Shown piece by piece: positions 1 through 64,000 of a stretch of 64,000 bases of DNA. The position numbers and the translations under genes are program-made. This DNA comes from Kiritimatiellia bacterium (GTDB taxonomy: Bacteria > Verrucomicrobiota > Kiritimatiellia > JAAZAB01), in assembly GCA_040767085.1 (NCBI GenBank), contig JAXGPF010000009.1, forward strand, positions 2,307 through 66,306. Reading direction: 5' to 3'. The notes beneath the pieces were generated by a model. That model worked only from the letters and a program-made list of their open reading frames with translations, was not told the origin of the DNA and did not search any database. Numbering within the stretch: the first letter of the stretch is position 1; each line of letters opens with the position of its first letter.

Positions 1-140
1 GGTCGCCGGCATTGTCCGCGACGGCGGCATTATTATCGAAATCCAGCAAAGCCACCCGCAGGGGGGCCGCGGCCACCGCCGCGCCCGCCGTCAAACAAGC
101 CGCCAAGATCATCCAGCCGCGCATATGCATCCTCCTTGAA

Positions 141-554
141 TTAATGGAATCCATAAAAATAAAACAGCCAGAACAGCAGCAGCAGCACCAGCACCAGCAT
201 CAGGATGGCCTTGTTGCGCAACACGCGCATTTCCTGGCGCGATGGGCGCAGATCCTGAAAATGGCCGGCCATGAAATAATTGGCGAAACGCTCGCGCCCG
301 AAGCGCGTGGTCGTCCGCCCGGCATTGAACGGTGGTTCAGGCGGCGGCGGCTCCGCCGCCGGCGGGGGTGCAGCGCGGGCGAATAAATCCGCCGCGGGTT
401 TGGCGGAGGGAGGGGGCGGCGGCGGGGGCGCGGCCGGCGCCCGGTGCGCGCCCCGGTTGGCGTTTTTCATTTCCCGTTCCAGGCGCGCCATTTCGCGCTG
501 CAATTCCTGGAGGCGGCGGTCAATCGCGGATGAATTTCTGCTGCCGAATGCCAT
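141..554 (-). CDS. hypothetical tail-anchored protein: N-terminal coiled coil, Pro-rich linker, single C-terminal TM helix
   Basis: ORF with heptad-like segment (RRLQELQREMARLEREMK) and a hydrophobic C-terminus (ILMLVLVLLLLFWLFYF). Same architecture as the adjacent ORF 576..1304. The Pro-rich stretch could be a GC artefact. Confidence 0.35.
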   Translation of the reverse strand: MAFGSRNSSAIDRRLQELQREMARLEREMKNANRGAHRAPAAPPPPPPPSAKPAADLFARAAPPPAAEPPPPEPPFNAGRTTTRFGRERFANYFMAGHFQDLRPSRQEMRVLRNKAILMLVLVLLLLFWLFYFYGFH

Positions 555-575
555 ATTGCATTCAACTCCTCGAGG

Positions 576-1304
576 CTAATAGGCAAACCGGAAATACATA
601 ACAAAAGCCACCGCGATGATGGTAACGATCAGCGGCAGGCTGGCGGCCAATCCCAGCAGCATCCATGAACCGAACGAACGGGGCGCGGCGGCCGACCCGG
701 AAGCGGCGGCGGGGACGGCCGGCATGGGCGCGCTTTTTTCGCCATGCAGCGCTTCAATGCGCGCGATAGCCTGGTTGAATTCCTTGCGCGCATTTTCCAC
801 AATGACCAGCGCCCGATGGAGTTCCTCGCGAAAACCGGCGCTGTCCGCCGGCCAACGGGATTCATCCAGGCCCCGGGCCATTTCCAGCATGTCCTTGAAG
901 GCGGCATTGGTTTCCGTCACCAGAGCCATGTGTTGATGCAGGCGCACTTCCTCCCGTTCCAGATACACCAGGTATTGATCCAGGCGCTCGATCAGTTCCC
1001 GCTTGCCCGTCTCGTATTTTTCCTGGTTCTGACGGAGTTGCTCCAGGGCATTGCGCTCCTTTTCCAGCGCCTGCTGCCGGGAGCGCAAGCGCTCCAATTC
1101 GTCCATGCGGTCCACCATCTGGCTGTTGATCTCGTTGCGGCGCTGCGCCAGGGGCGTCAGGTTTAATTCCTGCACCGGCACCGGACCGCTTCTTGGCGGC
1201 GCGGACGCGTCCGGCGCGGCCTCGGCGTCCGGCCCGATTTTAACCTGCCGCACCGCATCCCGGCGTTGGATCAAGTCGTCGTCTATGAAGTCGGTACGTG
1301 TCAT
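576..1304 (-). CDS. hypothetical coiled-coil protein with C-terminal TM anchor
   Basis: 242-aa ORF with a long charged coiled-coil region (LERLRSRQQALEKERNALEQLRQNQEK...) ending in a hydrophobic helix (LPLIVTIIAVAFVMYF). No recognisable catalytic motif. Confidence 0.45.
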   Translation of the reverse strand: MTRTDFIDDDLIQRRDAVRQVKIGPDAEAAPDASAPPRSGPVPVQELNLTPLAQRRNEINSQMVDRMDELERLRSRQQALEKERNALEQLRQNQEKYETGKRELIERLDQYLVYLEREEVRLHQHMALVTETNAAFKDMLEMARGLDESRWPADSAGFREELHRALVIVENARKEFNQAIARIEALHGEKSAPMPAVPAAASGSAAAPRSFGSWMLLGLAASLPLIVTIIAVAFVMYFRFAY

Positions 1305-1317
1305 GCGGACAATCTCC

Positions 1318-2046
1318 TTATTCTTCGGGCGGGATGCGTAAAATCTGCCCCGCCGCCAGCTTTTCCGGCCCCGTTAATTTATCGCGGTTAGCCTCGAAAA
1401 TTACCGTCCATTTCCGCGGGTTCTGATACAGCCGGGCGGCGATTTTCGTCAGGGTATCGCCCGGCTGTACCTGGTAGGATTTTCCCGCGGAAGCCGGTCC
1501 AGGGGCCGCCGCGGGCGGGACCGGCGACGGGGCTGTCGGGGCGGCCGCGCCGCGCGACTGGAGCTGCAGTTGCGCCAGGTTGGCGCGCACTTCGCGCAGA
1601 TCTTGTTTCAAAAGTTCGTTTTCCTCGCGCAACTGGCGGATGCGGTGATCCAGGTTATACTCCTGGTCCACCACGCTGGCGCCGTAAGCCATGCGCGCCT
1701 GCCGGATCAACTCTTCAATCATGGTGCGCTTGTCGGCTGCCGGCTGCAGTTCCAGGAAACGGCCGTAATGGTAGATGGCGCGGATATAGTCCTGCTTGTG
1801 GCGGTCATAGAGCAAAGCCGCGTCCAGGTGCGCCTGGCCCAGGTTCGGCTTGCGCGCCAGCGCGCGGTTCAGGATGGCCAACGCCATGTCTTTATTGCCT
1901 TCCTGCGCGCGCGCGCGCGCCTGGCGGATCATGGGATCGCGCAATTCGGAATCGTAGCGTCCGGAGGGGCTGCACCCGGGCAGTACCGCCAAAGCCAGGA
2001 GCGACAGGCACGCCAAGCCTGTCCGGCATGTCTGGTTTAACTTCAT
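1318..2046 (-). CDS. LysM domain-containing TPR lipoprotein
   Basis: Signal peptide with lipobox (LLALAVLPGCS). TPR-like repeats. C-terminal LysM motif (YQVQPGDTLTKIAARLY...WTVIFEANRDKL...GQILRIP). Internal ATG at 2046 chosen as start; the ORF extends to 2115. Confidence 0.6.
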   Translation of the reverse strand: MKLNQTCRTGLACLSLLALAVLPGCSPSGRYDSELRDPMIRQARARAQEGNKDMALAILNRALARKPNLGQAHLDAALLYDRHKQDYIRAIYHYGRFLELQPAADKRTMIEELIRQARMAYGASVVDQEYNLDHRIRQLREENELLKQDLREVRANLAQLQLQSRGAAAPTAPSPVPPAAAPGPASAGKSYQVQPGDTLTKIAARLYQNPRKWTVIFEANRDKLTGPEKLAAGQILRIPPEE

Positions 2047-2148
2047 CCCCTCCCCCGGTTCACCGGCGCCGTTGACCGCATAACGCAAAATACGCAAGCA
2101 GGATACTACAGGCATGCCGGAAATGCAAGCCGGGAACGCAGTCCGGAT

Positions 2149-2637
2149 TCAAGCCGGCGGGCGCGGCACATCCCGGGCGGCCGCCGGCAGAATAATTCTG
2201 AACTTGGCCCCTTTGCCGGATTCGGTGGCGACGCAGATATCGCCGCCGTGGTTGCGGACGATTCCCAAGACCGCCGCCAGACCGAGCCCGCGCCCCATGA
2301 ACTTGGTAGTGTAAAAAGGCTCAAACAGATGCGGCAAGCCATCCTGGCCAATACCGCACCCGTCATCCTGTACGATTAATTCGGCGTAGCGGCCGGCGGG
2401 CAAGGTGTGTTTTTGACAATACCGGGATGGCGCATAGCCGGGCTCGATATCCATGCCGCGCACGGACACTCCGATGACGCCATGCTTGTTCTGCATCGCC
2501 TCAACGGCATTGGTGATCAAATTCACCACCACCTGCCGCAACTGCGCCAGGTCGCCTTCGACGCAGGGCGTATCATCGGCCAGGTCAAACCGCAGGTCGG
2601 CATGATGCCCGGCAAGCGTTTTCAGCAACTGCAGCAT
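2149..2637 (-). CDS. histidine kinase HATPase_c domain segment (3' part of the same interrupted HK gene)
   Basis: N/G1/G2 boxes (VVNLITNAVEAM ... DDGCGI ... GRGLGLAAV). Same reading frame as ORF 2668..4920, separated only by the TAA codon and 10 sense codons. Confidence 0.65.
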   Translation of the reverse strand: MLQLLKTLAGHHADLRFDLADDTPCVEGDLAQLRQVVVNLITNAVEAMQNKHGVIGVSVRGMDIEPGYAPSRYCQKHTLPAGRYAELIVQDDGCGIGQDGLPHLFEPFYTTKFMGRGLGLAAVLGIVRNHGGDICVATESGKGAKFRIILPAAARDVPRPPA

Positions 2638-2667
2638 TTCGCCAATGAGCCGCGGCAGGTTGACCGG

Positions 2668-4920
2668 TTACACCATGTACTTCCCCTTGCCCGCATACGC
2701 CAGGAGTTGCGCGGTCAATTCCGCCGCGCGGCGGCAGGCGGAGCGGATGTCCTGCAAATAGGCAACCGGCGGGGCGCCAGGGGGCATTTTCAGCAGTGCC
2801 AGTTCAACGTTGCCCTGGATGCCCATCAGCAGATTGTTGAAGTCGTGGGCGATGCCGCCGGCCAGCAGGCCGATGCTTTCCATTTTTTGAATTTCGCTCA
2901 TCCGCGCTTCAAAACGCTCGCGTTCGGCGGCGGTTTTTTTCTGCTCGGTAATATCCTGCAGCGCCGAGCGGATGCCCTGCATCCGGCCCTGTTCATCCAG
3001 CAGGGCATAGGACTTGACCAGCATCGGCACATGGACGCCGCCGCGCCGGACGAATGTCCATTCGAAGGAAGCGTCCGGAACGGCGCCGGAAACCAGCTGG
3101 CGCTCAAGCGCCGGCCGGGCTGCCTCCTGCTCCAGAATAAACTCCCAGATCGGCCGGCCGACCATCTCCGCCGCCGTGTAGCCCAGCATCTTCAGTTCCG
3201 TGGCGTTGACATGCGTCAGGCGGCCGGCCCGGTCCATCTCGTGGTAACCCACCGGCGCATTGTCGAACAGATGCCGGTAGCGGGCTTCGCTCTGCCGGAC
3301 TGCCTGTTCGGCTTGCAGGCGGCCGATGACATTGCCCACCTGGTGGATCATCAACTCGACCGTGTTGCGGTCATGCTCGGGAATTTCCGTCAGCGCACGC
3401 GAGGCAAGGTTGCAGCAACCGACCAGGCGGTCGCTATGCTTGATCGGCAGCAAGGCGAGCGCGCGCAAGTTTTCAGCGCGCGCCGCGGCCGCAAAGGCGG
3501 GGTGCAGATCATCGCTCAGCATGTAAATCGGCCGGCCGGCGGCGAAAAGCTGCCATTGTTCCATGTCCGGCGAGATCCGCTTGACGGCGCGGACGAATTC
3601 CGGCGATAAACCGTGCGCGGCTGTCAAAATCAACGATCGGCCGGAGCCGTTGCACAGATAAATGCCGCCGCAATCCATACCGGTGATCCGCAGGGCGGCA
3701 TTCAAAAAAAGTTTCAAGGCTTCCGCGGCGGAGCCGGCCGCGGCCAGTTCCAGTCCCAGGTCGCGCTGGATGCGCATGGCATTTTCCACGCGCTTGCGCC
3801 CGGTTAAATCCACGTTCAGTTCCGCGACCACCCATTCGCCCTCGGGCGTCCGGTACGGCACGGTCGTCACCTGTACCGGGCGGTTATTCTCCCGCACCAT
3901 CACTTCCTCGGTGACGGCCTTGGTTTTGGTGGCCAGGGCGCGGATGATGCCACAGCCGGAGCAGGGCGACTGGCGCCCCATGAAATATTCATAGCACTTG
4001 CGCCCGTCGGTTGGGCCGTAAAATTCCTGCCAGCCGGAATCCACGTAACGCAGGTTGAACTGTGCGTCAATAATGTCAACATGCGTGCCGGTCTCCCGCA
4101 GGACGAACTCCAACTGCTTGTGCAGGTCCTCGATTTCACGCCGGGCAAGTTCGCGGTCGGTGACGTCGCGCAGCATGACCACCAGTCCCTGCGATTGCAG
4201 CGGGGCATCCCCCAGCGCCGAAAGCGATATTTCCACGGGAATCCGCCGGTTGCCGCGCGCCTGCAAGGTGCAATCGCTGATGGCGCGCGCCAGCGATAGT
4301 TGCCCGCCCGCGCAGGCGGCCAGTAAATCCAGCGGCGCCGGCGCGCGAGCGGATTGGATTTGCAGCACCTCGCCCAGCGCGCGGCCCCGCGCCTCCTCGA
4401 CCGTCCAACCCGACATCCGTTCCGCCATGCGGTTCATGTATTCAATTCTGCCGGCGGCGTCGGCGGTCACCACCCCCTCCCCCAGGTTGCGGAGGGTAAC
4501 GGCCAGCAAGGCTTCATTGCGGCGCAGGCGTTCGTCCAAGGCATGCTTGTACAGCGCCATTTCCAAGGCGGCGCGCAATTCATGATCGTCCGCAGGTTTG
4601 CGGATAAATCCGAACGGCGCAGTGTGCTTGGCGCGGTCCACGGTCTGTTCGTTGGAATAGGCGGTCAGGTAAATCACCGGCAGGGCAAAGCGGGCGCGGA
4701 TATTTTCGGCGACTTGGATGCCGTCCAGCCGGCCTTGCAGCAAGACATCCATCAACACCAGATCCGGATGGCTGCGTTCGATTTCCGGCAACACCTCGTC
4801 GCCGTCAGCGAGCGGTCCAGCCACCTCGTACCCCATGCGCTCCAGGCGCAGCTTGAGGTCGTACGCCAGAATCTGCTCGTCTTCCACGATCATGATCCGC
4901 GGACGTTGTTTATTCATCAT
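2668..4920 (-). CDS. hybrid sensor histidine kinase/response regulator, N-terminal segment (REC-PAS-GAF-PAS-HisKA), terminated by in-frame TAA
   Basis: N-terminal receiver domain (IMIVEDEQILAYDL...LVLMDVLLQG). PAS/GAF blocks. HisKA H-box (IAHDFNNLLMGIQG). The ORF stops at TAA 2668..2670, where an HK catalytic domain would be expected to follow. Confidence 0.7.
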   Translation of the reverse strand: MMNKQRPRIMIVEDEQILAYDLKLRLERMGYEVAGPLADGDEVLPEIERSHPDLVLMDVLLQGRLDGIQVAENIRARFALPVIYLTAYSNEQTVDRAKHTAPFGFIRKPADDHELRAALEMALYKHALDERLRRNEALLAVTLRNLGEGVVTADAAGRIEYMNRMAERMSGWTVEEARGRALGEVLQIQSARAPAPLDLLAACAGGQLSLARAISDCTLQARGNRRIPVEISLSALGDAPLQSQGLVVMLRDVTDRELARREIEDLHKQLEFVLRETGTHVDIIDAQFNLRYVDSGWQEFYGPTDGRKCYEYFMGRQSPCSGCGIIRALATKTKAVTEEVMVRENNRPVQVTTVPYRTPEGEWVVAELNVDLTGRKRVENAMRIQRDLGLELAAAGSAAEALKLFLNAALRITGMDCGGIYLCNGSGRSLILTAAHGLSPEFVRAVKRISPDMEQWQLFAAGRPIYMLSDDLHPAFAAAARAENLRALALLPIKHSDRLVGCCNLASRALTEIPEHDRNTVELMIHQVGNVIGRLQAEQAVRQSEARYRHLFDNAPVGYHEMDRAGRLTHVNATELKMLGYTAAEMVGRPIWEFILEQEAARPALERQLVSGAVPDASFEWTFVRRGGVHVPMLVKSYALLDEQGRMQGIRSALQDITEQKKTAAERERFEARMSEIQKMESIGLLAGGIAHDFNNLLMGIQGNVELALLKMPPGAPPVAYLQDIRSACRRAAELTAQLLAYAGKGKYMV

Positions 4921-4941
4921 GCCCCTGCCTTCGCGTGCATT

Positions 4942-5733
4942 TTAACAGGGGCGGCCCGATAGCGCAAGGAATATATTCGCGGGAACGTCAGACGCGTGCC
5001 GGGCGGGACGCGCCGGCGCCTCCGTCCCGCGCGTTATGGCCCCGGCGCGCCGGACCGCCTGCCGGGCCAGGATTGTCAGCGGATCCACCAGCGGCAGTCC
5101 GGCGCAGTCGCGGCGCAGAACCACGGAAATTTCCGTGCAGCCCGCGACAATCAGTTCAGCGCCGGCGCGGCGCAGCGCTTCGCCGGCTGCGCGCAGTTGG
5201 GCGGCCGGCAGGCGGCACCCGCCGGCTTTAACGCCGCGCGGACCGTAAATCGCCTCCATGACCAGCCGCTGCTGGTCGGCGGCGGCCGGCGCCAGCACCC
5301 GGCGCCGGCAGCGCCGGAAAGCCTGCTGGTAAATCCGCGTCCGCAGGGTGCCGGTCGTGGCCAAGAGCCCTACCCGCCGGACGCCGGGATAATGTTCCGC
5401 CACGTAGGCGGCCGCCGCCGCCGGCATATCGAGCACCGGCACGCGCACGGCGCGGCGGATGGCCGGCAGGTAATAATGCGCCGTGTTGCAGGGAATCACG
5501 ATGAAATCCGCGCCCGCGGCTGCCAGGCGGCGGGCGGCCCGGCGCAGGGCCGGCGCCGGAGACGGACCGCGCCCAAGAATGGCCGCCGTCCGGTCGGGAA
5601 TGGAAGGATCGTTGAAAATAATTACCGGGACATGTTCCTGGTCGGCCCCGGCGCACGTGGAGCGGATAATGCGCCGGAACAATTCCGCCGTGGCTTCCGG
5701 GCCGACGCCGCCTAGGATGCCGATGGTTTGCAT
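4942..5733 (-). CDS. aspartate/glutamate racemase family protein
   Basis: Motifs MQTIGILGGVGPEAT, PCNTAHYY and GCTE typical of Asp/Glu racemases. Internal ATG at 5733 chosen as start; the ORF extends to 5961. Confidence 0.6.
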   Translation of the reverse strand: MQTIGILGGVGPEATAELFRRIIRSTCAGADQEHVPVIIFNDPSIPDRTAAILGRGPSPAPALRRAARRLAAAGADFIVIPCNTAHYYLPAIRRAVRVPVLDMPAAAAAYVAEHYPGVRRVGLLATTGTLRTRIYQQAFRRCRRRVLAPAAADQQRLVMEAIYGPRGVKAGGCRLPAAQLRAAGEALRRAGAELIVAGCTEISVVLRRDCAGLPLVDPLTILARQAVRRAGAITRGTEAPARPARHASDVPANIFLALSGRPC

Positions 5734-5752
5734 GGGCGCGGTGGGACTGGCT

Positions 5753-6397
5753 TCAATCGGGGTTGACGCTGGTATAAACAAAATCGCGGGGGATGCCGAG
5801 GCGTTCGCGCAAGGCCGGCATGCTGCGCCCGACTTCGGCGTCAAGCTGCTCGAAATAATTTCCGCCGGCGGCGTCCATATCCACGAAAAACGGGCCGAAC
5901 CGCTCCACCTCGAACACCCAGGTGGCTTCGGTCTTGCCCAATTCCTCCAGGAAATACACACCGGCGACGCGCTTGACCTGGGAGACTAATTGGTTGCCGC
6001 AGAGACCGATTTTGGTCAGGTGCACACCGCCCACTTCCCGGAGGGCATCGGCCGTGCCGCGGCCCATGGTCGTCTTCCCGATCAAAACATGCAATTGCAG
6101 ACGGCGGATCAAGCCCGGGCTGTAACGTTCAAAACGAATGCTGGAAGTCGGTTCGATGCTGACCACTTCCCATCCGCCGCCTGCCTGGCGCATCACCGGG
6201 CCGACATGGAAGAAAGTGTTGACCGCCGCAAAGTCAATCGGCGGCAGGATGTTTTCGGTCATGGCGCGGATATGCAGCCGGCTGCGTCCCGTGAAGACCA
6301 GCCCGCTGAGGGTCACCATGTCGCCCAGGCGCAACTGGCGGGCCCGATCCGAAGTCAAAGGCAATTGCAAATCAGGAATATCAGATACGGGGGTCAT
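5753..6397 (-). CDS. class I fumarate hydratase / L(+)-tartrate dehydratase beta subunit (C-terminal catalytic domain type)
   Basis: Translation resembles the Fumerase_C / TtdB family. Start ATG at 6397 overlaps the stop of the upstream alpha subunit by 4 nt (ATGA). Confidence 0.65.
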   Translation of the reverse strand: MTPVSDIPDLQLPLTSDRARQLRLGDMVTLSGLVFTGRSRLHIRAMTENILPPIDFAAVNTFFHVGPVMRQAGGGWEVVSIEPTSSIRFERYSPGLIRRLQLHVLIGKTTMGRGTADALREVGGVHLTKIGLCGNQLVSQVKRVAGVYFLEELGKTEATWVFEVERFGPFFVDMDAAGGNYFEQLDAEVGRSMPALRERLGIPRDFVYTSVNPD

Positions 6398-7296
6398 GCG
6401 AAATCTCCGGAATAATCCGCGCGGCCGTCGCCGGCCAGTACCGCTTTCCAGCGCCGTCCCACCATGCATTGGGCGTTGACCGCCACCGGCAAGGCGGCGG
6501 TGTGCGTGACCGCCGCCGCCGCGTGGAGGCCCATGACCGCGTTGACGCCGCGGACGCCCATGGGCCCGAGCCCCAGGTTGCGCGCCGCGGCCAGCAGTTC
6601 GCTTTCCAGGGCGGCCAGACCCGGGTCCGGGTTGCGCGAACCCAGCGGACGCAGCACCGCTGCTTCCTTGGCCAGGCGCAGGCAGAGGTCCGCCGTGCCG
6701 CCCAGGCCTACGCCAACGATAGCCGGCGGGCAGATTTTCCCCGCGTAACAGCTTTCGCGGATGGCGTCCAGGACAAATTTCACGATGCCTTCACGGCCGT
6801 CGGAAGGATAGAGCATCCGGTAAAAGGTGCCAAAAATTTCCGAGCCGCCGCCCTTGGGCGCGGCCACGATTTCCAGGCCGTCGCCGTCGCCGGCGAACCG
6901 CAGTTCCACCTTGGGCATACCAGGCCCGACATTATCGCCGGGATTGGCGCGCGTCAGGGGATTCACCATGGTCGGCCGCAAAAAATTATCCGCCGTGGCC
7001 CGGCGGGTGGCGGCAGCCGCGGCCGGCCACAGCGCGCCGAAGCCGCCCTGGATCGCCGTCCGGCTGCCGGCGCTCACGAAAAAGAGGGGAAAACCCGTGT
7101 CGGCGCAGACCAGGCCCCGGCCGGACTCCGCCAGGCGGGCGTTTTCCAGGCTGATTTCCAGGTGGCGCTGCGCCAGCGGTTCGCGTTCTTCCGCCAGGGC
7201 GGCCGCCAATGCCCGCTGGACGTCCGGCGGCAGGCGGGCGGCTGCCAGGCGCATGGCTTCGTACATGGCGTTTTCAATTTGAACTTGTGTGATCAT
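6394..7296 (-). CDS. class I fumarate hydratase alpha subunit (Fe-S hydro-lyase N-terminal domain type)
   Basis: 300-aa ORF resembling the FumA-N / TtdA family. Translationally coupled to the beta subunit gene. Confidence 0.65.
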   Translation of the reverse strand: MITQVQIENAMYEAMRLAAARLPPDVQRALAAALAEEREPLAQRHLEISLENARLAESGRGLVCADTGFPLFFVSAGSRTAIQGGFGALWPAAAAATRRATADNFLRPTMVNPLTRANPGDNVGPGMPKVELRFAGDGDGLEIVAAPKGGGSEIFGTFYRMLYPSDGREGIVKFVLDAIRESCYAGKICPPAIVGVGLGGTADLCLRLAKEAAVLRPLGSRNPDPGLAALESELLAAARNLGLGPMGVRGVNAVMGLHAAAAVTHTAALPVAVNAQCMVGRRWKAVLAGDGRADYSGDFA

Positions 7297-7437
7297 AAAA
7301 TATCCCGCGGAGCAATGACATCAAATTAAAATACAATACCTGCCGGCGGATTGCAACGCAAATTTTCAGCCGAACTTGCGGAATCCTGCACGGTGAATCC
7401 TGCTTGCCGCCATCCAGCCGATGTTTTATACTCCGGG

Positions 7438-7465
7438 CCGGATTTGAAAACAGAGGGAAATCCGG
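7438..7465 (+). promoter_or_regulatory. perfect 8-bp inverted repeat (CCGGATTT-12 nt-AAATCCGG) in the hydF leader, downstream of a TATACT -10-like hexamer
   Basis: Seen directly in the sequence, about 30 nt upstream of the hydF ATG, in a locally AT-richer intergenic region. Confidence 0.3.
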
Positions 7466-7493
7466 ATGATCGCCAGAACCTGAGCAGGAACTT

Positions 7494-8765
7494 ATGCATA
7501 AAGGCAAGGAAACCAAACCCCATATCGGCATCTTCGGACGCCGCAACACCGGCAAAAGTTCAATCATCAACGCCCTGACGGGCCAGGATATCGCCATCGT
7601 TTCCCCGCAAGCGGGCACGACGACGGACCCGGTTAAAAAATCCATGGAGATTTTCGGCGTCGGCCCGGCCGTGATCATTGACACGGCCGGACTGGATGAC
7701 ACGGGCGAACTCGGCCGGCAGCGGGTACGGAAAACCCGGGAAGTCATCCCGACCGTTGACGCGGCCATTGTGGTCCTGGCGGAGAACCAATTCGGACAGG
7801 AGGAAGAAAACCTGCTGGATGAACTGTATGAAAACGGGGTGCCCTTTCTTTTCGTTTGCAACAAAACCGACCTGGCGCCCGCGGATACCGCGCTGCAAAC
7901 GGCGCTCCGGAACCGATTCCACCGGCCGGTCATTGACTTCAGCGCCGTGCGCCCGACCAACCTGGAAGATCTGATCCAGGCTATCCGCGCCACCATCCCG
8001 GAAACCGCATACCTCAAACCATCGCTGTTCGGCGGCTTGCTGCATGGCGGCGATATTGTCATGCTGATCACGCCGATCGACACGGAAGCCCCGGAAGGGC
8101 GCCTCATCCTCCCCCAGGTGCAGGCCATCCGGGATATACTGGACAATCAATGCGTCGCCATAGTCCTGAAGGAAACAGAGGCGGAAGCGTTCCTCCGGAC
8201 TACCGGCGTCAAGCCGCGCCTGGCGGTATGCGACAGTTCGATTTTCCGGCAAACCGGCGCCATTGTGCCGCCGGACATCCCGCTGACGGGCTTCAGCATC
8301 CTGCTCGCCCATTGCAAGGGCGAATTTGATAGTTACTTGAAGGGCACCCCCGCCCTGGCACGGCTGCAGGACAACGACCGGGTGCTGATCCTGGAATCCT
8401 GCACCCACCATGTGGTGTGCGATGATATCGGCCGCGTCAAAATACCGCGGTGGATGCGCAGTTTCAGCGGAAAAAACCTGCGCTTCGACACTGTGGCGGG
8501 CCTGAACAAGCTGGACCGGCCGATTGCCGACTACGCGCTGGTGGTGCAATGCGGCGGCTGCATGATCACCAGGAAACAGCTGGTGAACCGCTTGAAGCCC
8601 GCCATTGACCAGGGCATTCCGGTCACCAATTACGGCATGGCCATTGCCTGGATGCAAGGAGTGTACCAGCGTGCGATTGCGCCTTTTATTAGCGTAGCAC
8701 CGGCTCAAGCAACTGCGCCGCCGGACAAGCCGGCCGCCAGCAGGCGCGCGATGGCTTCGGGATAG
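7494..8765 (+). CDS. hydF: [FeFe]-hydrogenase maturation GTPase HydF
   Basis: N-terminal GTPase motifs (IGIFGRRNTGKSSIINAL; AGTTTDPV; DTAGLDD; CNKTDL). C-terminal Cys/His cluster (CTHHVVCDD ... QCGGC) in the position of the HydF FeS-binding motif. Confidence 0.7.
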   Translation: MHKGKETKPHIGIFGRRNTGKSSIINALTGQDIAIVSPQAGTTTDPVKKSMEIFGVGPAVIIDTAGLDDTGELGRQRVRKTREVIPTVDAAIVVLAENQFGQEEENLLDELYENGVPFLFVCNKTDLAPADTALQTALRNRFHRPVIDFSAVRPTNLEDLIQAIRATIPETAYLKPSLFGGLLHGGDIVMLITPIDTEAPEGRLILPQVQAIRDILDNQCVAIVLKETEAEAFLRTTGVKPRLAVCDSSIFRQTGAIVPPDIPLTGFSILLAHCKGEFDSYLKGTPALARLQDNDRVLILESCTHHVVCDDIGRVKIPRWMRSFSGKNLRFDTVAGLNKLDRPIADYALVVQCGGCMITRKQLVNRLKPAIDQGIPVTNYGMAIAWMQGVYQRAIAPFISVAPAQATAPPDKPAASRRAMASG

Positions 8766-9328
8766 GCCTGGTGTTCCTGTTCCTGGATGCGGGCATGCAG
8801 CGAGTCCGGTGTATCGTCCGGCCGCACCGGCACCGCGCGCTGGAGGATGATCCGGCCGGTGTCCACCCCGGCATCCACGAAATGCACCGTGCAGCCGGTC
8901 ACCTGCACGCCGTATTCCAGGGCCTGGCGCCAGGCGGCCAAGCCCGGGAAAGACGGCAGCAGCGAAGGATGGATATTAATAATGCGCCCGGGATAGGCCT
9001 GCAGCAAGGCCGGCTTGATGATGCGCATGAAGCCGGCCAGCGCCACCAGTTCCACCGCGTGTGCCCGGAGCAATTCAATCACCCGGTTTTCCGCGGCGCC
9101 TTCCAGCTTGGTTTTAAAGGGCGCGGGATCGACGTAAAACGCCGGGATGCCAGCGCGGCGCGCGCGGTCCAGGATCAAGGCGTCCGGCACATCGGAAATG
9201 ACGCAGGCCATCCGGGCCGGCAGGCGTCCGGCGGCGATGGCGTCGGCAAGCGCCTGGAAATTGCTTCCCCGCCCCGACCCTAAAACGCCCAGGGCGGTCT
9301 GTTTGTTTGCGGTCCTGGTTGGTGGCAT
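8705..9328 (-). CDS. purN: phosphoribosylglycinamide formyltransferase
   Basis: GVLGSGRGSNF and NIHPSLLPSFPG motifs of GAR transformylase. Internal ATG at 9328 chosen as start. Confidence 0.8.
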   Translation of the reverse strand: MPPTRTANKQTALGVLGSGRGSNFQALADAIAAGRLPARMACVISDVPDALILDRARRAGIPAFYVDPAPFKTKLEGAAENRVIELLRAHAVELVALAGFMRIIKPALLQAYPGRIINIHPSLLPSFPGLAAWRQALEYGVQVTGCTVHFVDAGVDTGRIILQRAVPVRPDDTPDSLHARIQEQEHQAYPEAIARLLAAGLSGGAVA

Positions 9329-9512
9329 GCGGGCATAATAGCAGGATGGGCCGGCGCATCGCAAGCATATCCCGCTGCCCGCGGCATGTTTTTAGGATAG
9401 CATCAGGCTGCGTCATGCGCGTAAAATACGGCGCCGACCCTCAACAGCTTCAGCGCAGCGGGGCGTGCGGCGGCGAAAATCCGGATTGTAACTTGCGGAT
9501 GAATTTCATACA

Positions 9513-11954
9513 ATGCATCCGCAAACCCGCTTCACGGTCTTGAGCAGGCGCCCGGCGGGATACATCATGCAAAGCACAAGCCTATATCATTCCATTCTGG
9601 ATGCCATGCCGGAGATGGTGTACATCTGCGACGCGCATAACCGCCTGGAATACATCAATCCCGCCATGGCCCGCCGGCTGCAGCGCGACGCGGCCGGCGA
9701 ACTTTGCCACCAGGCTATTTACCAGCGCGAACAGCCCTGTCAATGGTGCCCCCGCGCCCGGCCGGCGCCGGACGGCAACAGACCATGCGAAACCACGCGC
9801 ACCATGGACGGCCGCACTTTCCGCATCGCATGCACGCCCATCTCACACGAAAACCGCCCGGCGTCCTACCTGTTCATCATGCGGGATATCACGGACAGCC
9901 GGCAGGCGGAACAGGCGCTGCAGGAAAGCGAAGCCCGCTACAAGCGGCTGGTGGCATCGGTCACGGATTACATTTACTCCGTCAAGATCAAGGATGGCAA
10001 AGTCGCTTCCACCCTGCATGGCGAAGGATGCATCGCCGTCACCGGTTACTCCACCGCGGATTACGAGCAAGACCCGGATTTGTGGTTCAAGATGGTGCAC
10101 GAAGATGACCGCGCCAAGGTGCTGGATCAGGCCCGCCGCCTGCTGGCGGGAGAAACCGTGCCGCCGCTGGAACACCGCCTGCTCCATAAGAACGGCAAAA
10201 TCTGCTGGGTGCGCAATACGGCCGTGGTCCACCGCGACAGCCGCAACCAGGTGGTCGCCTACGACGGCCTGGTCTCCAACATCACCGAACGCAAACTGGC
10301 CGAAGAACAGCTGAACGAACACGCCCGTAAACTGGAAATCATCAACCGCATCATCATGGCCGTCAACAAGGCCTCCACGCTGGCCAGCACCCTGGAGGAG
10401 GCGCTGCACTCGGCGCTGGAATTGATGCAGTTCCGCGGCGGCGGCATCTACCTGGTGAATGAATCCGCCGGCACGGCGGAAATGCGCTGTGTCAACGGCT
10501 TTCCGGCTGATTTCATCACGGCCATGGCGCGCCTGGACTTGCGCGACAACCGCTATGCCGGCCTGTTCCATGACGGGCGGGCGGCATTCGACGGCAATTG
10601 CCGCCTGACGCAGCCGGAATTCGCCCGGCATTGGAACATCGCCGCTCTGGCGCGCCTGCCGCTCATTTCCCAGGATAAAATCATCGGGCTGCTGCTGCTG
10701 GCCGATCCCGCCCCGCATAACTTCACCCCGGCCGAGCAGGACATCCTGCTGTCCATCGCCCGGCAAATCGGCACGGCCCTGGCCAAAACCAGCTCCGAAC
10801 TGGCGCTGCGGGAGAGCGAAAACCGTTACCGCACCATCACGGAACAATCGCTGGTCGGCGTGCAGATCATCAAGGATGGCCGGCTGATTTTCGTCAATGA
10901 AGGCTGGACCGCCATCACCGGCTACACCCGCCGCGACCTGGAGCATTGGAGCGACCGCGACTTCCTCCGGATCATCCACCCGGAAGACCAGCAGTTTTTC
11001 ATGAAGCACATGCAGGATTGCCAGGACGCCGACAACGGCGGGAGCAAGCCCTGCGATTACCGGTTTATCGCGCAATCCGGCGCAACGAAGTGGGTGGCCC
11101 TGCATGTCCGCCGGGTCAACTTCGCCGACGGCGCCGCGGTCATGGCCATTATCGTGGACATTACCAACCGCAAGCTCGCCGAGCAGGCGCTGGCCGCGGC
11201 CCACCAGCGCCTGCAGGCCCGCGAAGAGCAGTTGCGGGCGATCAACCAGGAGCTCAGCGCCGCCAACGCGCAATTGAAGGCCAGCGAGACCAAACTGATG
11301 GCCGCCAACCGCGACAAGGAAATCCTGCTGAAAGAAATCCACCATCGCGTCAAAAACAATCTGCAGGTGGTCTCCAGCCTGCTGAAGCTGCAATTGGCGC
11401 ACATCCAGGACGAGCAGGCCCGGCAACTTCTCGGTGAATGCCAGAACCGGATCAAGTCCATCGCGATCGTGCATGAAAAACTGTACCAGGCGCCCAACCT
11501 GGCGGAAGTCAATGTCGGCGAATACATTCAAAGCCTGACCAAGCACCTTTTTCGCGCCTTCCTGGTTGATCCGGAATCCGTCAGCGTCAAAATCGAAGCC
11601 GGCGAGGTCGTTCTGGGGATCGACAAGGCCATTCCCTGCAGCCTGCTGATCAACGAACTGGTGTCCAATTCCCTCAAATATGCCTTCGCCCGCTGCCATC
11701 GCGGTGAAATTTCAATCAAGTTGCAGGCCGCCCCCGGCGCCCGGTACCTGCTGGAAGTGGCCGACAGCGGCTGCGGCATTCCCGCGCACGTGGATATCCG
11801 CAACACCGCCACGCTGGGCATGCAGCTGGTGATGACCTTCGTGGAACAATTGAACGGCACCATTACCCTTGATAAAAGCCGCGGGACGCGTTTTATCATT
11901 TCCTTCACCGACGAGAAGAAAGCCGCGGCTCTCGCGCCGCCGGCCAAGCCATGA
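9513..11954 (+). CDS. multi-PAS/GAF sensor histidine kinase (HisKA_2/HWE-type H-box)
   Basis: Several PAS blocks. H-box HHRVKNNLQVVSSLLKLQ. HATPase G-boxes (DSGCGIP, GTLGMQLV). An alternative start at 9567 (MQSTSLY) is possible. Confidence 0.75.
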   Translation: MHPQTRFTVLSRRPAGYIMQSTSLYHSILDAMPEMVYICDAHNRLEYINPAMARRLQRDAAGELCHQAIYQREQPCQWCPRARPAPDGNRPCETTRTMDGRTFRIACTPISHENRPASYLFIMRDITDSRQAEQALQESEARYKRLVASVTDYIYSVKIKDGKVASTLHGEGCIAVTGYSTADYEQDPDLWFKMVHEDDRAKVLDQARRLLAGETVPPLEHRLLHKNGKICWVRNTAVVHRDSRNQVVAYDGLVSNITERKLAEEQLNEHARKLEIINRIIMAVNKASTLASTLEEALHSALELMQFRGGGIYLVNESAGTAEMRCVNGFPADFITAMARLDLRDNRYAGLFHDGRAAFDGNCRLTQPEFARHWNIAALARLPLISQDKIIGLLLLADPAPHNFTPAEQDILLSIARQIGTALAKTSSELALRESENRYRTITEQSLVGVQIIKDGRLIFVNEGWTAITGYTRRDLEHWSDRDFLRIIHPEDQQFFMKHMQDCQDADNGGSKPCDYRFIAQSGATKWVALHVRRVNFADGAAVMAIIVDITNRKLAEQALAAAHQRLQAREEQLRAINQELSAANAQLKASETKLMAANRDKEILLKEIHHRVKNNLQVVSSLLKLQLAHIQDEQARQLLGECQNRIKSIAIVHEKLYQAPNLAEVNVGEYIQSLTKHLFRAFLVDPESVSVKIEAGEVVLGIDKAIPCSLLINELVSNSLKYAFARCHRGEISIKLQAAPGARYLLEVADSGCGIPAHVDIRNTATLGMQLVMTFVEQLNGTITLDKSRGTRFIISFTDEKKAAALAPPAKP

Positions 11955-12985
11955 AACGCGCCCACCGCCGCCGCAAGCAGAAATTAATGCGCTTGCTCGC
12001 CGCCCGCGCGCCCGACACGTCCGCCCGGCTTTACCGCGCCGCTGACGCCGTGCGCCGCTTGAACATGGGCAACGCGGTTTACCTGCGCGGCATCGTTGAA
12101 TTTTCCAATTGCTGCTCCAATCGCTGCTGGTACTGCGGCTTGCGCGCGGATAACCGGCGGGTGCGTCGATACCGCATGCCGCCCGATGAGATACTGACGG
12201 CCTGCCGCCAACTGGCTGCCGCCGGGATGACCACGGTGGTGCTGCAATCCGGCGAGGCCCGGACCTGCGGCGACCGCGACCTGGGCCGGCTGATCGAACG
12301 GATCAAGGCGGAAACGGCCCTGGCGGTCACCGTGTCGGTCGGCAACCGTCCCCGCGATGTTTACGCCTATTGGCGCGCCTGCGGTATGGACCGTTACTTC
12401 CTGCGGTTTGAGACCAGTCATCCGCGTTTATTCGCGCGCCTGCATCCGGACTGCACCCTGGCGGAACGTCTGGCGTGCCTGCGCAGCCTGCAAGCGCTGG
12501 GCGTGCAGACCGGCAGCGGCTTCATGATCGGGCTTCCCGGCGAAACGCGCTCCATCCTGGCCGACAATATCCTGCTCTGCCGCGAACTGGACCTGGACAT
12601 GATCGGCATCGGCCCTTTCATCCCCCACCCCGACACGCCGCTGGGCCGGGCGCGGAACGTTTACCGGGCCGATCCGGAAATTTTCTTCCGGGCGCTGGCC
12701 GCTTTGCGGATATTCAACCCGCGCGCCCATATCCCCGCTACGACCGCCTTTGACGCTGTTTTCCCGGGCGCGGGCCGCGACCTCGCCCTGCAGCGCGGCG
12801 CCAACGTTTTCATGCCCAACAGCACGCCCGCCTCCTACCGCGGCGATTACCTGCTTTATCCCGGCAAGCCGGGCGTGGACAGCGACGGGGCCGCGGCGGC
12901 CCGCGACGTCCGGCGGCGCCTGCGGCGACTGGGGCGCCCGCTGGGCCGGGGTCCCGGCCATTCCCTCAAGCACAGGCCCCTTTAA
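11951..12985 (+). CDS. hydE: [FeFe]-hydrogenase maturase HydE (radical SAM, BioB-like)
   Basis: CX3CX2C (CSNRCWYC). BioB/HydE-like core. C-terminal block (GANVFMPNSTPASYRGDYLLYPGK ... LGRGPGHS) matching the HydE tail. ATG overlaps the HK stop by 4 nt. Confidence 0.75.
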   Translation: MKRAHRRRKQKLMRLLAARAPDTSARLYRAADAVRRLNMGNAVYLRGIVEFSNCCSNRCWYCGLRADNRRVRRYRMPPDEILTACRQLAAAGMTTVVLQSGEARTCGDRDLGRLIERIKAETALAVTVSVGNRPRDVYAYWRACGMDRYFLRFETSHPRLFARLHPDCTLAERLACLRSLQALGVQTGSGFMIGLPGETRSILADNILLCRELDLDMIGIGPFIPHPDTPLGRARNVYRADPEIFFRALAALRIFNPRAHIPATTAFDAVFPGAGRDLALQRGANVFMPNSTPASYRGDYLLYPGKPGVDSDGAAAARDVRRRLRRLGRPLGRGPGHSLKHRPL

Positions 12986-12989
12986 CACC

Positions 12990-15254
12990 ATGGATACCGC
13001 CATACCCCAGGCCAACCTCAGCCACGCGGACAAGGTCCGGGCCCTGCCGTGGTATTACACCTTTCATGCGTCCAACACGGTCTTCGTGCTGCTGACGATT
13101 TTCGGACCGGTTTTTCCCCTTTTCATGCATGCCATGGGATTGCGGAAAGCGCAAATCGGCGCCTTGCTGGCCATCCCGCATGTCTTTACCATTCTGGCTT
13201 TGTTGATTGCGGGGCTGGTCAGCCGGCGCGGGCCGAAGCGCATTTTCATTTCGATGACCATCGCGCGGGTGATCATCATCTCCGGCTTGCTGATCATCCC
13301 GCTGGCGCGCCGATGGCTGACGCCGCCGCAAATCTTCCTGGCACTGTCAACCATTATCGCCGGGTTTGCTTTTTGCCGGGCCGTGGCGGAAACGGGATAC
13401 CTGCCATGGGAAAAGCAGTTTATTCCCGATCGCAGCCGCGGCAAGGTCTATGCCATCAACGGCATCATCGCCGGCCTGACCGCCTTCGGCACATCGCTGG
13501 CTGCCTCCCTGGTTTTGCGGCGTTTTCACGGCATCGTCGGCTACCAATGGCTGATTCTGGCCGGCATCGCCTTCAGCCTGGTCTCGATCTGGTGCCTGCG
13601 GTTTATCCCCGGCGGCAGTCCGGCGCCGTCCGCCCTCCGCTCCCGTCCCATCCTGGAAAGCCTGATGATTCCGATGCGCGACTCCAATTTCCGGCGTTTC
13701 CTGCTGGTCAACGGCCTGTTTGTGCTGGCCTGCGGCGTCTTCCCTTTCCTGCCCTTGTACCTGCAATCTCAATTCGGGCTGCCGCCTGCCCGCATCATGA
13801 CGATGGACATGGCCCTGCGCGGGGGCATCCTGGCCGCCAGCCTGTTCTGGGGCTGGAGCGCCGATCGCTTCGGCGGCCGGCCGGTGGGCATTACCGGCAT
13901 CCTGATGGTGATGGTTTTTCCGCTGGCCTTGTGCCTGCTCCCTCCGCAGATTCAGCCGCTGGCACTGGTGCTGGGCGCCATTTACTGTTTTTACGGGATG
14001 GCAGTCCAGGGGTACCTGGTGGGATTGACCCGCTACCTCTACGCCGATGCCGTGCCGACGCAAGCCAGCGCCGGATACTTTGCCCTGCATTATTCCACCA
14101 GCGGCGTCTGCACGGCCATCGGCCCTTTAATCGCCGGGTACCTGCTGGATAGCTGCGCGCCGCTTAACCGGCAATGGGGCTGGTTCGCCATCACGCCTTA
14201 CACGCCGGTGCTGCTGGTTTCCACCGCGCTTTTCGCCGCCGCCGCCGCGTTCGGCCACCGGCTGCGCAGCGCCGCCGCCCTGCCCACGGGCAAATTTCTG
14301 TCGCTGCTGATCCAGGGCAATCCGCTGCTGGCGTTCGGCTCGATCGTACGCTATCAATTCGCCTGGAACGAAAACGAGCGCATCAGCACCACGGAACACA
14401 TGGGCCGGGCGAAAAACACCGCCAGCGCGGACGAATTGCTGGCATCGCTCCAGGACCCCAGTTTTAATGTGCGTTACGAAGCCATTCTGGCGATTGCCCG
14501 CCTGCCCGCCACGCCGCAATTGACCGATGCGCTGGTCGGCGTGCTGCGCAGCAAGGAGCCGGATTTGAGCGTGGCGGCGGGCTGGGCCTTAGGGCGGCTC
14601 GGCGATCGACGCGCCATCCCCGCCCTGCGGGAAACCCTGCAATCGGAATTTGCTCTGCTCCGGTCCCGGGCCGCCCGTTCGCTGGCCATCCTGGGAGACA
14701 GCGCCAGCGCCGCCGCGATGCTGGAAGCCTTGCGCCATGAACAGAATGACGCCATCCGCGTCGCCTACGCCACCGCCCTGGGCAGTCTTCGGGTCGAGGA
14801 CGCCTTGCCCGCGATTCTGGATTTGCTGGACCGGCTGCCAGCCGGACCGCTGCGCAACGAGGCGGCGCTGGCGGCGGCCCGGATCGTCGGTTGCGACAGC
14901 CGGTTCATCCGTCTCTGGCGCGCCGCCCGGCACGAGACCGGCGCTGCCGGCGCCGAAGCTTTGCGGCAGGCGGCGCCGTTGTTCGCCGGCCGCCGGGAGG
15001 GGCCGCCGGCGGCGCGCGCGGCCTGGCACACCGCCATTCAGGCCCTGCAGTCAGGCGACAGCGCCGGCGGCGCGCGCCATCTTGCATGGCTGCTTTCACT
15101 CATGGAAGCCCTGCCCGGCGGCGCGCTGGAACGCCAGGTCTGGGCGGCATGCCGGCAGCATCTGGAATCGGCCGGCAAGGGAGAACTGCGCCGGGAATAT
15201 CTGTTGCTGGCGCTCAGTCTGCTGCAAAAAAGCGCGCAAAGCGCCGATAATTAA
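12990..15254 (+). CDS. MFS transporter fused to a C-terminal HEAT-repeat (PBS lyase-like) domain
   Basis: About 12 predicted TM helices with MFS-like loop spacing (aa 1-470), followed by repeated HEAT-like units (VRYEAILAIARL..., LRSRAARSLAILGD, AIRVAYATALGSL...). ATG at 12990 lies 5 nt after the hydE stop. Confidence 0.6.
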   Translation: MDTAIPQANLSHADKVRALPWYYTFHASNTVFVLLTIFGPVFPLFMHAMGLRKAQIGALLAIPHVFTILALLIAGLVSRRGPKRIFISMTIARVIIISGLLIIPLARRWLTPPQIFLALSTIIAGFAFCRAVAETGYLPWEKQFIPDRSRGKVYAINGIIAGLTAFGTSLAASLVLRRFHGIVGYQWLILAGIAFSLVSIWCLRFIPGGSPAPSALRSRPILESLMIPMRDSNFRRFLLVNGLFVLACGVFPFLPLYLQSQFGLPPARIMTMDMALRGGILAASLFWGWSADRFGGRPVGITGILMVMVFPLALCLLPPQIQPLALVLGAIYCFYGMAVQGYLVGLTRYLYADAVPTQASAGYFALHYSTSGVCTAIGPLIAGYLLDSCAPLNRQWGWFAITPYTPVLLVSTALFAAAAAFGHRLRSAAALPTGKFLSLLIQGNPLLAFGSIVRYQFAWNENERISTTEHMGRAKNTASADELLASLQDPSFNVRYEAILAIARLPATPQLTDALVGVLRSKEPDLSVAAGWALGRLGDRRAIPALRETLQSEFALLRSRAARSLAILGDSASAAAMLEALRHEQNDAIRVAYATALGSLRVEDALPAILDLLDRLPAGPLRNEAALAAARIVGCDSRFIRLWRAARHETGAAGAEALRQAAPLFAGRREGPPAARAAWHTAIQALQSGDSAGGARHLAWLLSLMEALPGGALERQVWAACRQHLESAGKGELRREYLLLALSLLQKSAQSADN

Positions 15255-15294
15255 GCCAGCGGCCCGGCGGAGCGGCGCCGTACAGGCTGTGCCG

Positions 15295-16044
15295 CTACCC
15301 CCGGGGGCCGGACCGCGAACGGCGGGCCGGGCCGGGATGCAACCGGTTGATCTCAGCCAGCAAGTGCGCGGCCGCTTGGCGTTCGGCTTCGCGCTTGTTG
15401 GCGCCCGCACCCATGGCGGCGGTATTGCCCGCCGTCACACGCACCTGAAACTGGATCGCATGCGACGGGCCGCTGCGCCTGACCACTTCGTATTTCGGTC
15501 CGGATTTCCAGCGTTTCTGGGCCAGGGCCTGCAACTGGCCCTTTGGATTATCGCCCCAGAAGTCATGCGGATCTATGGCGATCGCCGGCAAGATGACTTT
15601 TTTGAAGATGCGGGCGACGGCCTTCAGGCCGCCATCCAGGTAGGCGGCGCCGAGAATGGCTTCCATGGCATCCAGCACGTTGGAATCCCGGCGGTTGCCG
15701 CCGGACAGGCGTTCGCCCTTGCCCAGGAGCAAGTAGTCGCCCAGCCCGATGGCGTGTCCCACCTGCGCCAGGGCTTCGCCGCTGGTGTAGCGGCTGCGCA
15801 GGCTAGTCAAGGCACCCTCCTGCAGTTCGGGATATTTCAGGTAAAGGAAATGGCCGACTACCAGGCCCAGGGCCGCGTCGCCGAGGTATTCCAGGCGCTG
15901 ATTATCGTCCTGGACGTTTTCGGTTTCGAACCGGTAGGATGGATGCGAAAGCGCCATGACCAGGCCGCGGCGGCGGCGGAAGGCATAACCCAGCTTCCGC
16001 TCGAGCTGACGGTACGGATTTTGGATGATGGAGAGCAATCTCAT
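15295..16044 (-). CDS. rnc: ribonuclease III
   Basis: RNase III signature ERLEYLGDAALGLVV plus a C-terminal dsRBD. Internal ATG at 16044 chosen; overlaps the xer stop by 4 nt. Confidence 0.8.
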   Translation of the reverse strand: MRLLSIIQNPYRQLERKLGYAFRRRRGLVMALSHPSYRFETENVQDDNQRLEYLGDAALGLVVGHFLYLKYPELQEGALTSLRSRYTSGEALAQVGHAIGLGDYLLLGKGERLSGGNRRDSNVLDAMEAILGAAYLDGGLKAVARIFKKVILPAIAIDPHDFWGDNPKGQLQALAQKRWKSGPKYEVVRRSGPSHAIQFQVRVTAGNTAAMGAGANKREAERQAAAHLLAEINRLHPGPARRSRSGPRG

Positions 16045-16928
16045 GCGCGTGGATGGAATTGGGTGTGAATGCTTTTCAACCGGGACTGATCGAGATGGGT
16101 GTAAATCTGGGTCGTGGCGATATCGGCATGCCCGAGCATCTCCTGGATCATGCGCAGGGGCGCTCCGTTGTATAAAAGGTGTGTGGCGAAGGAATGCCGC
16201 AGCGTGTGCGGGGAAATTTTCTTGCCGATACCGGCCCGGCGCGCATATTGTTTCACGAGGTGCCAGACGGTCTTGCGGCTCAGGGCGGCGCCGCGGCGGG
16301 AGAGGAACACCTCGCGGTCCGCGCGCTCGCCCAGTAAAACCGGCCGGACGGCGGCAAGATAAGTCTGCAGCAACCGCGCGCATGTTTCCGAAAACGGCAC
16401 CAGGCGCTCCTTTTCGCCTTTACCCACGCAGCGCAAAAAACCGGCGTCAAAATGCAGGTCGTCCACGCGCAGCCGGCAGATTTCAGACACGCGCAGGCCG
16501 GTGGCATACATCGTTTCCAGGATGGCGCGATCCCGCTGCCGGAGGGGCGCTTCCCCTTCCGGCGCGTGCAGCAATTGCTCCACCTCGCGCAGCGACAGGT
16601 TGGCCGGCAGCACTTTCCACAACCGCGGCGAATCCATCGCCGCCACCACATCGCGCGCCAGCAGATTCTCCTCGTGCAGGAACCGGAACCAGATGCGGAT
16701 ACTCACAAATTCCCGCGAAATGGAATTCAATCCCATGCCGCGCGCGCGCTCGTCCATCAGGAAATCCAGCACCAGCGCCCGGGTGACGCTGTTCAAGACC
16801 GCCACCCGGCGCCGTTCCAGGAAGCGCTTGAACTTCAACAAGTCGGCGGCATACGCCGCGCGGGTATTCGCGCTCAGCCCGCGCTCCAGGCTGACGTAAT
16901 CCAAAAACTGCTCAATCAACGTCTGCAT
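16041..16928 (-). CDS. tyrosine recombinase XerC/XerD family
   Basis: Phage-integrase fold with R...HxxR...Y motifs (ATGLRVSE; HTLRHSFATHLL; TQIYTH). Confidence 0.8.
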   Translation of the reverse strand: MQTLIEQFLDYVSLERGLSANTRAAYAADLLKFKRFLERRRVAVLNSVTRALVLDFLMDERARGMGLNSISREFVSIRIWFRFLHEENLLARDVVAAMDSPRLWKVLPANLSLREVEQLLHAPEGEAPLRQRDRAILETMYATGLRVSEICRLRVDDLHFDAGFLRCVGKGEKERLVPFSETCARLLQTYLAAVRPVLLGERADREVFLSRRGAALSRKTVWHLVKQYARRAGIGKKISPHTLRHSFATHLLYNGAPLRMIQEMLGHADIATTQIYTHLDQSRLKSIHTQFHPRA

Positions 16929-16945
16929 GCAATGGGCGGCACGAT

Positions 16946-17293
16946 TCAGCGGACGGCAGCCGGCAGGTTGGCCGCCGCGTTGGTGTTAGCCGGGATGTCA
17001 TTGGCATCGAATCCGGCATTGGCAATGATGAATTCCAGGTTTTTCCGGGCAATGACCATGGAATTATAGGTGACCCGCACGGTGCGGGCCGCGATGTCCG
17101 GCTGGACGGTTTTGATCCCCGGATAACGGATGAAGGCGTCCTGAACGATGCGGGCGCATTCCTGGTCCTTCAGACCTGGCACCTGGATCGTTACGGTGCG
17201 CATATCCTGCTTGCGGCAGCCGGATGCCCAGCAACATCCGGCGGCCAGCAGTCCGGCGATCAAAATCTTAAACCAGCGAAATGGGCAATCCAT
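16946..17293 (-). CDS. hypothetical lipoprotein (HMA-like fold without CxxC)
   Basis: Signal peptide plus lipobox (LLAAGCCWASGC). Short beta-alpha-beta-like domain. Confidence 0.4.
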   Translation of the reverse strand: MDCPFRWFKILIAGLLAAGCCWASGCRKQDMRTVTIQVPGLKDQECARIVQDAFIRYPGIKTVQPDIAARTVRVTYNSMVIARKNLEFIIANAGFDANDIPANTNAAANLPAAVR

Positions 17294-17428
17294 TCTTATC
17301 CTCCGAATGGTGGTTCTGTCTCCGGCCGGGCTGCCCGGCCGCAAGACCGCCTGATCCCGTCAAACATACACCAATCCCGGCGCATTCGGCAAGGATTTTT
17401 CCGCGCCCGCCCCGGCCAGTGTGCAACC

Positions 17429-18373
17429 TTACTCCTGAGCGGGAGGTGTTTCAGGCCCGGCCGCCGCCGGCGACGCGGCCACCGGATCGAACAACCACCG
17501 CTTATTAAACCAGAACCACTGCTCCGGCTCGTCCCGCACGCAGCGGTCAAACACATCGAACACCGCCTGCGTCATCCGCCGGGCATCCGTCTGCTTGTCC
17601 AGCGCAGAATCCGGCCGCACCGGGTCGAACACCCGGTAAACATGGCGCCCCCATCCAACGCGGGTAATGACGCAAGGGAAGATCGGCGCGTTGGTCTGAC
17701 GGGCAATAAAGCCCATCCCGCCGGCGATGTTGGCGGTCTGGCCAAGGAAATGCACGGCCAGGGCCGGCGTGGGCGAACGCACGTCCGGCAGGATTGCCAG
17801 CACCTTGCCGGCGCGGATGCGCCGGATGATCCCCTTGGCCGCATGCTGATCGCGCAGGATGGTTTCGAACCCGGTTTGGGCCCGCAAGCGGTTCATGTAA
17901 TCATCCGCCAGCAGGTTTTTCTGGCGGGCGGCGATCGAGAACAGCGGCAGCTTGTAAGCCAGGCAGGCCAGGGCGGCCATTTCCCACGCGCCCATGTGCA
18001 TGGTGGCAATGATGGCGCCTTGACCGGTCTGCGCCTGGGCGCGCAGCTTGTCAATGCCGTCTTCGCTGACCACGCGCATGATCCATTCCGGGCTCATCAC
18101 GGGAATGCGCATCAAATCCACGCAACTGAAAACGAAGTTGCGCCAGGAGCCCCAGGCGATGCGGCGGACTTCCCGCCGTGACAGGTCCGGGCCGAAGATT
18201 TCACGGATGCGCGCTTCCGCGGTCCGCACCCGGAAACGCGCCGTGTAAAAGCCCAGCCAGGCCAGCCCCCACCCCAACGCCAGGGCGGCGCGGTAAGGCA
18301 AGATTCCCGCCAGGGCGCCCACGGCGCGCAAGGCAAAGTATTCCGCGTAATGTTTCGGTTTATGGCGCATCAC
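17429..18373 (-). CDS. lipid A biosynthesis lauroyl/myristoyl acyltransferase family protein (LPLAT/HtrB-like)
   Basis: N-terminal TM anchor. HX4D-like region (ATMHMGAWE). Size and order typical of LpxL/LpxM family. Confidence 0.6.
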   Translation of the reverse strand: MMRHKPKHYAEYFALRAVGALAGILPYRAALALGWGLAWLGFYTARFRVRTAEARIREIFGPDLSRREVRRIAWGSWRNFVFSCVDLMRIPVMSPEWIMRVVSEDGIDKLRAQAQTGQGAIIATMHMGAWEMAALACLAYKLPLFSIAARQKNLLADDYMNRLRAQTGFETILRDQHAAKGIIRRIRAGKVLAILPDVRSPTPALAVHFLGQTANIAGGMGFIARQTNAPIFPCVITRVGWGRHVYRVFDPVRPDSALDKQTDARRMTQAVFDVFDRCVRDEPEQWFWFNKRWLFDPVAASPAAAGPETPPAQE

Positions 18374-18428
18374 AGTTCCCCTGATGGCTCCGCCCGGCGA
18401 CAGCGCACTGCCTGCCCGGCCGCCCCGG

Positions 18429-19580
18429 TCAAGCCGGCTGGTTTTTACGATCTAAAATCCGCGTGACGGCCCGGCGGACCAGGTCCGCTATCCGCAGCAG
18501 CGTTGATTGCCGGAACGCAACGGCATTCACCGGACAGACCTCGCTGCAGCAGCCGCATTCGATGCAGGCGCCCGAATCCAGAACTGGCGGCCCGGCCGCG
18601 GGCAGGGCGATGGCCGGCGCCGGACAGGCGGCGATGCAGCGCCCGCAGCGTATGCAATTGGGAGCAAATGCCGGGCGGTTCCACAACCAGGGCCTTAAAA
18701 GCCGCACCAGGCGCGCGGAAATCAACCGGTGGGCGAAGGTCGCCGGCAGTTCGAATGGCGGCAAAACCGAGGCGCCGTCCAGATCGCCCAAACAAACCGG
18801 AGCGAGCGGCGGAGTCGCCATCAGCAGCGGCGCCAGGCAGGGCAACTTGTCCGGCCGGATGCGCAGGAGACGGCAAAGCGCCAGTTCCAGGGCCGCCCCG
18901 TCATCAGCGGCAGCCAGAAATCCCAGGCGCACCGGCCGGCCGGCGGTCGGACCGTTCCCTTCCATGGCAGTGACGGCGTCGCAAATCGTCAACCCGGGCC
19001 GCACCAGGCCGTACAAATGCGCCATCAAGCCGCCCAGCATGGCCGGAGTGGGAAAGGCCTTGTGCAGGGCGGTTTTCTGGGCGCCGGGCAGCACGCCGAA
19101 GATGTTTTTAACGGGGCCGGTCAAAATCGTCAGCAAATGCGTCTTCAACTTCGGCACATTGACGATCAAGTCCGCTTCCAGCACCGGCCGGGCAATGCTG
19201 AACGGCACGCCCTGGTAGTTAAAAAGGCGGGCGCCGGACTGCTCCAGGTTCAATAAAGGCGTGTGTTCGTCGGCGCACATTGCGGCAAATCCCGTGGCTT
19301 CCCAGACGCGTTCCATTTTATGTGGCGCGGCGGCGCTGTCGGCCACCGCCACGGTATGGCCCTGCCGGCGCAGATGGCGGATAATGGCGCGCACGACTTC
19401 CGGGTGGGTCGTGGCGGCGTGCTCGGGCGGTCGGTCGGTCAGCAGGTTGGGCTTGATCAGCACGCGCCGGCCCCCTCCCGCCAATGCTGCCGGGCGCAGC
19501 GTATCCAGGAGGCGCCCCAGCGCCGCCGCCACCGCCGCCGGCTGGTAGTCCGCGCATCTGGCGAAAGCGACCGCCGTCAT
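18429..19580 (-). CDS. DUF362-like protein with C-terminal 2x[4Fe-4S] ferredoxin domain
   Basis: Two CxxCxxCxxxCP motifs (CIRCGRCIAACP; CIECGCCSEVCP) at the C-terminus. The N-terminal domain resembles DUF362. Confidence 0.55.
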   Translation of the reverse strand: MTAVAFARCADYQPAAVAAALGRLLDTLRPAALAGGGRRVLIKPNLLTDRPPEHAATTHPEVVRAIIRHLRRQGHTVAVADSAAAPHKMERVWEATGFAAMCADEHTPLLNLEQSGARLFNYQGVPFSIARPVLEADLIVNVPKLKTHLLTILTGPVKNIFGVLPGAQKTALHKAFPTPAMLGGLMAHLYGLVRPGLTICDAVTAMEGNGPTAGRPVRLGFLAAADDGAALELALCRLLRIRPDKLPCLAPLLMATPPLAPVCLGDLDGASVLPPFELPATFAHRLISARLVRLLRPWLWNRPAFAPNCIRCGRCIAACPAPAIALPAAGPPVLDSGACIECGCCSEVCPVNAVAFRQSTLLRIADLVRRAVTRILDRKNQPA

Positions 19581-20002
19581 GACATGGCTTCCGGTGGCGG
19601 CGGGCCGCGCCGGGCCAGGGCCACGCGCAGGGGATAACGCAGGCGCAATTCGTTTTCCAGGAGGATTTCCACCCAGTATGCGCCTGGTTCGGGGAAGTTC
19701 AAGTTGACGAAAAACTCCAGGTTGGTCATGGTGGCTTCAATCGAGGGGAGCTTGATGGGAATCTCGCGGCCGGATACGAGGACGGTGGACTGGTCCGGCT
19801 TGACAATCCGCGTTAGCTGCCGGAATTCGCCGTCGCCGCCGCACCAGCGGTTCACCACACAAACCCGGGGAAAGTTCAACGGCAACTGCGGCCCGGAGAT
19901 GAAGTCGAACAGGCCGATCAGGATGAACTTGCCGTTATGTTCCTGGCGCACATCGTCGCAAACCACGCTGAACTGCAAGTCGGGAATTATTTTGGAGTCC
20001 AT
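19577..20002 (-). CDS. hypothetical protein (no recognisable motif), translationally coupled to the DUF362/ferredoxin gene
   Basis: 141-aa ORF. Locally lower GC than flanks. Its stop overlaps the downstream start (ATGA). Confidence 0.4.
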   Translation of the reverse strand: MDSKIIPDLQFSVVCDDVRQEHNGKFILIGLFDFISGPQLPLNFPRVCVVNRWCGGDGEFRQLTRIVKPDQSTVLVSGREIPIKLPSIEATMTNLEFFVNLNFPEPGAYWVEILLENELRLRYPLRVALARRGPPPPEAMS

Positions 20003-20069
20003 GGCATTTTCATTTCCGTAGGTTAACCGTCATGCTGGCGCGCCGGCCGGCGGCAACGGGCGGCCAGTT

Positions 20070-20957
20070 TCACGTTGCCGCGGGCGGGTGCGGCGGCGCG
20101 GCGCCCGTTTGCGAGCAGACATACGCCGCCAGGCGGTTGGCGCGCCGGTTGATTTCCGGCAAGGGCCGGTCATTGAGCCGGCCCATAACCACCGCGGCGG
20201 CAAAAGCATCGCCCGCGCCCACCGTATCCGCCACCGCTACCGGGCAGCCCGGGTGTTCGTCCCGGCGGTGGCGTTCCGCCAGCAGGCTGCCGCGGGCGCC
20301 GCGCGTCAACGCCACCAGCTCCAGCGGATAACGCTCGAACAAAACGCGCAACAGGCCATCCAGGGAGGCGGGCAGGCCGAGCAGGCGCGCCGCGGCGGGC
20401 AACTCCTCATCGCTGATTTTCAGTATGTCGGCCATGCGCAGCGAGGCGTCCAGCACCTCCCGGTCGTAAAAATTTTCGCGTAAATTGATGTCGAACATCC
20501 GCAGACAGCGCGGCGGAACAGCCCGGATAAAACCGTGGATAGCGGCGCGCGCGGCGGGGCGGCGCTGGCCCAGCGTGCCGAAACAAACGGCATCCAGCGC
20601 GCCGGCCGCCTGTTCCAGCGCCGGCGTCAGCCGCCAATAATCCCAGGCCCGGTCCGCGGCGATGGTGTAAACCGGCCGGCCGGCCCCGTCCAGCCGGACC
20701 TCCACGACGCCCGTGGGATGGGCGGGATCCACGCTCACATTCGTATCGTCCAATCCCATGGCCCGGATCGCGGAGCGCAGCGCCTGGCCGTCGTCATCCG
20801 CGCCGACGGCGCTCACAACCATGGAGCGGGCGCCCAGGGCGCCGGCATGGTAAGCGAAATTGGCCGGCGCGCCGCCCGGCTGGCGGCCGCCGGGGAGCAA
20901 GTCCCATAACAGTTCGCCCACGCCGGCAACGCTGAACCTTTTACCAGGGCCATTCAT
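20070..20957 (-). CDS. PfkB-family carbohydrate kinase
   Basis: N-terminal GG motif region (VAGVGELLWDL) and C-terminal anion-hole motif (DTVGAGDAFAAAVV) of the ribokinase/PfkB family. Confidence 0.65.
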   Translation of the reverse strand: MNGPGKRFSVAGVGELLWDLLPGGRQPGGAPANFAYHAGALGARSMVVSAVGADDDGQALRSAIRAMGLDDTNVSVDPAHPTGVVEVRLDGAGRPVYTIAADRAWDYWRLTPALEQAAGALDAVCFGTLGQRRPAARAAIHGFIRAVPPRCLRMFDINLRENFYDREVLDASLRMADILKISDEELPAAARLLGLPASLDGLLRVLFERYPLELVALTRGARGSLLAERHRRDEHPGCPVAVADTVGAGDAFAAAVVMGRLNDRPLPEINRRANRLAAYVCSQTGAAPPHPPAAT

Positions 20958-20960
20958 AAT

Positions 20961-21545
20961 TCACCGGCGCAAAGCCTGGCGGATGATCTCCTCCACCGTG
21001 CCTTCAGCCGGCAGGCGGCCCGCCGCCGCCGCCGCCATTTTCTGCGCATCCGCCGGCTTATATCCCAGAGCCGCCAGCGCCCGCGCGGCATCCTGGACGC
21101 GCTGATCGCCCGGCAGCGCCGCCGCGCCATCAGGCAGGCCGGGATGCTTGATTTTATCGCGCAACTCCACCACCATCCGATCGGCGATTTTACGGCCGAT
21201 GCCGGAAATACTGCTCAAACGGGCGGTATCGCCGGCGGCAATGGCGGAGGACAATTCGGTCGCCGCCAGGCCGCTCAAAGCGCTCATGGCGGTGCGCGGC
21301 CCGATCCCGGTCACTCCCAGCAACAGCCCGAAAAGCCGACGTTCCGCCGGCGTGGCGAAACCGTACAAAAGATGCTGATCCTCGCGGACATAGTCATGCA
21401 CCCAGACGCGGCAGCACTCGCCGGCCGCGGGCAGGCGCGCGTAACTGTTCAGGGAAATAAACACCTCGTAACCGACGCCAGCCAGATCCAGGACCACGCG
21501 CGTGGGCGATTTTTCCGCCAGTGAGCCTTCCAGGAAGTCAATCAT
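20961..21545 (-). CDS. ruvA: Holliday junction DNA helicase RuvA
   Basis: MIDFLEGSL...GVGYEV N-terminus. HhH motifs (GIGPRTA). C-terminal RuvB-binding domain. The ORF extends upstream to 21605, but RuvA homology begins at the ATG at 21545. Confidence 0.85.
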   Translation of the reverse strand: MIDFLEGSLAEKSPTRVVLDLAGVGYEVFISLNSYARLPAAGECCRVWVHDYVREDQHLLYGFATPAERRLFGLLLGVTGIGPRTAMSALSGLAATELSSAIAAGDTARLSSISGIGRKIADRMVVELRDKIKHPGLPDGAAALPGDQRVQDAARALAALGYKPADAQKMAAAAAGRLPAEGTVEEIIRQALRR

Positions 21546-21547
21546 GT

Positions 21548-22075
21548 TCAAATTTCCTTGGGAGCGAGCGCGCCATGAAAGCGCGTGGCGCCATGCAGAT
21601 GGCAAACGGCGATGGCCAGGGCATCCGCGGCGTCTTCCTGCGGCTCATCGCGCAGGCGCAACAGCGCCACGATCATCCGGCGCACCTGATCCTTGTCCGC
21701 GGCGCCATACCCCGTCACCGCCAGCTTGACCCGCCGCGGCGGATACTCGTACACCGGAAGGCCGGCGGCGGCAATGGCAGCCAGCGCCGCTCCGCGCGCC
21801 TGCCCCAGCGCCAGAGCCGTTTTGACGTTTTTACAAAAGAACACGCCTTCAATTGCCACTGCGTCCGGCTCCAAGCGCCGGATGATATCGGCCAGCGATT
21901 GCGACAAGTGCTGCAGGCAGCGTGAGACCGGGCGCGCCGGCGGATTGCGGATCACGCAATATTCAATGGCTTCCAGGATGCTGCCGCGCGCCTGCACCAC
22001 GGCCACGCCGGAAGAGCGCAGCGACGTATCCAATCCCATCACCCGCGGCGCGGGTTGGCGGGCGGGAGCGTTCAT
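21548..22075 (-). CDS. ruvC: crossover junction endodeoxyribonuclease RuvC
   Basis: VMGLDTSLRSSGVAVV N-terminus with catalytic D/E pattern (IEGVFF, DAADALAIA). Confidence 0.85.
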   Translation of the reverse strand: MNAPARQPAPRVMGLDTSLRSSGVAVVQARGSILEAIEYCVIRNPPARPVSRCLQHLSQSLADIIRRLEPDAVAIEGVFFCKNVKTALALGQARGAALAAIAAAGLPVYEYPPRRVKLAVTGYGAADKDQVRRMIVALLRLRDEPQEDAADALAIAVCHLHGATRFHGALAPKEI

Positions 22076-22827
22076 TTCGATTCCAATTCCGCCAGCAACG
22101 CTTCGTCCACGTCCAGGTTGGAATAGACATTCTGGACGTCATCGTTTTCTTCCAGGGCCTCGATGAATTTCATGACATGGCTGGCCACGCTTTTATCGGT
22201 CACGTTCATGTAACTGTCCGGGATCAGCGTGATTTCGGCGGAGGTGGTTTTGATCCCCGCCTTCTCCAGGGCATCCATCACCGCCTGATATTCCGCCGGT
22301 TCGGTGATAACCTCGAACACGCCGCCATCCTGCTGCATGTCTTCCGCGCCGGCTTCCAGCACGATACTCATCAGTTTTTCTTCTTCCACGGCGCCGGCAT
22401 CCACCAGGATCTGGCCCTTGCGTTTAAAATTGCGCATGACCGAGCCCGGCCCGGCCAGGTTGCTGCCGAACCGGGTGAAGATGTGGCGGATTTCCGAGGC
22501 GGCGCGGTTTTTATTGTCGGTCAGGGCCTTGACGATTAAAGCCACGCCCCCGCCCGCATAACCCTCGTAAACGATTTCCTCCAACTGGGCCCCGGCGATT
22601 TCACCGGTCCCTTTCTTGATGGCGCGTTCCACATTGTCGGCCGGCATGTTTGCCGCACGGGCCTTGTTCATAATGGTGCGCAGCGACGGATTCATGTCCG
22701 GATTGCCGCCGCCCGCGCGGGCCGACAGGGTTAATTCCTTGCTCAAGCGGCTGAAAATCTGGCCGCGCTTGGCGTCCGCCGCGCCTTTCTTGTGCTGAAT
22801 GGTTTTCCATTTGCTATGGCCGCTCAT
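22072..22827 (-). CDS. yebC: YebC/PmpR family DNA-binding transcriptional regulator
   Basis: MSGHSKWKTIQHKKGAADAKRGQIFS... canonical YebC N-terminus. Overlaps the ruvC start. Confidence 0.85.
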   Translation of the reverse strand: MSGHSKWKTIQHKKGAADAKRGQIFSRLSKELTLSARAGGGNPDMNPSLRTIMNKARAANMPADNVERAIKKGTGEIAGAQLEEIVYEGYAGGGVALIVKALTDNKNRAASEIRHIFTRFGSNLAGPGSVMRNFKRKGQILVDAGAVEEEKLMSIVLEAGAEDMQQDGGVFEVITEPAEYQAVMDALEKAGIKTTSAEITLIPDSYMNVTDKSVASHVMKFIEALEENDDVQNVYSNLDVDEALLAELESK

Positions 22828-22863
22828 CTGGTCCTCCTGCTGTTACAAGCTCCAACTTCACAA

Positions 22864-23817
22864 TTAAGCAACCGGCGCCGGCAGCAACGCCGCGTCCGGC
22901 AACATGTTATACCCCAGCAATTCCGCCGGGGCGTCCGGGCCGCATTCCTGCTGCCAGCCCAAAGCAAATCCCAGGTCTTCCATGCGCCGGCACACGGCCG
23001 CATATTCCGCCGGCGTCACCCGGCGGTTCCAGCCGGCGCAATGCGCCGCCCGGTACGCCGGCACATATTGCCCCATCAGGCTCACCGCGGTTTCCGGGCC
23101 GAGATTTTCCGCCAACCATTCCAGGCTGGCGCAGGCCTCCTGGGCCCGGCCCGGCAAAACCAGCACGCGGCAAATCAAGCCCGACCTGGCCACGCCCGCG
23201 TCATCCAGACGCAAGGGTCCGGTCTGCCGCCGCATTTCCTGAAGCGCCCGGCGCGCCTGGCGCACGTAATCCGGCGCATCTGAAGCAACCCGGGCCGTGG
23301 CGTCGTCGGCGTAACGCAGGTCGGCCAGGTACACCGCCACAAGGCCTTCCAACTCGCGCAACGTCTCCACCCGCTCGTAGCTGCTGGTATTATACACCAC
23401 CGGCAAATCGCCGCCGGCGGCCCGGGCCCGGGCCAGGGCCGCCATAATCTGCGGCAACCATGGCGTCGGGCTGACCAGGTTCCAGTTATGGCAGCCGGCC
23501 GCCTGCAACTCCAGCAATATCTCCGCCAGCCGGTCCACGCTGCAATCCCGCCCGGCCCCTTCCTGGCTCCATGGGTAATTCTGGCAATAAAGGCACCGCA
23601 GTGTGCAGCGGCTGAAGAAAACCGCGCCGGATCCCCGTGTCCCGGCCAATGGCGGCTCCTCGCCGCAATGCGGTCCGTAACGATAAATCCGCGGCAGGCT
23701 GCCGGCCCCGCAATAACCTTGCGCGCCGTCGGAACGCCGCGCCCGGCAGCGCCGCGGGCACAATTCGCAAGCCGCCGCGCCGAGCAGCGGCGCCATCTCC
23801 GGCCGAACTTCGATCAA
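22864..23817 (-). CDS. radical SAM protein, PflA-like / AmmeMemoRadiSam-type
   Basis: N-terminal Cys-rich segment (CELCPRRC...GYCG). Radical SAM core CX3CX2C followed by QNY (CTLRCLYCQNY). Confidence 0.6.
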   Translation of the reverse strand: MIEVRPEMAPLLGAAACELCPRRCRARRSDGAQGYCGAGSLPRIYRYGPHCGEEPPLAGTRGSGAVFFSRCTLRCLYCQNYPWSQEGAGRDCSVDRLAEILLELQAAGCHNWNLVSPTPWLPQIMAALARARAAGGDLPVVYNTSSYERVETLRELEGLVAVYLADLRYADDATARVASDAPDYVRQARRALQEMRRQTGPLRLDDAGVARSGLICRVLVLPGRAQEACASLEWLAENLGPETAVSLMGQYVPAYRAAHCAGWNRRVTPAEYAAVCRRMEDLGFALGWQQECGPDAPAELLGYNMLPDAALLPAPVA

Positions 23818-25826
23818 TCCTCTGTTTCCTTGGTTTTTTCAGCTTCCGCAATAATTTTCTGGGCGATGTTGGACGGCACGATATCATAACGCGCAAACTG
23901 CATTTCAAACGAACCGCGGCCGCCGGTGATGCTGCGCAACTCGGAACAATAGCGGAATAACTCCACCTGGGGGACATCCGCCGTGATCACCTGGAGCCCA
24001 TCCTGGACGTCCACGCCCAGAATCCGGCCCCGGCGGTGGTTCAAGTCGCCGTTGATATCGCCCATGTACTGGTCCGGCACCATGACCTTGATACTCATGA
24101 CCGGCTCCAGCAGCACGGGTTTCGCCTTGCTCATGGCGTCCTTAAAGGCGCGGGAGGCGGCGATCTTAAACGCGATTTCCGAGGAATCCACATCATGGTA
24201 GGATCCGTCATACACGGTGACCCGCACATTCACCACGGGGCAGCCGGCCAGCGCGCCATGGCGCATGGCCTCCACGAACCCCTTTTCGCAAGCGGGAATG
24301 AAATTGCGCGGAATGACGCCGCCGACCACGGCGTCTTCGAACCATTCCTCGCCTTGGGGCAGGGGCTGGACCTTAGCGTAAACTTCCGCGTATTGACCGC
24401 GGCCGCCGGATTGTTTCTTATGCCGGTAATGCCCGTCGCCGAGGCTGGTAACCGTCTCGCGGTATGACACCTTGGGCACTTTAAACTCCAGATTCAGATT
24501 GCTGCGCTTGCGCACCATTTCGCGCACGAGTTCCAGGTGGGCGTCGCCCATGCCGGACAGGATCATCTCGTTCGTATCGGGGTTGCGCTCCATTTTCAAG
24601 GTGGGATCGTCTTCGATCGCGCGCTGGAGAGCGACGCCGATCTTGTCATCCTCGCCGTCCTTGGCAAACACCGCGTTGAAGACCACCGGATTGCGGAACA
24701 CCACCGGCGCGAACTCGATCTTCCGGCCGGGGGCGCAGAGGCTGTCGTTCAATTGCGTGTTTTTCAACTTCGGTAAAGCGATAATGTCGCCCGCGTGCGC
24801 CTCGCCCACCGGCACCTGCTTCTTGCCGCAGGGCGCAAAAAACGCGCCGATGGTCTCCTTGACGCCCCGGGTGGCGTTATAAATTTCCATACCTTCGCGG
24901 AAAGTGCCGCTGACCACGCGGGCGAAAGCCAGTTTGCCGGCATAAGGGTCTGTCAGGGAACGCCAGACAAAGGCGCTGCATGGGGCTTCCGGGGCGGAAT
25001 CCACCGCCTGGTCCTGGGCGTCTTTGAGAGGGCGGTCCAGCGGGGAGGGAAACAGCCGGGCGATACCGTCCAGCAAATCCGCCACGCCGGCGTCCTTCGG
25101 GGCCGTAGCGGCAAAGACGGGGACCAGGCTGCCGGACGCGACGGCGCCGCGCAAGCCTTTTTCGATTTCGTCCGGCGTCAGTTCTTCGCCGCCCAGGAAT
25201 TTTTCAATCAGCGCATCGTCCGTCTCCGCGGCCTTTTCCAGCAGCGCGTTGCGGGCTTCCGCGGCGGCCGCCGGCAGATCGGGCCTGGCGTCCAGCAAGG
25301 CCACCGGGCGGCCATCCAACCAGGCGGTCACCGGCACACAGGCGCCGCCCCAGACCTCCTGGATTTCCGCCAGGATTTTGGCGTAATCCGCCGATTCGCG
25401 ATCCAGTCCGGTGATCACCACGGCGCGCGGCAGGCCGCGGTTTTCGCATTGCCGCCAGGCGGCGCGGGTGCCGACCTGGATACCGTCCACGGCGTCCACC
25501 GCGATCAACACGGCATCCGCCATATGCAGGGCGCATTGCACCTGGCCGAAAAAATCGTCCGTGCCCGGGGTATCCACAAACATCAATTGCGTTTTCGCGC
25601 CGCGGGGATTCCGGTAAACGGCGCATAAGGGCGTGGCGTAAATACTGGTCTTGCGCGAGATTTCCTCGTCCGTGTAATCGCACATGCTGGTGCCGTTGGC
25701 GGGCGAGCCCTGGCGGTCATTCATGCCCGTTTTGAAAAGCATGGCATCGCACAAGGCGGTTTTGCCGCTGCCGCTGTGGCCCGCAAGCGCGAAATTGCGT
25801 ACATCTTTAACCGCAATATCTTTCAT
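23814..25826 (-). CDS. elongation factor G-like GTPase (EF-G paralog with atypical G1 motif)
   Basis: 670 aa. G-domain (GHSGSGKTAL instead of AHIDAGKT; DTPG; TGLD). EF-G domains II-V recognisable. Its stop overlaps the radical SAM gene start by 4 nt. Confidence 0.7.
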   Translation of the reverse strand: MKDIAVKDVRNFALAGHSGSGKTALCDAMLFKTGMNDRQGSPANGTSMCDYTDEEISRKTSIYATPLCAVYRNPRGAKTQLMFVDTPGTDDFFGQVQCALHMADAVLIAVDAVDGIQVGTRAAWRQCENRGLPRAVVITGLDRESADYAKILAEIQEVWGGACVPVTAWLDGRPVALLDARPDLPAAAAEARNALLEKAAETDDALIEKFLGGEELTPDEIEKGLRGAVASGSLVPVFAATAPKDAGVADLLDGIARLFPSPLDRPLKDAQDQAVDSAPEAPCSAFVWRSLTDPYAGKLAFARVVSGTFREGMEIYNATRGVKETIGAFFAPCGKKQVPVGEAHAGDIIALPKLKNTQLNDSLCAPGRKIEFAPVVFRNPVVFNAVFAKDGEDDKIGVALQRAIEDDPTLKMERNPDTNEMILSGMGDAHLELVREMVRKRSNLNLEFKVPKVSYRETVTSLGDGHYRHKKQSGGRGQYAEVYAKVQPLPQGEEWFEDAVVGGVIPRNFIPACEKGFVEAMRHGALAGCPVVNVRVTVYDGSYHDVDSSEIAFKIAASRAFKDAMSKAKPVLLEPVMSIKVMVPDQYMGDINGDLNHRRGRILGVDVQDGLQVITADVPQVELFRYCSELRSITGGRGSFEMQFARYDIVPSNIAQKIIAEAEKTKETED

Positions 25827-25911
25827 GATCCTCCCTTAATAGACATACCCGCGCGACCCCAAAGCCGCCTTTTGTCATTTATAGCCGAAGCGGCGGGCGA
25901 ATGCAAGACAA

Positions 25912-26844
25912 TCAATCCACCGTCCGGGCGCCGACCTTGTGTTTCCAGATGAGGAAAAAGGCCGCCACCGACGCCGCCGCCAGCCCCACGATCACCCAGA
26001 AGGCCATCGGATGCTGCATGTTCATCGGCATGCTCACATTCATGGAAAAGGCGCTCACGACGAAAGTCGGCACCATGATGCCGATGGTAATGATATTGAG
26101 GGTTTTCATCAGGACGTTCAGGTTGTTGTTGACGATGGACACGCGCGCATCCATCATGCTGGCCAGAATGGTCGAATAGATCTCCGCCAGGCGATAACAC
26201 TGGTTGTTCTCGATGAAAATGTCTTCCAGCAATTCCAGGTCCCGGTCCGTCATCCCCAGCTTGGCGGCGTTGTACTTCCACCGGTCAATCAGGGATGAGT
26301 TGGAATTGATGGCGCTGAGGTAATACACCAGGCTTTTTTCGAGGGTAAACAAGTTCAACAGGTACTTGTTTTCCATGGCGGTGCTGATTTTCTGCTCCAG
26401 GGAATCGGCAATCATGTTGATCACCTTCAGGTGTTCCACATAATGCTGAATCGTGCGATAAACCAGCCGCAGCGCCAGGTCCAGGAGGGAATTCACCCGG
26501 TTAAACAACTTGCCGCTGAACAGTTGAATGTCGTCGGACAGCAGCACGACCAGGCGTTCCTGGAAGAGAAACACGCCGACCGATCCCACTTTGAACAGGA
26601 ACTGGTCCCGGGAAGAATAATTCTTCGGGCGCTTGAAGATCATGGCCACATGGTCTTCCTCGAATTCCAGGCGCGACAATTCGTCGGGGTCGAGGGCGGA
26701 ATTCATGGTGTGCTCGTCCAGTTTGTATGTGCCGAGCAGCAGCTTGCGTTCGGCATCGTCCGGCGCGATGAACACCAGGATGTTGCCGGGCTGGTCGCCG
26801 CTTTCCTGCAAGCGCCCGTCCCGCAGTAAATATTGCTTTAACAT
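25912..26844 (-). CDS. corA: CorA-family divalent cation transporter (variant GMN motif SMN)
   Basis: Two C-terminal TM helices with an (A)FSMNVSMP loop motif. Cytoplasmic N-terminal domain. Visibly lower GC than neighbours. Confidence 0.6.
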   Translation of the reverse strand: MLKQYLLRDGRLQESGDQPGNILVFIAPDDAERKLLLGTYKLDEHTMNSALDPDELSRLEFEEDHVAMIFKRPKNYSSRDQFLFKVGSVGVFLFQERLVVLLSDDIQLFSGKLFNRVNSLLDLALRLVYRTIQHYVEHLKVINMIADSLEQKISTAMENKYLLNLFTLEKSLVYYLSAINSNSSLIDRWKYNAAKLGMTDRDLELLEDIFIENNQCYRLAEIYSTILASMMDARVSIVNNNLNVLMKTLNIITIGIMVPTFVVSAFSMNVSMPMNMQHPMAFWVIVGLAAASVAAFFLIWKHKVGARTVD

Positions 26845-26854
26845 AAACGTAAAA

Positions 26855-26876
26855 CTTTCAAAACGTGAGTTTTGAA
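26855..26876 (-). promoter_or_regulatory. 9-bp inverted repeat TTTCAAAAC-GTGA-GTTTTGAAA in the corA leader / divergent promoter region
   Basis: Perfect palindrome located 11-32 nt upstream of the corA start, in the AT-richer 250-nt gap shared with the divergent GT39 gene. Confidence 0.3.
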
Positions 26877-27096
26877 AAATTTAACGCAAAACCAGCGTCA
26901 AAAGCAAAGCCGGCGTCTCCGGCTATGCAACAGGCCACTATATAACGATTTTGCTGCCGCTCGTCAAGCGGCATTTTACCCACCCAGCCTGTGTCATTCC
27001 CGGCTGCCCGCCCGGCTCGTCCGCCGTAGTCTTGCGCTCAAATCGAAGGCACAGCATATTTTTCGTGCATCGCGCCGCGGAATCATTTAAATTGAC

Positions 27097-28851
27097 TTGT
27101 TTCGATTCGGAACAGGATTATTGCCGCCGCCAACAGGAAGGTTCAGGATGGACGCTGTTTCGCCTTTGTCGCACCCACTGGCGCGCGGCGCCGCGCTGGC
27201 GCTGGCCGCGGCGCTGCTGGTCATGCTCTTCGGCCGCGGCTTGATGGACCCCGACGAGGGGCGCTACGCCGAAATCCCGCGCGAGATGGCGGTGTCGGGC
27301 AACTGGATGGAAATGCGCCTGTTGGGATTCCGGTATTATGAAAAGCCCCCCCTGGCCTACTGGCTGACCGCCCCGGCAATCCTGGCCTGCGGCGCCCGCG
27401 ACTGGGCGGTGCGGATTCCGCTGGCGCTCAACCTTGCCGGCATGGCCTGGCTGTTTTACCGGTTGATGCGCCGGGAATGGCCGGCCGACTCCAGCCGTTG
27501 GACACTGCTCATCGGTTCCGCATCCCTGGGCTTTACCGCCGGCTTCACGCTCCTGATGACCGATCCGTTCCTGGCGCTGTTTTTTAGTTTGACCTGCTAC
27601 TGGGCGTACCTATGGTTTGAGACACCGCCGCCAGCCGCGGGACGGCGCGCCCGGCTGGCCGTCGCCGCCGGCGCCGCCGCCGCGCTGGGTTTCCTGACCA
27701 AGGGCGCCGTGGCGGCGGTACTGCCCGGCGCCATCATCCTGATCTGGGCGGCATGGGAACGCCGGCTGCGCCAGCTGCGCTTTTCGCTGTTGGCCTGGGC
27801 CGGCGTGATTTTCCTGGCCATCGCCGGCAGCGCCCTGCTCCTGATCGAGCGGCACAACCCGGGCTTTTTCCTGCATTTTATCTGGAATGAACATATCGCC
27901 CGCTTTACCGGCACCCGCGAATTGCAGGGCCATCCGGAGCCGTTCTGGTATTTCGGCTATATCATACCGCTGCTGCTGGCGCCGTGGACGCTGTTCCTGG
28001 CGCGCGCGGCCAGGATGATGGCGGCGCGGCGCGCGCTTCAGACCGACCGTCTGACGCGCCTGCTGCTGGTCTGGGCTGGCGTCGTGGTGTTCTTTTTTTC
28101 CGCCAGCACGGGCAAACTGATGTCCTACATCCTGCCGGCCATCTTTCCCATCCTGATCCTGCTGGGCCGCTGGGGGATCGCTGAACCGTTCGACGGCACA
28201 GAGGCCGACCGCCGCTTGATCCGGTGGGGAACCGCCGGAACGCTGCTCATCATGGCGGCTTTGATCCTGGCCTGGGCGGCCAGTTACACGGACATCTTCC
28301 CGGACAAACTACAGCCGGTCCGCGGCGCCAGCATCCTGGCCTTACTGCCGCTGGCTGCCTGTGGTTGGCCGGCTCTGCGCTGCTGGCGCGCCGGCAGCGA
28401 CTTCCGTCCGCCCGTGGCGCTATTGAACGCCGGCATTCTCCTGACCGCGGCCTTGATGCTGACCCCGCTTCCCGGCCGCTGTTTCAACGTTACCGCCCGC
28501 AAAAACTCGGCCATCGTCTACCAGGCCCTGGCCGGCCGCCTGACGCCGGCGGACCGCCTGGTCTCGTTATGGTCCTACCGTCCTTCGCTGGCTTTTTATA
28601 CCGGGCGGATTTACCGGCCGTACCAAAGCCGGAACGAACTGCTGTTCGGCATGCGCATGGAGCCGGGCCGTCCGGCCGATATGCAGCATCCGGATGAAAT
28701 CCGCGCTTTGGCCGCCGGCACCCCGGGCCGGGTGTACGCCCTGGTTGAGCCGGATGATTACGTCAAGCGGTTGCCGGAACTAGGGCTTAAATTCCAGGCA
28801 ACGGATTTGCCGTGCGATCCCAGGACCATCATCCTGGAAGTTGTGCCGTGA
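27097..28851 (+). CDS. glycosyltransferase family 39/83 protein (ArnT/PMT-like)
   Basis: Periplasmic-loop DE motif (MDPDEGRYAEI...YYEKPPLAYWL) after TM1. About 11 TM helices. An alternative start at 27148 is possible. Confidence 0.65.
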   Translation: MFRFGTGLLPPPTGRFRMDAVSPLSHPLARGAALALAAALLVMLFGRGLMDPDEGRYAEIPREMAVSGNWMEMRLLGFRYYEKPPLAYWLTAPAILACGARDWAVRIPLALNLAGMAWLFYRLMRREWPADSSRWTLLIGSASLGFTAGFTLLMTDPFLALFFSLTCYWAYLWFETPPPAAGRRARLAVAAGAAAALGFLTKGAVAAVLPGAIILIWAAWERRLRQLRFSLLAWAGVIFLAIAGSALLLIERHNPGFFLHFIWNEHIARFTGTRELQGHPEPFWYFGYIIPLLLAPWTLFLARAARMMAARRALQTDRLTRLLLVWAGVVVFFFSASTGKLMSYILPAIFPILILLGRWGIAEPFDGTEADRRLIRWGTAGTLLIMAALILAWAASYTDIFPDKLQPVRGASILALLPLAACGWPALRCWRAGSDFRPPVALLNAGILLTAALMLTPLPGRCFNVTARKNSAIVYQALAGRLTPADRLVSLWSYRPSLAFYTGRIYRPYQSRNELLFGMRMEPGRPADMQHPDEIRALAAGTPGRVYALVEPDDYVKRLPELGLKFQATDLPCDPRTIILEVVP

Positions 28852-28903
28852 AAGGCCGCGGAAAGGGCTTGTCACAGCATCGTACAAACGCTAGATTACT
28901 GAT

Positions 28904-29758
28904 ATGAATGACTCTTCCAGCGAAAATAATTCCGGCGATTCCGCATCGGAAATTCTGAACGCCATCGCGGCTTTCGAAAAAATCCTGGAAGCGATCCCGA
29001 ACGATCGCATTTCCCTGGAAACCCTCGCCGATGCGTACGACAAGATCGGCGACCGCGCCCGCGCCCGGACTTACCTGCTGCGCCTGGGAGACGCGCTGCT
29101 CGAGGAAAAAGACGAGGATGCCGCCCGGGACCTGCTGCACAAGCTGCGCGCCTACGCGCCCAACGACGCCGAAGTCCAGAACATTATCGCCCGCATCGAG
29201 AGAATGGAGCCCGAAAAAATCCGGGCCATGGTTTTGGACGCTCCCGGCCAGCCGGCGGCGCCCCGCACCGCCAACATCGCCGCGGAAATTTCTTTCGCAT
29301 GGAATTTACTGCAGGCGAAAAAACTGACCCAGGAAGAATATGCCGGCGTAGTGCGTGACCTGACGGAAAATTCCGCCAAGTCCGCCGTTATCACCGTTTC
29401 CACTCTGCACGTGTTGAATGACCGGAATTTCCCGGGGATGAACGAGGTGCTGGCATTCGTCGCCGGCGCCTGCAACACCCCCATGATCTGCCTGGCCAAT
29501 TTCGAGATCCCGCCCGAAACAGCGGCGCTGCTGCCATTGGAATTCACCATCCGGCGCGGGGCGATCATTTTTGAACTGATGGGCAAAGATGCGCTGGCGG
29601 CCGTGCTCAACCCATACGACGAACAACTGGCCATGGATATCGAAGACCTGACGGGCAAACCGGCCTACCTGTATCTGGTGCACCCATCCGACTTCGACGC
29701 CGCCATCGACAAAATCAAGCAAGCCCTGGCGCCGCCGGCATCCGGATCGAATGCTTAA
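28904..29758 (+). CDS. TPR-like protein with C-terminal GspE-N/MshEN-like domain
   Basis: N-terminal helical repeats. The C-terminal 90 aa (LLPLEFTIRRGAIIFELMGKDALAAVLNPYDEQLAMDIEDLTGKPAYLYLVHPSDFDAAI) match the T2SSE_N/MshEN pattern. Confidence 0.5.
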   Translation: MNDSSSENNSGDSASEILNAIAAFEKILEAIPNDRISLETLADAYDKIGDRARARTYLLRLGDALLEEKDEDAARDLLHKLRAYAPNDAEVQNIIARIERMEPEKIRAMVLDAPGQPAAPRTANIAAEISFAWNLLQAKKLTQEEYAGVVRDLTENSAKSAVITVSTLHVLNDRNFPGMNEVLAFVAGACNTPMICLANFEIPPETAALLPLEFTIRRGAIIFELMGKDALAAVLNPYDEQLAMDIEDLTGKPAYLYLVHPSDFDAAIDKIKQALAPPASGSNA

Positions 29759-29805
29759 CGTCCCCGGCGTCCGGCCCGGGCCGGCGCCGCCGGCCCGGCG
29801 GCGCC

Positions 29806-30389
29806 ATGACGCCGGCCCTGTGCGCTTCAGATTTTCCCGGCAGCGCCCAACTGGCGGCGCAGTTGCAAAGGCGGCAGACCCGTAGTCTGGCGTATCAGGC
29901 GGGAAAAATAATTCGGATCCCGGAAGCCGCACTTGCCGGCCGCGCCGCTTCTTCCATATCGGGATGGATGAAGATCACGACCGCTCCCATACCCAATTCG
30001 CGGCGGCCGTGAATGTGCTGGCGGCTGGCCTGCAACAGCGGGGCCTGCGCGCAGTCATGTGGCGCGATACCCGCCTGGACGCGCGCGGCCTGGTGTTCAA
30101 TGAAAAACACAGCGCCGTGGAAAAAGCATTGCCTGCCAGCGTGGTGCGGATGGTCTGGAATTACGAAGGCGTCAGCGACACGGAAACCATCCGGGCCATG
30201 TGGGATGGCGGGTTTGAAATCTGGGCGGGAATTGCCGGCGCCAAGCCGGAATCCGCCGCTGCGTGGGCGCGCCTGCTGGCCCACCCCGGTAATCCGCATC
30301 CCGGCATCATCATCACCAACTGGAAACCCTGCATCCCGGCCTACCGTCCCTTCCATCTGGGCATGCTGAATGCGCTGGCTGGGGTTTAA
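29806..30389 (+). pseudogene. possible frameshifted remnant of a glycoside-hydrolase-like gene
   Basis: Coding-like signal in two different frames (ORFs 29806..30012 and 29964..30389). The junction translates FFHIGMDEDHD, reminiscent of the H-x-G-G-D-E motif of GH20-type hydrolases. Located in an otherwise empty convergent gap. Confidence 0.25.
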
Positions 30390-31300
30390 TACAGCGTAGC
30401 GCCCACCCTCAGGAAACGCGTTTCACCTTGGTAGCGGAGCAAAACACCGTCTTCCTGTATTTTCAGTAGGATGACCCCTTCTATCTGGCTCCCTGAAAAA
30501 ACCATGGTATTGTTGAGCCGCGCGGCGCCTTCACCGGGAACCGCGCTGCACAAAACACCCGATAAATTTAAGCGCGGCCATATTACCGGCGGGGCGGGCT
30601 GGACGGCAACCGCCGCCGGCGACACCTGTGGCTTCGGCACGGGTGCAGCAGCCACTTCCGCCGGGGACGGCGGCGGAGCTAACGCGGCAGGCGCATTGGC
30701 GTCCGGCGCGCTGTCAGGCGCCGTAACTGGAGCCGGCGCAGCCCCGTCTGCAGTGGCCGGCGCCAAGACGGGCGGCGGCGCGGGCGCTGGAGATGCAGCC
30801 GGGCCGGAGGCGGCGGCAGCGGCAGAATTATCCTGGGGTGGCGCAACCTCAGCCGGCACTGAAGCGGGCGCGCCCGGTTCGGAAGCTGCCGCGGGCAATG
30901 ACGCCAATTGCGTACGCTCCGCACCATGCTGGAAATGCCGCCAGGCCATCCACAACAAGCCAAAGACGGCCGCCAGGATCAACAAGACTGCCAGGACCAC
31001 GCCCAGCATCCCCAACCAGGGGCGCCGCGTCTTGTCAGCCAAGGGCGGCGGATCGCGCGGCTCTTCCGAAAATGCTTCCGGCTCCGGCACGGACTTGCGC
31101 ATCGAAAGCTTGCCGGGCGCCGGAGTATGTCCCGGCGCCGGCCGGGGTTCCGGCACCGGCCGGGGCTCCGGCGCCGGCGGAGGGGGCGTTTTCTCCGTCG
31201 GTGCGGCCGTGCCATCCGGCGGCGCGCTGGCCGCTTCTGGTGACCGTCCATTGCCGAACTCCGCCTGCTGCCTTCTAAGGGCTTCCTGAATCAAACTCAT
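30386..31300 (-). CDS. GspB/ExeB-like protein (Pro/Ala-rich, single TM, conserved C-terminal domain)
   Basis: Cytoplasmic Pro-rich N-terminus. TM helix (LGMLGVVLAVLLILAAVFGLLW). Periplasmic low-complexity linker. C-terminal block (VFSGSQIEGVILLKIQEDGVLLRYQGETRFLRV) resembling the GspB C-terminal domain. Start overlaps the gspA-like stop. Confidence 0.5.
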   Translation of the reverse strand: MSLIQEALRRQQAEFGNGRSPEAASAPPDGTAAPTEKTPPPPAPEPRPVPEPRPAPGHTPAPGKLSMRKSVPEPEAFSEEPRDPPPLADKTRRPWLGMLGVVLAVLLILAAVFGLLWMAWRHFQHGAERTQLASLPAAASEPGAPASVPAEVAPPQDNSAAAAASGPAASPAPAPPPVLAPATADGAAPAPVTAPDSAPDANAPAALAPPPSPAEVAAAPVPKPQVSPAAVAVQPAPPVIWPRLNLSGVLCSAVPGEGAARLNNTMVFSGSQIEGVILLKIQEDGVLLRYQGETRFLRVGATLY

Positions 31301-32106
31301 ATATTTCCCTCCAACTGTCTGATGGCTTTTTCAACGCAGGGCTTTTCAATGACCCTGACATTCGCGACATAGCCGGCCAACAGGGTGATATCGCACAAAG
31401 CATTGACCAGGCGCGGCACACCTTTGGTGTACTCGTAGACACGCCGCAAGGCCTCGGCGCGGAATAATTCGCCGCCAGCCCAACCGGCAGTCCGCAGACG
31501 ATGGCGGACGTAATCGCCAATTTCCTCTTCCGTCAGCGGCAGCAAGTGATAACGGACAGTGATCCGCTGGCGCAATTGCCGCAATTCCGGCGCCGCCAGG
31601 CGCTGTTTTAATTCCGGCTGCCCGCACAGCACGATTTGCAGGAGTTTGTGCTGGTCGGTCTCCAGGTTGGACAGCAAACGCACCTGTTCCAGGACGGCCG
31701 GCGTAAGGTCCTGCGCTTCGTCAATAATGACCGCCACATTATTGCCATTGCGCAATTGTTCCAGCAGAAAGGCGTTCAAACACTCGATATAGGCCAGGCG
31801 GTCGCGCCCTTTGACGCTCAAGCCGAAATCAGCCAGAATTGCCCGCAGCAACTGGCTCTCCGTCAGGCAGGGATTCAAGACCATGGCCGTCTGGATCGTA
31901 CTCGACAGCCTGGACAAAACGGCCCGGCAGAGCGTAGTTTTACCCGCGCCGACTTCGCCGGTCAATTCGATGAAGCCCTTGCGGTGTTCGATGCCGTAAA
32001 GCAGGTGATCGAACGCCTCGCGGTGTCGCGGCGTGAAGAAGAGGAACCGCGGGTCCGGAGTGATGTTGAAAGGCGCTTCTTTCAGGCCGTAATGTTGAAA
32101 ATACAT
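31297..32106 (-). CDS. GspA/ExeA-like AAA ATPase (general secretion pathway protein A family)
   Basis: Walker A GEVGAGKTT. Walker B VIIDEAQDL. ExeA-like N-terminus (YGLKEAPFNITPDPRFLF). Confidence 0.65.
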   Translation of the reverse strand: MYFQHYGLKEAPFNITPDPRFLFFTPRHREAFDHLLYGIEHRKGFIELTGEVGAGKTTLCRAVLSRLSSTIQTAMVLNPCLTESQLLRAILADFGLSVKGRDRLAYIECLNAFLLEQLRNGNNVAVIIDEAQDLTPAVLEQVRLLSNLETDQHKLLQIVLCGQPELKQRLAAPELRQLRQRITVRYHLLPLTEEEIGDYVRHRLRTAGWAGGELFRAEALRRVYEYTKGVPRLVNALCDITLLAGYVANVRVIEKPCVEKAIRQLEGNI

Positions 32107-32109
32107 AAT

Positions 32110-32988
32110 TCAATCATGCGCATGATCGGCGTCGTCCTGGTGCATATCAGATTCGCCGACATGGTCATGTTGGCATATATGCCGGTTATGTGCAAGCAAG
32201 TTATCCAGCAGGTCCGCCGCGGGCGGGCGGGGTTGTTCGCCGCGGCGCAGGGCCGCAAGGCGGGCGCGCACGCCGGTGCGCGCCGGGAAAATATCGAGGA
32301 TGCCTTCGTGCAATTCCGCCGCCAGCGCCGTTTGGCCCTGCAGTTCGGCCAGCAAGGCGCGGTACATTTTCATCTGGGCCGCATCCAGGCGCGCATCGTC
32401 ATCATCACTGGCCAGCGGATGCGGCCAGAGACGCAGGCCGGCATCGAGCGTGCTGGCCGCGGCCGGCCAGCGGCCGCGGCGCATCCAGAGCCGGCCCTGT
32501 TCCAGAAAAATCCGGTAATCGCGGGGATGGTGGCGATAAGCTTCGCGAAGCAATTCCAGCGCCAGATCCGGCCGGCCGAGTTGTTCGGCCAACCAGAAAG
32601 ATCCCACCGCATAGGCCGTGACATTGCCCGGATCCATCCGTGTGGCAATAAACAGCCATGGCAGCACTTCCTGCATTTCGCCGGGTTGCAGGTGTTGCTG
32701 CACCCGGGGCGCGACGGCGTCATGCAGCGCGCTGAACCAGCCGTTAAAAGCCCGGGGCGGCGGCGCGGAAACCCCTTTGTGAAACACGCTATCCGCCTTT
32801 AAAAACAAGCGTTCACCCAGCGCGGACCGGCTGCCGCCCAGCAGGCGCAGGAAGACCGTCGTGCCGGCGGCGCGGGAAGGCTCCCCCGCCGCCGGGCCGG
32901 CCTGGACAAAAATCAGGCAAGCCAGGCTGAAGGCCGACGCCCACAAGGCCCCGGTCAAAAGCAGAGGATGCATCATGGATGTGCGCAT
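32110..32988 (-). CDS. secreted TPR-like protein with His/Asp-rich C-terminus
   Basis: Signal peptide. TPR-like helices. C-terminal tail HNRHICQHDHVGESDMHQDDADHAHD. Confidence 0.45.
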   Translation of the reverse strand: MRTSMMHPLLLTGALWASAFSLACLIFVQAGPAAGEPSRAAGTTVFLRLLGGSRSALGERLFLKADSVFHKGVSAPPPRAFNGWFSALHDAVAPRVQQHLQPGEMQEVLPWLFIATRMDPGNVTAYAVGSFWLAEQLGRPDLALELLREAYRHHPRDYRIFLEQGRLWMRRGRWPAAASTLDAGLRLWPHPLASDDDDARLDAAQMKMYRALLAELQGQTALAAELHEGILDIFPARTGVRARLAALRRGEQPRPPAADLLDNLLAHNRHICQHDHVGESDMHQDDADHAHD

Positions 32989-33003
32989 GCTCTCTTCCTT
33001 GCC

Positions 33004-33792
33004 TCAAATCCGCGCGGCGCGTGAAAATTTCTTGTTGCGGTAAACCAGCCAGGCGGCGGACAGCAACAAGCCCGTCAACACCGCTCCGTACGCCAGGATC
33101 ATGCCCACCGCGGCCCAATCCGCCGGCGGCCAGTCATGCGCCAGGCGCAGGCGCAGATCGAACAATTCCAGGTGCGGCAGGGCAAAGTAAAGGGCGAGCA
33201 GCAGATCGTGCCGGGTTCCGGCGGCATGCAGGATCAACTCCGGAATCCGCGGCGCCAGGAAATAGGCGCTCAGGCTCCAGACATAAGCCAGCGCCGCGGC
33301 GGCATCGTAATTCATGCAGGTGGAAAGCAGGACGCTCATCGCCGCCAGCACGGCCAGGCAGGCAGCCTGGAGCAAGCCATGCTGGATGAAAATGGCGCCC
33401 GCAAAAGAACCGCCCCGCAGCGCCACGATCGCCGCCAGCACGGCATGCAGCCACAGGCAGGCGGCCAGGCCGCCCAACCAGGCGCCCAACCATTTGCCGG
33501 CCAGCAGTTGCCAGCGGGTCAGCGGCTTGGACAGGAGGATGAATATCGTGCCTTCCGCTTCCTCGCGCGGCAGCTGGCGCGCGGCGTAATTGACGGTCAG
33601 GTACCAGGCGCAAATCCAGACCATCAGCAATCCGATTTCCTTGACGTAGCCGGGCATCCCGCCCAAGCCGAAAATATTCAAAGAAATCATGCCCAGCAGG
33701 AACGCGGCCATCAAGATCAGCAGGACGTAGACGTCCTTGCGGCGCAGCATTTCCAGCCAGACAATCTGGGCAATGGTCAGGATTTTGCGCAT
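33004..33792 (-). CDS. ABC-2 type transporter permease
   Basis: Six hydrophobic helices. The internal ATG at 33792 overlaps the ATPase gene end. Confidence 0.55.
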   Translation of the reverse strand: MRKILTIAQIVWLEMLRRKDVYVLLILMAAFLLGMISLNIFGLGGMPGYVKEIGLLMVWICAWYLTVNYAARQLPREEAEGTIFILLSKPLTRWQLLAGKWLGAWLGGLAACLWLHAVLAAIVALRGGSFAGAIFIQHGLLQAACLAVLAAMSVLLSTCMNYDAAAALAYVWSLSAYFLAPRIPELILHAAGTRHDLLLALYFALPHLELFDLRLRLAHDWPPADWAAVGMILAYGAVLTGLLLSAAWLVYRNKKFSRAARI

Positions 33793-34511
33793 GCCAGCAG
33801 CCTCAGAAAATATTGCTCCAGACTTTCGCCCGGACGCGCCAGGCCGGCAATCGGGCCGGACGCCGCCAGGCGCCCCCGGACGATAATGCCAACGCTGTCG
33901 CATACTTTTTCCACTTCCGACAATTCGTGCGAGGAAAAAAACACCGTGCACCCGCGTGCGCGCAGTTCTTCCATGATCCGCCGGACTTCGATGCGGCCGG
34001 GCGGATCGAAACCGCTGGTCGGCTCGTCAAGGATCACCAGTTCCGGATCGTTGATTAAGGCTTGCGCCAGCCCCAGACGTTGCAGCATGCCCCGCGAATA
34101 AACGGCAATCCGCCGGTCCGCCGCGCCGGCCAGCCCTACCCGTTCCAGCAGGACGCCGGCCCGCCGGCGCGCCGCCGCGGCCGTCAGGTCAAAGAGCCGA
34201 CCCATCATGCACAACAATTCCCGCCCGGTCAGAAACCGGTAAATCTCCGGCCGCTCGGACATGTACCCGATCCGGCTGCGCGCCAGCGCCTGGCGGACAT
34301 CCCCGCCCAGAATCCGCAGCGTGCCGGAAGTCGGTGCGATAAATCCCAGCAGCGCGTGGACGGTGGTGGTTTTGCCGGCGCCGTTGGGGCCGATAAAGCC
34401 GAATACCTGCCCGCGCGGCACGCTCAGATTCAAGCCGTCCACCGCGCGCACACTCCCATGGCGCGCGGGAAATTCCACCACGAGGTTTTGTATTTCAATC
34501 GCCGGATTCAT
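33777..34511 (-). CDS. ABC transporter ATP-binding protein
   Basis: Walker A GPNGAGKTT. Signature YSRGMLQRLGLA. Walker B LVILDEPTSG. Confidence 0.85.
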   Translation of the reverse strand: MNPAIEIQNLVVEFPARHGSVRAVDGLNLSVPRGQVFGFIGPNGAGKTTTVHALLGFIAPTSGTLRILGGDVRQALARSRIGYMSERPEIYRFLTGRELLCMMGRLFDLTAAAARRRAGVLLERVGLAGAADRRIAVYSRGMLQRLGLAQALINDPELVILDEPTSGFDPPGRIEVRRIMEELRARGCTVFFSSHELSEVEKVCDSVGIIVRGRLAASGPIAGLARPGESLEQYFLRLLACAKS

Positions 34512-35886
34512 GAGCCATCGCCATCAATTGGTCTATCTTGCGTTGAAAATAACGCCGTTGGCGCGCCGTGGCAAGCTTTTCCTGCGCGATCCGACGGCGC
34601 AACCCGGACCAGTCCAGCCCGGCCGTGCCCCCCAGGTGGGTTTTGCGTGCGATCGCGGCGGCCGGATCGGCGTCCTGCAAATCCGCCAGGTGTTCCTTGA
34701 CATACCGGTAAGCGTCGCGGAAGGCCATGCCCTCGGCGGTCAATTCCAGGGCGCGGTCGGCGGCGAAAACGGCGGGAGTAAATCCCCGGCGCAGGGCTGC
34801 CCGGTCAACGGCCAAGCCGGCGATCAAGGGGCGCATGACGCAGAGCGATCCGCGGACGACCTGGAAGCCGCGCATGAACGGCGCCTTGGTCTCCTGCAAG
34901 TCGCGGTTGTACCCGCCCGGCAGACCCTTCACCATGTCCGCCACGCCGAAAGCATCCGCCAGCGCGGCCGCGGCGCGGGCGCGCAACAATTCCAGGATGT
35001 CGGGATTGTTCTTCTGGGGCATGATGCTGCTGCCTGTGCAAAGTTCCGGCGGCAGGCGGAAATACCCGAACTCCGGCATGGTGAAAAGCATCAGGTCCTG
35101 CGCCAGGCGCGAGAGGGTCAGCATGATCTGCGATAACGCCATCAGGATCATGGATTCCAGTTTTCCGCGGGCGTTGGCGGCAGCCATCACGTTGTGGCAG
35201 GGCGCGGCAAATCCCAGCAGTTTCGCCGTCAACCGCCGGTCGAGCGGCAGCGGCACCCCGTACCCGGCCGCCGAACCCAGGGGGCACCGGTCGTTCAGAT
35301 CATAGGCGCTCCGCAGCAAAACCATGTCGTCCAGCAGCCCCTCGGCATAGGCGCCGGCCCACAATCCGACGGAACTGGGCATAGCCGGCTGCATATGCGT
35401 GCGCCCCACCATCGGCAACCGGCGGTAGCGGCAGGCGAAGGCCGCCAGGGCTGACGCCAATTCCAGCAATTCCGCTTCCACGGCGAGCATCTGGTCCTTG
35501 GCGTACAGCCGCAAATCCACGGCTACCTGGTCATTGCGGCTGCGGCCGGTATGCACCCGGCGGCCCAGTTCGCCCAGCCGCGCGGTCAAAACCCGTTCCA
35601 CGGCCAGGTGCACATCCTGATCGGCGATGGTGATTGCAAACCGGCCCTGCCGGGCGAGGCGCCGGATGCGGCCGAGTTCGGCCACAACCCGCGCCGCATC
35701 CGTACGGCTGAACAAACGGGGGCGCACGGGTATTTGCGCCAGCATGACGACATGCGCCGCGGTGCCAATGCAATCGGCGTCCACCAGGTTTCGATCCAGA
35801 CGCAAATCCTCGCCGGCCGTGTATTCCAGCGCCAGCGGCGCAATAGCGCCTACGGTTGTTTGCAGCTTGCCGTCGGATGCCGCCAT
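34495..35886 (-). CDS. argH: argininosuccinate lyase
   Basis: Fumarate-lyase signature GSSIMPQKNNPD and ASL-specific TGRSRNDQVAVDLRLY. Confidence 0.85.
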   Translation of the reverse strand: MAASDGKLQTTVGAIAPLALEYTAGEDLRLDRNLVDADCIGTAAHVVMLAQIPVRPRLFSRTDAARVVAELGRIRRLARQGRFAITIADQDVHLAVERVLTARLGELGRRVHTGRSRNDQVAVDLRLYAKDQMLAVEAELLELASALAAFACRYRRLPMVGRTHMQPAMPSSVGLWAGAYAEGLLDDMVLLRSAYDLNDRCPLGSAAGYGVPLPLDRRLTAKLLGFAAPCHNVMAAANARGKLESMILMALSQIMLTLSRLAQDLMLFTMPEFGYFRLPPELCTGSSIMPQKNNPDILELLRARAAAALADAFGVADMVKGLPGGYNRDLQETKAPFMRGFQVVRGSLCVMRPLIAGLAVDRAALRRGFTPAVFAADRALELTAEGMAFRDAYRYVKEHLADLQDADPAAAIARKTHLGGTAGLDWSGLRRRIAQEKLATARQRRYFQRKIDQLMAMAHESGD

Positions 35887-36027
35887 GATTTACGCCTTTC
35901 CTTATTTTTGCTCAAAAAATTCCCTTTCCCTGTCCCATTTGGCGGCTATAATAGCAATTCAACGGCGCATTTTCAATCAAGAACAGCAAAACGCGGCCCT
36001 CGCCCGCCAAGATCCGCATTCCCGCAT

Positions 36028-36903
36028 ATGCAAAAACATTTCGACAATCAAATCCGCCGGGTCGAAAACATCCTGGAAGCAAGGCTGCCGCCCGCCGACG
36101 CCATGCCGCAGCCATTGCACACCGCCATGCGGTACAGTGTTTTCGCGGGGGGCAAACGCCTGCGCCCGCTCTTGTGCCTCGCAGCCGCCGCGGCTGCCGG
36201 CGGCGATGACACGCCGGCCCTGCTGCCCGCCGCGGCCCTGGAAGCGCTGCACACCTATACCCTGATCCATGACGACTTGCCCGGCATGGATAACGACAGT
36301 TTGCGCCGCGGCCGGCCCACGCTCCACGTAGTTTACGGTGAAGCCATCGCCATTCTGGCCGGGGATGCTCTCTTGACCCTGGCCTTCGAATGGCTGGCCG
36401 AGACCCATGCCACCCCGCCCTATCATCCCAATCAATTGAGCCTGGAACTGGCCCAAGCCGCCGGGAGCCGGGGCGTCATTGCCGGGCAGGCGGAAGATAT
36501 TGCCGCCGAACGCCAGCCGCCAAATCCGGCCCGTCTGGAATTCATCCATCGGCATAAAACCGGCGACCTGATTCGCGCCGCCGTCCGCATGGGCGCCATC
36601 GCCGCCGGTGCGTCCCCCGGCGTCCTGGCAGGGGTGACAGCTTACGGCGAGCATATCGGCCTGGCGTTCCAGATCGTGGATGATTTGCTGAACGCCACGG
36701 CGGAGGTCGGACAACTGGGTAAAGCGGCCGGCAGCGATGCCCAGCGCGGCAAAATGACCTGGGTGTCGGTGCATGGCCTGGCGGCCGCGCGCCAGGCCGC
36801 CGATCGCCTGGCCGCAACAGCCCGGCGCGATTTGCAGGGACTGCCGGGCGACACGGCCCCATTGCGCGAACTGGCGCGGATGATGATTGAACGCAACAAA
36901 TAA
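36028..36903 (+). CDS. ispA: polyprenyl diphosphate synthase (FPP/GGPP synthase family)
   Basis: FARM LIHDDLPGMDNDSLRRG and SARM FQIVDDLLN motifs. ATG at 36028 chosen; the ORF extends further upstream. Confidence 0.8.
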   Translation: MQKHFDNQIRRVENILEARLPPADAMPQPLHTAMRYSVFAGGKRLRPLLCLAAAAAAGGDDTPALLPAAALEALHTYTLIHDDLPGMDNDSLRRGRPTLHVVYGEAIAILAGDALLTLAFEWLAETHATPPYHPNQLSLELAQAAGSRGVIAGQAEDIAAERQPPNPARLEFIHRHKTGDLIRAAVRMGAIAAGASPGVLAGVTAYGEHIGLAFQIVDDLLNATAEVGQLGKAAGSDAQRGKMTWVSVHGLAAARQAADRLAATARRDLQGLPGDTAPLRELARMMIERNK

Positions 36904-36908
36904 CACGT

Positions 36909-38168
36909 ATGCACCCGCCGTTGAAATATCTGCAAGCTGCCGCCGGCACGGCCCTGGCCCTCCTGATCTGGACCTTTGCCTCCAAAGCGCTGCAGGATGC
37001 CGTTGTTTTTGGCGCCGCCCTTTACGCCATGTATGCCGCCTGGCGCACCGGCCGCGAGTTGGCTGCCTGGCGCCAACCGGCGGGCATGGCTTTTACGGCG
37101 GTGGCCCTTTACATGGCATTATCCCTGCCTTGCTCGCGCGCGCCGGCGGCATCGTTTCGGGATTTCACAGGCCTATTGGAGATTTTCGCCGGCGCGTTTG
37201 CCATCCCGGTGATTTTCAACACCAGGCCGCGGCTGGAGGCGGCCCTGCTGTATAGCGCCAATGCCGTTGTTTTAACGCTGGCCTTTGACCTCGGCCGGCT
37301 CGCTTGCCTGCTCGGACCGGACTTGATGGAGCAGGCCCATGCCTTCCAGCCTTTCATTTTGAATCACAGCAACGTCGCCAGCATGCTGGCGGGACTGGCG
37401 GCGCTGGCGTACTTTTACTTCTTCTGGCAGTGGCGCCAAACCAGGCGCTGGCCGGCGCGCGCCTGCCTGTTGGGCATGTCCGCCGCCCTGGCTTACCAGG
37501 TCGTGCTGGCTTCCCGCGGGCCGCAGCTGGCACTGGCATTGACGGCAGCCGCGATGGGCGCGCTCCTGCCGGGCGCGCGCCGCAAGATTGCCTGGGGTCT
37601 GGCCGCGGCCTGCCTGGGAGCGCTGCTGGCGGGCCATGCGGGAAAGCTGAACCGGCGCATCGTCCCGCCGCCGCCCGACCCGGCGGCGGCCGCCGCGCCC
37701 GCCAGCACGCCGACCCCAGCCGTCCGCATCGCAGAAATTTTACGGCGCAACCTGAATCAGCGCGACATTGTCTGGGAGCACACCTGGCGCCTGGCACGGC
37801 AACGCCCGTGGTTCGGCCATGGTTATGGCAAGCGCAACTTCACCAGCATCTATTACCAGAATGAACCGCCGCCGGCGGATTTTTATTATCCGCACCCGCA
37901 TCAATACTGGCTCAAATTATTCTTCGAATTCGGCTGGACGGGCCTGCTGCTGCATTTGGCGGCCTGGTTGTGTCTGGCATGGCAATTGATGCGCCGCATC
38001 TACCGGGAACCGACCTTCAGCGCGCGGCTCTGGCCGGGCATCCCCGCTTTAATGCTGCTGTGCATTCACCTGTATGGATTGGGCGATTACCCGGACAATC
38101 TCGTTCAAACCGCCCAAATCTGGCTGATACCGGTGGCGCTGGCAATTATCGCCGAACGCGCCGAATGA
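36909..38168 (+). CDS. O-antigen ligase (Wzy_C)-family membrane protein
   Basis: About 10 TM helices with a large periplasmic loop. Wzy_C-like region (LASRGPQLALAL). Confidence 0.5.
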   Translation: MHPPLKYLQAAAGTALALLIWTFASKALQDAVVFGAALYAMYAAWRTGRELAAWRQPAGMAFTAVALYMALSLPCSRAPAASFRDFTGLLEIFAGAFAIPVIFNTRPRLEAALLYSANAVVLTLAFDLGRLACLLGPDLMEQAHAFQPFILNHSNVASMLAGLAALAYFYFFWQWRQTRRWPARACLLGMSAALAYQVVLASRGPQLALALTAAAMGALLPGARRKIAWGLAAACLGALLAGHAGKLNRRIVPPPPDPAAAAAPASTPTPAVRIAEILRRNLNQRDIVWEHTWRLARQRPWFGHGYGKRNFTSIYYQNEPPPADFYYPHPHQYWLKLFFEFGWTGLLLHLAAWLCLAWQLMRRIYREPTFSARLWPGIPALMLLCIHLYGLGDYPDNLVQTAQIWLIPVALAIIAERAE

Positions 38169-38216
38169 CGCGCGCACCGGCCCTGTAGCGGCCGAACTGC
38201 GTTCGGCATCTGCCAA

Positions 38217-39341
38217 TTACCCGCTACACGCCGGCGCCGGACCGCATGAACCGCGAATGACTAACCGACTCTGCAAGCGGATGCCGGGACATTCCGCGCC
38301 CGGCGACAGCATGCGCCGTTCCAGCATGGCCACGGCCGCCGCCCCCAACTCGTAACGCGGCACGCGCACAGTGGTCAACGGCGGGCGGGCCTGCTCCGCG
38401 CCCGGCGCGTCGTCAAACCCCAGGACCGATACATCTCCGGGGACGCGCAAACCGTCCTGCTCCAGCGCTTCGATGACGCCCAGCGCCTTAACATCCGTGG
38501 ATGCGAACACCGCGGTGAACGCCGCCGTCCGTCGTCGCAGCTCCCGGACAGCGGCCGCGCCATTTTCCGCCATGCCGTACGGCGCATACGCCACTAGCTG
38601 TTCGTCGTAAGGAACCCCGAAGGTGTGCAAGCCGATGGCGTAGCCCGCCATCCGCTCGGAATGGCGGGGCGTATCCTGTGGCGGAATGACCAAGGCCACC
38701 GCGCGGTGCCCAAGTTGCTGGATCAAATAGGACATGCCTTCCACCACGCCGCTCAGCCGGTCAATCGCGACGGTATTCGGAGGAAGCTGGCCGGCGACTC
38801 CATACGGACGCATCGCCACCCAGGGCACACGGGCTGTCCGGGCGCGCTCCTCGACGCCGGGCGGCGGATCGAGCATGATCAGGCCTAAGGCTGCCGACGG
38901 CGCCCCGTCCAAATGCCCGGCCAATTCCGGGTAATCCAGCAAGCGCACCCGGCCGTCAAAATTGTTGATCACACCGCGGTGGAGTTCATACGTGACGAAC
39001 CAGCTGACATCGGTGCGTTTTAAATCATCCGGCGAGTGCAGTCCGCAAAGCAACAGCGTGCGTTCGCGGGTGCGCGGCGGCGGCGCATGCCGGGCGGCGA
39101 CAAAAGTGCCGGCGCCTTTCCGCCGCACCACCATGCCGCGGCGCTCCAGTTCCGCCAGGGCGCGGGTTACGGTCGCCGTGCTTAAGCCGTATCGCTGTTT
39201 CAATTCGGCTTCCGTGCACAACTTGTCGCCGACGGCATAGGCGCCGCTCCGGATGGCCGATTCCAGGCGGGCGCACAGCTGGGCGTACTTGGGCACGGCG
39301 CTGGAATCATCCAGTGGAGCGAATTTGTGTTTTCCGCTCAT
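38217..39341 (-). CDS. GntR-family transcriptional regulator with LacI/PBP1-type sugar-binding domain
   Basis: N-terminal GntR wHTH (LCTEAELKQRYGLSTATVTRALAELERRGMV). C-terminal periplasmic-binding-protein-like domain. Confidence 0.65.
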   Translation of the reverse strand: MSGKHKFAPLDDSSAVPKYAQLCARLESAIRSGAYAVGDKLCTEAELKQRYGLSTATVTRALAELERRGMVVRRKGAGTFVAARHAPPPRTRERTLLLCGLHSPDDLKRTDVSWFVTYELHRGVINNFDGRVRLLDYPELAGHLDGAPSAALGLIMLDPPPGVEERARTARVPWVAMRPYGVAGQLPPNTVAIDRLSGVVEGMSYLIQQLGHRAVALVIPPQDTPRHSERMAGYAIGLHTFGVPYDEQLVAYAPYGMAENGAAAVRELRRRTAAFTAVFASTDVKALGVIEALEQDGLRVPGDVSVLGFDDAPGAEQARPPLTTVRVPRYELGAAAVAMLERRMLSPGAECPGIRLQSRLVIRGSCGPAPACSG

Positions 39342-40756
39342 ACCGAGACCTTGATTTGATCGCGCGTCACCCATTCCCCGGTTTCATCGCCGATGGAGAT
39401 GCGCGCGGGGTACAAAAGGCCCCAATCGCGCCGGCGCCGGTAAGAATCCAGCAATACCGGGAGGCTGGGCTGCAGCCGGCCGCGGAAACGCTCGCGGCCC
39501 CAGACCATGATGCGCACATCTGCCGGATCGATCCCCATACGGGGATGCAGCCAGAGGGTGAAGCGCCGGACATTTTTCGGGGTGACCTCAATCACGCCAT
39601 CGTCCCGGATATAGGCATCCACCGCCCCGCCCGGGACGTGTTTGCGGCGGACGGTGAAGGCGATATTGTTCCAATCGTCCTCCACGGCATCGCGGCAATC
39701 TGACATGGTCAACATGTCGAACATGATGGTTTCGTCGCCCACCTCGTCAATCGTCACCCAGCGCGCATGCGGCGCCTCCGCCAGATCATGAAAATCGGTG
39801 TGGTTTTGCGCCGCCACGGAAGGCGTCTTGTGCCGGCGCCAGTCGCTCCAGGGCGTCAAGCCGCGCGGCGTCACCGCCACCACCCGCGGGTAATACGGAT
39901 TGCGCCTTTGATCCCGGCTCCATTTCAGCCATTCGTACAAAGCCGGCCGGGCATCCAGCAACGGATGCCCGCCGGAATGTTCGCGGTAAAAATTCGCCAC
40001 TCCAACCTGATCAAGGCGCAGCTTGGCGGCGCGGGCGAACTCGATATCCGTCCCATGCCGGCGCCGGAACATGACTGCGTCGTTGATCCCCTGCGAAATC
40101 CAGATGGTGGTGCCCATCAACGCCGGCCAGTAAGCCAGGTCCCAGTGGCTGGACGAACTGAAAACGCTGGCAAACCGGTCCGCCAGGCGATGCGCCATGT
40201 GATTGGCGCCCATGCCGCCCATTGAAGTGCCGCCCAGAATGACATTGTCGGGATCAATATTATAAAAACTCTCCAGTTCGGTAATGACATCCGCCAGGTA
40301 CGGCTCCGCCTCCGGCAGATGCCAGCGCGCCCAACTGCGGGGATGCGGCGGCGCCGACGGACAGCAAACGATCCGCCCGCTGCCTTCCAGCAAATCATTG
40401 AGATTCTGGTGCTCATAAAAGTGCCGCCCGCCATCACCGCCGCCCCGCCCTCCGCCATGCAACATGAGCAGCAGCCCATAAGCCCGGGCCGGATCATAAT
40501 CCGGCGGCACATAGACGGTCAGCGGCTGGTCGGGATATCTGCCGGCCAACCCCGGCGACAGGAAGGCGCGGCTGATCTGCCAGCCGGTGGCCGGCCGCGG
40601 CGGACGGACCGGTTTTAATGCGGCGATGATTTCATCGAAATCCGCCGGCGGAACGTCCTGCAAGGCGGCGCGCAGTTCCATGCGCGCGGCTTCGCCGCCG
40701 GTCGACAGATATGCGCGAGCTTGTTGGATAATGGCCTGCATGGCGTTAAGATTCAT
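39338..40756 (-). CDS. alpha/beta-hydrolase (esterase / PHB-depolymerase-like)
   Basis: Nucleophile elbow GGTSMGG. LLMLHGGG oxyanion region. ATG at 40756 chosen; the ORF extends to 41029. Confidence 0.5.
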   Translation of the reverse strand: MNLNAMQAIIQQARAYLSTGGEAARMELRAALQDVPPADFDEIIAALKPVRPPRPATGWQISRAFLSPGLAGRYPDQPLTVYVPPDYDPARAYGLLLMLHGGGRGGGDGGRHFYEHQNLNDLLEGSGRIVCCPSAPPHPRSWARWHLPEAEPYLADVITELESFYNIDPDNVILGGTSMGGMGANHMAHRLADRFASVFSSSSHWDLAYWPALMGTTIWISQGINDAVMFRRRHGTDIEFARAAKLRLDQVGVANFYREHSGGHPLLDARPALYEWLKWSRDQRRNPYYPRVVAVTPRGLTPWSDWRRHKTPSVAAQNHTDFHDLAEAPHARWVTIDEVGDETIMFDMLTMSDCRDAVEDDWNNIAFTVRRKHVPGGAVDAYIRDDGVIEVTPKNVRRFTLWLHPRMGIDPADVRIMVWGRERFRGRLQPSLPVLLDSYRRRRDWGLLYPARISIGDETGEWVTRDQIKVSV

Positions 40757-40802
40757 ATGACATCCCTGCGGGGATGTCAATTTTTTTCGGCTGATATGAT
40801 GA

Positions 40803-41171
40803 TTACAGTGGCCGGCGGCGCCGGGTGATTTCCACGGCAGCGCGCGCCAGGCAGCGGCAGGGCCGCGGCTTGGCCAGCAGTATCCGGACTTCTGATATGC
40901 GCCGGTCTGCCAAACACTCCGCCGCCAGCCGGTGCGCCAGCGATTCCAGCAAGACCCAGGGGCGGCCACGCGCCGCCGCGCGCAGGCGTTCCGCCAGCGC
41001 GGCGTAATCCACGGTATCCGCGAGGGCATCCGATCTCCCGGCCGGCGCCAGGTCGCAAACCAGCGCCACGGACGCCAGCAACCGGCGCGGGCGCCGGCGT
41101 TCGGCCGGGGTAACCCCGATCCGGCAGTGCAAAACCAAATCGTCCAGATGCATTAAGTCCCGGTATGACAT
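40803..41171 (-). CDS. folB: dihydroneopterin aldolase
   Basis: 122-aa ORF resembling FolB (LVLHCRIGVTPAER...TVDYAAL). Confidence 0.7.
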   Translation of the reverse strand: MSYRDLMHLDDLVLHCRIGVTPAERRRPRRLLASVALVCDLAPAGRSDALADTVDYAALAERLRAAARGRPWVLLESLAHRLAAECLADRRISEVRILLAKPRPCRCLARAAVEITRRRRPL

Positions 41172-41174
41172 AGG

Positions 41175-41891
41175 CTATCCCCGGAGGTGCTGGCCCCCAT
41201 CTACATAAATCACCTGGCCGGTAATGACGTCGCTGGTCAACAGGAACAGCAGCGCCGCGGCGATATCCTGCGGCGCCGGCCGGCGTCCCAAGGGAATGTC
41301 TCCGGCCGGCTCGCGCGCCGCCCGGCGACGCGGCAGCAGCACCGGGCCGGGGGCAATGGCGTTGATGACGCAGGCCGGCGCCAGTTCCAGGGCGGCCGCG
41401 GCCGTCGTCGCCGCCAGGGCCTTTTTCGACAGGGAGTAAGCCAGGGAATCGGAACGGTTGGAGACGATGCGTTGATCCAGGATATTGACGATCCGGCCGG
41501 CGGCGGTTTGCGCGGCGAAGTAACGCATCAGCAGCACCGGAGCAACCAGATTGATTTCCAAGGCCGCGCGCAGGTCGGCGGCGCCGGTATGGCGCAGGTC
41601 GCAGCGGTGGAAGACGGCGGCGTTATTGACGAGGATATCCAGGCCGCCCAGCGCGCGCCGCGCGGCGCCGATCAGGCGGCGGCAATCCGCCGGGCGCGCC
41701 AAATCCGCCGGCAGGGCCGCCGCCCGGCAGCCGCGCCGGCGCAAGGCTTCAGCCAGTTCCCCGGCCGCGCGGCGCGACCGGTGGTAATGCACCCCCACAT
41801 CGCAACCGGCATCCGCCAACGCCAGGCATAGCGCCTGGCCGATGCGCATCGCCCCGCCGGTAACCAAGGCCTTTTTACCGCTTAAAATCAT
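41175..41891 (-). CDS. SDR-family oxidoreductase (possible pteridine reductase, by adjacency to folB)
   Basis: TGGAMRIG cofactor motif, NNAA, and YSLSKKA catalytic Y-x3-K. Confidence 0.65.
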   Translation of the reverse strand: MILSGKKALVTGGAMRIGQALCLALADAGCDVGVHYHRSRRAAGELAEALRRRGCRAAALPADLARPADCRRLIGAARRALGGLDILVNNAAVFHRCDLRHTGAADLRAALEINLVAPVLLMRYFAAQTAAGRIVNILDQRIVSNRSDSLAYSLSKKALAATTAAAALELAPACVINAIAPGPVLLPRRRAAREPAGDIPLGRRPAPQDIAAALLFLLTSDVITGQVIYVDGGQHLRG

Positions 41892-42675
41892 CGGAATGAA
41901 TCCATTTTCCCAGTGCGCGATCGTAGACATCCACCACCCAGCGCAGGGGCGAATACATCAGGCGCAGGCGGACCATGGCCACGAACATTTCCAGGGAAGC
42001 CCGGACGATGTTCAGACGCGAACCGGAAATATCATGCCACACCGTGGGGGCTTCGACAATGGAAAAACCGGCGCGGCGCAGTTGGAAAAGCAGGTCCACG
42101 TCGAACGCCCAGCGAGTGATCCCCAGCGCCGGCAAAACCGCGCGGCCGGCGGCGCGGGTCATCAACTTGGCGCCGCACTGGGTGTCCGAGATGCGCAAGC
42201 CGAATAAAAGCCGCACAAACCAATTAAAAAGCAGGGAAGCCGCCCGGCGGCTCAGCGGCTGGCGCGGGCTGATCCGGGAGCGCGGATGCCGGCGCGAGGC
42301 GATCACGGCTCCAGCCGCGCCGATGCGGCGCACCAGGTCATGAAAGGCCTCCGGGGGAGTCGCGCCGTCGGCATCCACAAAACCGATCAAGCCGCCCCGG
42401 GCGCGCTCCAGCCCCAGGATGACCGCGCCGCCTTTGCCGATAACGCGATTTTCCACGATGACCTGCAACTGTGGGAAGCGGGGCGCGAATGATCGCGCCA
42501 CCGCTTCCGTGGCGTCGCGGGATCCGTTCACCACCACCAGCAATTCAAACGCGCCATCGAAAATTTCGCTGAAATACGGCAGGTATGCCTCCAGCATCCG
42601 GCCCAGCCGTGCTTCCTCGTTATAAGCTGGCACAACAATCGATAATTGGAGGCTGGATTGGTCCATAATCTTCAC
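41875..42675 (-). CDS. family 2 glycosyltransferase (polyprenyl-phosphate hexosyltransferase-like)
   Basis: SIVVPAYNEE and DAD motifs (VDADGATPP). DPM1/ArnC-like size. Confidence 0.7.
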   Translation of the reverse strand: MKIMDQSSLQLSIVVPAYNEEARLGRMLEAYLPYFSEIFDGAFELLVVVNGSRDATEAVARSFAPRFPQLQVIVENRVIGKGGAVILGLERARGGLIGFVDADGATPPEAFHDLVRRIGAAGAVIASRRHPRSRISPRQPLSRRAASLLFNWFVRLLFGLRISDTQCGAKLMTRAAGRAVLPALGITRWAFDVDLLFQLRRAGFSIVEAPTVWHDISGSRLNIVRASLEMFVAMVRLRLMYSPLRWVVDVYDRALGKWIHSDDFKR

Positions 42676-42748
42676 AAGCGGCCTGCGGCCACGATTAAAG
42701 ACTGCAGGCTGCCTTCAGATACCAGGCGCCAGGCTGCCAGCGCCGGAT

Positions 42749-43900
42749 TTATGACGACGCATCCCGCACTTTCTGGATGGGCAGGCCGCGCCGGATGTAA
42801 GTCGGCTTATCGAGGTTCTCGCTGTCCATGATTGTCGGCTCGACGCCATCAAACCGGCCGGCGGCATTGGCGCCGAACAAACTGAGCTGCGTGGCTTTGC
42901 CGCGCGGAACCGGCGATGGCGCCGGCGCGGTTTTGCCCACCGCCCCCAGCGCGGCGGGATTGGCGTCTTCCGCCAGGAACACCATGGCCCAGATTTTGCC
43001 GGTCAGCGCCGGATCGCAAGCCATTCCCGTCATCATTAACGCTTCCGCGCCGCCGTTGCCGCCCAGGCGCGCAACGATGTGCTGCGCTTCCCGCAGGGTT
43101 AAATCCGGGCCGCCGGAAATATTCAAAATGAAGGCGCGAGCTGCGCGCAATGCCGCCCCGCCGTCCAGCAAAGGGTGGTTCAACAAGGCCGCCGCCGCCT
43201 GTTCCGCCTTGTCGTCGCCCGCGGCTTCCGCGCAGGCCATCAGGCAGCGCCCGTTGCCCAGGCGCACCAGAGCGCATAAATCAGCGAAGGAAACGTTAAT
43301 CACGCCGCGCCGGGCCAGCAGGCGCCAGAGCGCCTGCAGGCAAGCGCGCAAGAAGTCATGCGCATTATCGAACAGGCGGTCCAGCGGGGCATCCTCCGCC
43401 GCGCCGGACAACAGGCGCTGGTTCGGCAGGCAGATTACGCCGTCCGCCGCCTCCTGCAAGGCCAGCAGCCCCTGCGCCGCCTGGTCCTGGCGGCGGCGGC
43501 TTTCGCAATCGAAAGGCAGCATGGACAGCGCCAGCGTCAAGGCGCCAAACTTACGGGCCTCGGCCATGATCATGGGCGCCGCCCCGGTCCCCGTGCCGCC
43601 GCCCAATCCCGTCGCCAGCAATACCAGCCGGGCCTGCTCCAGCCATGGCCGCAAGGCGGGCAGGTCTTCTTCCATGGCACGTTGACCCAGGCGGGGGTCG
43701 CCGCCCGTGCCCAGGCCATGAAGATGCCGCGCGCCGATTTGCAGGAATTGCACGCCGGCATCCGGCGGCATCTCGCGCGCTTCCGTGTTGACCGCCAGCA
43801 TTGGCGGATGCTCCGGCCAGGCGGAAGCCAACGCCGCGACGGCCGTGCAACCGCTGTCACCCACCCCGACAATCAACATATTCGTTGGCGGCATATCCAC
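42749..43900 (-). CDS. ftsZ: cell division protein FtsZ (divergent N-terminus and T1 loop)
   Basis: Tubulin signature GGGTGTGAAP followed by MIAEARKFGALTLALSMLPFDCESRRR, with near residue-by-residue correspondence to canonical FtsZ. The T1 loop is GVGDSGCTA instead of GGGGGNA. C-terminal LDKPTYIRRG resembles the FtsA-binding peptide. Located at the end of the dcw order. Confidence 0.8.
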   Translation of the reverse strand: MDMPPTNMLIVGVGDSGCTAVAALASAWPEHPPMLAVNTEAREMPPDAGVQFLQIGARHLHGLGTGGDPRLGQRAMEEDLPALRPWLEQARLVLLATGLGGGTGTGAAPMIMAEARKFGALTLALSMLPFDCESRRRQDQAAQGLLALQEAADGVICLPNQRLLSGAAEDAPLDRLFDNAHDFLRACLQALWRLLARRGVINVSFADLCALVRLGNGRCLMACAEAAGDDKAEQAAAALLNHPLLDGGAALRAARAFILNISGGPDLTLREAQHIVARLGGNGGAEALMMTGMACDPALTGKIWAMVFLAEDANPAALGAVGKTAPAPSPVPRGKATQLSLFGANAAGRFDGVEPTIMDSENLDKPTYIRRGLPIQKVRDASS

Positions 43901-43903
43901 CTT

Positions 43904-45112
43904 TCACCGTCCCATCCAGCGCGCCATTTTCTGCCAAAAACCCGGCGGGGGCGCGCGGCGCGCGTTCTTGATCGCATAGCGTATCATTCCCAGCGGGGCG
44001 GCATATTCGGGACCTTCGTAGGCATTGGCCATGCCGCTGTAATTCTTGGGCTTGCCGACGGAACAGGGCAAGTCAAACACCCGCTCCGCCACCCCGGCGA
44101 TGCCCTTGAGATGCGATCCGCCGCCGGCCAGGACCACGCCCGCGCCCAATCCCGGCACCAGGCCGCGGGCGTCAAGGTTGCGTTTGATAATTTCGAACAA
44201 TTCGCTCACCCGGGCGTTGATGATCGTGTAAAGATCGGCGGCGGAGATGGAACAGGCGGCGAAACCGCCCTCGGCATGGATCGTGATCCGCTGGAATGGG
44301 GCGCCGGAATTCATGATCTGGGCCGTGCCGTTTTCCTTTTTCAAGACTTCAGCCCGCTTCATCGGCAGGTTGAATCCCATGGCAATGTCATTGGTCACGT
44401 GATCGCCGCCAACCGCCAGGACGCCGACATCGGCGATGATGCCGTCATGGTAAACCAGATAACTGCTGGTGCCCGCGCCCAGGTCGATGACCAGCACCCC
44501 GCATTCCTTCTGCTCCGGCGTCAAGGTGGCCAGCGCGGAGCACAAGCCGCTGCAGGCGAGATCCGTGACTTCCAGGCCGACCGATTGCGCCGCATTTACA
44601 AACTGGCTGAGCAGGTTCCGCAAGCCATGCACGATCAGCATGTCCAGCGAAAGGCGGCTGCCCTGCATTTTTTCCGGGTTGACGATCCCGGTCTGGCTGT
44701 CCACGGTGTATTTCTGGGGAATGGAGTGCAGCACCTCGCGGTCATGCGGCAGGTTGATTGTCCGGGCGATGTGCATCACCTCGTTAATGTCCTCTTCCGT
44801 CACGCCGCGCAGGGCATCAAACACGGGCACGCTGCCGGGATTGATCACGCTCTGGATATGCCCGCCCGCGGCCACCAGGTTCACCGCGCGGATGTCCACG
44901 CCGCCGCTTTCCTCGGCGCCCCGCACGGCCAGCCGGACGCATTCCGCCGCCTTCTCGAGGTCAACGATGATGCCTTTGCGCACACCGCAGGAAGGGCATT
45001 GCCCCAGTCCGGTAATCAGGATGTTGCCATCTTCGCGCGCTTCACCTACCAGCGCGCAGATTTTTGCAGTTCCGATTTCCAACGCCACCACCGGCGGAAA
45101 TGACATAACCAC
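43904..45112 (-). CDS. ftsA: cell division protein FtsA
   Basis: Actin-fold motifs (VALEIGTAKICALVGE; VIDLGAGTSS) and its position between ftsQ and ftsZ. Confidence 0.85.
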   Translation of the reverse strand: MVMSFPPVVALEIGTAKICALVGEAREDGNILITGLGQCPSCGVRKGIIVDLEKAAECVRLAVRGAEESGGVDIRAVNLVAAGGHIQSVINPGSVPVFDALRGVTEEDINEVMHIARTINLPHDREVLHSIPQKYTVDSQTGIVNPEKMQGSRLSLDMLIVHGLRNLLSQFVNAAQSVGLEVTDLACSGLCSALATLTPEQKECGVLVIDLGAGTSSYLVYHDGIIADVGVLAVGGDHVTNDIAMGFNLPMKRAEVLKKENGTAQIMNSGAPFQRITIHAEGGFAACSISAADLYTIINARVSELFEIIKRNLDARGLVPGLGAGVVLAGGGSHLKGIAGVAERVFDLPCSVGKPKNYSGMANAYEGPEYAAPLGMIRYAIKNARRAPPPGFWQKMARWMGR

Positions 45113-45119
45113 TCCGTTG

Positions 45120-46016
45120 CTACTGCTGCGCCGGAAAATTATTTTCCAGCGTCATATTGAGGATTTTGAAGGCGCGGCCCTGGCGCTTGATATCCGCCAA
45201 CCGCTGTAATTTCTTCTCCAGATACTGGCGCGACAATGTGGAACGAAAGTTCATCTGCTGCCAGGCAAAGCGTACTTCGCTGTCATCTGCCAGCAGCAGA
45301 TTCAATTCTTCGGGCGCCCTCAAATCCACCCGCACGATATTCACATAACGTCCGGCCGGCGTGTTTTGGCAGGCGCCTAAAACATCCAGCGCCAGCATGA
45401 TCCGCGTGCCGCCCAGGTCCATGCCCGGACGCGCCAGAACCAGGTCATGCCCGGTAATCCAAGGCAGCCGGCGGGCGGCGTCCACCCCCCCCATGACCCG
45501 TCCTTCGGCATCGAGGGCCAGGGTGTATCCCTCCATTTTCAAACGCGCCAGAGCGGCCCGCTCCCGCGCCCGCACCAGCAACTGGCTGGGCAGGCGGCGC
45601 GATAATTCCACATCCTTGAGCTTGGGCAGCTTGGCCAGCAAGGCACGGCGGGCGACCGGCAGGCTGTCGGCAAAAAGGTTGTCCCCGGGACGAAACGGCA
45701 AAAACGCCAGGATATCCGCCTGGGCCACCTCGATCCCGGGGCATTCTACGCGGATGTCGCGGAGCGTAAAGAAGCGGTTGTTCCAGAAAAGCGCGCCGCC
45801 GATCGCATGAAATGTCATCCAGATGACCGTCAGCCCGGCGCCGAAAGCGAGCGCGATCACCGCCACGGCCGCGCCTTTGCGCCAATTCCAGCGGCTGCCG
45901 CCGTCCCGCCGCATTTTAACTTCCAGGATGGACGGCCGCGCCGCAGCCGCGCGCCGGCGCGCGCCGCGGCGCTCTCGTTGAATTTGCTGCCTGCGCTTGA
46001 AAAACATCGCGCCCAC
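45120..46016 (-). CDS. ftsQ: cell division protein FtsQ/DivIB (POTRA)
   Basis: Basic N-terminus, single TM, then a POTRA-like region (FFTLRDIRVEC...). Sits in the dcw position. Confidence 0.65.
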   Translation of the reverse strand: MGAMFFKRRQQIQRERRGARRRAAAARPSILEVKMRRDGGSRWNWRKGAAVAVIALAFGAGLTVIWMTFHAIGGALFWNNRFFTLRDIRVECPGIEVAQADILAFLPFRPGDNLFADSLPVARRALLAKLPKLKDVELSRRLPSQLLVRARERAALARLKMEGYTLALDAEGRVMGGVDAARRLPWITGHDLVLARPGMDLGGTRIMLALDVLGACQNTPAGRYVNIVRVDLRAPEELNLLLADDSEVRFAWQQMNFRSTLSRQYLEKKLQRLADIKRQGRAFKILNMTLENNFPAQQ

Positions 46017-46100
46017 CCTCCGTCATCGCGCTGGTTGATCCCGTCGATTCCCGCGCCAGTTTTGCCGCCGGTTTTTACCGTTCCGCATGTATCCGGCCGG

Positions 46101-47009
46101 CTAAGCCGGCGCCGGAATTTCCGCCAGCGCCAGTTCCATGATCCGACGGCACAAATCCGCGAACGGCAGACCCGCGGCGGCCGCGGCCTTCGGCAGCAGG
46201 CTGGTTTCGGTAAAACCGGGAATGGTGTTCAATTCCAGCGCGAACAACGCGCCATCATCGCGCAGACGGAAATCCACCCGGCCGAACCCGCGTCCGCCTA
46301 AAACCTGAAACGTCCGGACGGCCAAATCCTGGCAGCGCCCTGCGGTTTCCTCCGGGAGGGGCGCGGGGGCGAGGTATTCCGTCACGCCCTGGGTATACTT
46401 GGCGCGGTAATCGTAGTTGCTGTCGGGCGCGCGGATTTCCACCACCGGCAATGCCTGGCCGCCCACAATCCCCACCGTCAACTCGCGCCCCGGAATGTAT
46501 TCCTCGACCACCACCGCGCCGTTATAAGCCATGGCGTCCGCCAGCGCGGCGTCCCATTCCGCTTCACGGAGCACCCGGTGCACACCGAAGCTCGATCCCT
46601 GGCGCGGCGGTTTAACCACAGCCGGCAAGGGCATCTGACGGCGTCCGCCGGGTTGCAGCACTTCGTATCCCGGCGTGGGGATGCCGTTGGACAGCATGGC
46701 TTGCTTGGAAAGTATTTTGTCGAAAGCCAGCCGGCTGGCTGCCGGCCCCGAGCCGGTGTAAGGCACCCCCAACACTTCCAGGCGTTCCTGCACGGCGCCA
46801 TCCTCGCCGAATTCACCGTGCAGCGCGATGAACGCCGCCTGCGCGTTTTCCGGCAGAACCAGTTCCGGTCCGGTGATATCAACTTCCTCGACCATGTAGC
46901 CAGCCTGGCGCAAACCGCGCGCCACAGCCGCGCCGGAACGCAGCGACACTTCGCGTTCCTTGGAAAAACCGCCCATTAAAACCGCAATTGTAGCACCCAT
47001 ATCAATCAC
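46101..47009 (-). CDS. ddl: D-alanine--D-alanine ligase
   Basis: ATP-grasp motifs (ALHGEFGEDGAVQ; GVPYTGSG; ELNTIPGFT). Confidence 0.85.
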   Translation of the reverse strand: MIDMGATIAVLMGGFSKEREVSLRSGAAVARGLRQAGYMVEEVDITGPELVLPENAQAAFIALHGEFGEDGAVQERLEVLGVPYTGSGPAASRLAFDKILSKQAMLSNGIPTPGYEVLQPGGRRQMPLPAVVKPPRQGSSFGVHRVLREAEWDAALADAMAYNGAVVVEEYIPGRELTVGIVGGQALPVVEIRAPDSNYDYRAKYTQGVTEYLAPAPLPEETAGRCQDLAVRTFQVLGGRGFGRVDFRLRDDGALFALELNTIPGFTETSLLPKAAAAAGLPFADLCRRIMELALAEIPAPA

Positions 47010-49380
47010 AATATACTATCTCGCGGACAAGCTCAATATCAAAACCGACCGACACTCTTTTTTTCATGATTTCGATCAGCGCCCGGATATCCGATGCCGT
47101 GGTTCCGGCCTCCGCCGTGATCACATTGGCGTGGGTTTCAGCCACCCGCGCGCCGCCGACCGCCAGGCTTTTGCAGCCGGCAGCCTCCAGCAGGCGGCCG
47201 GCATAATCGCCCGGCGGATTGCGGAACACCGAGCCGGCGGAGGCGCCCCAATGCATTTTGCCGCGGCGCGCTGCTATCTCCGCCAGGCGCCGGCGAATTT
47301 CCGCGGGCGCCGCCGGAACTGCCTGTAAAACCGCGCCAACCGCCACCCTTTGATCCAGGCCCCGGCAAGCGCGGTATCCGAATCCCAGTTCCGCCGCCGC
47401 CAGATCGCTGGCAACGCCGGTCCGGTCCAAACACAGAGCCGAGGTCACGCAGGTTCCGATGGCCGCGCCCCAGGCGCCGGCGTTCATGCGCAATGCGCCG
47501 CCCACCGTGCCGGGAATACCGTGTAAAAATTCCAGTCCGCCCAGGCCCTGTTCCGCGCACCAGGCGGTCAACTCCGCCAGCCGTACCCCGGCGCCCGCCT
47601 CCAACCGGTCCGGGCCCAGTCGGCGCAGTTGCCGGAATCCTTCGCCCGTCAGGCGCAGGACCAGCCCGCGCACTCCCAGATCACTGACCAGCACATTACT
47701 GCCGGCGCCCAGGCAGGTCACCGGCACCTGGCAGCGCGCGGCCCAGCGCAAGACGGCGGCGGCATCCGCCGGATCCCCCGCATCCACCAGCATGTCGGCC
47801 GGTCCGCCCACGCGCCAGGTAGTGCAGGCTGCCAACGATTGCCACGCCTGCCAGCGCGTGGCAGGACCCAATTGCAGCCGGACCAGTTCATCCCGCCACC
47901 CGGGAATCGGGTTCAAAGCCGTCCCCGTCCGCGCGGAATCCAGGGCCGCCGCCGCCCAATCCGCCAGGCGCGCCACATCGCCGGCGCCCGCCACCAGCAA
48001 ATCGTCGCCCGCCGCCAGCGTCCGCCGCAAATATTCCCGGATTTGCTCCATTTCGGCCGCCAGTACGCGCGGCGGCGCGACATTGGACCGGCGGAAAGCG
48101 GCGTACAAATCCCAGACCGTGCCGCCCGCGTCTGCCGTCTCCGATGCCGCGTAAACCGGCGCCAGCAGCAATTCATCCACGCCGGCAAATGCCCCCGGGA
48201 AAGCCTCCGCCAGCGCCCGGGTACGGGTATGACGGTGCGGTTGATACACCATTATACGCCGGCGGGCCGGACCGGCATCGCCGCCTGGATGCGGCAACCG
48301 GCCGAGCATGCCGACGGCGGCCGCGATTTCCGTGGGATGATGGGCGTAATCCGAAAACACCCGGATTGCGGCGGAAGCGTAAATTGTTTCGAACCGCCGG
48401 CGCACCGGCACAAAACCCGCCAGGGCGCGCGCTGCTCCCGCCGGCGCGCAACCCAGCGCCCGGGCGGCGGCGCAGGCGGCCAGGGCGTTCAAGGCGTTGT
48501 GGCGGCCCGCCACCGGCAGCGCCAATTCCATGTCCGGCGCATCCGGCCAGCGCACCCGCAGCCGGATGGACTGTCCGTCATCGCGTAAATCGACGCCGCA
48601 CACGGCGGCGCCGGGTGCAAAGCCATAACCAACCGCCCCGGGTATTCTGGCGCCCAGTTCCGCCGCCGCGGGGTCATCGGCGCAGTAAACCACGCGGCGG
48701 CGCGTACGCGCCAAAACCGCGGCAAAACATGCGCGCAATTCATCCAGACTGGCATAATGCTCGGCATGGTCAAATTCCACGTTAGTCAAGACCGTCACAT
48801 CGGGGGCATAGTCCGCGAGCGTCCCATCGCTTTCATCGGCCTCGGCAACGCAAAGCCGGGCGCCGTTGCCCCGGCCGGCCACACCGTCAAAGGCCGGGCA
48901 ATCGCCGCCGATGCACCAGGCCGGCGCCAGACCGCATTGCCGTAGAATCTGGGTCAGCATGGCCGCGGTGGTGGTTTTGCCGTGGGTGCCGCAAACCGCC
49001 GCGGCGGTCCGTCTCTTCAACCAGGCGGCCAACACCGCGCCGCGCTGGTAAACCGGCAGACCCGCCGCCGCCGCCGCGCGCAATTCCGGATGCGAGACCG
49101 GCACGGCGGTGCTGCGGATCAGCCAGTCTACGCCTGTCAAATGCTCCGCGGAGTGCCCCGTGAATACTTGCACGCCGCGCTCCGCCAGCCAACCGGCCAG
49201 CCGGCTGCCGCCGCGGGCGGCATCGCAGCCGCTGACTGCCCAACCGTCGCACCGCAACTGGTAAGCCAAGCCGGCCAGGCCGACGCCGCAGACCCCGAGA
49301 CAATGCACATGTCCGCCGGGGTGCGCCAGCAGGCGCGCCAGCGCGGCCTGCTCACCGTGCTGATGACTGCCTGGGTCCAT
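47002..49380 (-). CDS. murC/murB: fused UDP-N-acetylmuramate--L-alanine ligase / UDP-N-acetylenolpyruvoylglucosamine reductase (MurC-MurB)
   Basis: 792 aa. Residues 1-~470 carry Mur ligase motifs (VCGTHGKTTTA; DESDGT). Residues ~480-792 carry the MurB FAD-binding and substrate domains (TTWRVGGPAD...GAGSNVLVSD; MNAGAWGAAIG; SAGSVFRNP). Confidence 0.8.
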   Translation of the reverse strand: MDPGSHQHGEQAALARLLAHPGGHVHCLGVCGVGLAGLAYQLRCDGWAVSGCDAARGGSRLAGWLAERGVQVFTGHSAEHLTGVDWLIRSTAVPVSHPELRAAAAAGLPVYQRGAVLAAWLKRRTAAAVCGTHGKTTTAAMLTQILRQCGLAPAWCIGGDCPAFDGVAGRGNGARLCVAEADESDGTLADYAPDVTVLTNVEFDHAEHYASLDELRACFAAVLARTRRRVVYCADDPAAAELGARIPGAVGYGFAPGAAVCGVDLRDDGQSIRLRVRWPDAPDMELALPVAGRHNALNALAACAAARALGCAPAGAARALAGFVPVRRRFETIYASAAIRVFSDYAHHPTEIAAAVGMLGRLPHPGGDAGPARRRIMVYQPHRHTRTRALAEAFPGAFAGVDELLLAPVYAASETADAGGTVWDLYAAFRRSNVAPPRVLAAEMEQIREYLRRTLAAGDDLLVAGAGDVARLADWAAAALDSARTGTALNPIPGWRDELVRLQLGPATRWQAWQSLAACTTWRVGGPADMLVDAGDPADAAAVLRWAARCQVPVTCLGAGSNVLVSDLGVRGLVLRLTGEGFRQLRRLGPDRLEAGAGVRLAELTAWCAEQGLGGLEFLHGIPGTVGGALRMNAGAWGAAIGTCVTSALCLDRTGVASDLAAAELGFGYRACRGLDQRVAVGAVLQAVPAAPAEIRRRLAEIAARRGKMHWGASAGSVFRNPPGDYAGRLLEAAGCKSLAVGGARVAETHANVITAEAGTTASDIRALIEIMKKRVSVGFDIELVREIVYCD

Positions 49381-49403
49381 TGCTACTCCTCGGATCAGTC
49401 CCG

Positions 49404-50525
49404 TCAGACTGATCCGTCTGATCCGGTAATTTTCACGGCGCGGCGCCGCGCAACATCCTGCACCAGGTCCGCCACGCGGGCGGCGGCATCCGGCAGCGCG
49501 CGCGCGGCGGCCGCCGCGCGCATCTGCGCCAGGCGCTCCGGTTGATCCATGGCCTGGGCGATATAATCCGCCAGACGGACGCTGGTGGCGTCAGCCTCCC
49601 GCAGCATATCCGCGGCGCCATATTCATGCATTGCCGCCGCATTGGCCGCCTGGTGGTCATTGGCGGCATAAGGATAAGGCACCAGCAGCGCCGGCACGCC
49701 GAACTGGAGCAGTTCGGCGCAAGTCGCTGCCCCGGCGCGGCAGACGGCCAGGTTGGCCCGCCGGTAAGCCTGGGGCATATCGTGCAGAAAAGGGTAAACC
49801 GCCGCCGGCTGTCCGCGGTCTTGACGGTATAGTTCCTCCACCGCGGGCGCCTCCGCGGCGCCGGCCAGATGGATGACCTGCAGCCGGCGGCCCTGGCGGC
49901 ATAGTTCCTGCACGGCGGCCGGCAGCATCTCGTTCAGGCGGCGGGCGCCGGCGCTGCCGCCCATGACCAGCAGGGTAAAAACTCCGGCGGGCAACGCTGC
50001 CAGCCTGGCATCCGGAATGGCATCCGGCCGGCGGGCGCGCAAAGGAACGCCGGTCAGCTCGAAGCGGGGATGGCGCAAATGGGCGCGCGCCTCGTCAAAT
50101 CCCAGGGCCACCGCCTGCGCCCAGCGTGACAGCCACCGCACCGCCCGGCCGGGAATAACGTTCGCCTCGTGCAGCACCACCGGCACGCCCAGCGAACGCG
50201 CCGCCAACACCGGGCCGCCGGAGGCATAACTGCCCATCGCCAGCAGCACATCCGGCGGCGCGGCGCGCATCAACCGGCGCCATTGGCGGCAGGCCGCCAG
50301 CATCCGCCAGGCGGACGCCAACACCGCGCCGGGCCGGCGCCCGCTCAGGCCGCGGGCAGCCACGGTTAAAACCGGGCCATCCCAGCCGGTCAGCGCCGTT
50401 TTTTCGACTTGCCTGCCGGCCAGCAAAATCGTCACATCGGCGCCGCGTTCGCGCAGCTCCGCCGCCACCGCCAGTCCGGGGAAAATATGTCCGCCGGTCC
50501 CGCCGCAGGCCACCATAATCCGCAT
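49404..50525 (-). CDS. murG: UDP-GlcNAc--undecaprenyl-PP-MurNAc-pentapeptide GlcNAc transferase
   Basis: MRIMVACGGTGGHIFPGLAVA N-terminus and a GT28 C-terminal domain. Confidence 0.85.
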   Translation of the reverse strand: MRIMVACGGTGGHIFPGLAVAAELRERGADVTILLAGRQVEKTALTGWDGPVLTVAARGLSGRRPGAVLASAWRMLAACRQWRRLMRAAPPDVLLAMGSYASGGPVLAARSLGVPVVLHEANVIPGRAVRWLSRWAQAVALGFDEARAHLRHPRFELTGVPLRARRPDAIPDARLAALPAGVFTLLVMGGSAGARRLNEMLPAAVQELCRQGRRLQVIHLAGAAEAPAVEELYRQDRGQPAAVYPFLHDMPQAYRRANLAVCRAGAATCAELLQFGVPALLVPYPYAANDHQAANAAAMHEYGAADMLREADATSVRLADYIAQAMDQPERLAQMRAAAAARALPDAAARVADLVQDVARRRAVKITGSDGSV

Positions 50526-50539
50526 GCTTCACTCCAAGA

Positions 50540-51304
50540 TCAAGCGGTGCGCGGCGGCGGTTGGCGTCCCAGCCGCTGCAACACCTGCAGCATATCAATC
50601 CAGACATCTTTTTTGGCGGCGGGATTGCGCAGCAGGTAGGAAGGATGGTAAGTCGGCATCAAAGGAATACCGTCAAATTCCAGCCAATGGCCGCGCACGC
50701 GGCTGATCCGGAACTCGGGGCCGGGCTGCAGCAATCCTTCCACCGCCGTGGCGCCCAGCGCCACGATGACCCGCGGGCGCAAGGCCGCGATTTGCGCTTT
50801 CAGAAAAGGCAGGCAGACTTGCATTTCCGCCGGTTCCGGCTTGCGGTTATTGGGCGGCCGGCATTTGAGGATGTTGCCGATAAACACCTCGCGGCGGGTG
50901 AAGCCCATGGCCTCGATCATGCGCGTGAGCAATTGGCCGGCGCGGCCGACAAACGCCTCGCCCCGCAAGTCCTCTTCTTCCCCCGGCGCCTCGCCGACAA
51001 ACATCAGCTCGGGATGGAGGTTCCCCTGCCCTGGAACGGTCTTGGTGCGGGTGCGGTGCAGGACGCAGCGCTTGCAGCGGGCGATCTCGGCCGCCAGCCC
51101 GGCCAGGGTTTCCGCCGCGGCTGCCGCCGCCGGTGCGGCCGGTATGGGTTCCAGCGGGGGCGCCGGAGCGGGCGCGGGCGGGTCCGGCCGCCGGGCGCGG
51201 TAGATTTCCCTGACTCCGCATTCCTTCAAATCAGCGACATGCCCGGCCAGATTATCCAACAGCCCGGCCAGCGCGGCGGCGGGCGTTTTATCCGGCTGCT
51301 TCAT
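50540..51304 (-). CDS. uracil-DNA glycosylase, family 4 (with N-terminal Ala/Pro-rich extension)
   Basis: Family-4 motifs GEAPGEEEDLRGEAFVGRAGQLL and HPSYLLRNP. Internal Met chosen as start. Coordinates taken from the ORF track. Confidence 0.65.
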   Translation of the reverse strand: MKQPDKTPAAALAGLLDNLAGHVADLKECGVREIYRARRPDPPAPAPAPPLEPIPAAPAAAAAAETLAGLAAEIARCKRCVLHRTRTKTVPGQGNLHPELMFVGEAPGEEEDLRGEAFVGRAGQLLTRMIEAMGFTRREVFIGNILKCRPPNNRKPEPAEMQVCLPFLKAQIAALRPRVIVALGATAVEGLLQPGPEFRISRVRGHWLEFDGIPLMPTYHPSYLLRNPAAKKDVWIDMLQVLQRLGRQPPPRTA

Positions 51305-52037
51305 ATTGGCGTCTCTTCCGCAGGCTGACGAACATCGGTCCGAAAACGACATAGATCACGCCCAACAGCAGCATGACCAATGCAGCGGCGGGCGCCAGAT
51401 GCAAATCCCGCAAAAACAACATCGCCACCAGCGCGACGCACGGCACAAAAATCCCCATCGCCTTGGTCGGCTTGGGATAATGCACATTCGAGACCTGCAG
51501 GGTGATCATCGCCACCACGCCGGAAAGGAACACCAGCGCCACCGGTCCCTGTTTCAACTGGAAATAATCGCCCAGCACGCCGGTTTGTTCGAGGAAAACG
51601 AAAATCGCCACCCAGCCGGCGCTGGCCGTGATGGGCAGTCCGCAATAGCCGCCCTGTCCGCGCAGGGGATCCTTGACCTTGAAACGCGCCAGCCGGATGA
51701 CGCCCGAGAGCACAACCATGGCGGTCATCAGCACACGCCACCCGATGAAGGACTGGAGCGATACCTGGTAAATCAGGATGGCCGGCGCCAGGCCGAAGGC
51801 GGTCATATCCACGTACGTATCCAGTTCGGCGCCGAACGGGCTGGTGCCCCTGATGCGCCGGGCCAGGTTGCCGTCCAAGCCGTCCAGGATCATCGCCAGC
51901 ATGATGAACTGGGCGGAGAGCATGAAATGCGCTTCACCCTCCAGGGCCAGCAGCATGCTGAAAAATCCGCAAAGCATTGCAAAAAGCGTAACCGCGGTCG
52001 GCAGTAATTGGCGCCAAGTCATACATAACCTTTCCAT
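51288..52037 (-). CDS. pssA: CDP-diacylglycerol--serine O-phosphatidyltransferase (CDP-alcohol phosphatidyltransferase family)
   Basis: CDP-OH P-transferase motif DGLDGNLARR...GAELDTYVD. The ORF's upstream start is TTG at 52151; ATG at 52037 (or 52022) is the more likely start. Confidence 0.7.
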   Translation of the reverse strand: MERLCMTWRQLLPTAVTLFAMLCGFFSMLLALEGEAHFMLSAQFIMLAMILDGLDGNLARRIRGTSPFGAELDTYVDMTAFGLAPAILIYQVSLQSFIGWRVLMTAMVVLSGVIRLARFKVKDPLRGQGGYCGLPITASAGWVAIFVFLEQTGVLGDYFQLKQGPVALVFLSGVVAMITLQVSNVHYPKPTKAMGIFVPCVALVAMLFLRDLHLAPAAALVMLLLGVIYVVFGPMFVSLRKRRQYEAAG

Positions 52038-52154
52038 GGGCGTCGTCTGCGAAACGCGCAAGACAATTCGATCATAAAATCCCGCCGGTATCAGGCAGCA
52101 TGGATAGCAGGATACCGCCGGACATGTCAAGCGCAAAGCGCCCGGCGGCAAGCA

Positions 52155-54122
52155 TTATTCCGCCGGCGCGGCGGGCGGCAGCGACACGGCCGGCGGCATG
52201 GCATCTCCGATCGCCTTGTCCCGCCAGCGGCTGGTCAGGGCGGCGGCTTCCTCGCGGGTGCGCGCCACGCTCGGCGTGACAAAGATCAGCAGGTTGGTGC
52301 GTTCGATACCCTTGACCGAATGCCGGAAAATCCAGCCCAGCAGCGGAATCGAACCCAGGAACGGCACGCGCCGCTCCTTTTCCACGTTGTCCTCGCGGAT
52401 CAGGCCGCTGATTACAATCGTTTCGCCGCTGGGAACGGTCAAGGTGGTGGTCACCTCCCGGCGGGCGATCGTCGGAGTGAAGGCCTTGCCGTCGGTGGTG
52501 GCTTCCAGCACGGCTTCAATGCTGGGATTCAGGCGCATGCACACTTCGCCGTCCGGGTTGACCTGGGGCGTCACTTTCAACTTGATCCCCACGTCAATCC
52601 GGTCAATGTTTTCGATCACGTCGCGCGCGGTGCCGGAGCCGCCTTCAATGGTGGATTTCAGGATGGGAATGTTTTTGCCGATGGTAACGCTGGCCTCCTG
52701 GTTGTTCTGCGCCCATAAGGGCACGTTGGACAGGATTTTAAAATTCGATTCGTATTTCAGCGCGTTGACATTCATCAAAAACGGAAAACGCGGCACGACA
52801 TTGCCGTTGGCGTCGGTGTAACTGCCATTGGCCAGGCCGAAAGTCAGCCCCTGCGGCACCACGCCCTGCACGACTTGCGCCAGCAGCCGATCCTCGCCTT
52901 CGGCGGCGCGGGAACCGCCGACGATGACGGTCGAGTCCTGTTCCGGCGAGGCGGAGGATAGGAATTCGGCGCCGTAATCATGGCCGTCGCCGAGGGTCAA
53001 TTCCGCGATCATGACCTCCACCAGCACCTGGGGCGGCGGCAGATCCAGTTTTTCAACGAGCTGGCGGACCATTTCAAAATCCTGGGGAGCGGCATCCACC
53101 ATCAGCGCGTTGTTGGCCAGGTTGGCCTCGATGGCGATGATCGAGCGGTCGGCGTTTTTCTCGGCGTTGCGCGCCAGCAGCGCGGTCAGGCTTTTGGCGG
53201 CGTCTTCCGCCGAAAGGTACTTCAGGAAAATGGCCTGCAGATGGCCGCTGACCGCCTGGGCTTCCACGTCCAACCGGGCGATCAAATCCTTGATTTCGGC
53301 CACCTGCGCCGGGGTGCCGGCCAGGATCAGGCTGTTGGAATGCGGCGCGGCCACAACTACGGCGTCGGCCAGCCCGCCGCCGCCGCCCTCGCTGCGCGCC
53401 AGGCGCTGCCGGATGCGCTCGCCCTCGGTGTCCGCCCGCGAGCGCAGGCCGCTGAGGGCCTGGTTCAATTCGTCCGCCATGTTGCGCGCGACCGCGTGTT
53501 TCAGGGCATGGAGTTCGGTCACGCGCGCGGCGCCCGGCTGGTCAATCTGGGCGATCACGGCCTCCAGGCGGCGGATATTGTCCGCCGTATCGGTCACCAC
53601 CAGGTGGTTGGTGGTTTCCAGCGCCGCCAGGGCGCCGCTTTTGCCGCCATCCACCATCGGCTCCAGCATGCGGCGCAACTCCGCCGCGCTGACATGCGCG
53701 AGCCGGATGACCTTGGTCACCAGCGCGCCGCCGGCAGGCGATGCATCCGGCGGGAGTACCGGCGCCGCGGGGACAGGGCGCGGCGCCCGCACCACCACCC
53801 GGCAGACGCCGTCCTGCTCCAGCACGGCGTAGCCGGCGGCTTCCAGCACGGCCAGCAGCAGCGGATACACCTCGGATGCGGGAATTTGCGCGGGGGTGAC
53901 GACCGTCACCTTGCCTTCCACGGCGGGATCTACCACGAACCGCCGACCGGTAATGTCGCCCGCCAGCTTGACCAGGAACCGCACTTCCACCTGGTCGAAG
54001 TTGAAATTGACGAAAGTGGACTGGCCGGCGGCGGCCGCCGGCGGCGTTTCGGCGCGACCGAGCGGCAGCAGGCAGAGAGCCGCCGCCAGGCCGATATGCG
54101 GCATGTAAAAACAGCGTCGCAT
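52155..54122 (-). CDS. secretin (GspD/PilQ superfamily, T2SS-type N0/N domains)
   Basis: Signal peptide. N0-like domain (VNFNFDQVEVRFLVKLAGDITGRRFVVDP). Canonical secretin C-domain (GETIVISGLIREDNVEKERRVPFLGSIPLLGWIFRHS...TNLLIFVTPSV). Confidence 0.8.
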   Translation of the reverse strand: MRRCFYMPHIGLAAALCLLPLGRAETPPAAAAGQSTFVNFNFDQVEVRFLVKLAGDITGRRFVVDPAVEGKVTVVTPAQIPASEVYPLLLAVLEAAGYAVLEQDGVCRVVVRAPRPVPAAPVLPPDASPAGGALVTKVIRLAHVSAAELRRMLEPMVDGGKSGALAALETTNHLVVTDTADNIRRLEAVIAQIDQPGAARVTELHALKHAVARNMADELNQALSGLRSRADTEGERIRQRLARSEGGGGGLADAVVVAAPHSNSLILAGTPAQVAEIKDLIARLDVEAQAVSGHLQAIFLKYLSAEDAAKSLTALLARNAEKNADRSIIAIEANLANNALMVDAAPQDFEMVRQLVEKLDLPPPQVLVEVMIAELTLGDGHDYGAEFLSSASPEQDSTVIVGGSRAAEGEDRLLAQVVQGVVPQGLTFGLANGSYTDANGNVVPRFPFLMNVNALKYESNFKILSNVPLWAQNNQEASVTIGKNIPILKSTIEGGSGTARDVIENIDRIDVGIKLKVTPQVNPDGEVCMRLNPSIEAVLEATTDGKAFTPTIARREVTTTLTVPSGETIVISGLIREDNVEKERRVPFLGSIPLLGWIFRHSVKGIERTNLLIFVTPSVARTREEAAALTSRWRDKAIGDAMPPAVSLPPAAPAE

Positions 54123-54895
54123 CAGCGGGCAATTCCCCGTTCCGAAGCCTCGATAAATTCTATCAGGTGCTGCACTTCCGGCGCCAGCGGCACATTTTGC
54201 CGGATTTTTTCCAGGGCCTGGCGCGTGTTGAGGTTTTCGCGGTACAAAATCCGGTAGGCTGTTTTCAGATGCTGGCGCGCCTCATCGGAGATCCCGCGCC
54301 GCTGGAGGGCGACGGCATTGACGCCATGCACCGCCGCGGGATTGCCGTCAGCCATCATGTACGGGGGGATATCCTGGGTGGCCTTGGAACAGCCGCCCAT
54401 GATGGACATGCGGCCGATGCGCACAAACTGGTGCACGCCGCACAAGCCGCCGATGACGGCGAAATCCTCCACCGTCACATGGCCGGCCAGGGTGCCGGCA
54501 TTGGAAATGATCACGCCGTTGCCCACCGTGCATTGATGCGCCACATGCGAATAGGCCATGATGTGGCACCCCTCGCCCACCCGCGTCACATCGCCCTCGT
54601 TGGTGCCGGAGTTGACGGTGACATATTCCCGGAGCGTCGTGCGCGCGCCGATTTCCACAAAAGTTTTCCCGCCCTTGAACTTCAGGTCCTGCGTCTGCGA
54701 GCCGATGCTGGCGAACGGGAAAATCACGCAATCCGGGCCGATAGTCGTATGCCCATCCAGGAAAACATGCGGCATGACGCGCGTCCGCGCCCCCAGCCGC
54801 ACATGCGGCCCGACGATCGCATAAGCGCCGACCGCCACGTCCGCATCCAGCTCCGCGCCGGACTCGATAACCGCGGTGGGATGAATCAGGGTCAT
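54122..54895 (-). CDS. lpxA: acyl-ACP--UDP-N-acetylglucosamine O-acyltransferase
   Basis: Left-handed beta-helix hexapeptide repeats starting MTLIHPTAVIESGAEL, catalytic His region (MAYSHVAHQC), and C-terminal helical domain. Confidence 0.85.
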   Translation of the reverse strand: MTLIHPTAVIESGAELDADVAVGAYAIVGPHVRLGARTRVMPHVFLDGHTTIGPDCVIFPFASIGSQTQDLKFKGGKTFVEIGARTTLREYVTVNSGTNEGDVTRVGEGCHIMAYSHVAHQCTVGNGVIISNAGTLAGHVTVEDFAVIGGLCGVHQFVRIGRMSIMGGCSKATQDIPPYMMADGNPAAVHGVNAVALQRRGISDEARQHLKTAYRILYRENLNTRQALEKIRQNVPLAPEVQHLIEFIEASERGIAR

Positions 54896-55338
54896 ACCCC
54901 GGCCTTTTCCGTGGTAAACATGAACATCAATTCGGCTTCCGAAGCCGGTTGGCCGTCCACCAGCACGCGCCCCTGGACGCGCACCACCCGGGCGCGCCGG
55001 TTCAGCATGGTCACTTCAATCCGCATGGCATCGCCCGGCACGATCGGCCGGCGGAAACGGGCCTTATCGATCGCCATGAAAAGCGGGACCTGGCCCTTGA
55101 TGCCGGTCTGCCGGCTGAGGAGGATGCCGCCGGCCTGGGCCATGGCTTCGAGCTGCAGCACGCCCGGCATGATCGGGCGCCCGGGAAAATGTCCGTTGAA
55201 AAAAGGCTCGTTGATGGTGATGTTCTTCAGGGCCACGATGCGGTCCTTGTCGTCGCATTCCAGCACGCGGTCCACCAGGAGCATCGGGTAGCGATGCGGC
55301 AGGATTTGCATGATTTCATCAATCTCAATTGTCGTCAT
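54892..55338 (-). CDS. fabZ: 3-hydroxyacyl-ACP dehydratase
   Basis: Hot-dog fold motifs ILPHRYPMLLVDRV and FFNGHFPGRPIMPGVLQLEAMAQ. ATG at 55338; the longer ORF upstream runs into the tRNA. Confidence 0.85.
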   Translation of the reverse strand: MTTIEIDEIMQILPHRYPMLLVDRVLECDDKDRIVALKNITINEPFFNGHFPGRPIMPGVLQLEAMAQAGGILLSRQTGIKGQVPLFMAIDKARFRRPIVPGDAMRIEVTMLNRRARVVRVQGRVLVDGQPASEAELMFMFTTEKAGV

Positions 55339-55410
55339 AAAGGCTCCCCTTCTGCTGCATCGCGTTCCCTGCCGACGGCGGCCAACGCTGCTCGTTTGAC
55401 TGCTTTTCAA

Positions 55411-55502
55411 TGGCGGAGGGAGAGGGATTTGAACCCCCGGTGCCCTTGCGAGCACACATGATTTCGAGTCATGCGCATTCAACCGGACTCTGCCATCCCT
55501 CC
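55411..55502 (-). tRNA. tRNA-Ser (anticodon CGA) with long variable arm
   Basis: Reverse complement reads GGAGGGATGGCAGAGTCCGGTTGAATGCGCATGACTCGAAATCATGTGTGCTCGCAAGGGCACCGGGGGTTCAAATCCCTCTCCCTCCGCCA. It has a 7-bp acceptor stem, an anticodon stem CATGA/TCATG with loop CTCGAAA, a long extra arm, a T-arm GGTTCAAATCC and an encoded CCA. Confidence 0.75.
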
Positions 55503-55811
55503 TTGGATGCCTGCTTTACGCTGGAACGCCCAGCGGGCCGGCACAACTGGAATTCAAGATACAAAAACCGCGCAAGGCAGTCAACGCTAATTACCGCCGG
55601 GAGGCGCCGGAAGCAGGGCTGCGTCATGCTCCCGCGCCTTGCGCGCCGTTCCGGATCAGAAGCGGCCAAGGGACCCAGGCTTTGCCAAGGCTACGCCCGG
55701 CGAAGTCCGGCTTTGCCGGACTCAGCCGGGCAAGCAGCACCGAGCCGTTTTTTCCGAGAATGACGCAGCCCTGGCGCTGGAAGGTGGGCATGGCAGATTT
55801 GGGGGCAGCGG

Positions 55812-55960
55812 CAATGCGGTTTTTTTGAACAGAAGGCGGAACAAGGATTTTTCGGATTCTTGAACAGAAGACGGAATAAGGGCGGAACAAGGATTGTTCG
55901 GATTTTTGAATCGAAGTCGGAATAAGGGCGGAACAAGAGGAATATTTTTTCAAACCGGCA
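55812..55960. repeat. three imperfect tandem repeats (about 35-46 nt units) carrying five copies of CGGAAYAAG
   Basis: Units begin TTGAACAGAAGGCGGAACAAGG / TTGAACAGAAGACGGAATAAGGGCGGAACAAGG / TTGAATCGAAGTCGGAATAAGGGCGGAACAAGAGG. Lies in a lower-GC intergenic region upstream (5') of tRNA-Ser. Confidence 0.5.
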
Positions 55961-56001
55961 CCTTCGTCCGGCTTTGCCGGCTTCCGCCTTATGTTCAATT
56001 C

Positions 56002-57117
56002 TCAGTTTTTGGACATATCGGCCAAACACAAGCCGTTTTCCCGCATCCACCGGCCGACGGCATGAAACCTTTCCGGCGCCACCGCTATGCCGTCCGCAAA
56101 CGGGCACAGAACAAAATTCGCCTGCCTGATCCGGGGGGTCAGCAAACGGTCCAGGGCAGCCGGAATTTCATCGAGGCGGCCGGCGGCAAAGATCGTGGGA
56201 TCAAGGCATCCGAGGATGATCAAATCTTCTCCCAGCACATCCAGGGCGTCAGCCCAGGGCGTATTCCCGGTGGGCGGCGGAGTCAGGGCATGGATGCCGT
56301 CGCAACCGGTTTCCTTGATCAGGTCCAGGATGCCGTGCACATGCCCGCACATGTGCAGCAGGGCGGTTTTGCCGTTGGCCTTCACCGCGTCCACGAAATC
56401 ACGCTGGTGCGGCATATTGTACCGGCGGTAGACTTCCGGACTGATGTAATACGTGCTGGTGTTTTCGGCCAGCATCACGGAATCGCAGGGCGTACGGGCC
56501 AGGATGTCAAAGGCCTGCCGCTCGCGCTGATGGATGGCCTGGATCAACCCATGGACTTCCGCTGGATGATCGGCCTGCAGGTAATAAAAATTCTCCGTCC
56601 CCATGTCCAGTTCCAGCAGGCGCGGAATGGTGGAAGGTCCCCAGAAACGGGTAACCACGCCGTGTTCCCCGATTAAAGCGTTTAACGCCGCCAGGGCGGC
56701 GGAATCGTCATGCGCCGTGAATGTCGCGCCTTCCCACATGTCCCGGTAAATCAGCACCGCCTCCAGGGAATCCACCGGGAATTTGACGGGATGCGCGCCA
56801 TCCTGAATCCCGGTCAGCGCACCCCGGGGTGTCTGCCAGCGGGTGGTCTTCCGGGAGCCTTCGCGTTCATGGCGGATTTCCACGAAATCCGGCCATCGCA
56901 GCGACGGCGATCGGAACGCGTAAGGAGTATTCCAGCCATCCAGCATGAAAATATCGCAGCCGATGTGCTTGTAAAAATCAATGCCGCCGTGGCCGCGCTG
57001 CTCGGCTGGCAGCAAGGCCAGCGTGGCATCGTCCACGAGCGTGGTCCAGGACAAGCGGTCTTTGGGCTGCTTGCGCAACACGGCTTCCAGGCGTTCACGT
57101 CCGGTCATACTTGGCAT
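56002..57117 (-). CDS. uroporphyrinogen decarboxylase (URO-D)-family protein (methyltransferase MtaA/CmuA-like)
   Basis: 371-aa ORF with overall URO-D/MtaA-like TIM-barrel pattern (e.g. LLHMCGHVHGILDLIKETGCDGIH). Confidence 0.5.
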   Translation of the reverse strand: MPSMTGRERLEAVLRKQPKDRLSWTTLVDDATLALLPAEQRGHGGIDFYKHIGCDIFMLDGWNTPYAFRSPSLRWPDFVEIRHEREGSRKTTRWQTPRGALTGIQDGAHPVKFPVDSLEAVLIYRDMWEGATFTAHDDSAALAALNALIGEHGVVTRFWGPSTIPRLLELDMGTENFYYLQADHPAEVHGLIQAIHQRERQAFDILARTPCDSVMLAENTSTYYISPEVYRRYNMPHQRDFVDAVKANGKTALLHMCGHVHGILDLIKETGCDGIHALTPPPTGNTPWADALDVLGEDLIILGCLDPTIFAAGRLDEIPAALDRLLTPRIRQANFVLCPFADGIAVAPERFHAVGRWMRENGLCLADMSKN

Positions 57118-57278
57118 ACCTCCATTGTATTGTTACGGTGCAGGATATCGCCGACGCTGTCCAGGATGTGATTCGGGCGGTCGGCGAAACGCGCCAGGCT
57201 CGACCGGCTGGTCACGCCGGTCAGCACGAGCACGGTCTCAATTTCAGCTTCAAAGCCGGCGACGATGTCGGTATCCAT
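57105..57278 (-). pseudogene. C-terminal fragment of a HAD-IIA (NagD-like) hydrolase gene (remnant)
   Basis: 57-codon ORF translating to MDTDIVAGFEAEIETVLVLTGVTSRSSLARFADRPNHILDSVGDI..., which aligns with the NagD-family C-terminus (GDNLRTDILAGFQAGLETILVLSGVS...). No N-terminal HAD motifs (DxDG) are present upstream. It lies in the same frame just after the lpxA-paralog stop. Confidence 0.35.
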
Positions 57279-57293
57279 TCGGCCACCGTAAAT

Positions 57294-58112
57294 TCAGGTT
57301 TCAGCCCCGGCATCCCCACCGGCATCGCCGCGCCCATGGCCGTGGCGGCAGATGCCGCGCTTGGAAGCCTCCACGAAATCCGCCAGTTCGCCGGCCGGGC
57401 CGGCGGGACACTCGCCGCGGATGGCCGCTGCCGCCTGGCTGAAATTCATATCGGAAAGGTAGAGCATCCGGAAGGCGCGTTTGAGCGCCAGGCGGTCCGC
57501 CGGCGGCATGCCGGCGCGGCGCAAGCCGACGATATTCAACCCGGCCACCTGGTTGAGGTGCAGGCTGGCCACCGTGCAGAATGGCGGCACATCCTTGCTG
57601 ACGCCGCTGCCGCCGCCAAGCATCGCCAGGCGTCCCACGCGGACGAATTGATGCACCATGCAATTGCCGCTGAGAAACGCGCCGGCGCCGATTTCAGCGT
57701 AGCCGCCCAGCAGCACGCCGTTGGCGAGGATGACGCGGTCGCCCAGCCGCGAATTATGGCCGACATGGCTGTTGGCCATCAGAAAACACCCGGCGCCAAT
57801 TTCAGTCGCGGTGCCGGGCTTGGTGCCGCGGTGCACCGTCACCCCTTCGCGGAGGACGCAGGCGCCGCCGATCCGGACGTAACTTTCACGGCCGTCGAAG
57901 GCCTTATCCTGCGGCAGGTCGCCCAGCACGGCATGGGCATGCACGCGGCAGCCGGCGCCCAGGGTAGTGTGCCGCAAAATCGCCGCATGCGGGCCGATGA
58001 CACAGCGGTCGCCGATCACCGCGCCGGCTTCGACAACCGCCAGCGGGCCGACCGTCACCTCGGCGCCTAATTCCGCCTGCGGACTGACCACTGCCGTGGG
58101 ATGAATGCTCAT
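57294..58112 (-). CDS. second LpxA-family acyltransferase paralog
   Basis: MSIHPTAVVSPQAEL hexapeptide-repeat beta-helix. MANSHVGHN catalytic region. LpxA-like C-terminal helices (ADFVEASKRGI) followed by an atypical ~18-aa Gly/Asp-rich tail. Confidence 0.7.
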   Translation of the reverse strand: MSIHPTAVVSPQAELGAEVTVGPLAVVEAGAVIGDRCVIGPHAAILRHTTLGAGCRVHAHAVLGDLPQDKAFDGRESYVRIGGACVLREGVTVHRGTKPGTATEIGAGCFLMANSHVGHNSRLGDRVILANGVLLGGYAEIGAGAFLSGNCMVHQFVRVGRLAMLGGGSGVSKDVPPFCTVASLHLNQVAGLNIVGLRRAGMPPADRLALKRAFRMLYLSDMNFSQAAAAIRGECPAGPAGELADFVEASKRGICRHGHGRGDAGGDAGAET

Positions 58113-58195
58113 ACATGTCCTTGTATTTCATTTCCGCTCCGGCATGGAGCGCGCGGGAATCATATGCGCCCGGGACGCCAAAATCAAAATTATTT

Positions 58196-58945
58196 TCACG
58201 TAAAATCCACCAGGCCCTTTTCGCGGACGCTGACGAAGTCCCGCTCGGCGCCGCCGGCGCGCCCCAGCACCACGTGGTCGAGCACACGGATGGAGATGAT
58301 TTTGCCGGCATCGATCAACTGGCGGGTGATGTGCAAATCTTCCGCGGAAGGCGTCGGATCGCCGGAGGGATGGTTATGGGCCAGGACCACGGCGGCGCTG
58401 GCGGCCTGGATGGCGGCGCGGAAGACTTCGCGCGGATGCACCAGGCTGGCGTTCAGCAAGCCGCGGCTGACGGGTATCGGCCGCCCCTGCAGGCGGTTCT
58501 TGGTGTTCAGCAGCAAAACCCAGAAAGTTTCGCCCTTCAGCACCCGCGCATCTTCGCGGAGCGCCGCCGCCACGTCGGCGGGGGTGCGGATGGCCGGCGC
58601 CTCTTCGAGTTTCTCGTCCGCCAGCCGCCGCCCCAGTTCCAGCGCCGCCTTCAACACCTGAGCCTTGACCGGCCCGAGGCCCGGCCCCCGCAATTCCCGT
58701 TCCGATGCCGCCGCCAGTTCCGAAAGCGAACCATAGCGCCGCAGCAGACGCCGGGCGAGTTCCAGCACATTCAACCCGCGCGTGCCGCTGCGGAGGATGA
58801 TGGCCAGCAGGACGTCGTCTTCCACGGAATCCACGCCGAAACGCTCCAGCAATTCGCGCGGGCGCTGGCAAGCCGGCAAATCGCGCAGGCGGTAAACAAC
58901 ATCCTCCGGCGGGGATGGCGCATCAGGCTGAGTGGTCTTTTTCAT
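58196..58945 (-). CDS. radC: RadC-family JAB/MPN domain protein
   Basis: HhH N-terminal region and JAMM motif (VLAHNHPSGDPTPSAEDLHITRQL). Confidence 0.8.
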   Translation of the reverse strand: MKKTTQPDAPSPPEDVVYRLRDLPACQRPRELLERFGVDSVEDDVLLAIILRSGTRGLNVLELARRLLRRYGSLSELAAASERELRGPGLGPVKAQVLKAALELGRRLADEKLEEAPAIRTPADVAAALREDARVLKGETFWVLLLNTKNRLQGRPIPVSRGLLNASLVHPREVFRAAIQAASAAVVLAHNHPSGDPTPSAEDLHITRQLIDAGKIISIRVLDHVVLGRAGGAERDFVSVREKGLVDFT

Positions 58946-59897
58946 AGGTTTCCACCTTGATGGCAACCGGCCCATGCCCTTCCCAGTATGCCTGCACCAG
59001 GACGGCGCGCTGCGCTACCGGCAGCTTGCGGTCGATTTCGATCCAATCCACGCGCAGCTTGTGACGGAACCAGGTCATCTGTTTCTTGGCCAGTTGACGG
59101 GTGCGCACGATCACGCGTTCCAGGGCTGCCGCCGCGGTGCAGTCGCCGCGCAAACATGCCATGGCCTCGGCATAGCCGATCGCCTGCCCGGCGGTTGGCG
59201 CTTCGGCCAGGCCGGCGGCCATCAAGCGGCGGGTTTCCTCCAGGAGGCCGGCGGCAAACATGGCCCGCGCGCGCTCCACGATTACCGCCTGCAACTGGTC
59301 CGGCGGCAGACGCAGTCCGGGGATGGACGGCGGCGACGCCGGCGGATTCGCGGCCGGTGCGGCCGGCGCGGCACGCGCGAGTTCGAACGCCCGCACCAGG
59401 CGCCGCGGATTGTCCGGATCCCGCAGGCGCGCCAAGTGGTCCGGAGCAAGTTCCCGCAGGCGCGCCGCGAGCGCCGCCGCGCCCCCGCCGCGCAGGATTT
59501 CCTCCGCCTCCGCCCGCCAGGCCGGATCGGGCGGCGGACGGCGTTCCAGTCCCTGCAACAGGCACTGGAGATACAATCCCGTGCCGCCGACCACGATCAG
59601 GGGTTGTCGGCGCGCCGCCGCGCGGCGGGCAGCCGCGCAGGCCGCGCGGTAATAAAGGCTGAGGTTGCACGGTTCGCCCGGTTCCGCCAGGTCCAGTCCG
59701 GCATAAGGCACTTCCGCGCGTTCCGCCGGCGTGGGCTTGGCGGTGCCGATATCCATCCCCCGGTACAGCAGCATGGAATCGGCCGACAGGATGGCAGCGC
59801 CCATGCGCCGCGCCAGCCAATGCGCCACGGCGGATTTGCCCGATGCCGTACAGCCGGTCAAGTAATATGCTCGGCACACCTTGGTTCCCCGTTGCAT
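58923..59897 (-). CDS. miaA: tRNA dimethylallyltransferase
   Basis: P-loop GCTASGKSAVA. ILSADSMLLYRGMDIGTAKPT. VGGTGLY. Confidence 0.8.
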   Translation of the reverse strand: MQRGTKVCRAYYLTGCTASGKSAVAHWLARRMGAAILSADSMLLYRGMDIGTAKPTPAERAEVPYAGLDLAEPGEPCNLSLYYRAACAAARRAAARRQPLIVVGGTGLYLQCLLQGLERRPPPDPAWRAEAEEILRGGGAAALAARLRELAPDHLARLRDPDNPRRLVRAFELARAAPAAPAANPPASPPSIPGLRLPPDQLQAVIVERARAMFAAGLLEETRRLMAAGLAEAPTAGQAIGYAEAMACLRGDCTAAAALERVIVRTRQLAKKQMTWFRHKLRVDWIEIDRKLPVAQRAVLVQAYWEGHGPVAIKVETYEKDHSA

Positions 59898-59932
59898 GCC
59901 AGCGGCTGGCGGCGGGCAAACGCCCGGCGGGA

Positions 59933-60400
59933 TCAACCTGCCGCCGGGGCCGGCGTCCGGCCGCCGCGCCAGGCCGAAATCAAATAGATCGCAACGCCCA
60001 GAAAAATGGCGGCATCCGCCAGGTTAAAGGTCGGCCAGTGGTGCCGGCGCCAGTAAAAATCGAGAAAATCCACCACCCAGCCCAGGCGGATACGGTCAAT
60101 CAGGTTGCCCAGAACGCCGCCGAGCATCAATCCCAACGCCAGCCGGTGCACGCCGCGCGCATCCACCAGCCAGCGGTAAAAAAAAGCGATTGCCGCCAGC
60201 GCCGCCAACGAGAAAAGCGTCAGCCAGACATTTTGATGCTGCAAGGTTCCCCACACCGCGCCGGTATTGCGGACATGTGTCAGGCTGAAAAAACCGGGCC
60301 AGAGGGCCACCGACTCTCCCAGCAGGAGGCGAGCCTGCACCAGGTGCTTGGTCCACTGATCCAAACCGGCCAACGCCAGGGCCAGCGCCAGGGTAATCAC
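59933..60400 (-). CDS. lspA: lipoprotein signal peptidase II
   Basis: Four TM helices with conserved NTGAVWG and FNLADAAI motifs. Confidence 0.8.
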   Translation of the reverse strand: MITLALALALAGLDQWTKHLVQARLLLGESVALWPGFFSLTHVRNTGAVWGTLQHQNVWLTLFSLAALAAIAFFYRWLVDARGVHRLALGLMLGGVLGNLIDRIRLGWVVDFLDFYWRRHHWPTFNLADAAIFLGVAIYLISAWRGGRTPAPAAG

Positions 60401-61017
60401 TCATCCTCCGCCGGCGGTTCCGTCTGAGTTTTGTCGCTGGCGGCATACATCGCCGAGACATCCGCCGCCCGCATGCGCTTGCGGTCCATCTCGGAACGGG
60501 ACTGGCAGGCGACGCACATGCGGGAATACGGCAGGACCATCATGCGGGATTTCTCGATGGCGCAGCCGCAGCTTTCGCACAAACCGTAAGAGCCGATGGC
60601 CAGACGGTTCAAGGCCTCGTCAATTTCAAAAACGATATCCTGGCCGGAACTGACGCGGGTCAGTGCGAAATCGCGGTCATAATTATCCGTGCCCTGTTCC
60701 TCCGAGCGGAAATTGATTTCCGCGTCATTCTGCGTACGGTTGAGATTGTCCGTCGCCAGGAAATTAATCTGGCCGGTGATCCGTTCCCGCAGCCGGAGCA
60801 GCGCTTCGCGCATTCCGCTGTAATCCGGCGCCTTCCGGCGCGGCTGGCCTGACGGGGCGGAGCGGGCCGCGGTTTTTTTGACGGCCGGGCCGGCTTTCTT
60901 CCTGGCGGCCGGGCCAGCTTTTTTCCTGGCGGCGGGCGCAAGTTTGGCGCGCGCCTTTTTCACCGCCGGCCGCGACGGTTTCGTCTTCGATTTATTCCGC
61001 ACATCTTTTTTTGCCAT
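60397..61017 (-). CDS. DksA/TraR-family C4 zinc-finger protein with Lys/Ala-rich (histone H1-like) N-terminal extension
   Basis: C-terminal CESCGCAI...CVAC zinc finger preceded by a DksA-like coiled coil. The N-terminal 60 aa are AKKA/KKAGPA repeats. Confidence 0.6.
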   Translation of the reverse strand: MAKKDVRNKSKTKPSRPAVKKARAKLAPAARKKAGPAARKKAGPAVKKTAARSAPSGQPRRKAPDYSGMREALLRLRERITGQINFLATDNLNRTQNDAEINFRSEEQGTDNYDRDFALTRVSSGQDIVFEIDEALNRLAIGSYGLCESCGCAIEKSRMMVLPYSRMCVACQSRSEMDRKRMRAADVSAMYAASDKTQTEPPAEDE

Positions 61018-61080
61018 GTCGCATTCCTTGCTAAATGTTATTTATATATTAACAAACCCGCGCCGGTAAAGCAACCGCAT

Positions 61081-64000
61081 TTAACGGCGGCCAACCGCCA
61101 CGCGAAACCGCCTCCCGCCGATTTCCTCCTCCGCCTCGGCGTCCGCCGCGCCCGCGGGGATGTCCGCCATTTCTGCCAGGGCCAACTCCGCCAGGCGCTC
61201 CCGCCAGGGCTGGGGCAGCGGGCCTTCCAGCACCAGCCGGATGCGGTCGCTGACGGCGTACCCGGCGCGTTTGCGCAGGTCCTGAATCAGGCGATTCAAC
61301 TCGTTCGCCAGCCCCTCTTCTTCCAGCGCGGGAGTCAGCCGGCGGTCTAACGCCACCAACACCCCGCGATCGGCCATTACCTCGGCGCCGTCGCGGCCGA
61401 CGTAATTGACCGCCACCTGGCTGCGTTCCAACGTCCATTCTTCCGCGCCGTCGAAGACGACGATCTTGTCACCCGACTCGCGCGCCTGGCCGGCCTTGGC
61501 GGCGCGGATGATGCGCTGGGTGGCGCGGCCCCACAGCGGACCGATACTCCGGGCATCGGGCGTCGCGCGCAATTCCGCCAATTCGGAATAATCGCGCAGG
61601 ATGACGATTTTTTTGACATTCAACTCGTGGGCGACAACTTCCCGCTGCGCCGGGGTCAGGCGCGCCAGCATGTCCGGCGGAGCCGCCACGGAAAGCGCAG
61701 CCAGCGGCTGGCGCACCCGGATACCGAGCTGCTGGCGCAGCGCCAGCCCCAGCGACACCACGAGGCGCGCCAGGCGCGTTTCCTCCACCAAAGCCGGGTT
61801 GGCATATGCATCCGGCACGGCGGGCCAGTCGGCCAGGTGCACGGACTCCTCGCCGGTCAAATTGCGGTAAATCACGTCCGTGAGGAAAGGCGCCGCGGGC
61901 GCCAGCAGCTTGGCGGTGGTGATCAGCACATAATACAGCGTGTCGTAGGCAGCACGCTTGCCGGGCGTCAGACCGCCGCCCCAGAAACGCTCCCGCGACT
62001 GGCGGACATACCAGTTGGTCAAATCATCCAGGAAGTCGAACAGCGGGGCCAGGGCGTGGTTGAGGTAAAAGCCACGGTAGGCTTCCGTTACCCTGCGCTC
62101 CGCGTCCTGGAGCACCGCCAGAATCCAGCGGTCCAGCGGATGATCGGGGCTGGGCGCGGCGGCGGGATTGCCGCGGTAACCGTCAATATTGGCGTAAGTG
62201 ACAAAGAACGAGTAAACATTCCACAGCGGCAGCAGCACCCGCCGCGCCTGTTCCGGCACGCCGGCGTCCTTGAAATTCATATCTTCCATGGCCACGGCGG
62301 GCGAGTTCAACAGGTAGAGCCGCAAGGCATCCGCGCCATGCCGGTCAATCAATTCCATCGGGTCGGTGAAATTTTTGCGCGACTTGGAAATCTTGGTTCC
62401 ATCCGCCGCCAGCAGCGTGCCGTGCACCAGGCATTGCTTGAAGGCGGCGCGCCCCAGCAGGGCTGCGGCCAGGACGTGCAGGTAATAAAACCAGCCGCGG
62501 ATTTGCCCCGGATACTCAATGATGAAATCGGCGGGGAAATGAGTTTCAAACCATTCCCGGTTTTCGAACGGATAATGACATTGCCCGTATGGCATCGCGC
62601 CGGATTCAAACCAGCAATCCAGCACTTCCGGCACCCGGTGCATCCGCCCGCCGCAGGCCGGACAGACAGGCACGACCTGGTCCAGGTGTTCCTTATGCAG
62701 GTCGCTGATCTCCCGGCCGGCGGCCGCCGCGATTTCCGCGCGCGATCCCATCACCAGCCGCCGGCCGCAGGCGTGATTATCGCAGATCCAGACCGGGATG
62801 GGCGTGCCCCAGTAACGCGAGCGCGAGATATTCCAATCTCGCGCGCCTTCCAGCCATTTGCCGAAACGGCCATGCTGAACGTGTTCGGGCACCCAGCGGA
62901 TTGTCTCGTTGAGACGCAGAAGCTCGGGCTTGATTTTTTCGACGGCAAAATACCAGGCATCCATCGCCCGGTAAATCAAAGGCGTGCGGCAGCGCCAGCA
63001 ATGCGGATAATTATGGTCCAGGGTGCGGTGCGCCAGCAGCAGGCGCCGTTCCTTGAGCGTCCGGATCACATCCCGGTTGCAATCGTGCACATTGCGGCCG
63101 GCGAAATCCGGGACTTCGTCCGTGAAACAGCCGCGGGCGTCCACGGGATTGCGCACGCCCACGCCGTGGCGCTTGCACAGCCAATAGTCCTCTTCGCCGA
63201 AGGCCGGCGCGCAATGCACAATCCCCACCCCGTCGGTCAGCGTCACGAAATCCGCCGGCAGGATGCGAAAGGCGCCCCGTTGGCCATCGGCCAGGAAGTA
63301 AGGGAAAAGCGGGGTATAACGCCGGCCGACCAGGTCCCGGCCGGCGAAGCGGGCGGCAATCCGTGGCGTGGCGCCGAAAATGCCGGACCACTGCGGCAGG
63401 AGGGCCTCGGCCATCACCAGCATCCGGCCGTCATGCTCGAAGGCCGCATACTGGTAGTCCGGCCCGACCGCCAGCGCCAGGTTGGACGGCAGGGTCCAGG
63501 GCGTGGTGGTCCAGGCCAGGTAGTAAGTCGGCAACCCTTCCAGATCATCCTCCGCCTTGAAAGCCACCAGAATTTCCGGGTCCTGGCGCGGCCGGGTGGA
63601 GTCGGATTCGCGGGTGTCGGAAATGGACAAGGCCGTTTCGCAGTGATAGCAATACGGTGTAACGCGGTAATCGCGGTAAATTAAGCCGCGGTCGTAAGCC
63701 TGCTTGAAGACCCACAGCACGGATTCCATGTAATCCGAATCCAGCGTGCGGTAGGCATGTTCGTAATCCACCCAGCGGCCGATCTTGCGGATATACTCCG
63801 CCCAGGCCGTATTGCAATCGGCCACCAGGCGCCGGCAGGCATCGTTAAACGCGGCCACGCCGTAGCGGGATTCAATTTCCGTCTTATCGCGGATGCCAAG
63901 CTGTTTTTCGACGGCGTTTTCAATGGGCAGCCCGTGGCAATCCCACCCCCAGCGCCGCGGCACCGACCAGCCGGCCATCGTGAAAAAGCGCGCCATTGCA
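61081..64000 (-). CDS. ileS: isoleucine--tRNA ligase (5'-truncated by window edge)
   Basis: WGWDCHGLPIE. KMSKS variant KISKSRKNF. Editing and anticodon-binding domains. The HIGH region and N-terminus lie beyond position 64000. Confidence 0.85.
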   Translation of the reverse strand, partial: AMARFFTMAGWSVPRRWGWDCHGLPIENAVEKQLGIRDKTEIESRYGVAAFNDACRRLVADCNTAWAEYIRKIGRWVDYEHAYRTLDSDYMESVLWVFKQAYDRGLIYRDYRVTPYCYHCETALSISDTRESDSTRPRQDPEILVAFKAEDDLEGLPTYYLAWTTTPWTLPSNLALAVGPDYQYAAFEHDGRMLVMAEALLPQWSGIFGATPRIAARFAGRDLVGRRYTPLFPYFLADGQRGAFRILPADFVTLTDGVGIVHCAPAFGEEDYWLCKRHGVGVRNPVDARGCFTDEVPDFAGRNVHDCNRDVIRTLKERRLLLAHRTLDHNYPHCWRCRTPLIYRAMDAWYFAVEKIKPELLRLNETIRWVPEHVQHGRFGKWLEGARDWNISRSRYWGTPIPVWICDNHACGRRLVMGSRAEIAAAAGREISDLHKEHLDQVVPVCPACGGRMHRVPEVLDCWFESGAMPYGQCHYPFENREWFETHFPADFIIEYPGQIRGWFYYLHVLAAALLGRAAFKQCLVHGTLLAADGTKISKSRKNFTDPMELIDRHGADALRLYLLNSPAVAMEDMNFKDAGVPEQARRVLLPLWNVYSFFVTYANIDGYRGNPAAAPSPDHPLDRWILAVLQDAERRVTEAYRGFYLNHALAPLFDFLDDLTNWYVRQSRERFWGGGLTPGKRAAYDTLYYVLITTAKLLAPAAPFLTDVIYRNLTGEESVHLADWPAVPDAYANPALVEETRLARLVVSLGLALRQQLGIRVRQPLAALSVAAPPDMLARLTPAQREVVAHELNVKKIVILRDYSELAELRATPDARSIGPLWGRATQRIIRAAKAGQARESGDKIVVFDGAEEWTLERSQVAVNYVGRDGAEVMADRGVLVALDRRLTPALEEEGLANELNRLIQDLRKRAGYAVSDRIRLVLEGPLPQPWRERLAELALAEMADIPAGAADAEAEEEIGGRRFRVAVGRR

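Follow-up and report, generated by a model that had tools for sequence, protein, structure and literature searches.

The window, namely the whole 64-kb stretch of DNA analyzed here as part of a 260-kb contig, was found to carry hydF and hydE genes separated by approximately 3.2 kb and placed in two transcription units. The hydF gene (positions 7494–8765, + strand), encoding a 423-aa H-cluster maturation GTPase/scaffold assigned by TIGR03918 and Pfam, constituted its own transcription unit, with a promoter-like site located ahead of it at 7404–7432. It was convergent with purN (8705–9364, − strand), a GAR formyltransferase gene identified by TIGR00639 (228.7 bits against a cut-off of 150), the 3′ ends of the two genes sharing 61 nt, and purN was divergent from a sensor histidine kinase gene (9513–11954, + strand; Pfam PAS_4, PAS_3, GAF, PAS_9, HisKA_2, and HATPase_c). 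The TGA stop codon of the kinase gene and the ATG start codon of hydE (11951–12985, + strand; a 344-aa radical SAM H-cluster maturase by TIGR03956) overlapped as ATGA, and the ATG of a gene encoding a 754-aa MFS::HEAT fusion protein (12990–15254, + strand; Pfam MFS_1, HEAT_2, and HEAT_PBS) lay 4 nt past the TAA of hydE. Because the three genes are so tightly packed, hydE is very probably co-transcribed, as the initial annotation had it, and translationally coupled with the upstream kinase and the downstream fusion gene; the identity and position of all five genes, together with the overlap of the kinase stop and the hydE start described there, were likewise confirmed. Divergent from hydF lay a gene pair (5753–7296, − strand) for a two-subunit Fe-S hydro-lyase of the class I fumarase/tartrate dehydratase type, which gave TIGR00722 and TIGR00723 subfamily matches and scored below the fumarate hydratase equivalog cut-offs. 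This pair was followed by a cysteate-racemase-like gene (4942–5961; CuyB equivalog, 244.7 against a cut-off of 190), and a hybrid kinase gene (2668–4920), separate from the kinase preceding hydE, carried the sole REC domain among the Pfam-scanned ORFs of the window. GC content was uniform over the region, at about 0.61–0.67.

HydF passed the TIGR03918 equivalog cut-off with its whole-protein score (476.3 bits versus 325.55), and Pfam matched MMR_HSR1 as well as the dimerisation and tetramerisation domains HydF_dimer and HydF_tetramer (PF18128 and PF18133). The GTPase motifs G1 (GRRNTGKS), G3 (DTAG), and G4 (NKTD) were present, and the G1 core residues G15, N18, G20, K21, S22, and S23 were invariant across 45 aligned HydFs. 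The C-terminal [4Fe-4S] site was also intact (E301-x-C303-x-H305 and Q352-C353-x-x-C356), with Gln rather than His preceding the CxxC at position 352, as in 11 of the 45 HydFs compared. The PDB HydF chains 5LAD, 3QQ5, and 5KH0 matched it over nearly the full length (E 3e-97 to 7e-92), and a Bacteroidales HydF sitting in a TM1266-hydG-hydF-hydE operon was 71% identical to it. Given the cut-off passed, the intact motifs, the match to solved structures, and the relatives in canonical hyd clusters, this protein is assigned by its sequence as a true orthologue of the [FeFe]-hydrogenase maturase HydF.

HydE passed its own equivalog cut-off by only a modest margin (TIGR03956, 286 bits versus 254.6); the scores against the sister radical SAM families were 115 bits for PylB, the next best, 87 for BioB, and 37 for HydG. 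The radical SAM CX3CX2C motif was located at residues 55–62 (C55-C59-C62), and structures of Thermotoga maritima HydE matched residues 14–336 at E 1e-84. Syntrophorhabdus-type HydEs, encoded adjacent to hydF in clusters that also contain hydG and group A hydA (e.g., L017, L022, and L024), were 62–67% identical to it, and one HydG and one HydA were verified in clusters of this type. On the same four grounds as for HydF, the protein can be regarded as a true orthologue of the H-cluster maturase HydE, and the earlier recognition of both maturases was thus upheld by equivalog scores, catalytic motifs, and structure matches at E values of about 1e-84 to 1e-97. The nearest relatives of the two proteins were discordant: HydF was 71% identical to the Bacteroidales type and 47% to the Syntrophorhabdaceae type, and HydE showed the reverse (40% and 64%, respectively).

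Neither hydG nor hydA was found in the window by Pfam scans of 58 ORFs, and tblastn searches of the window with HydG, HydA, TM1266, and AspA queries detected no such genes; the HydG query matched only hydE, through weak paralogy, and the AspA query weakly matched argH. By tblastn, the hydF/hydE region had no hydG, hydA, or TM1266 for at least 7 kb on its upstream side and 49 kb on its downstream side. The initial annotation was therefore correct in stating that the window holds neither hydG nor an [FeFe]-hydrogenase gene. Its view that this maturase context is unusual, however, did not hold: 14 of the 61 hydE loci with full flanks were solitary, lacking any further hyd gene within 10 kb, and another hyd gene lies within ±20 ORFs for only 56% of hydF-like genes (PMC11736057). 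Dispersed hyd maturase genes are common, and the nearest hydE loci of PVC (Planctomycetes-Verrucomicrobia-Chlamydiae) bacteria (L013, L010, L031, L033, and L041) were all solitary. Within the wider lineage, [FeFe]-hydrogenases are carried by published Kiritimatiellota genomes: two bifurcating Fe-only hydrogenases are present in Kiritimatiella glycovorans (PMC5148204). Among the fermentative mercury-methylating bins from Lake Mendota, which as a set include Kiritimatiellaeota, hydrogenases that evolve H2, mostly of [FeFe] group A, occur in 24 (bioRxiv 10.1101/2020.04.01.018762).

The kinase encoded upstream of hydE is a cytoplasmic PAS-PAS-GAF-PAS HisKA_2 sensor kinase (HisKA_2, 4.5e-29; HATPase_c, 3.5e-11) with the H-box EIHHRVKNN at residues 607–615. 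Although its longest ORF starts at 9513, the true start is likely the ATG at 9567, which matches the start of the sister gene and fits a promoter-like site at 9486–9514. The first PAS domain contains Cys65-x10-Cys76-x2-Cys79-x12-Cys92, and these four residues were conserved in the kinases of the sister MAGs L006 and L007; the motif is not specific to this kinase, since a similar one is present in an unrelated neighbouring kinase. No response regulator gene adjoined the kinase gene, nor was a stand-alone receiver gene found among the Pfam-scanned ORFs of the window.

The fusion protein comprises a 12-TM MFS domain (residues about 12–422; MFS_1, 2e-28), a disordered linker (456–477), and an alpha-solenoid of the HEAT/PBS-lyase type of approximately 280 aa, presumed to be cytoplasmic. 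The solenoid was detected by repeat profiles (HEAT_2, 2e-18; HEAT_PBS, 3e-11), as had been anticipated, and it matched alphaRep/PBS-HEAT PDB chains at E 2e-34 and the CpcE-type lyase 5N3U at 4e-5. The AlphaFold model (pLDDT 85.8) displayed 12 long TM helices followed by the alpha-solenoid, and Foldseek retrieved generic MFS folds for it (13–18% identity; target TM-scores 0.63–0.82). The family is small, with 23 homologues found, mostly in PVC bacteria. At five loci encoding homologues at 36–43% identity, among them L001, L004, L005, and L008, the neighbours were arfB-like, GDSL esterase, DUF386, and glycoside hydrolase genes, and no hyd genes were found beside them. As other family members sit among glycan-utilisation genes, the substrate may be carbohydrate-related rather than hydrogenase-related, a reading that we offer tentatively.

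The kinase-hydE-MFS::HEAT trio was retained in L006 and L007, whose fusion proteins were 78% and 71% identical to that of the window, and the same order occurred on a 28,164-bp contig carrying both P0003 and P0149. The hydF-purN-kinase order recurred in L006 and on the Logan contig L089. In L006, both the ATGA overlap and the spacing of 4 nt were kept and the housekeeping flanks were syntenic with those of the window, and in L007 the trio was intact though its downstream flank differed. Next to hydF of another Kiritimatiellia locus, L090, whose HydF is 86% identical, the trio was absent; there, the same hydro-lyase pair lay 14 nt past the end of hydF, in the same orientation. At 159 other hydE loci, neither an MFS::HEAT gene nor a kinase gene like this one was encountered. 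Being present only in close sisters and absent beside the L090 hydF and from these 159 loci, the trio is most probably a recent, lineage-specific gene-order state in a rearrangement-prone region and not a conserved functional module. Accordingly, neither a co-occurrence of the fusion with hydE beyond the close sisters, which the initial annotation had proposed to survey, nor the regulated maturation or new accessory function that it read from the kinase and transporter context was substantiated, the five distant fusion loci likewise being devoid of such an association.

The most probable explanation of the region is that its hydF and hydE are functional and ordinary maturase genes for [FeFe]-hydrogenase in a PVC bacterium of the Kiritimatiellia type, with a trio that is lineage-specific and not a conserved functional module. 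The [2Fe] precursor would be received by HydF as the GTPase scaffold, the Fe(Cys)(CO)2(CN) synthon made by HydG would be processed by the radical SAM enzyme HydE, and both proteins would take part in standard H-cluster assembly with the products of hydG and of at least one hydA, genes presumably located elsewhere in the genome. The retention of the ATGA overlap and 4-nt spacing in L006 and of the trio in L007 counts against this explanation, since it would also be expected of a selected operon, and so do the lack of hydG and hydA in the 64 kb of the 260-kb contig that the window covers and the modest margin by which HydE exceeds its cut-off. HEAT repeats are protein-binding scaffolds, and one may envisage a Cys-rich-PAS kinase that senses redox state, O2, or metal and sets hydE expression or activity, a transporter that provides a substrate for H-cluster assembly or clears one of its by-products, and a HEAT solenoid that docks a maturation partner. 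The tight spacing, the survival of the block despite the altered L007 flanks, and the four Cys shared by all three kinases favor such a genuine module; nevertheless, it appears unlikely, because the conservation spans only close sisters (71–85% identity), for which shared ancestry suffices, the fusion family lacks hyd neighbours elsewhere, a similar kinase or transporter occurs at no other hydE locus examined, a similar Cys motif is present in the unrelated neighbouring kinase, and no response regulator is adjacent. Less probable still is the more specific proposal that hydE was captured in this Kiritimatiellia sub-lineage into an operon with the kinase and the fusion as a lineage-specific accessory system. 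If true, this system would link the HydE step of H-cluster assembly both to a signal from redox state, O2, or metal and to precursor or by-product transport, and its solenoid would provide a membrane-anchored docking platform for a maturase.

The two maturase-like proteins might instead be paralogues recruited to a non-hydrogenase process in a genome devoid of hydG and hydA, as could be supposed from the lack of hydG and hydA in the window, from the solitary PVC hydE loci, and from the assumption made for some hydF-like genes without hyd neighbours that they encode “pseudo-HydF” (PMC11736057). This is quite improbable in view of the equivalog cut-offs passed with all motifs intact, the relatives at 64–71% identity in canonical hyd clusters, the aspA-hydF pairing kept in Kiritimatiellia relatives, and the [FeFe]-hydrogenases known in the lineage (PMC5148204). 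An assembly or binning chimera joining hyd genes of different organisms would account for the discordant HydF and HydE relatives described above, but it is hardly credible: the same order was recovered in the independent assemblies L006 and L007 and on the 28,164-bp contig, an independent Logan read assembly spans hydF, purN, and the kinase start, the GC content is uniform, and the housekeeping flanks are syntenic with L006.

In comparison with known systems, the trio kinase shares the HisKA_2 H-box HHRVKN, HATPase_c, and multiple PAS/GAF inputs with the HisKA_2/HWE-type cytoplasmic PAS sensor kinases (e.g., the LOV-HK and PhyK class), whereas it lacks the LOV NCRFL motif, scored far below every NCBIfam equivalog cut-off, and has the conserved four-Cys motif in its first PAS. 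For the fusion protein, an architecture deemed unusual in the initial annotation, a precedent is found in the NTT-HEAT proteins, in which a 12-TM transporter is followed by C-terminal HEAT_2/HEAT repeats labelled PBS lyase in databases (Major, Embley and Williams, 2017, PMC5381601). The two architectures are parallel and both occur in PVC bacteria, NTT-HEAT in Chlamydiae; the transporter domain of MFS::HEAT is, however, MFS_1 (PF07690) and not TLC/NTT, and this small family has no cNBD partner. As MFS_1 and MFS_1_like were the sole transporter profiles matched in the Pfam scan, and TLC gave no match at E ≤ 0.01, membership of the NTT-HEAT family was rejected and the architecture is analogous only.

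HydF of the window possesses the same GTPase, dimerisation, and tetramerisation domains and the same ExCxH...CxxC site as those of Thermosipho melanesiensis (5LAD), T. neapolitana (3QQ5), and 5KH0, but its C-terminal tail overlaps purN and is 14–18 aa longer than those of its sisters, and no aspA, hydG, or hydE directly abuts its gene. Similarly, HydE agrees with T. maritima HydE (PDB 3CIW, 5FEP, and others) in its nearly full-length alignment, CX3CX2C motif, and score above the equivalog cut-off, while its gene is flanked by sensor kinase and transporter genes instead of lying in a hyd operon, and its closest relatives are of the Syntrophorhabdus, Verrucomicrobiota, or Lentisphaerae type. The HydF and HydE families are those of the canonical maturase operons (e.g., TM1266-hydG-hydF-hydE in Bacteroidales L094; hydA-hydG-x-hydF-hydE in Verrucomicrobia L057, L058, and L081), in contrast to which the window has hydF and hydE only, in separate units and not as a contiguous cluster. 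An aspA gene beside hydF is regarded as a hallmark of hyd loci (Pagnier et al., 2024, PMC11736057), and in the Kiritimatiellia loci L092 and L093, whose HydFs are 72–76% identical to that of the window, an aspartate-ammonia-lyase-like gene indeed overlaps hydF. In the window, where tblastn found no aspA, and in L006 and L090, hydF instead has the gene pair for the class I fumarase-type Fe-S hydro-lyase as its neighbour.

The five genes at 7494–15254, which lie in a GC-rich window (approximately 0.59–0.69 in 2-kb steps), were assigned by profile searches. hydF (7494–8765, forward strand) scored 476 bits on the equivalog model TIGR03918 (cut-off, 325) and carried the Pfam GTPase, HydF_dimer, and HydF_tetramer domains. 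It is convergent with purN (8705–9364, reverse strand; 229 bits on TIGR00639), with which it shares 61 nt (8705–8765) at their non-conserved 3′ tails; the C-terminal tail of HydF extends 14–18 aa beyond the HydFs of the sister genomes (405–409 aa). The cytoplasmic sensor kinase (9513–11954, forward strand) comprises PAS_4, PAS_3, GAF, PAS_9, HisKA_2, and HATPase_c in this order, and alignment with the sister genes together with a promoter-like site at 9486–9514 suggested that its true start is the ATG at 9567. Its TGA shares an ATGA with the start codon of hydE (11951–12985, forward strand; 286 bits on TIGR03956, cut-off 254.6), and 4 nt separate the hydE TAA from the start, at 12990 on the same strand, of a 754-aa protein combining MFS_1 with HEAT_2/HEAT_PBS repeats (MFS::HEAT). 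The initial annotation had thus described the five genes accurately, and owing to such tight packing the kinase-hydE-MFS::HEAT trio is likely to be co-transcribed.

Both maturases had been named from the sequence without database searches, and these identifications held, given that the equivalog cut-offs were passed, the motifs were kept, and solved structures were matched. In HydF the GTPase motifs G1, G3, and G4 are all retained, as is the cluster site E301-x-C303-x-H305 ... C353-x-x-C356, in which Gln rather than His precedes C353, as in 11 of 45 aligned HydFs. In HydE the CX3CX2C motif (residues 55–62) is intact, and the next-best families scored far below (PylB, 115 bits; BioB, 87 bits). 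Nearly full-length structural matches were obtained for HydF with 5LAD, 3QQ5, and 5KH0 (E = 3e-97 to 7e-92) and for HydE with the Thermotoga maritima enzyme (E = 1e-84). Syntrophorhabdus-type HydEs are 62–67% identical, and their genes adjoin hydF, hydG, and group A hydA; from these clusters, one HydG was verified with TIGR03955 (652–667 bits) and one HydA with the group A6 model (927 bits). The closest named HydF, from a "Kiritimatiellia bacterium", is 86% identical; a Bacteroidales HydF encoded in a TM1266-hydG-hydF-hydE operon (L094) is 71% identical, and for Kiritimatiellia HydFs that are 72 and 76% identical an aspartate-ammonia-lyase-like gene lies directly upstream; according to Pagnier et al. 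2024 (PMC11736057), the aspA-hydF pairing characterizes hyd loci. On the basis of these scores, motifs, structure matches, and relatives in hyd clusters, we conclude that HydF and HydE are both orthologous maturases.

The absence of hydG and of an [FeFe]-hydrogenase structural gene from the window, as initially claimed, was borne out by two approaches. Across the window, 58 ORFs were scanned with Pfam and revealed housekeeping content, including the Fe-S hydro-lyase pair, rnc, xerC-like and lpxL-like genes, ruvA, the EF-G gene, corA, a dcw cluster with a MurC::MurB fusion, ftsA, ftsZ, a secretin gene, lpxA, fabZ, miaA, lspA, and ileS, and neither hydG nor hydA was among these ORFs. Likewise, tblastn of the window with HydG, HydA, TM1266, and AspA queries found no genuine copy; only weak matches appeared, those of HydG to hydE (paralogy) and of AspA to argH. 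In a search with a related HydG as the query, the 120 matches listed were all Syntrophorhabdus-type proteins on other contigs with at least 71% identity. A stretch of 64 kb lacking hydG and hydA tells little of the whole genome, and both genes are expected to lie elsewhere in it; [FeFe]-hydrogenases are present in published Kiritimatiellota genomes (PMC5148204; bioRxiv 10.1101/2020.04.01.018762).

The gene neighborhood of hydE was surveyed in 159 other loci, obtained from 80 hits in genomes and 80 in metagenomes. Of these loci, 61 extended for 8 kb or more on each side of hydE; in 24 of the 61, hydF, hydG, and hydA all lay within 10 kb, and in 14 no other hyd gene was found within this distance. 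The counts were corrected for apparent HydG ORFs in the vicinity of hydE (L010 and L042), which turned out to be ThiH. The closest hydE loci of the Planctomycetes-Verrucomicrobia-Chlamydiae (PVC) group (L013, L010, L031, L033, and L041) were solitary. Neither an MFS::HEAT gene nor a similar kinase was present in any of the 159 loci, and the HydE scans of the genome and metagenome collections, from both of which the clade of the window is absent, returned no match closer than about 70% identity. An 803-aa SSF transporter downstream of the L031 hydE has no HEAT-like tail and was dismissed as a parallel case. In the Lentisphaerae locus L010 (7926–15553), hydE lies between genes for a Cys/Met-metabolism PLP enzyme and a PALP (cysteine-synthase-type) protein, with ThiH and ThiF nearby; such a Cys/Met-metabolism PLP and PALP pair also occurs 2.6 kb from hydF in the Kiritimatiellae locus L092 (7956–10236).

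The order kinase-hydE-MFS::HEAT was kept in loci of two sister MAGs, L006 and L007 (fusions 78 and 71% identical, respectively), and in a third sister the fusion gene and hydF are located on one contig of 28,164 bp. The trio is absent from the contig of L090, a Kiritimatiellia hydF locus (HydF 86% identical) in which a two-subunit class I Fe-S hydro-lyase (11232–12775) begins 14 nt downstream of hydF. Taken together, the hydE-side, fusion-side, and hydF-side comparisons indicate a neighborhood that has been repeatedly rearranged and a trio confined to a narrow clade. A one-carbon link of purN to synthesis of the dithiomethylamine (DTMA) ligand was set aside, since purN is a housekeeping gene, converges with hydF in the window, and in L090 is separated from hydF by 7.6 kb. 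In an Rfam scan of the window the only hit was one tRNA, and no riboswitch was detected close to either hydF or the kinase gene.

In Kiritimatiellia, hydF was repeatedly observed beside genes for fumarate- or aspartate-type enzymes. An aspA-like gene overlaps hydF in L092 (2675–4126) and L093 (8452–10008), and in the window a class I Fe-S hydro-lyase of two subunits is followed by a cysteate-racemase-like gene (together 4942–7296, reverse strand; the latter scoring 244.7 on the CuyB equivalog, cut-off 190); the hydro-lyase pair is divergent from hydF both here and in L006. Some Kiritimatiellia loci have a class I Fe-S hydro-lyase adjoining hydF in place of the aspA gene of the known pairing.

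We consider it probable that these are ordinary maturase genes scattered in a Kiritimatiellia-type genome, and that the kinase and MFS::HEAT neighbors represent a lineage-specific gene order. A functional module of sensor, hydE, and transporter in its general form, in favor of which the tight spacing and likely co-transcription can be cited, appears unlikely, and a more specific form of such an accessory module is very improbable. The interpretation in the initial annotation was supported in part: the co-transcription that it proposed is likely; the role in maturation that it had envisaged for the kinase and transporter was not supported, as proximity in close relatives was all that linked either protein to hydrogenase maturation in the loci compared. 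If the reading as ordinary scattered genes is right, dispersal among housekeeping genes is no obstacle to a confident annotation of hydE and hydF.

The nearest relatives of the two maturases were discordant: HydF is 71% identical to that of Bacteroidales L094 and 47% to that of the Syntrophorhabdaceae hyd locus L017, while the corresponding values for HydE are 40 and 64%. This discordance suggests that the maturase set is a mosaic assembled via separate acquisitions; the alternative of a chimeric contig is argued against by the same gene order in independent assemblies. With HydF nearest the Bacteroidales type and HydE nearest the Syntrophorhabdus/Verrucomicrobiota type, the pattern fits maturases that are exchangeable between lineages.

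Several other features of the window were recorded. The first PAS domain of the kinase at 9513–11954 carries C-x10-C-x2-C-x12-C (residues 65–92), conserved in L006 and L007, which could constitute a candidate metal or Fe-S site; a similar Cys motif (KCYEYF...PCPGC) occurs in the L006 orthologue of an unrelated neighboring hybrid kinase. The latter (2149–4920, reverse strand; REC-PAS-GAF-PAS-HisKA, then HATPase_c) is cut in the window by a single in-frame TAA (2668–2670), both ORFs being in one frame, and its L006 orthologue is one 931-aa gene; the interruption may reflect a sequencing error, or the gene may be a pseudogene or encode a split kinase. The MurC::MurB fusion (47002–49380, reverse strand; 792 aa), with MurC-type Mur ligase domains plus FAD_binding_4 and MurB_C, is one ORF of the dcw cluster. 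Two LpxA-like acyltransferase genes (54122–54895 and 57294–58112, reverse strand; Hexapep, Acetyltransf_11) lie approximately 2.4 kb apart and surround fabZ, a tRNA gene (55414–55502), and a URO-D-like gene.

As for the MFS::HEAT protein, the initially proposed HEAT repeats were confirmed by detection of the HEAT_2/HEAT_PBS profiles and by a match of the repeat region to alphaRep consensus proteins (E = 2e-34); this region also matched a CpcE-type lyase (E = 4e-5). The search found 23 homologues, the named relatives belonging to Kiritimatiellota, Verrucomicrobiota, and one Caldilineae MAG. AlphaFold, run with the alignment of the 23 sequences, gave a confident model (mean pLDDT 85.8) in which 12 long TM helices lead via a disordered linker (456–477) into an alpha-solenoid some 280 residues long, which should be cytoplasmic according to canonical MFS topology. 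Foldseek retrieved generic MFS folds at 13–18% identity (YegT/NupG, sialin, SPNS2, VMAT2, MdfA, and SotB), and thus no substrate could be deduced from the fold. Homologues at 36–43% identity adjoin RF-1-domain (arfB-like), GDSL esterase, DUF386, GH4, or GH42 genes, and these neighbors in other lineages point faintly to a carbohydrate-related substrate. Two distant lineages (L001, 2053–5681; L004 and L005, 9483–13171) share their flanks, with a divergent arfB-like RF-1-domain gene upstream, a GDSL esterase gene downstream, and DUF386 and glycoside hydrolase genes near; these shared flanks may hint at the real role of the transporter.

No relevant publication on MFS-HEAT fusions emerged from our literature search; fusions of NTT transporters with HEAT repeats are widespread and uncharacterized (PMC5381601). 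MFS::HEAT shares with these proteins the architecture of a transporter joined to HEAT repeats; however, its transporter domain is MFS_1 rather than TLC, and it is thus an analogue rather than a member of the NTT-HEAT family. This uncharacterized, mostly PVC family adds a second transporter class to an architecture so far described for NTTs.

Follow-up and report, generated by a model that had tools for sequence, protein, structure and literature searches.

Does a divergent EF-G paralog that is encoded next to a radical SAM enzyme in an uncultured Kiritimatiellia bacterium work together with that enzyme, or is their proximity a matter of inherited gene order? The two genes lie within a stretch of 64,000 nt on contig JAXGPF010000009.1 (from here: the window). 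A sequence-only reading had suggested a ribosome-associated GTPase functionally paired with a radical SAM enzyme. The genes, motifs and neighbours that it described were all recovered, but an ATGA junction and an AmmeMemoRadiSam label were not. The locus (from here: EFG2 for the EF-G paralog and rSAM for the radical SAM gene and its product) is a co-directional string in the order corA-like, EFG2, rSAM, yebC, ruvC and ruvA:

25912..26844, minus strand: gene for a CorA-like Mg2+ transporter, on the same strand and 85 nt 5′ of EFG2
23814..25826, minus strand: EFG2, EFG II-type EF-G paralog, 670 aa (ORF and Pfam domains)
23814..23817, minus strand: gene junction TTGA, the TGA stop of EFG2 plus a possible TTG start of rSAM (sequence)
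22864..23817, minus strand: rSAM, PflX-like radical SAM gene, 317 aa from TTG 23817 or 310 aa from ATG 23796
22072..22827, minus strand: yebC (TACO1/YebC family; Pfam PF01709 and PF20772), starting 36 nt past the rSAM gene
21548..22075, minus strand: ruvC, with a 4-nt overlap with the yebC stop
20961..21605, minus strand: ruvA, ORF listed from an upstream TTG, RuvA_N domain from residue 21

The string yebC-ruvC-ruvA(B) is a common arrangement in many bacteria. The window resembles it in that ruvC and ruvA come immediately after yebC, while the Kiritimatiellia version differs by the upstream addition of EFG2, of a PflX-like rSAM, or of both. Genes for AMMECR1 or MEMO1 do not adjoin the pair, in agreement with the sequence-only reading. 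No Rfam family was matched at E ≤ 1 within positions 22500-26200. In a scan of 19500-27300, promoters and terminators were about as frequent as in shuffled sequence (5 where 2.1 were expected, and 9 where 9.4 were expected), and an operon boundary could not be taken from it.

The overlap of stop and start codon had been read as ATGA. The letters at the junction are ...GAG GAT TGA TCG..., where a TTG (23817-23815) overlaps the TGA stop of EFG2 (23816-23814), and the first ATG of rSAM (23796-23794) lies 17 nt past that stop. Homology of rSAM to four relatives of the same genus begins only at residues 9-11, which favours the ATG as the start and hence an arrangement of the two genes without overlap. 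Their tight spacing is kept in the genus of the window but is not conserved beyond it. Contigs from RNA libraries of two studies span the junction, which is consistent with co-transcription, although DNA carry-over is possible and the coverage consists of short contigs over 23531-23860 only, of 5.4 kb compared. The RNA-covered 330-nt piece folds no better than shuffled sequences (z -0.61). EFG2 and the rSAM gene probably share one transcript.

EFG2 possesses the five domains of EF-G proteins (Pfam GTP_EFTU, EF-G_D2, EFG_III, EFG_IV and EFG_C), and two motifs of its GTPase domain are of particular relevance:

25752..25781, minus strand: P-loop (G1) GHSGSGKTAL, residues 16-25, Gly first and Leu last (ORF and alignments)
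25560..25574, minus strand: G3 motif DTPGT, residues 85-89, Thr where the catalytic His is expected (alignments)

Both the length of the protein and the letters of the P-loop had been reported correctly. The P-loop had also been called altered, yet it is an ordinary Walker A motif that corresponds to the signature published for the EFG II subfamily. According to the accessible part of Margus et al. (2011; PMC3150367), this signature is GhxxxGKT.L, with Gly in the first position instead of the Ala of EFG I and Leu in the last instead of Gly; the trGTPase G2 consensus RGITI is relaxed with retention of Ser/Thr at the fourth position; EFG II proteins form a tree branch separate from EFG I; and another EF-G is always present in the genome. 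As far as that part of the source goes, EFG2 resembles EFG II in its GH.GSGKT.L, the Ser at the fourth position of its relaxed G2 motif, the non-His residue after DxPG, the conserved domain IV, the separate branch and the companion EF-G in the genome. The P-loop signature is kept across the 20 PVC orthologs fetched, with the exception of a Phe as the last residue in one of them (L119). The G2 motif is RKTSI (residues 58-62) in EFG2 and RK[ITS][ST][IV]-like in the orthologs, compared with RGITI in the canonical EF-Gs of the same genome. DTPG is retained in G3, followed by Tyr in most orthologs and by Thr in the genus of the window. The G4 motif NKxD, which like DxPG in G3 is listed as kept in EFG II but is a general GTPase motif and not specific for the subfamily, is replaced by TGLD; most of the PVC orthologs shown read [TN][GRA][LI]D. 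The EF-G2 of B. thetaiotaomicron also lacks the G4 Lys (NQLD), which is a precedent for TGLD. The tip loops of domain IV, HKKQSGGRGQY and YDGSYHDVDSSE, are conserved.

Among solved structures, the best matches to the G-domain of EFG2 were T. thermophilus EF-G-2 (1wdt, E 1.8e-31), followed by M. smegmatis EF-G2 (9K0Z/9K10) and B. thetaiotaomicron EF-G2 (7UVP/8DMF, named TetQ in the deposition), the latter two at just 96-100 bits. The G-domain alignment with 1wdt, 9k0z and 7uvp places another residue at the position of the catalytic His in all of them, Tyr in M. smegmatis and Ser in B. thetaiotaomicron compared to Thr in EFG2. The EFG II protein T. thermophilus EF-G-2 (1WDT/2DY1) shares the five domains and the length of about 665-670 aa with EFG2, and 1wdt aligns over the full length. 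Differences are the G4 motif (TGLD, not TKLD), the Thr instead of Tyr at the catalytic-His position in the genus of the window, and residues 200-400, which are closer to canonical EF-G structures (7cdw, E 9e-35) than to 1wdt (5e-16). In the available portion of a recent preprint (bioRxiv 10.64898/2026.05.25.727771), the M. smegmatis protein, with its Tyr for the catalytic His, is described as a stress-specific factor and the B. thetaiotaomicron protein as a slow translocase.

The phylogeny points in the same direction. In a quick maximum-likelihood tree (IQ-TREE) of 32 rows from few genomes, with SH-aLRT supports only and without named references among the rows, the 6 EF-Gs with canonical motifs (AHIDAGKT or SHIDAGKT plus DTPGH) were split from 26 paralogs lacking the catalytic His (SH-aLRT 100). 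The 21 PVC EFG2 rows formed one clade (SH-aLRT 100), a PVC-specific group. EFG2 scored 766.7 against the broad NCBIfam model NF009381 and stayed below the cut-offs of both EF-G2 models (533.9 versus 890 for NF009377, 531.5 versus 1000 for NF058620).

The sequence-only reading had separated EFG2 from the housekeeping fusA, and the genome bears this out. It encodes two further EF-Gs above the TIGR00484 cut-off of 659.4 (968.5 and 875.4 bits), both with the P-loop AHIDAGKTTV, and one of them is located in the str operon (rpsL-rpsG-fusA-rpsJ-rplC-rplD). EFG2 does not qualify as a canonical EF-G by its TIGR00484 score of 528.7, by its DTPGT motif or by its location between the corA-like gene and rSAM. 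Routine translocation and recycling would be handled by the two canonical-type EF-Gs. From the signature positions, the solved G-domain matches, the split in the tree and the extra EF-Gs of the genome we assign EFG2 to the EFG II subfamily already described in 2011 (the available part of PMC3150367), an assignment that is based on motifs and on a quick tree of few rows, none of them a named reference. Judged by its motifs, the GTPase centre is degenerate (G...L P-loop, RKTSI, Thr for the catalytic His, TGLD). By analogy with the characterised EF-G2 proteins, EFG2 probably binds the factor site of the ribosome and would be slow or stress-specific, and ribosomes would stimulate its GTP hydrolysis hardly or not at all.

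The product of the second gene matches the Pfam family Radical_SAM (PF04055; 34.7 bits versus a cut-off of 29.5), and alignments located the two Cys motifs that had been noticed before:

23710..23769, minus strand: four-Cys N-terminal motif C17-x2-C20-x3-C24-x11-C36, the same in all 49 family members aligned
23584..23607, minus strand: radical SAM cluster motif C71-x3-C75-x2-C78, then Q79, N80 and Y (alignment)

The 49 diverse PflX-like proteins aligned, including that of the window, are about 300 aa long and share as invariant elements the N-terminal Cys residues, HxGEEP and GSG..FF..C-x3-C-x2-C-QN. The four-Cys N-terminus may bind an auxiliary Fe-S cluster. Homologues are numerous (5013 cluster representatives at E ≤ 1e-3, 889 at E ≤ 1e-30). 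The JGI annotation reads 'putative pyruvate formate lyase activating enzyme', and we take COG1313/K04070 to be the label of this PflX-like 'putative PFL activating enzyme' family. A search against NCBIfam returned no family at E ≤ 0.001, matches in the ESM Atlas were only to unnamed radical SAM clusters, and a published function for the PflX-like family was not found in the literature searched. The AlphaFold model (pLDDT 92.6) had its top Foldseek matches in the pyruvate formate lyase activating enzyme (PFL-AE) of E. coli (3c8f, 3cb8 and 8fo0; E 4e-10 to 1e-9, TMt 0.70-0.75). Thus, rSAM belongs to a widespread, uncharacterised PflX-like family with a predicted PFL-AE-like fold.

Of the earlier label AmmeMemoRadiSam/PflA-like, only the second half stands, in that the nearest solved fold is a PFL activase. 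AmmeMemoRadiSam enzymes are likewise PFL-AE-like radical SAM proteins, and TIGR04337 members carry a Cys-containing N-terminus. However, rSAM did not match TIGR04337 at E ≤ 0.001, and it neighbours EFG2 and yebC instead of AMMECR1 or MEMO genes. The two TIGR04337 genes of this genome (394 and 313 bits) are both on another contig (C24).

The database name implies that rSAM activates a glycyl-radical enzyme. This is consistent with E. coli PflA (3C8F, 3CB8, 8FO0) being its closest structural match, with the shared CX3CX2C core and with a weak local sequence match to PFL-AE, the only one found among solved structures (E 0.1, over 35 residues around the cluster motif). However, the identity between the two is just 14%, and the invariant four-Cys N-terminal segment as well as a C-terminal extension are additions that PFL-AE does not have. 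Moreover, a search of the 95%-complete genome for PFL-like, Gly_radical and NRDD domains (PF02901, PF01228, PF13597) gave 0 matches each, while the same profiles matched in 3, 3 and 6 of 14 named control genomes, respectively. As no glycyl-radical enzyme was found, it is unlikely that rSAM activates one in this genome, and we give the interpretation implied by the name hardly any credence.

Is rSAM then functionally tied to EFG2? The adjacency is not a peculiarity of one genome. EFG2 and rSAM are neighbours in 24 of 24 relatives of the same family and in three other Kiritimatiellia families (f5, f27, f29), down to 53% identity for EFG2 and 47% for rSAM, which is more than random gene-order drift would usually keep across four families. 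An enzyme dedicated to EFG2, modifying it post-translationally, would agree with this conservation, with the tight junction within the genus and with the PFL-AE-like fold, which suggests a protein substrate. Dph2, the enzyme that initiates diphthamide formation on EF-2 in archaea and eukaryotes, offers an analogy. Outside the Kiritimatiellia, the pairing was found in none of the other classes or phyla searched.

To judge the wider picture, a sample of 50 Kiritimatiellia genomes was used, with rSAM clade members defined by at least 50% identity and EFG2 by E ≤ 1e-135, and with absences judged in MAGs by single-protein queries. The order EFG2-rSAM-yebC occurred in 5 genomes, EFG2 directly followed by yebC in 15, EFG2-x-yebC in 3 and rSAM-yebC without EFG2 in 9. 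Among the 20 genomes possessing the rSAM clade, 14 have it on yebC, 9 contain EFG2 (in 5 of them adjoining rSAM) and 11 lack EFG2. In the 15 genomes with EFG2 directly on yebC, the own rSAM copy, where found, is located elsewhere and is just 33-48% identical. The domain IV tip and the other conserved motifs of EFG2 are the same in rSAM-linked and unlinked orthologs. Across phyla, 80 rSAM loci were compared: yebC is downstream in 8 (all PVC-labelled or unlabelled) and EFG2 upstream in 3, whereas none of the remaining 72 has a same-strand EF-G or yebC neighbour (71 of these are titled as other phyla or 'bacterium' and one as Verrucomicrobiota). Any one neighbour family was common to at most 5 loci. 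The rSAM family is hence widespread in phyla in which the EF-G neighbour is absent. These distributions weaken the functional pairing proposed from the sequence; they give no support to a system dedicated to EF-G2 and rSAM, and we regard an enzyme specialised in modifying EFG2 as quite improbable.

The common anchor of the gene string is yebC. Of the 35 class genomes that carry EFG2, 23 have it adjacent or close to yebC, and the linked rSAMs all belong to one clade of 35 rows (SH-aLRT 100), 31 of which have a same-strand yebC within 400 nt. YebC-family proteins relieve polyproline stalling as translation factors, as reported in the accessible parts of PMC12234827, PMC11990639, PMC11381339 and PMC13602936. 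One could therefore imagine a translation module centred on yebC, in which EFG2, rSAM and YebC act jointly on difficult or stalled translation and the target of rSAM would be YebC, a tRNA, or a component of the ribosome close to its peptidyl-transferase centre. These adjacencies and the reported role of YebC speak for such a module. Against it, the arrangement is limited to one class plus a single genome (G043) of another: in the phylum sample beyond the class, EFG2-yebC adjacency was seen in 1 of 50 and rSAM-yebC in 0 of 25 cases. The single clade of all linked rSAMs fits a single origin. In other genomes, the place between EFG2 and yebC is taken by pcm or by unidentified ORFs (pcm, without evident link to either gene, in 1 of the 3 EFG2-x-yebC cases). 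Tight linkage to yebC is also seen for ruvC, and to our knowledge the two have no common function, which makes adjacency a weak predictor. Finally, the available part of PMC13602936 names neither a radical SAM nor an EF-G2 partner (0 occurrences). On balance, the yebC-centred module appears doubtful and is a weak lead; its more specific form for the Kiritimatiellia, with the PflX-like rSAM modifying YebC, EF-G2 or rRNA/tRNA and with EF-G2 and YebC cooperating on slow or stalled ribosomes, would be somewhat more doubtful still.

The explanation that we prefer, and consider likely, is that an EFG II-type EFG2 and a PflX-like rSAM are neighbours through an inherited, lineage-specific operon architecture and not as a dedicated pair. 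In the Kiritimatiellia, EFG2 and one rSAM clade would each tend to occupy the position upstream of yebC, and a few families with both genes there would show the order seen in the window. The EFG2-rSAM-yebC string may nevertheless not be functionally neutral, since EFG2, like YebC, is a ribosome factor.

As it stands, the EFG2/rSAM pair represents an ordinary lineage-specific gene order of small significance, and the analysis puts right three misreadings that come easily: that the P-loop is 'abnormal', that rSAM is an AmmeMemoRadiSam enzyme, and that the two genes form a coupled pair. The occurrence of EF-G2 directly on yebC in many Kiritimatiellia, together with the recent recognition of YebC as a translation factor, makes a tie between EF-G2 and YebC testable. 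The PflX-like family is large, annotated and uncharacterised, and one of its clades is fixed beside yebC. If the yebC-anchored module were true, it would provide a first function for the PflX-like family and would connect EF-G2 to polyproline rescue.

The EFG II-type EF-G paralog EFG2 and the neighbouring radical SAM protein rSAM are encoded in a string of six consecutive same-strand genes, delimited by open reading frames and domain calls:

25912..26844, minus strand, corA-like gene
23814..25826, minus strand, EFG2 (670 aa)
22864..23817, minus strand, rSAM (317 aa)
22072..22827, minus strand, yebC
21548..22075, minus strand, ruvC
20961..21605, minus strand, ruvA

Downstream of a pfkB-family kinase gene, on the strand of the ruvA end, lie genes for two further proteins (18429-20002): one of DUF362 that carries a 4Fe-4S ferredoxin domain, and one of DUF6941. 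An ATGA overlap between the EFG2 stop and the rSAM start had been proposed. The junction reads GAG GAT TGA TCG, hence the overlap is TTGA, with TTG as the rSAM start. The first ATG of rSAM is found at 23796, 17 nt past the EFG2 stop; homology to four same-genus relatives starts at residues 9-11, and this onset favours the ATG as the probable start. The two genes are closely packed whichever start codon is used. In other genera of the family, 16-198 nt separate the end of the EFG2 match from the start of the rSAM match, so close coupling is not a conserved trait.

Within 21500-26900, short RNA-library contigs (four runs from two studies) cover 23531-23860 alone, a stretch made up of the final 45 nt of EFG2 and the first 285 nt of rSAM. 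Three of them run across the junction, reaching 31 nt or more to either side and showing no more than one difference to the window; they are compatible with co-transcription, while such contigs cannot prove one transcript and DNA may occur in the libraries. The covered 330 nt matched nothing in Rfam, and their fold was unremarkable.

The pairing is not unique to this genome. EFG2 and rSAM are adjacent in 24 of 24 relatives of the same family, with yebC next in 21, usually together with ruvC; yebC was not seen in the other three, in two of which the locus ends too early to show it. Among the 16 genomes of other families in this initial sample, rSAM was matched in eight and adjoined EFG2 in one. 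Fifty evenly sampled Kiritimatiellia genomes, among them that of the window, gave the following picture.

Gene orders in the class sample (genomes, n = 50)
EFG2-rSAM-yebC: 5
EFG2-yebC, directly adjacent: 15
EFG2-x-yebC, gap of 0.9-1.3 kb without this rSAM: 3
rSAM-yebC, no EFG2 beside: 9

One of the three gaps holds a protein-L-isoaspartate O-methyltransferase (PCMT) gene between EFG2 and yebC (L137:248-922, G125:C34, a genome of family f16); the other two, in further f16 genomes, hold ORFs without a known Pfam family. In the direct arrangements EFG2 lies upstream of yebC at 25-137 nt (e.g. G084:C25:170980-173799, G096:C37:22409-25230), and any rSAM copy elsewhere in such genomes is just 33-48% identical. 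An rSAM at least 50% identical to that of the window was present in 20 genomes of the class sample and lay on yebC in 14 of these; nine carried EFG2 anywhere, adjoining rSAM in five, and 11 had no EFG2 at E<=1e-135. That rSAM is a dedicated modifier of EF-G2 is poorly supported and appears improbable.

Outside the class but within the phylum, EFG2 adjoined yebC in one of 50 genomes carrying EFG2, and rSAM adjoined yebC in none of 25. Of 80 rSAM loci taken from a range of phyla, eight had yebC downstream and three had EFG2 upstream, and in the other 72 neither gene stood beside rSAM on the same strand. All eight yebC-linked records are titled Verrucomicrobiota, Kiritimatiellia, Lentisphaeraceae, Akkermansia or 'uncultured bacterium' (titles as given); the EFG2 of one 'Akkermansia' MAG is 54% identical, a class-like value. 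In one Bacillota locus an EF-G-like gene lies 1.6 kb off on the opposite strand. Among the 76 analysable loci, a neighbour family is shared by five at most, and the recurrent ones are unrelated housekeeping genes. Beyond the PVC group, a single neighbour of unknown function recurred: a DUF4416 gene, directly upstream of rSAM on the same strand in four Omnitrophota loci (L064:4396-4941, L061, L074, L076). A quick tree built from 109 rSAMs placed all linked copies within one 35-row clade (SH-aLRT 100, branch 0.78).

The EFG2-rSAM pairing is real and predates the genus; it arose once and is restricted to part of one class. Both genes are common without each other, and the constant element is yebC. 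For these reasons we consider the adjacency to be probably a lineage-specific operon architecture rather than a two-gene system. A translation module centred on yebC is the main rival, and a rather unlikely one. Its appeal is that recent work describes proteins of the YebC family as factors in the translation of proline-rich stretches (accessible parts of PMC12234827, PMC11990639, PMC11381339 and PMC13602936), whereas the yebC-ruvC precedent and the varying content of the slot between EFG2 and yebC speak against it. The direct adjacency in 15 of 50 class genomes points to a possible functional link between EF-G2 and YebC.

The family of rSAM is very large, with 5013 representatives at E<=1e-3 and 889 at E<=1e-30; we take it to be the one labelled PflX, COG1313 and K04070. 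The protein carries the motifs C17-x2-C20-x3-C24-x11-C36 and C71-x3-C75-x2-C78-QNY; neither Cys motif varies across 49 diverse members, nor do H50, E53, E54 and Q79-N80. The confident AlphaFold model (pLDDT 92.6) has E. coli PFL-AE as its nearest solved neighbour (TMt 0.70-0.75, 14% identity), with lipoyl synthases next. The suggested AmmeMemoRadiSam-like label did not hold, as rSAM matched no NCBIfam family and TIGR04337 identified two different genes in the genome, true radical SAM genes of the AmmeMemoRadiSam type, both on contig C24 (242590-243585 and 19612-20589; 394 and 313 bits), the former with one in-frame TAG. At JGI this family goes by the name 'putative pyruvate formate lyase activating enzyme'. 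Searches of the 95%-complete genome for PFL-like, Gly_radical and NrdD genes gave no hit, so the activase name is unsupported here, and a role as glycyl-radical-enzyme activase is poorly supported and highly improbable. A literature search found no published function for the PflX-like family.

EFG2 contains all five EF-G domains and, as noticed in the sequence-only reading, the P-loop GHSGSGKTAL (residues 16-25). It scored 528.7 with TIGR00484 (cut-off 659.4) and passed only the broad NF009381 among NCBIfam EF-G models, as do the canonical copies of the genome. In the accessible text of Margus et al. (PMC3150367), EFG II is characterized by Gly and Leu at the first and last P-loop positions, loss of RGITI with Ser retained at position four, conservation of domain IV and another EF-G in the same genome; EFG2 shows all of these listed features. 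G4 is TGLD instead of NKxD, and the position after DTPG holds Thr (Tyr in most orthologs), with no catalytic His. The best three solved G-domain matches, T. thermophilus EF-G-2 (1wdt), 9k0z and 7uvp, align Tyr, Tyr and Ser there. According to the available portion of a preprint (bioRxiv 10.64898/2026.05.25.727771), M. smegmatis EF-G2 (9K10), with Tyr for this His, is without ribosome-dependent GTPase activity, and the GTPase of EF-G1 is almost lost on an H88Y change; the same text assigns B. thetaiotaomicron EF-G2 to slow translocation and credits T. thermophilus EF-G2 with GTPase and translocation activity. Residues 200-400 of EFG2 are matched better by canonical EF-G structures than by solved EF-G2s, which counts against a simple reading. 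A quick ML tree (32 rows, no named reference sequences) split six canonical-motif EF-Gs, two of them the further copies of this genome, from all 26 paralogs without the catalytic His (SH-aLRT 100), a group that includes paralogs of Geobacter, Desulfobacterales, Thermoanaerobacterium, Lachnospiraceae and one actinobacterial MAG; the 21 PVC EFG2 rows formed one clade (SH-aLRT 100).

The genome is a MAG, and proteins of its relatives bear Kiritimatiellia or Lentisphaerota names. It holds two more EF-G genes above the TIGR00484 cut-off:

contig C5:20636-22693 (locus L002:1420-3564), canonical-motif EF-G
contig C25:342789-344837 (locus L001:1480-3759), canonical-motif EF-G

One lies in the str operon (rpsL-rpsG-fusA-rpsJ-rplC-rplD; 875 bits), confirming that EFG2 is not the housekeeping fusA; the other adjoins eno (968 bits). 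Altogether, the sequence-only reading was partly confirmed in its observations, the P-loop and the pairing standing and the ATGA overlap and enzyme label falling, and its interpretation was partly supported, though not as to a functional pair. The domain IV tip of the str-operon copy is degenerate (VFDREIGGKRQF; LDAGFDPHDS), and this copy groups with similarly degenerate Geobacter and Desulfobacterales copies; the eno-adjacent copy retains canonical domain IV loops. A split spdEFG1/spdEFG2 arrangement has been described for Spirochaetes, Planctomycetes and deltaproteobacteria. The two canonical-motif EF-Gs look like such a split, in which the str operon would hold the recycling-type copy. If this holds, the bacterium would possess three functionally distinct EF-Gs.

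Follow-up and report, generated by a model that had tools for sequence, protein, structure and literature searches.

A GspA/GspB-like gene pair and its conserved, type IV pilus-associated neighbourhood in Kiritimatiellia

Gene content and layout of the locus

Open reading frame and profile analyses of the window (the complete 64-kb stretch of DNA under study) identified all seven genes that a sequence-only reading had listed, with the same order, strands and domains. Two are on the plus strand and encode an ArnT-like GT-C glycosyltransferase of family GT39 (27097-28851; PMT_2, E 1.8e-12) and a cytoplasmic TPR-MshEN protein of 284 aa (28904-29758; TPR_19 and MshEN, the latter with E 1.4e-10). 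The remaining five are on the minus strand and encode, in order of transcription, an ABC transporter ATPase of the DrrA/GldA/NodI type (33777-34511; 244 aa; ABC_tran, E 1.9e-29), an ABC-2 type permease (33004-33792; 262 aa; ABC2_membrane_2, E 1.4e-9), an exported or membrane-anchored TPR protein (32110-32988; 292 aa; TPR_16, TPR_14 and TPR_19), an AAA+ ATPase of the GspA/ExeA/MshM type (31297-32106; 269 aa; AAA_22, E 1.3e-26) and a GspB-like bitopic protein (30386-31300; 304 aa; T2SSB, E 2.4e-6). Profile searches, the test that the sequence-only reading had itself proposed, thus upheld the GspA-like, GspB-like, MshEN, PMT_2 and ABC-2 assignments.

The minus-strand genes are tightly spaced. The two ABC transporter genes overlap by 16 nt, the permease start most likely being the ATG at 33792 (giving 262 aa, as called in the related locus L001) and not the GTG at 33951. 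Gaps of 15 nt and 3 nt separate the permease, TPR and GspA-like genes, and the start of the GspB-like gene overlaps the stop of the GspA-like ATPase gene by 4 nt. Upstream, the gene for the ABC ATPase is overlapped by 17 nt by argH (34495-35886, minus strand), the argininosuccinate lyase gene, whose product scored above the TIGR00838 cut-off (287.9 versus 279.5 bits). A promoter-like site lies upstream of argH at 35976-35948, and the minus-strand operon probably starts with argH, beyond the segment originally delimited. We consider argH a conserved neighbour and not a functional member of the block. Genes for Wzy_C and polyprenyl synthase proteins lie just past it.

The two convergent operons that had been described are both present; however, they do not abut. 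A spacer of 627 nt (29759-30385) separates their stop codons, compared with 0-112 nt in relatives. Within it are a minus-strand remnant of an AraC-family C-terminus (about 29838-29945) and a plus-strand ORF of 141 aa (29964-30389) that matched no family.

Domain architecture of the encoded proteins

The GspA-like ATPase was predicted to be soluble, with no TM segment found and no peptidoglycan-binding domain. Its Walker A (GEVGAGKTT) and Walker B (DEAQ) motifs were located, and the Walker A and DEAQ residues were invariant in the alignment, which makes ATPase activity plausible. Identity to relatives ranged from 53 to 90%, and the closest 120 protein matches were almost all exactly 269 aa. The NCBIfam model TIGR03015 (XrtA/PEP-CTERM system-associated ATPase), of the same length, matched the protein end to end at 305.1 bits, below its cut-off of 324.5 bits, which would place the ATPase in or next to that family.

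The GspB-like protein begins with the conserved peptide MSLIQEALRR, followed by a cytoplasmic stretch rich in Pro, a single TM segment (98-116), a periplasmic Pro/Ala-rich linker of about 120 aa and a C-terminal HR domain (about 241-304). Its T2SSB score (27.5 bits) was slightly below the gathering score of 28.4 bits; this Pfam model matched 31 of the 61 members of the protein's family, with a best E-value of 1.6e-8. The GspB assignment was backed also by the fold of the C-terminal domain, whose best structural match was OutB of Dickeya dadantii (PDB 4wfw). As modelled, the HR domain has the secretin-N0-binding fold.

The closest known system is the GspA/GspB pair (ExeA/ExeB, EpsA/EpsB) of Aeromonas and Vibrio, above all the archetype of Alteromonas and Pseudoalteromonas, in which a short cytoplasmic GspA occurs with a long GspB (PMC9239104, PMC4098917). 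Unlike GspA of Aeromonas and Vibrio, the window ATPase is without a peptidoglycan-binding or TM region, and whereas the published survey detected GspB in gamma- and beta-proteobacteria only (PMC9239104, PMC4098917), the pair described here occurs in PVC bacteria, Acidobacteriota and Omnitrophota. Further differences from the known pairs are the conserved N-terminal MSLIxxALxR peptide and a neighbourhood of type IVa pilus genes instead of T2SS genes. OutB is also bitopic, and its HR domain binds the secretin N0 domain; however, OutB needs no GspA, has OutS, a pilotin, as its partner and attaches to peptidoglycan by a C-terminal extension, whereas the GspB-like protein of the window ends right after its HR domain.

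In the TPR-MshEN protein, a disordered linker joins five TPR-like helices (11-99) to a complete MshEN/GSPII domain (125-275). Its AF2 model (pLDDT 83.6) had as top Foldseek match the GSPII-A domain of PilF (9g1w; target TM-score 0.76), and its C-terminal 150 aa share the full two-subdomain fold of the Thermus thermophilus PilF GSPII-A/MshEN family (PMC12002112, PMC5013675). In contrast to the domain of PilF and MshEN, found at the N-terminus of a traffic ATPase, that of the window protein is stand-alone and fused to TPRs (PMC12002112, PMC5013675). The protein had been put forward as a putative c-di-GMP binder, and the data argue against this. None of the 58 family members matched the c-di-GMP motif, the Arg and Gln of both binding motifs being absent, and the NCBIfam c-di-GMP motif model did not match the window protein. 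The consensus is degenerate here as it is in Thermus GSPII-A (PMC12002112, PMC5013675), the nearest structure and a domain that does not bind c-di-GMP.

The minus-strand TPR protein has an N-terminal hydrophobic segment with a mostly conserved F-S-L-A-C and an acidic, His-rich, variable tail (0-12 His among the aligned orthologs); a PDB search with it returned generic TPR matches only. The permease has multiple TM segments, and the ABC ATPase reached 220 bits with the drrA subfamily profile and 170 bits with that for GldA, both under cut-off. Any roles suggested for the ABC-2 transporter and this TPR protein draw on synteny.

Gene neighbourhoods in relatives

The ATPase and GspB-like pair was present in at least 64 of 78 usable loci, spanning Kiritimatiellia, Lentisphaerae, Verrucomicrobiia, Thermoanaerobaculia and Omnitrophota. 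A gene bearing the N-terminal motif directly followed the ATPase gene in 64 of the 78, and 56 of these 64 had the 4-nt overlap. Comparison of the 16 loci of the Kiritimatiellia/Lentisphaerae clade, window included, showed six of the seven genes to be syntenic, the exception being the GT39 gene. The block is lineage-wide core synteny, which, together with housekeeping flanks and uniform G+C (0.59-0.65), is at odds with its earlier description as accessory-looking.

Upstream of the pair, the ABC-2 transporter and TPR genes were found in the same order in 12 of 15 clade loci, at ATPase identities of 63-90%; they were missing beside it in L004, L010, L016 and all non-clade loci. The TPR-MshEN gene was convergent with and adjacent to the GspB-like gene in 14/16 clade loci, and argH lay upstream of the ABC genes in 7/16, window included. 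On the far side of the block, a pilB-like gene occurred within 5 kb in 11 of the 16, accompanied in most cases by pilC and by genes for a sigma-54 regulator and a pilin, and pilM was seen in the two clade loci that extended far enough. In most clade loci the TPR-MshEN gene was divergent from pilB, and in L019 it had been relocated along with pilB-pilC. This decisive type IV pilus context, marked by the pilB-like gene, had been missed in the sequence-only reading. Neither pilB nor pilC was found in the 64-kb window or at the locus of its closest relative, L006.

These data bear on whether the pair is the sole functional unit, with the ABC-2, TPR and TPR-MshEN genes as conserved neighbours of unrelated function, such as metal or small-molecule export. 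The loci in which the pair stands without the ABC and TPR genes are consistent with this, as are the equal synteny of housekeeping argH, which even overlaps an ABC gene, and the fit of an ABC2_membrane_2 permease and a His/Asp-rich tail to metal handling. However, the spacing of the ABC, permease, TPR and GspA-like genes in the window (overlapping by up to 16 nt or at most 15 nt apart), their retained order among the clade loci, the adjacency of the TPR-MshEN gene to the pair and its move with pilB-pilC in the broken L019 neighbourhood all argue against it, and the PilGHI ABC transporter of Myxococcus, essential for pilus biogenesis, offers a precedent (PMC3724824). We consider this explanation improbable.

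The GT39 gene had been counted as part of the block. It adjoins the block in the window only (1/16 clade loci), being missing at all 15 related clade loci and all 80 genome loci, which indicates that it is a rearrangement neighbour. Its product scored 192.7 bits against the ArnT model, far under the 567-bit cut-off. The proposed glycoconjugate-export module, in which a lipid-linked sugar conjugate made by the ArnT-like GT-C enzyme would be exported by the ABC-2 transporter, aided by the TPR protein and GspAB, thereby lost its basis. A PMT_2/ArnT-like enzyme next to a block containing an ABC-2 exporter, and the Wzy_C and polyprenyl synthase genes beyond argH, did favour such a module. However, the GT-C gene stands at the site held by pilB-pilC in relatives, on the strand opposite to the ABC operon and at a junction marked by the gene-remnant spacer. 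With synteny lacking, this module is largely refuted and very improbable.

A possible role in secretin assembly

Of the two functions first suggested for the locus, secretin piloting is the better option. We favour, with a probability of roughly 55%, a functional core consisting of a GspA/GspB-type pair for secretin assembly or scaffolding that is part of a larger type IV pilus supercluster in Kiritimatiellia. The 269-aa ATPase would remain cytoplasmic and its translationally coupled GspB-like partner would cross the inner membrane once, with the invariant MSLIQEALRR peptide docking on the ATPase. On its tether of roughly 120 Pro/Ala-rich residues, the HR domain could then bind N0 of a secretin, either the GspD of the window or a type IVa PilQ. 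Like ExeB and OutB, the GspB-like protein would in this way position the secretin or stabilise it.

It had been stated that no gspC-M genes lie nearby. This is literally true, but the same window contains a gene for a GspD-type secretin (52155-54122, minus strand) with N0, three Secretin_N and Secretin domains, which scored above the TIGR02517 cut-off (415.7 versus 351.35 bits). Given its N0 domain, this GspD is a candidate partner of the HR domain. In relatives the gene order is fabZ-lpxA-gspD-gspE-gspF, and no GspC-type HR protein was found among the nine genes scanned downstream in this cluster.

Several observations weigh against a secretin helper. None of 80 genome loci had a secretin gene less than 10 kb from the pair, the distance in the window being 21 kb; the ATPase is without the TM segment and peptidoglycan-binding domain that define GspA of Aeromonas and Vibrio; and pilB and pilC are missing from the window and the L006 locus. 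In addition, at 31 loci, nearly all labelled Verrucomicrobiota and one Omnitrophota, the pair is directly followed by a TIGR03008 'pepcterm_CAAX' protease gene (equivalog, 154 bits versus a cut-off of 81), with no pilus genes nearby.

This adjacency in Verrucomicrobiia points to a rival reading, implied by the name of TIGR03015, in which the pair belongs to a PEP-CTERM/exosortase system for protein sorting and exopolysaccharide, its pilus neighbourhood being secondary in Kiritimatiellia. The end-to-end TIGR03015 match in the window is in keeping with this, and Verrucomicrobiia and Omnitrophota relatives passed that cut-off (325.2 and 332.7 bits). The window ATPase, however, did not; neither the window nor the 15 clade loci showed genes for a CAAX protease, an exosortase or PEP-CTERM proteins, and a crude regex test found no window ORF with a PEP-CTERM-like tail. 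The secretin-N0-binding fold of the partner and the pilB, pilC and pilin genes of the clade neighbourhood also argue against it. We regard this explanation as unlikely, although it and a secretin-assembly role are not mutually exclusive.

For the secretin-assembly pair, other pilus systems offer parallels, and the view that the arrangement had not been described was only half right. The short-GspA/long-GspB archetype is published (PMC9239104), the window ATPase falls in or beside TIGR03015, and other type IV pilus clusters are known to contain MshM-type ATPases and ABC transporters (PMC6668835, PMC3724824), mshM being a mandatory gene of the MSH pilus model (PMC6668835). By description, MshM-MshN-MshE of the MSHA pilus likewise combine, among type IV pilus genes, a short ATPase resembling ExeA with a TPR protein and with an assembly ATPase that carries MshEN (PMC6668835, PMC5013675). 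In contrast, the ATPase studied here has a GspB-like HR protein as its partner, an MshEN domain is found also in a separate TPR-fused protein, and the machinery of the relatives, with pilM and a PilR-like regulator, is type IVa-like. PilG/PilH/PilI of Myxococcus xanthus, also likened by description, comprise an ABC ATPase, an ABC-2-type permease and an accessory gene in a type IVa pilus cluster, the accessory protein here being a TPR protein (PMC3724824, PMC6060248). The upstream ABC-2 transporter and exported TPR protein may be analogous to this transporter or to TPR pilotins.

The TPR-MshEN protein, whose gene is usually divergent from pilB, appears to copy the N-terminal domain of PilB. It is most likely an adaptor or regulator directed at PilB or the platform, and not a canonical c-di-GMP sensor. 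In the sub-lineage of the window, a rearrangement would have taken pilB-pilC from the junction and put an unrelated GT-C glycosyltransferase there. As the pair lies inside a type IV pilus cluster in most close relatives, we regard the locus as a variant, typical of its lineage, of a known module for secretion or pilus assembly, and not as an accessory glycan-export island.

Gene layout and setting of the block

Profile searches recovered all the genes listed in the sequence-only reading and indicated that its domain calls were right. On the plus strand, a gene for a PMT_2-type GT-C glycosyltransferase (27097-28851; PF13231, E 1.8e-12) was followed by one for a 284-aa protein composed of TPR helices and an MshEN domain (TPR-MshEN; 28904-29758; PF05157, E 1.4e-10). 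On the minus strand, argH (34495-35886; TIGR00838, above cut-off) was followed by genes for an ABC ATPase (33777-34511; ABC_tran, PF00005, E 1.9e-29), an ABC-2 permease (33004-33792; ABC2_membrane_2, PF12679, E 1.4e-9), an exported TPR protein (32110-32988; TPR_16 and TPR_14), a 269-aa AAA+ ATPase (31297-32106; AAA_22, E 1.3e-26) and a 304-aa Pro-rich bitopic protein (30386-31300), the C-terminus of which matched T2SSB (E 2.4e-6; 27.5 bits against a gathering score of 28.4). Placing the permease start at 33792 was a small correction to the earlier gene call. An ORF at 29895-30356 (minus strand) was considered as the GspB gene and rejected, having no family match and poor codon bias; the real gene is that at 30386-31300.

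Neighbouring minus-strand genes overlapped by up to 17 nt or were separated by at most 15 nt, and because of this tight spacing they are likely to form one transcript beginning with argH. A promoter-like site was found ahead of argH at 35976-35948. The two operons are convergent, as had been proposed, but they do not meet directly, their stop codons being 627 nt apart. The accessory-island character ascribed to the cluster was ruled out by the uniform G+C content (0.59-0.65 across the region) and the housekeeping flanks, with EF-G, YebC, RuvC/RuvA and CorA encoded on one side and polyprenyl synthase, a Wzy_C protein, a GntR-type regulator, ftsQAZ and mur genes on the other.

Several other features of the window were recorded. 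The polyprenyl synthase and Wzy_C (O-antigen ligase/PglL-PilO-like) genes, at about 36030-38168 (plus strand), are divergent from argH, an arrangement kept in the related loci L006 and L007; where pilus genes are close by, a Wzy_C protein could serve as a pilin O-oligosaccharyltransferase. Within the mur/fts cluster, a 792-aa ORF (47002-49380, minus strand) with Mur ligase and MurB domains (FAD_binding_4, MurB_C) appears to be a MurC-MurB fusion. HydF and radical-SAM genes (7494-8765 and 11951-12985) suggest [FeFe]-hydrogenase maturation and, together with a DUF362/4Fe-4S protein gene (18429-19580), would fit an anaerobic lifestyle. Two LpxA-type acyltransferase paralogues (Hexapep and Acetyltransf_11; 54122-54895 and 57294-58112) are encoded less than 4 kb apart, and an 834-aa ORF (12750-15254, plus strand), whose start is perhaps over-extended, is of unusual architecture, joining HEAT/PBS-lyase repeats at its C-terminus to an MFS transporter domain.

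The AAA+ ATPase and its GspB-like partner

The Walker A (GxxGxGKTT) and DEAQ motifs of the 269-aa ATPase were invariant among 20 ATPase sequences. Its description as GspA-like held for the ATPase core but not for the transmembrane segment and periplasmic peptidoglycan-binding region of Aeromonas and Vibrio GspA, as neither a PF01471 match nor a hydrophobic segment was found in the protein. In this it resembles the short Alteromonas-type GspA; a survey in mBio described, for Alteromonas and Pseudoalteromonas, a short GspA whose GspB partner is longer, and reported GspB solely from gamma- and beta-proteobacteria (PMC9239104).

The ATPase was highly conserved. Its best 120 protein matches were 65-90% identical and nearly all exactly 269 aa long, and exact and near-exact protein copies occurred in Kiritimatiellia metagenome assemblies under the labels 'ExeA family protein' and 'general secretion pathway protein A'. 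A wider scan, taking one genome per species, identified 80 loci with an ATPase at 53-76% identity, labelled as Kiritimatiellia, Lentisphaerae, Verrucomicrobiia, Thermoanaerobaculia and Omnitrophota. The closest curated family was TIGR03015 ('XrtA/PEP-CTERM system-associated ATPase'), which the window protein matched end-to-end at 305.1 bits, below the 324.5-bit cut-off; among related loci, the ATPases of L061 and L087 passed (325.2 and 332.7 bits) and those of L026, L035 and L004 fell below (304-320 bits). Two loci with Lentisphaerae/Verrucomicrobiota labels, L011 (6136-7365) and L016 (7460-8674), carried a second ExeA-like ATPase gene between the TPR-MshEN gene and pilB; its longer product, of about 405-410 aa, matched TIGR03015 with its first 265 residues at 175 bits.

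The ATPase is encoded immediately upstream of the gspB-like gene, with a 4-nt overlap in the window. Across the wider scan, with the partner recognised by the N-terminal motif MSLI(N/Q)(D/E)ALK(R/K), one transmembrane segment and a C-terminal beta-rich domain, the partner gene came next after the ATPase gene in 64 of the 78 loci with enough downstream sequence, and in 56 of these 64 its start overlapped the ATPase stop by 4 nt. Residues M1, S2, A7 and L8 of the partner were invariant and its middle was fast-evolving (mean column identity 18%).

A PDB sequence search with the GspA-like and GspB-like proteins returned nothing informative, whereas a fold search was informative for the partner. 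The AlphaFold2 model of partner residues 225-304 had six strands and a mean pLDDT of 89.4. By sequence the window partner was marginal on T2SSB; 31 of 61 family members matched this domain and others matched the related CdsD_C, T2SSC and Y4YQ_C domains. A single hydrophobic transmembrane segment (residues 98-116) was followed by a linker of ~120 residues (24% Pro, 33% Ala) and then the C-terminal HR domain, so that the partner has both the periplasmic HR domain (Pfam T2SSB) and the single-pass inner-membrane topology of GspB/ExeB/OutB. Together, the T2SSB matches within the family, the model and the topology indicated that the GspB assignment holds for domain and architecture. The HR domains of OutB, GspC and PilP bind the N0 domain of their cognate secretin, and ExeB binds the N0N1 region of ExeD, acting as a scaffold between ExeA and the secretin (PMC9239104, PMC4098917). 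At 50% identity, the partner family formed no fewer than 1,453 clusters (E <= 1e-10). No description of it was found in the searchable literature, nor was anything found there on Kiritimatiellia pili or secretion or on GspA/GspB in Verrucomicrobia.

Type IVa pilus context and additions to the pair

A clade of 16 distinct loci, including the window, was defined by ATPase identities of at least 63%. The GspB-like gene was directly downstream of the ATPase gene in all 16, and the TPR-MshEN gene was adjacent and convergent in 14; in L019 it lay about 10 kb off, together with pilB-pilC, and in L010 it was absent. The ABC ATPase, permease and TPR genes were upstream in 12 of the 15 clade loci with enough flank. 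A pilB-like gene was present within 5 kb in 11 of the 16, and behind it there were usually pilC and the genes for a sigma-54 response regulator and a prepilin; pilM was found in the two clade loci whose flank extends far enough. The clade assembly ATPase gave a full-length match to the PilB model (TIGR02538, 650 bits; cut-off 676), and the best matches of the platform protein and the pilin were Myxococcus PilC and PilA. Tandem pilB-like ATPase genes, two in number, were observed in L008 (2624-6380) and L014 (12679-16145). The most fitting description of the block is a secretin-assembly pair of the GspA/GspB kind, in a PVC-lineage variant, within a type IVa pilus supercluster; the ABC-2/TPR trio and the stand-alone TPR-MshEN protein are lineage-specific additions to the pair.

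In the structural model of TPR-MshEN (pLDDT 83.6), a disordered linker joined five TPR-like helices (residues 11-99) to a complete MshEN/GSPII domain (residues 125-275). With an E-value of 6e-6 and a target TM-score of 0.76, GSPII-A of Thermus PilF (9g1w) was the best Foldseek match; this is the domain of PilF to which c-di-GMP does not bind (PMC12002112). The next matches were PilF GSPII-B, the PilZ-bound N-terminus of Xanthomonas citri PilB and the c-di-GMP complex of MshE, and E-values across 9g1w, 8pdk, 7lkm and 5htl ran from 6e-6 to 2e-3. The Pfam and Foldseek results thus confirmed the two-subdomain MshEN/GSPII fold.

The further suggestion that this protein is a putative c-di-GMP receptor found no support in the sequence comparisons. 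Binding of c-di-GMP by MshEN domains involves a tandem 24-residue motif, RLGxx(L/V/I)(L/V/I)xxG(L/V/I)(L/V/I)xxxxLxxxLxxQ, present twice (PMC5013675). Neither a strict nor a relaxed form of it was found in any of 58 family members, a weak control in that the same regular expression missed 15 neighbouring PilBs, and we therefore relied on alignment, in which the key positions of both motifs in TPR-MshEN were occupied by neither Arg nor Gln. The protein also had no match to the NCBIfam c-di-GMP motif model NF053729, on which the neighbouring PilB scored 35.7 bits, slightly below cut-off. The TPR-MshEN family had 216 members at E <= 1e-5; among the matches listed, lengths were 273-313 aa and all source names were Kiritimatiellia, Lentisphaerae or Verrucomicrobia. 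The most economical reading is that TPR-MshEN mimics the PilB N-terminus and acts on PilB or the platform protein. Duplicating the PilB N-terminal domain as a protein of its own, it is a candidate pilus regulator.

The presence of an ABC-2 exporter was borne out by an ABC_tran ATPase of the DrrA/GldA/NodI type and an ABC-2 family permease (ABC2_membrane_2), encoded together by genes overlapping by 16 nt. The hydrophobic N-terminal segment of the TPR protein contained a mostly conserved F-S-L-A-C, which is not a canonical lipobox and whose Cys was missing in L015 and L018. The protein also had TPR repeats and a conserved AD..FH.G motif. Among orthologs the acidic tail had from 0 to 12 His, and therefore the label 'His-rich' is true of some lineages but not of others. 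An identity as a pilotin of the PilF/PilW/Tgl type (a TPR-only outer-membrane lipoprotein of ~250 aa) was considered for this protein but gained no specific support, a PDB profile search giving generic TPR matches only. We infer the function of the ABC ATPase, permease and TPR genes from synteny.

The GT-C glycosyltransferase gene was found in 1 of the 16 clade loci, the window, and on this synteny its place in the block was rejected. It had been called an ArnT-like GT39 enzyme; it is a PMT_2-type GT-C enzyme, but its score on the ArnT model (192.7 bits over residues 34-430) was far under the 567-bit cut-off. The pilB-pilC genes were not at the junction of the two operons in the window, nor in the 90%-identical relative L006. 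The 627-nt spacer (29759-30385), the counterpart of which is 0-112 nt in relatives, contained on the minus strand the ~35 last codons of an AraC-family regulator, ending ...FRDPNYFSRLIRQTTGLPPLQLRRQLGAAGKI*, and a 141-aa ORF (29964-30389, plus strand) with good codon bias and no Pfam match. In the related locus L002, RNase III and XerC/D-type recombinase genes came directly after pilC (15630-17233), and in the window such genes (15295-16928) were ~11 kb from the TPR-MshEN gene in inverted orientation. This displacement is consistent with removal of pilB-pilC from the window junction by inversion or insertion; an Rfam scan and repeat search round the junction found nothing except G+C-rich chance matches. 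As the GT-C gene occurs, among the clade loci, in the window alone, pilB-pilC has gone from the junction and an AraC remnant is left there, the GT-C gene is a rearrangement product, an unrelated neighbour and not a module member, and annotation should keep it apart from the block.

Candidate secretins and a possible PEP-CTERM link

No secretin gene was found within 10 kb of the pair at any of the 80 loci, the point on which the secretin model is weakest. Genes of the exeAB type need not be linked to a T2SS operon. The window did encode a GspD-type secretin (52155-54122, minus strand) with N0, three Secretin_N and Secretin domains (Pfam; TIGR02517, 415.7 bits against a cut-off of 351.35), in a fabZ-lpxA-gspD context (52155-55482) in which gspD overlaps lpxA by 1 nt. 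Relatives 54-62% identical had fabZ-lpxA-gspD-gspE-gspF and then unrelated genes, with no GspC-type HR protein among the nine genes scanned downstream of gspD. In the window, as in a contig of 92% identity, gspD was followed by a gene for a CDP-alcohol phosphatidyltransferase, and gspE and gspF were not adjacent. The lineage has both T2SS-type and T4aP-type systems, and either secretin could be the target of the HR domain. We consider a secretin-scaffold mechanism for the pair slightly better than an even bet, with a probability of roughly 0.55.

A function of the pair linked to PEP-CTERM/exosortase sorting, which would not necessarily exclude a link to a secretin, has to be weighed against this mechanism. 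A gene for a CPBP/CAAX intramembrane protease directly followed the pair in 31 loci, including L026 and L061, nearly all labelled Verrucomicrobiota and one Omnitrophota. This protease passes TIGR03008 'pepcterm_CAAX' (154 bits; cut-off 81 bits), hisD and hisC are upstream of the pair in these loci, and ATPases from this group reach the TIGR03015 cut-off (325 and 333 bits). An apparent GspB-CAAX fusion in L074 was dismissed as an artefact, an over-long ORF in another frame. However, there was no CAAX gene in the window or the clade loci, a regular-expression search found no PEP-CTERM-like C-terminal tail among the window ORFs (64 kb of the genome), and the window ATPase was under the TIGR03015 cut-off, and we regard a PEP-CTERM-linked function as rather unlikely.

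Secretin positioning and assembly are understood in few Proteobacteria only. We speculate, while holding it unlikely, that the pair is a widespread, undescribed device through which ATP hydrolysis in the cytoplasm is coupled to the N0 rings of secretins beyond Proteobacteria, recruited to type IVa pili in Kiritimatiellia and to CPBP/PEP-CTERM sorting in Verrucomicrobiia. Such a device would reach across PVC, Acidobacteriota and Omnitrophota, the Kiritimatiellia version having TPR-MshEN as a PilB-mimicking adaptor, and if this speculation is true, PEP-CTERM cargo would exit the cell via a secretin. What is new here is a GspB-type HR protein strictly coupled to a highly conserved soluble ATPase (53-76% identity, 80 loci), a pair that is frequent among PVC bacteria, Thermoanaerobaculia and Omnitrophota, and through it the NCBI 'PEP-CTERM system-associated ATPase' family gains a concrete, testable function.
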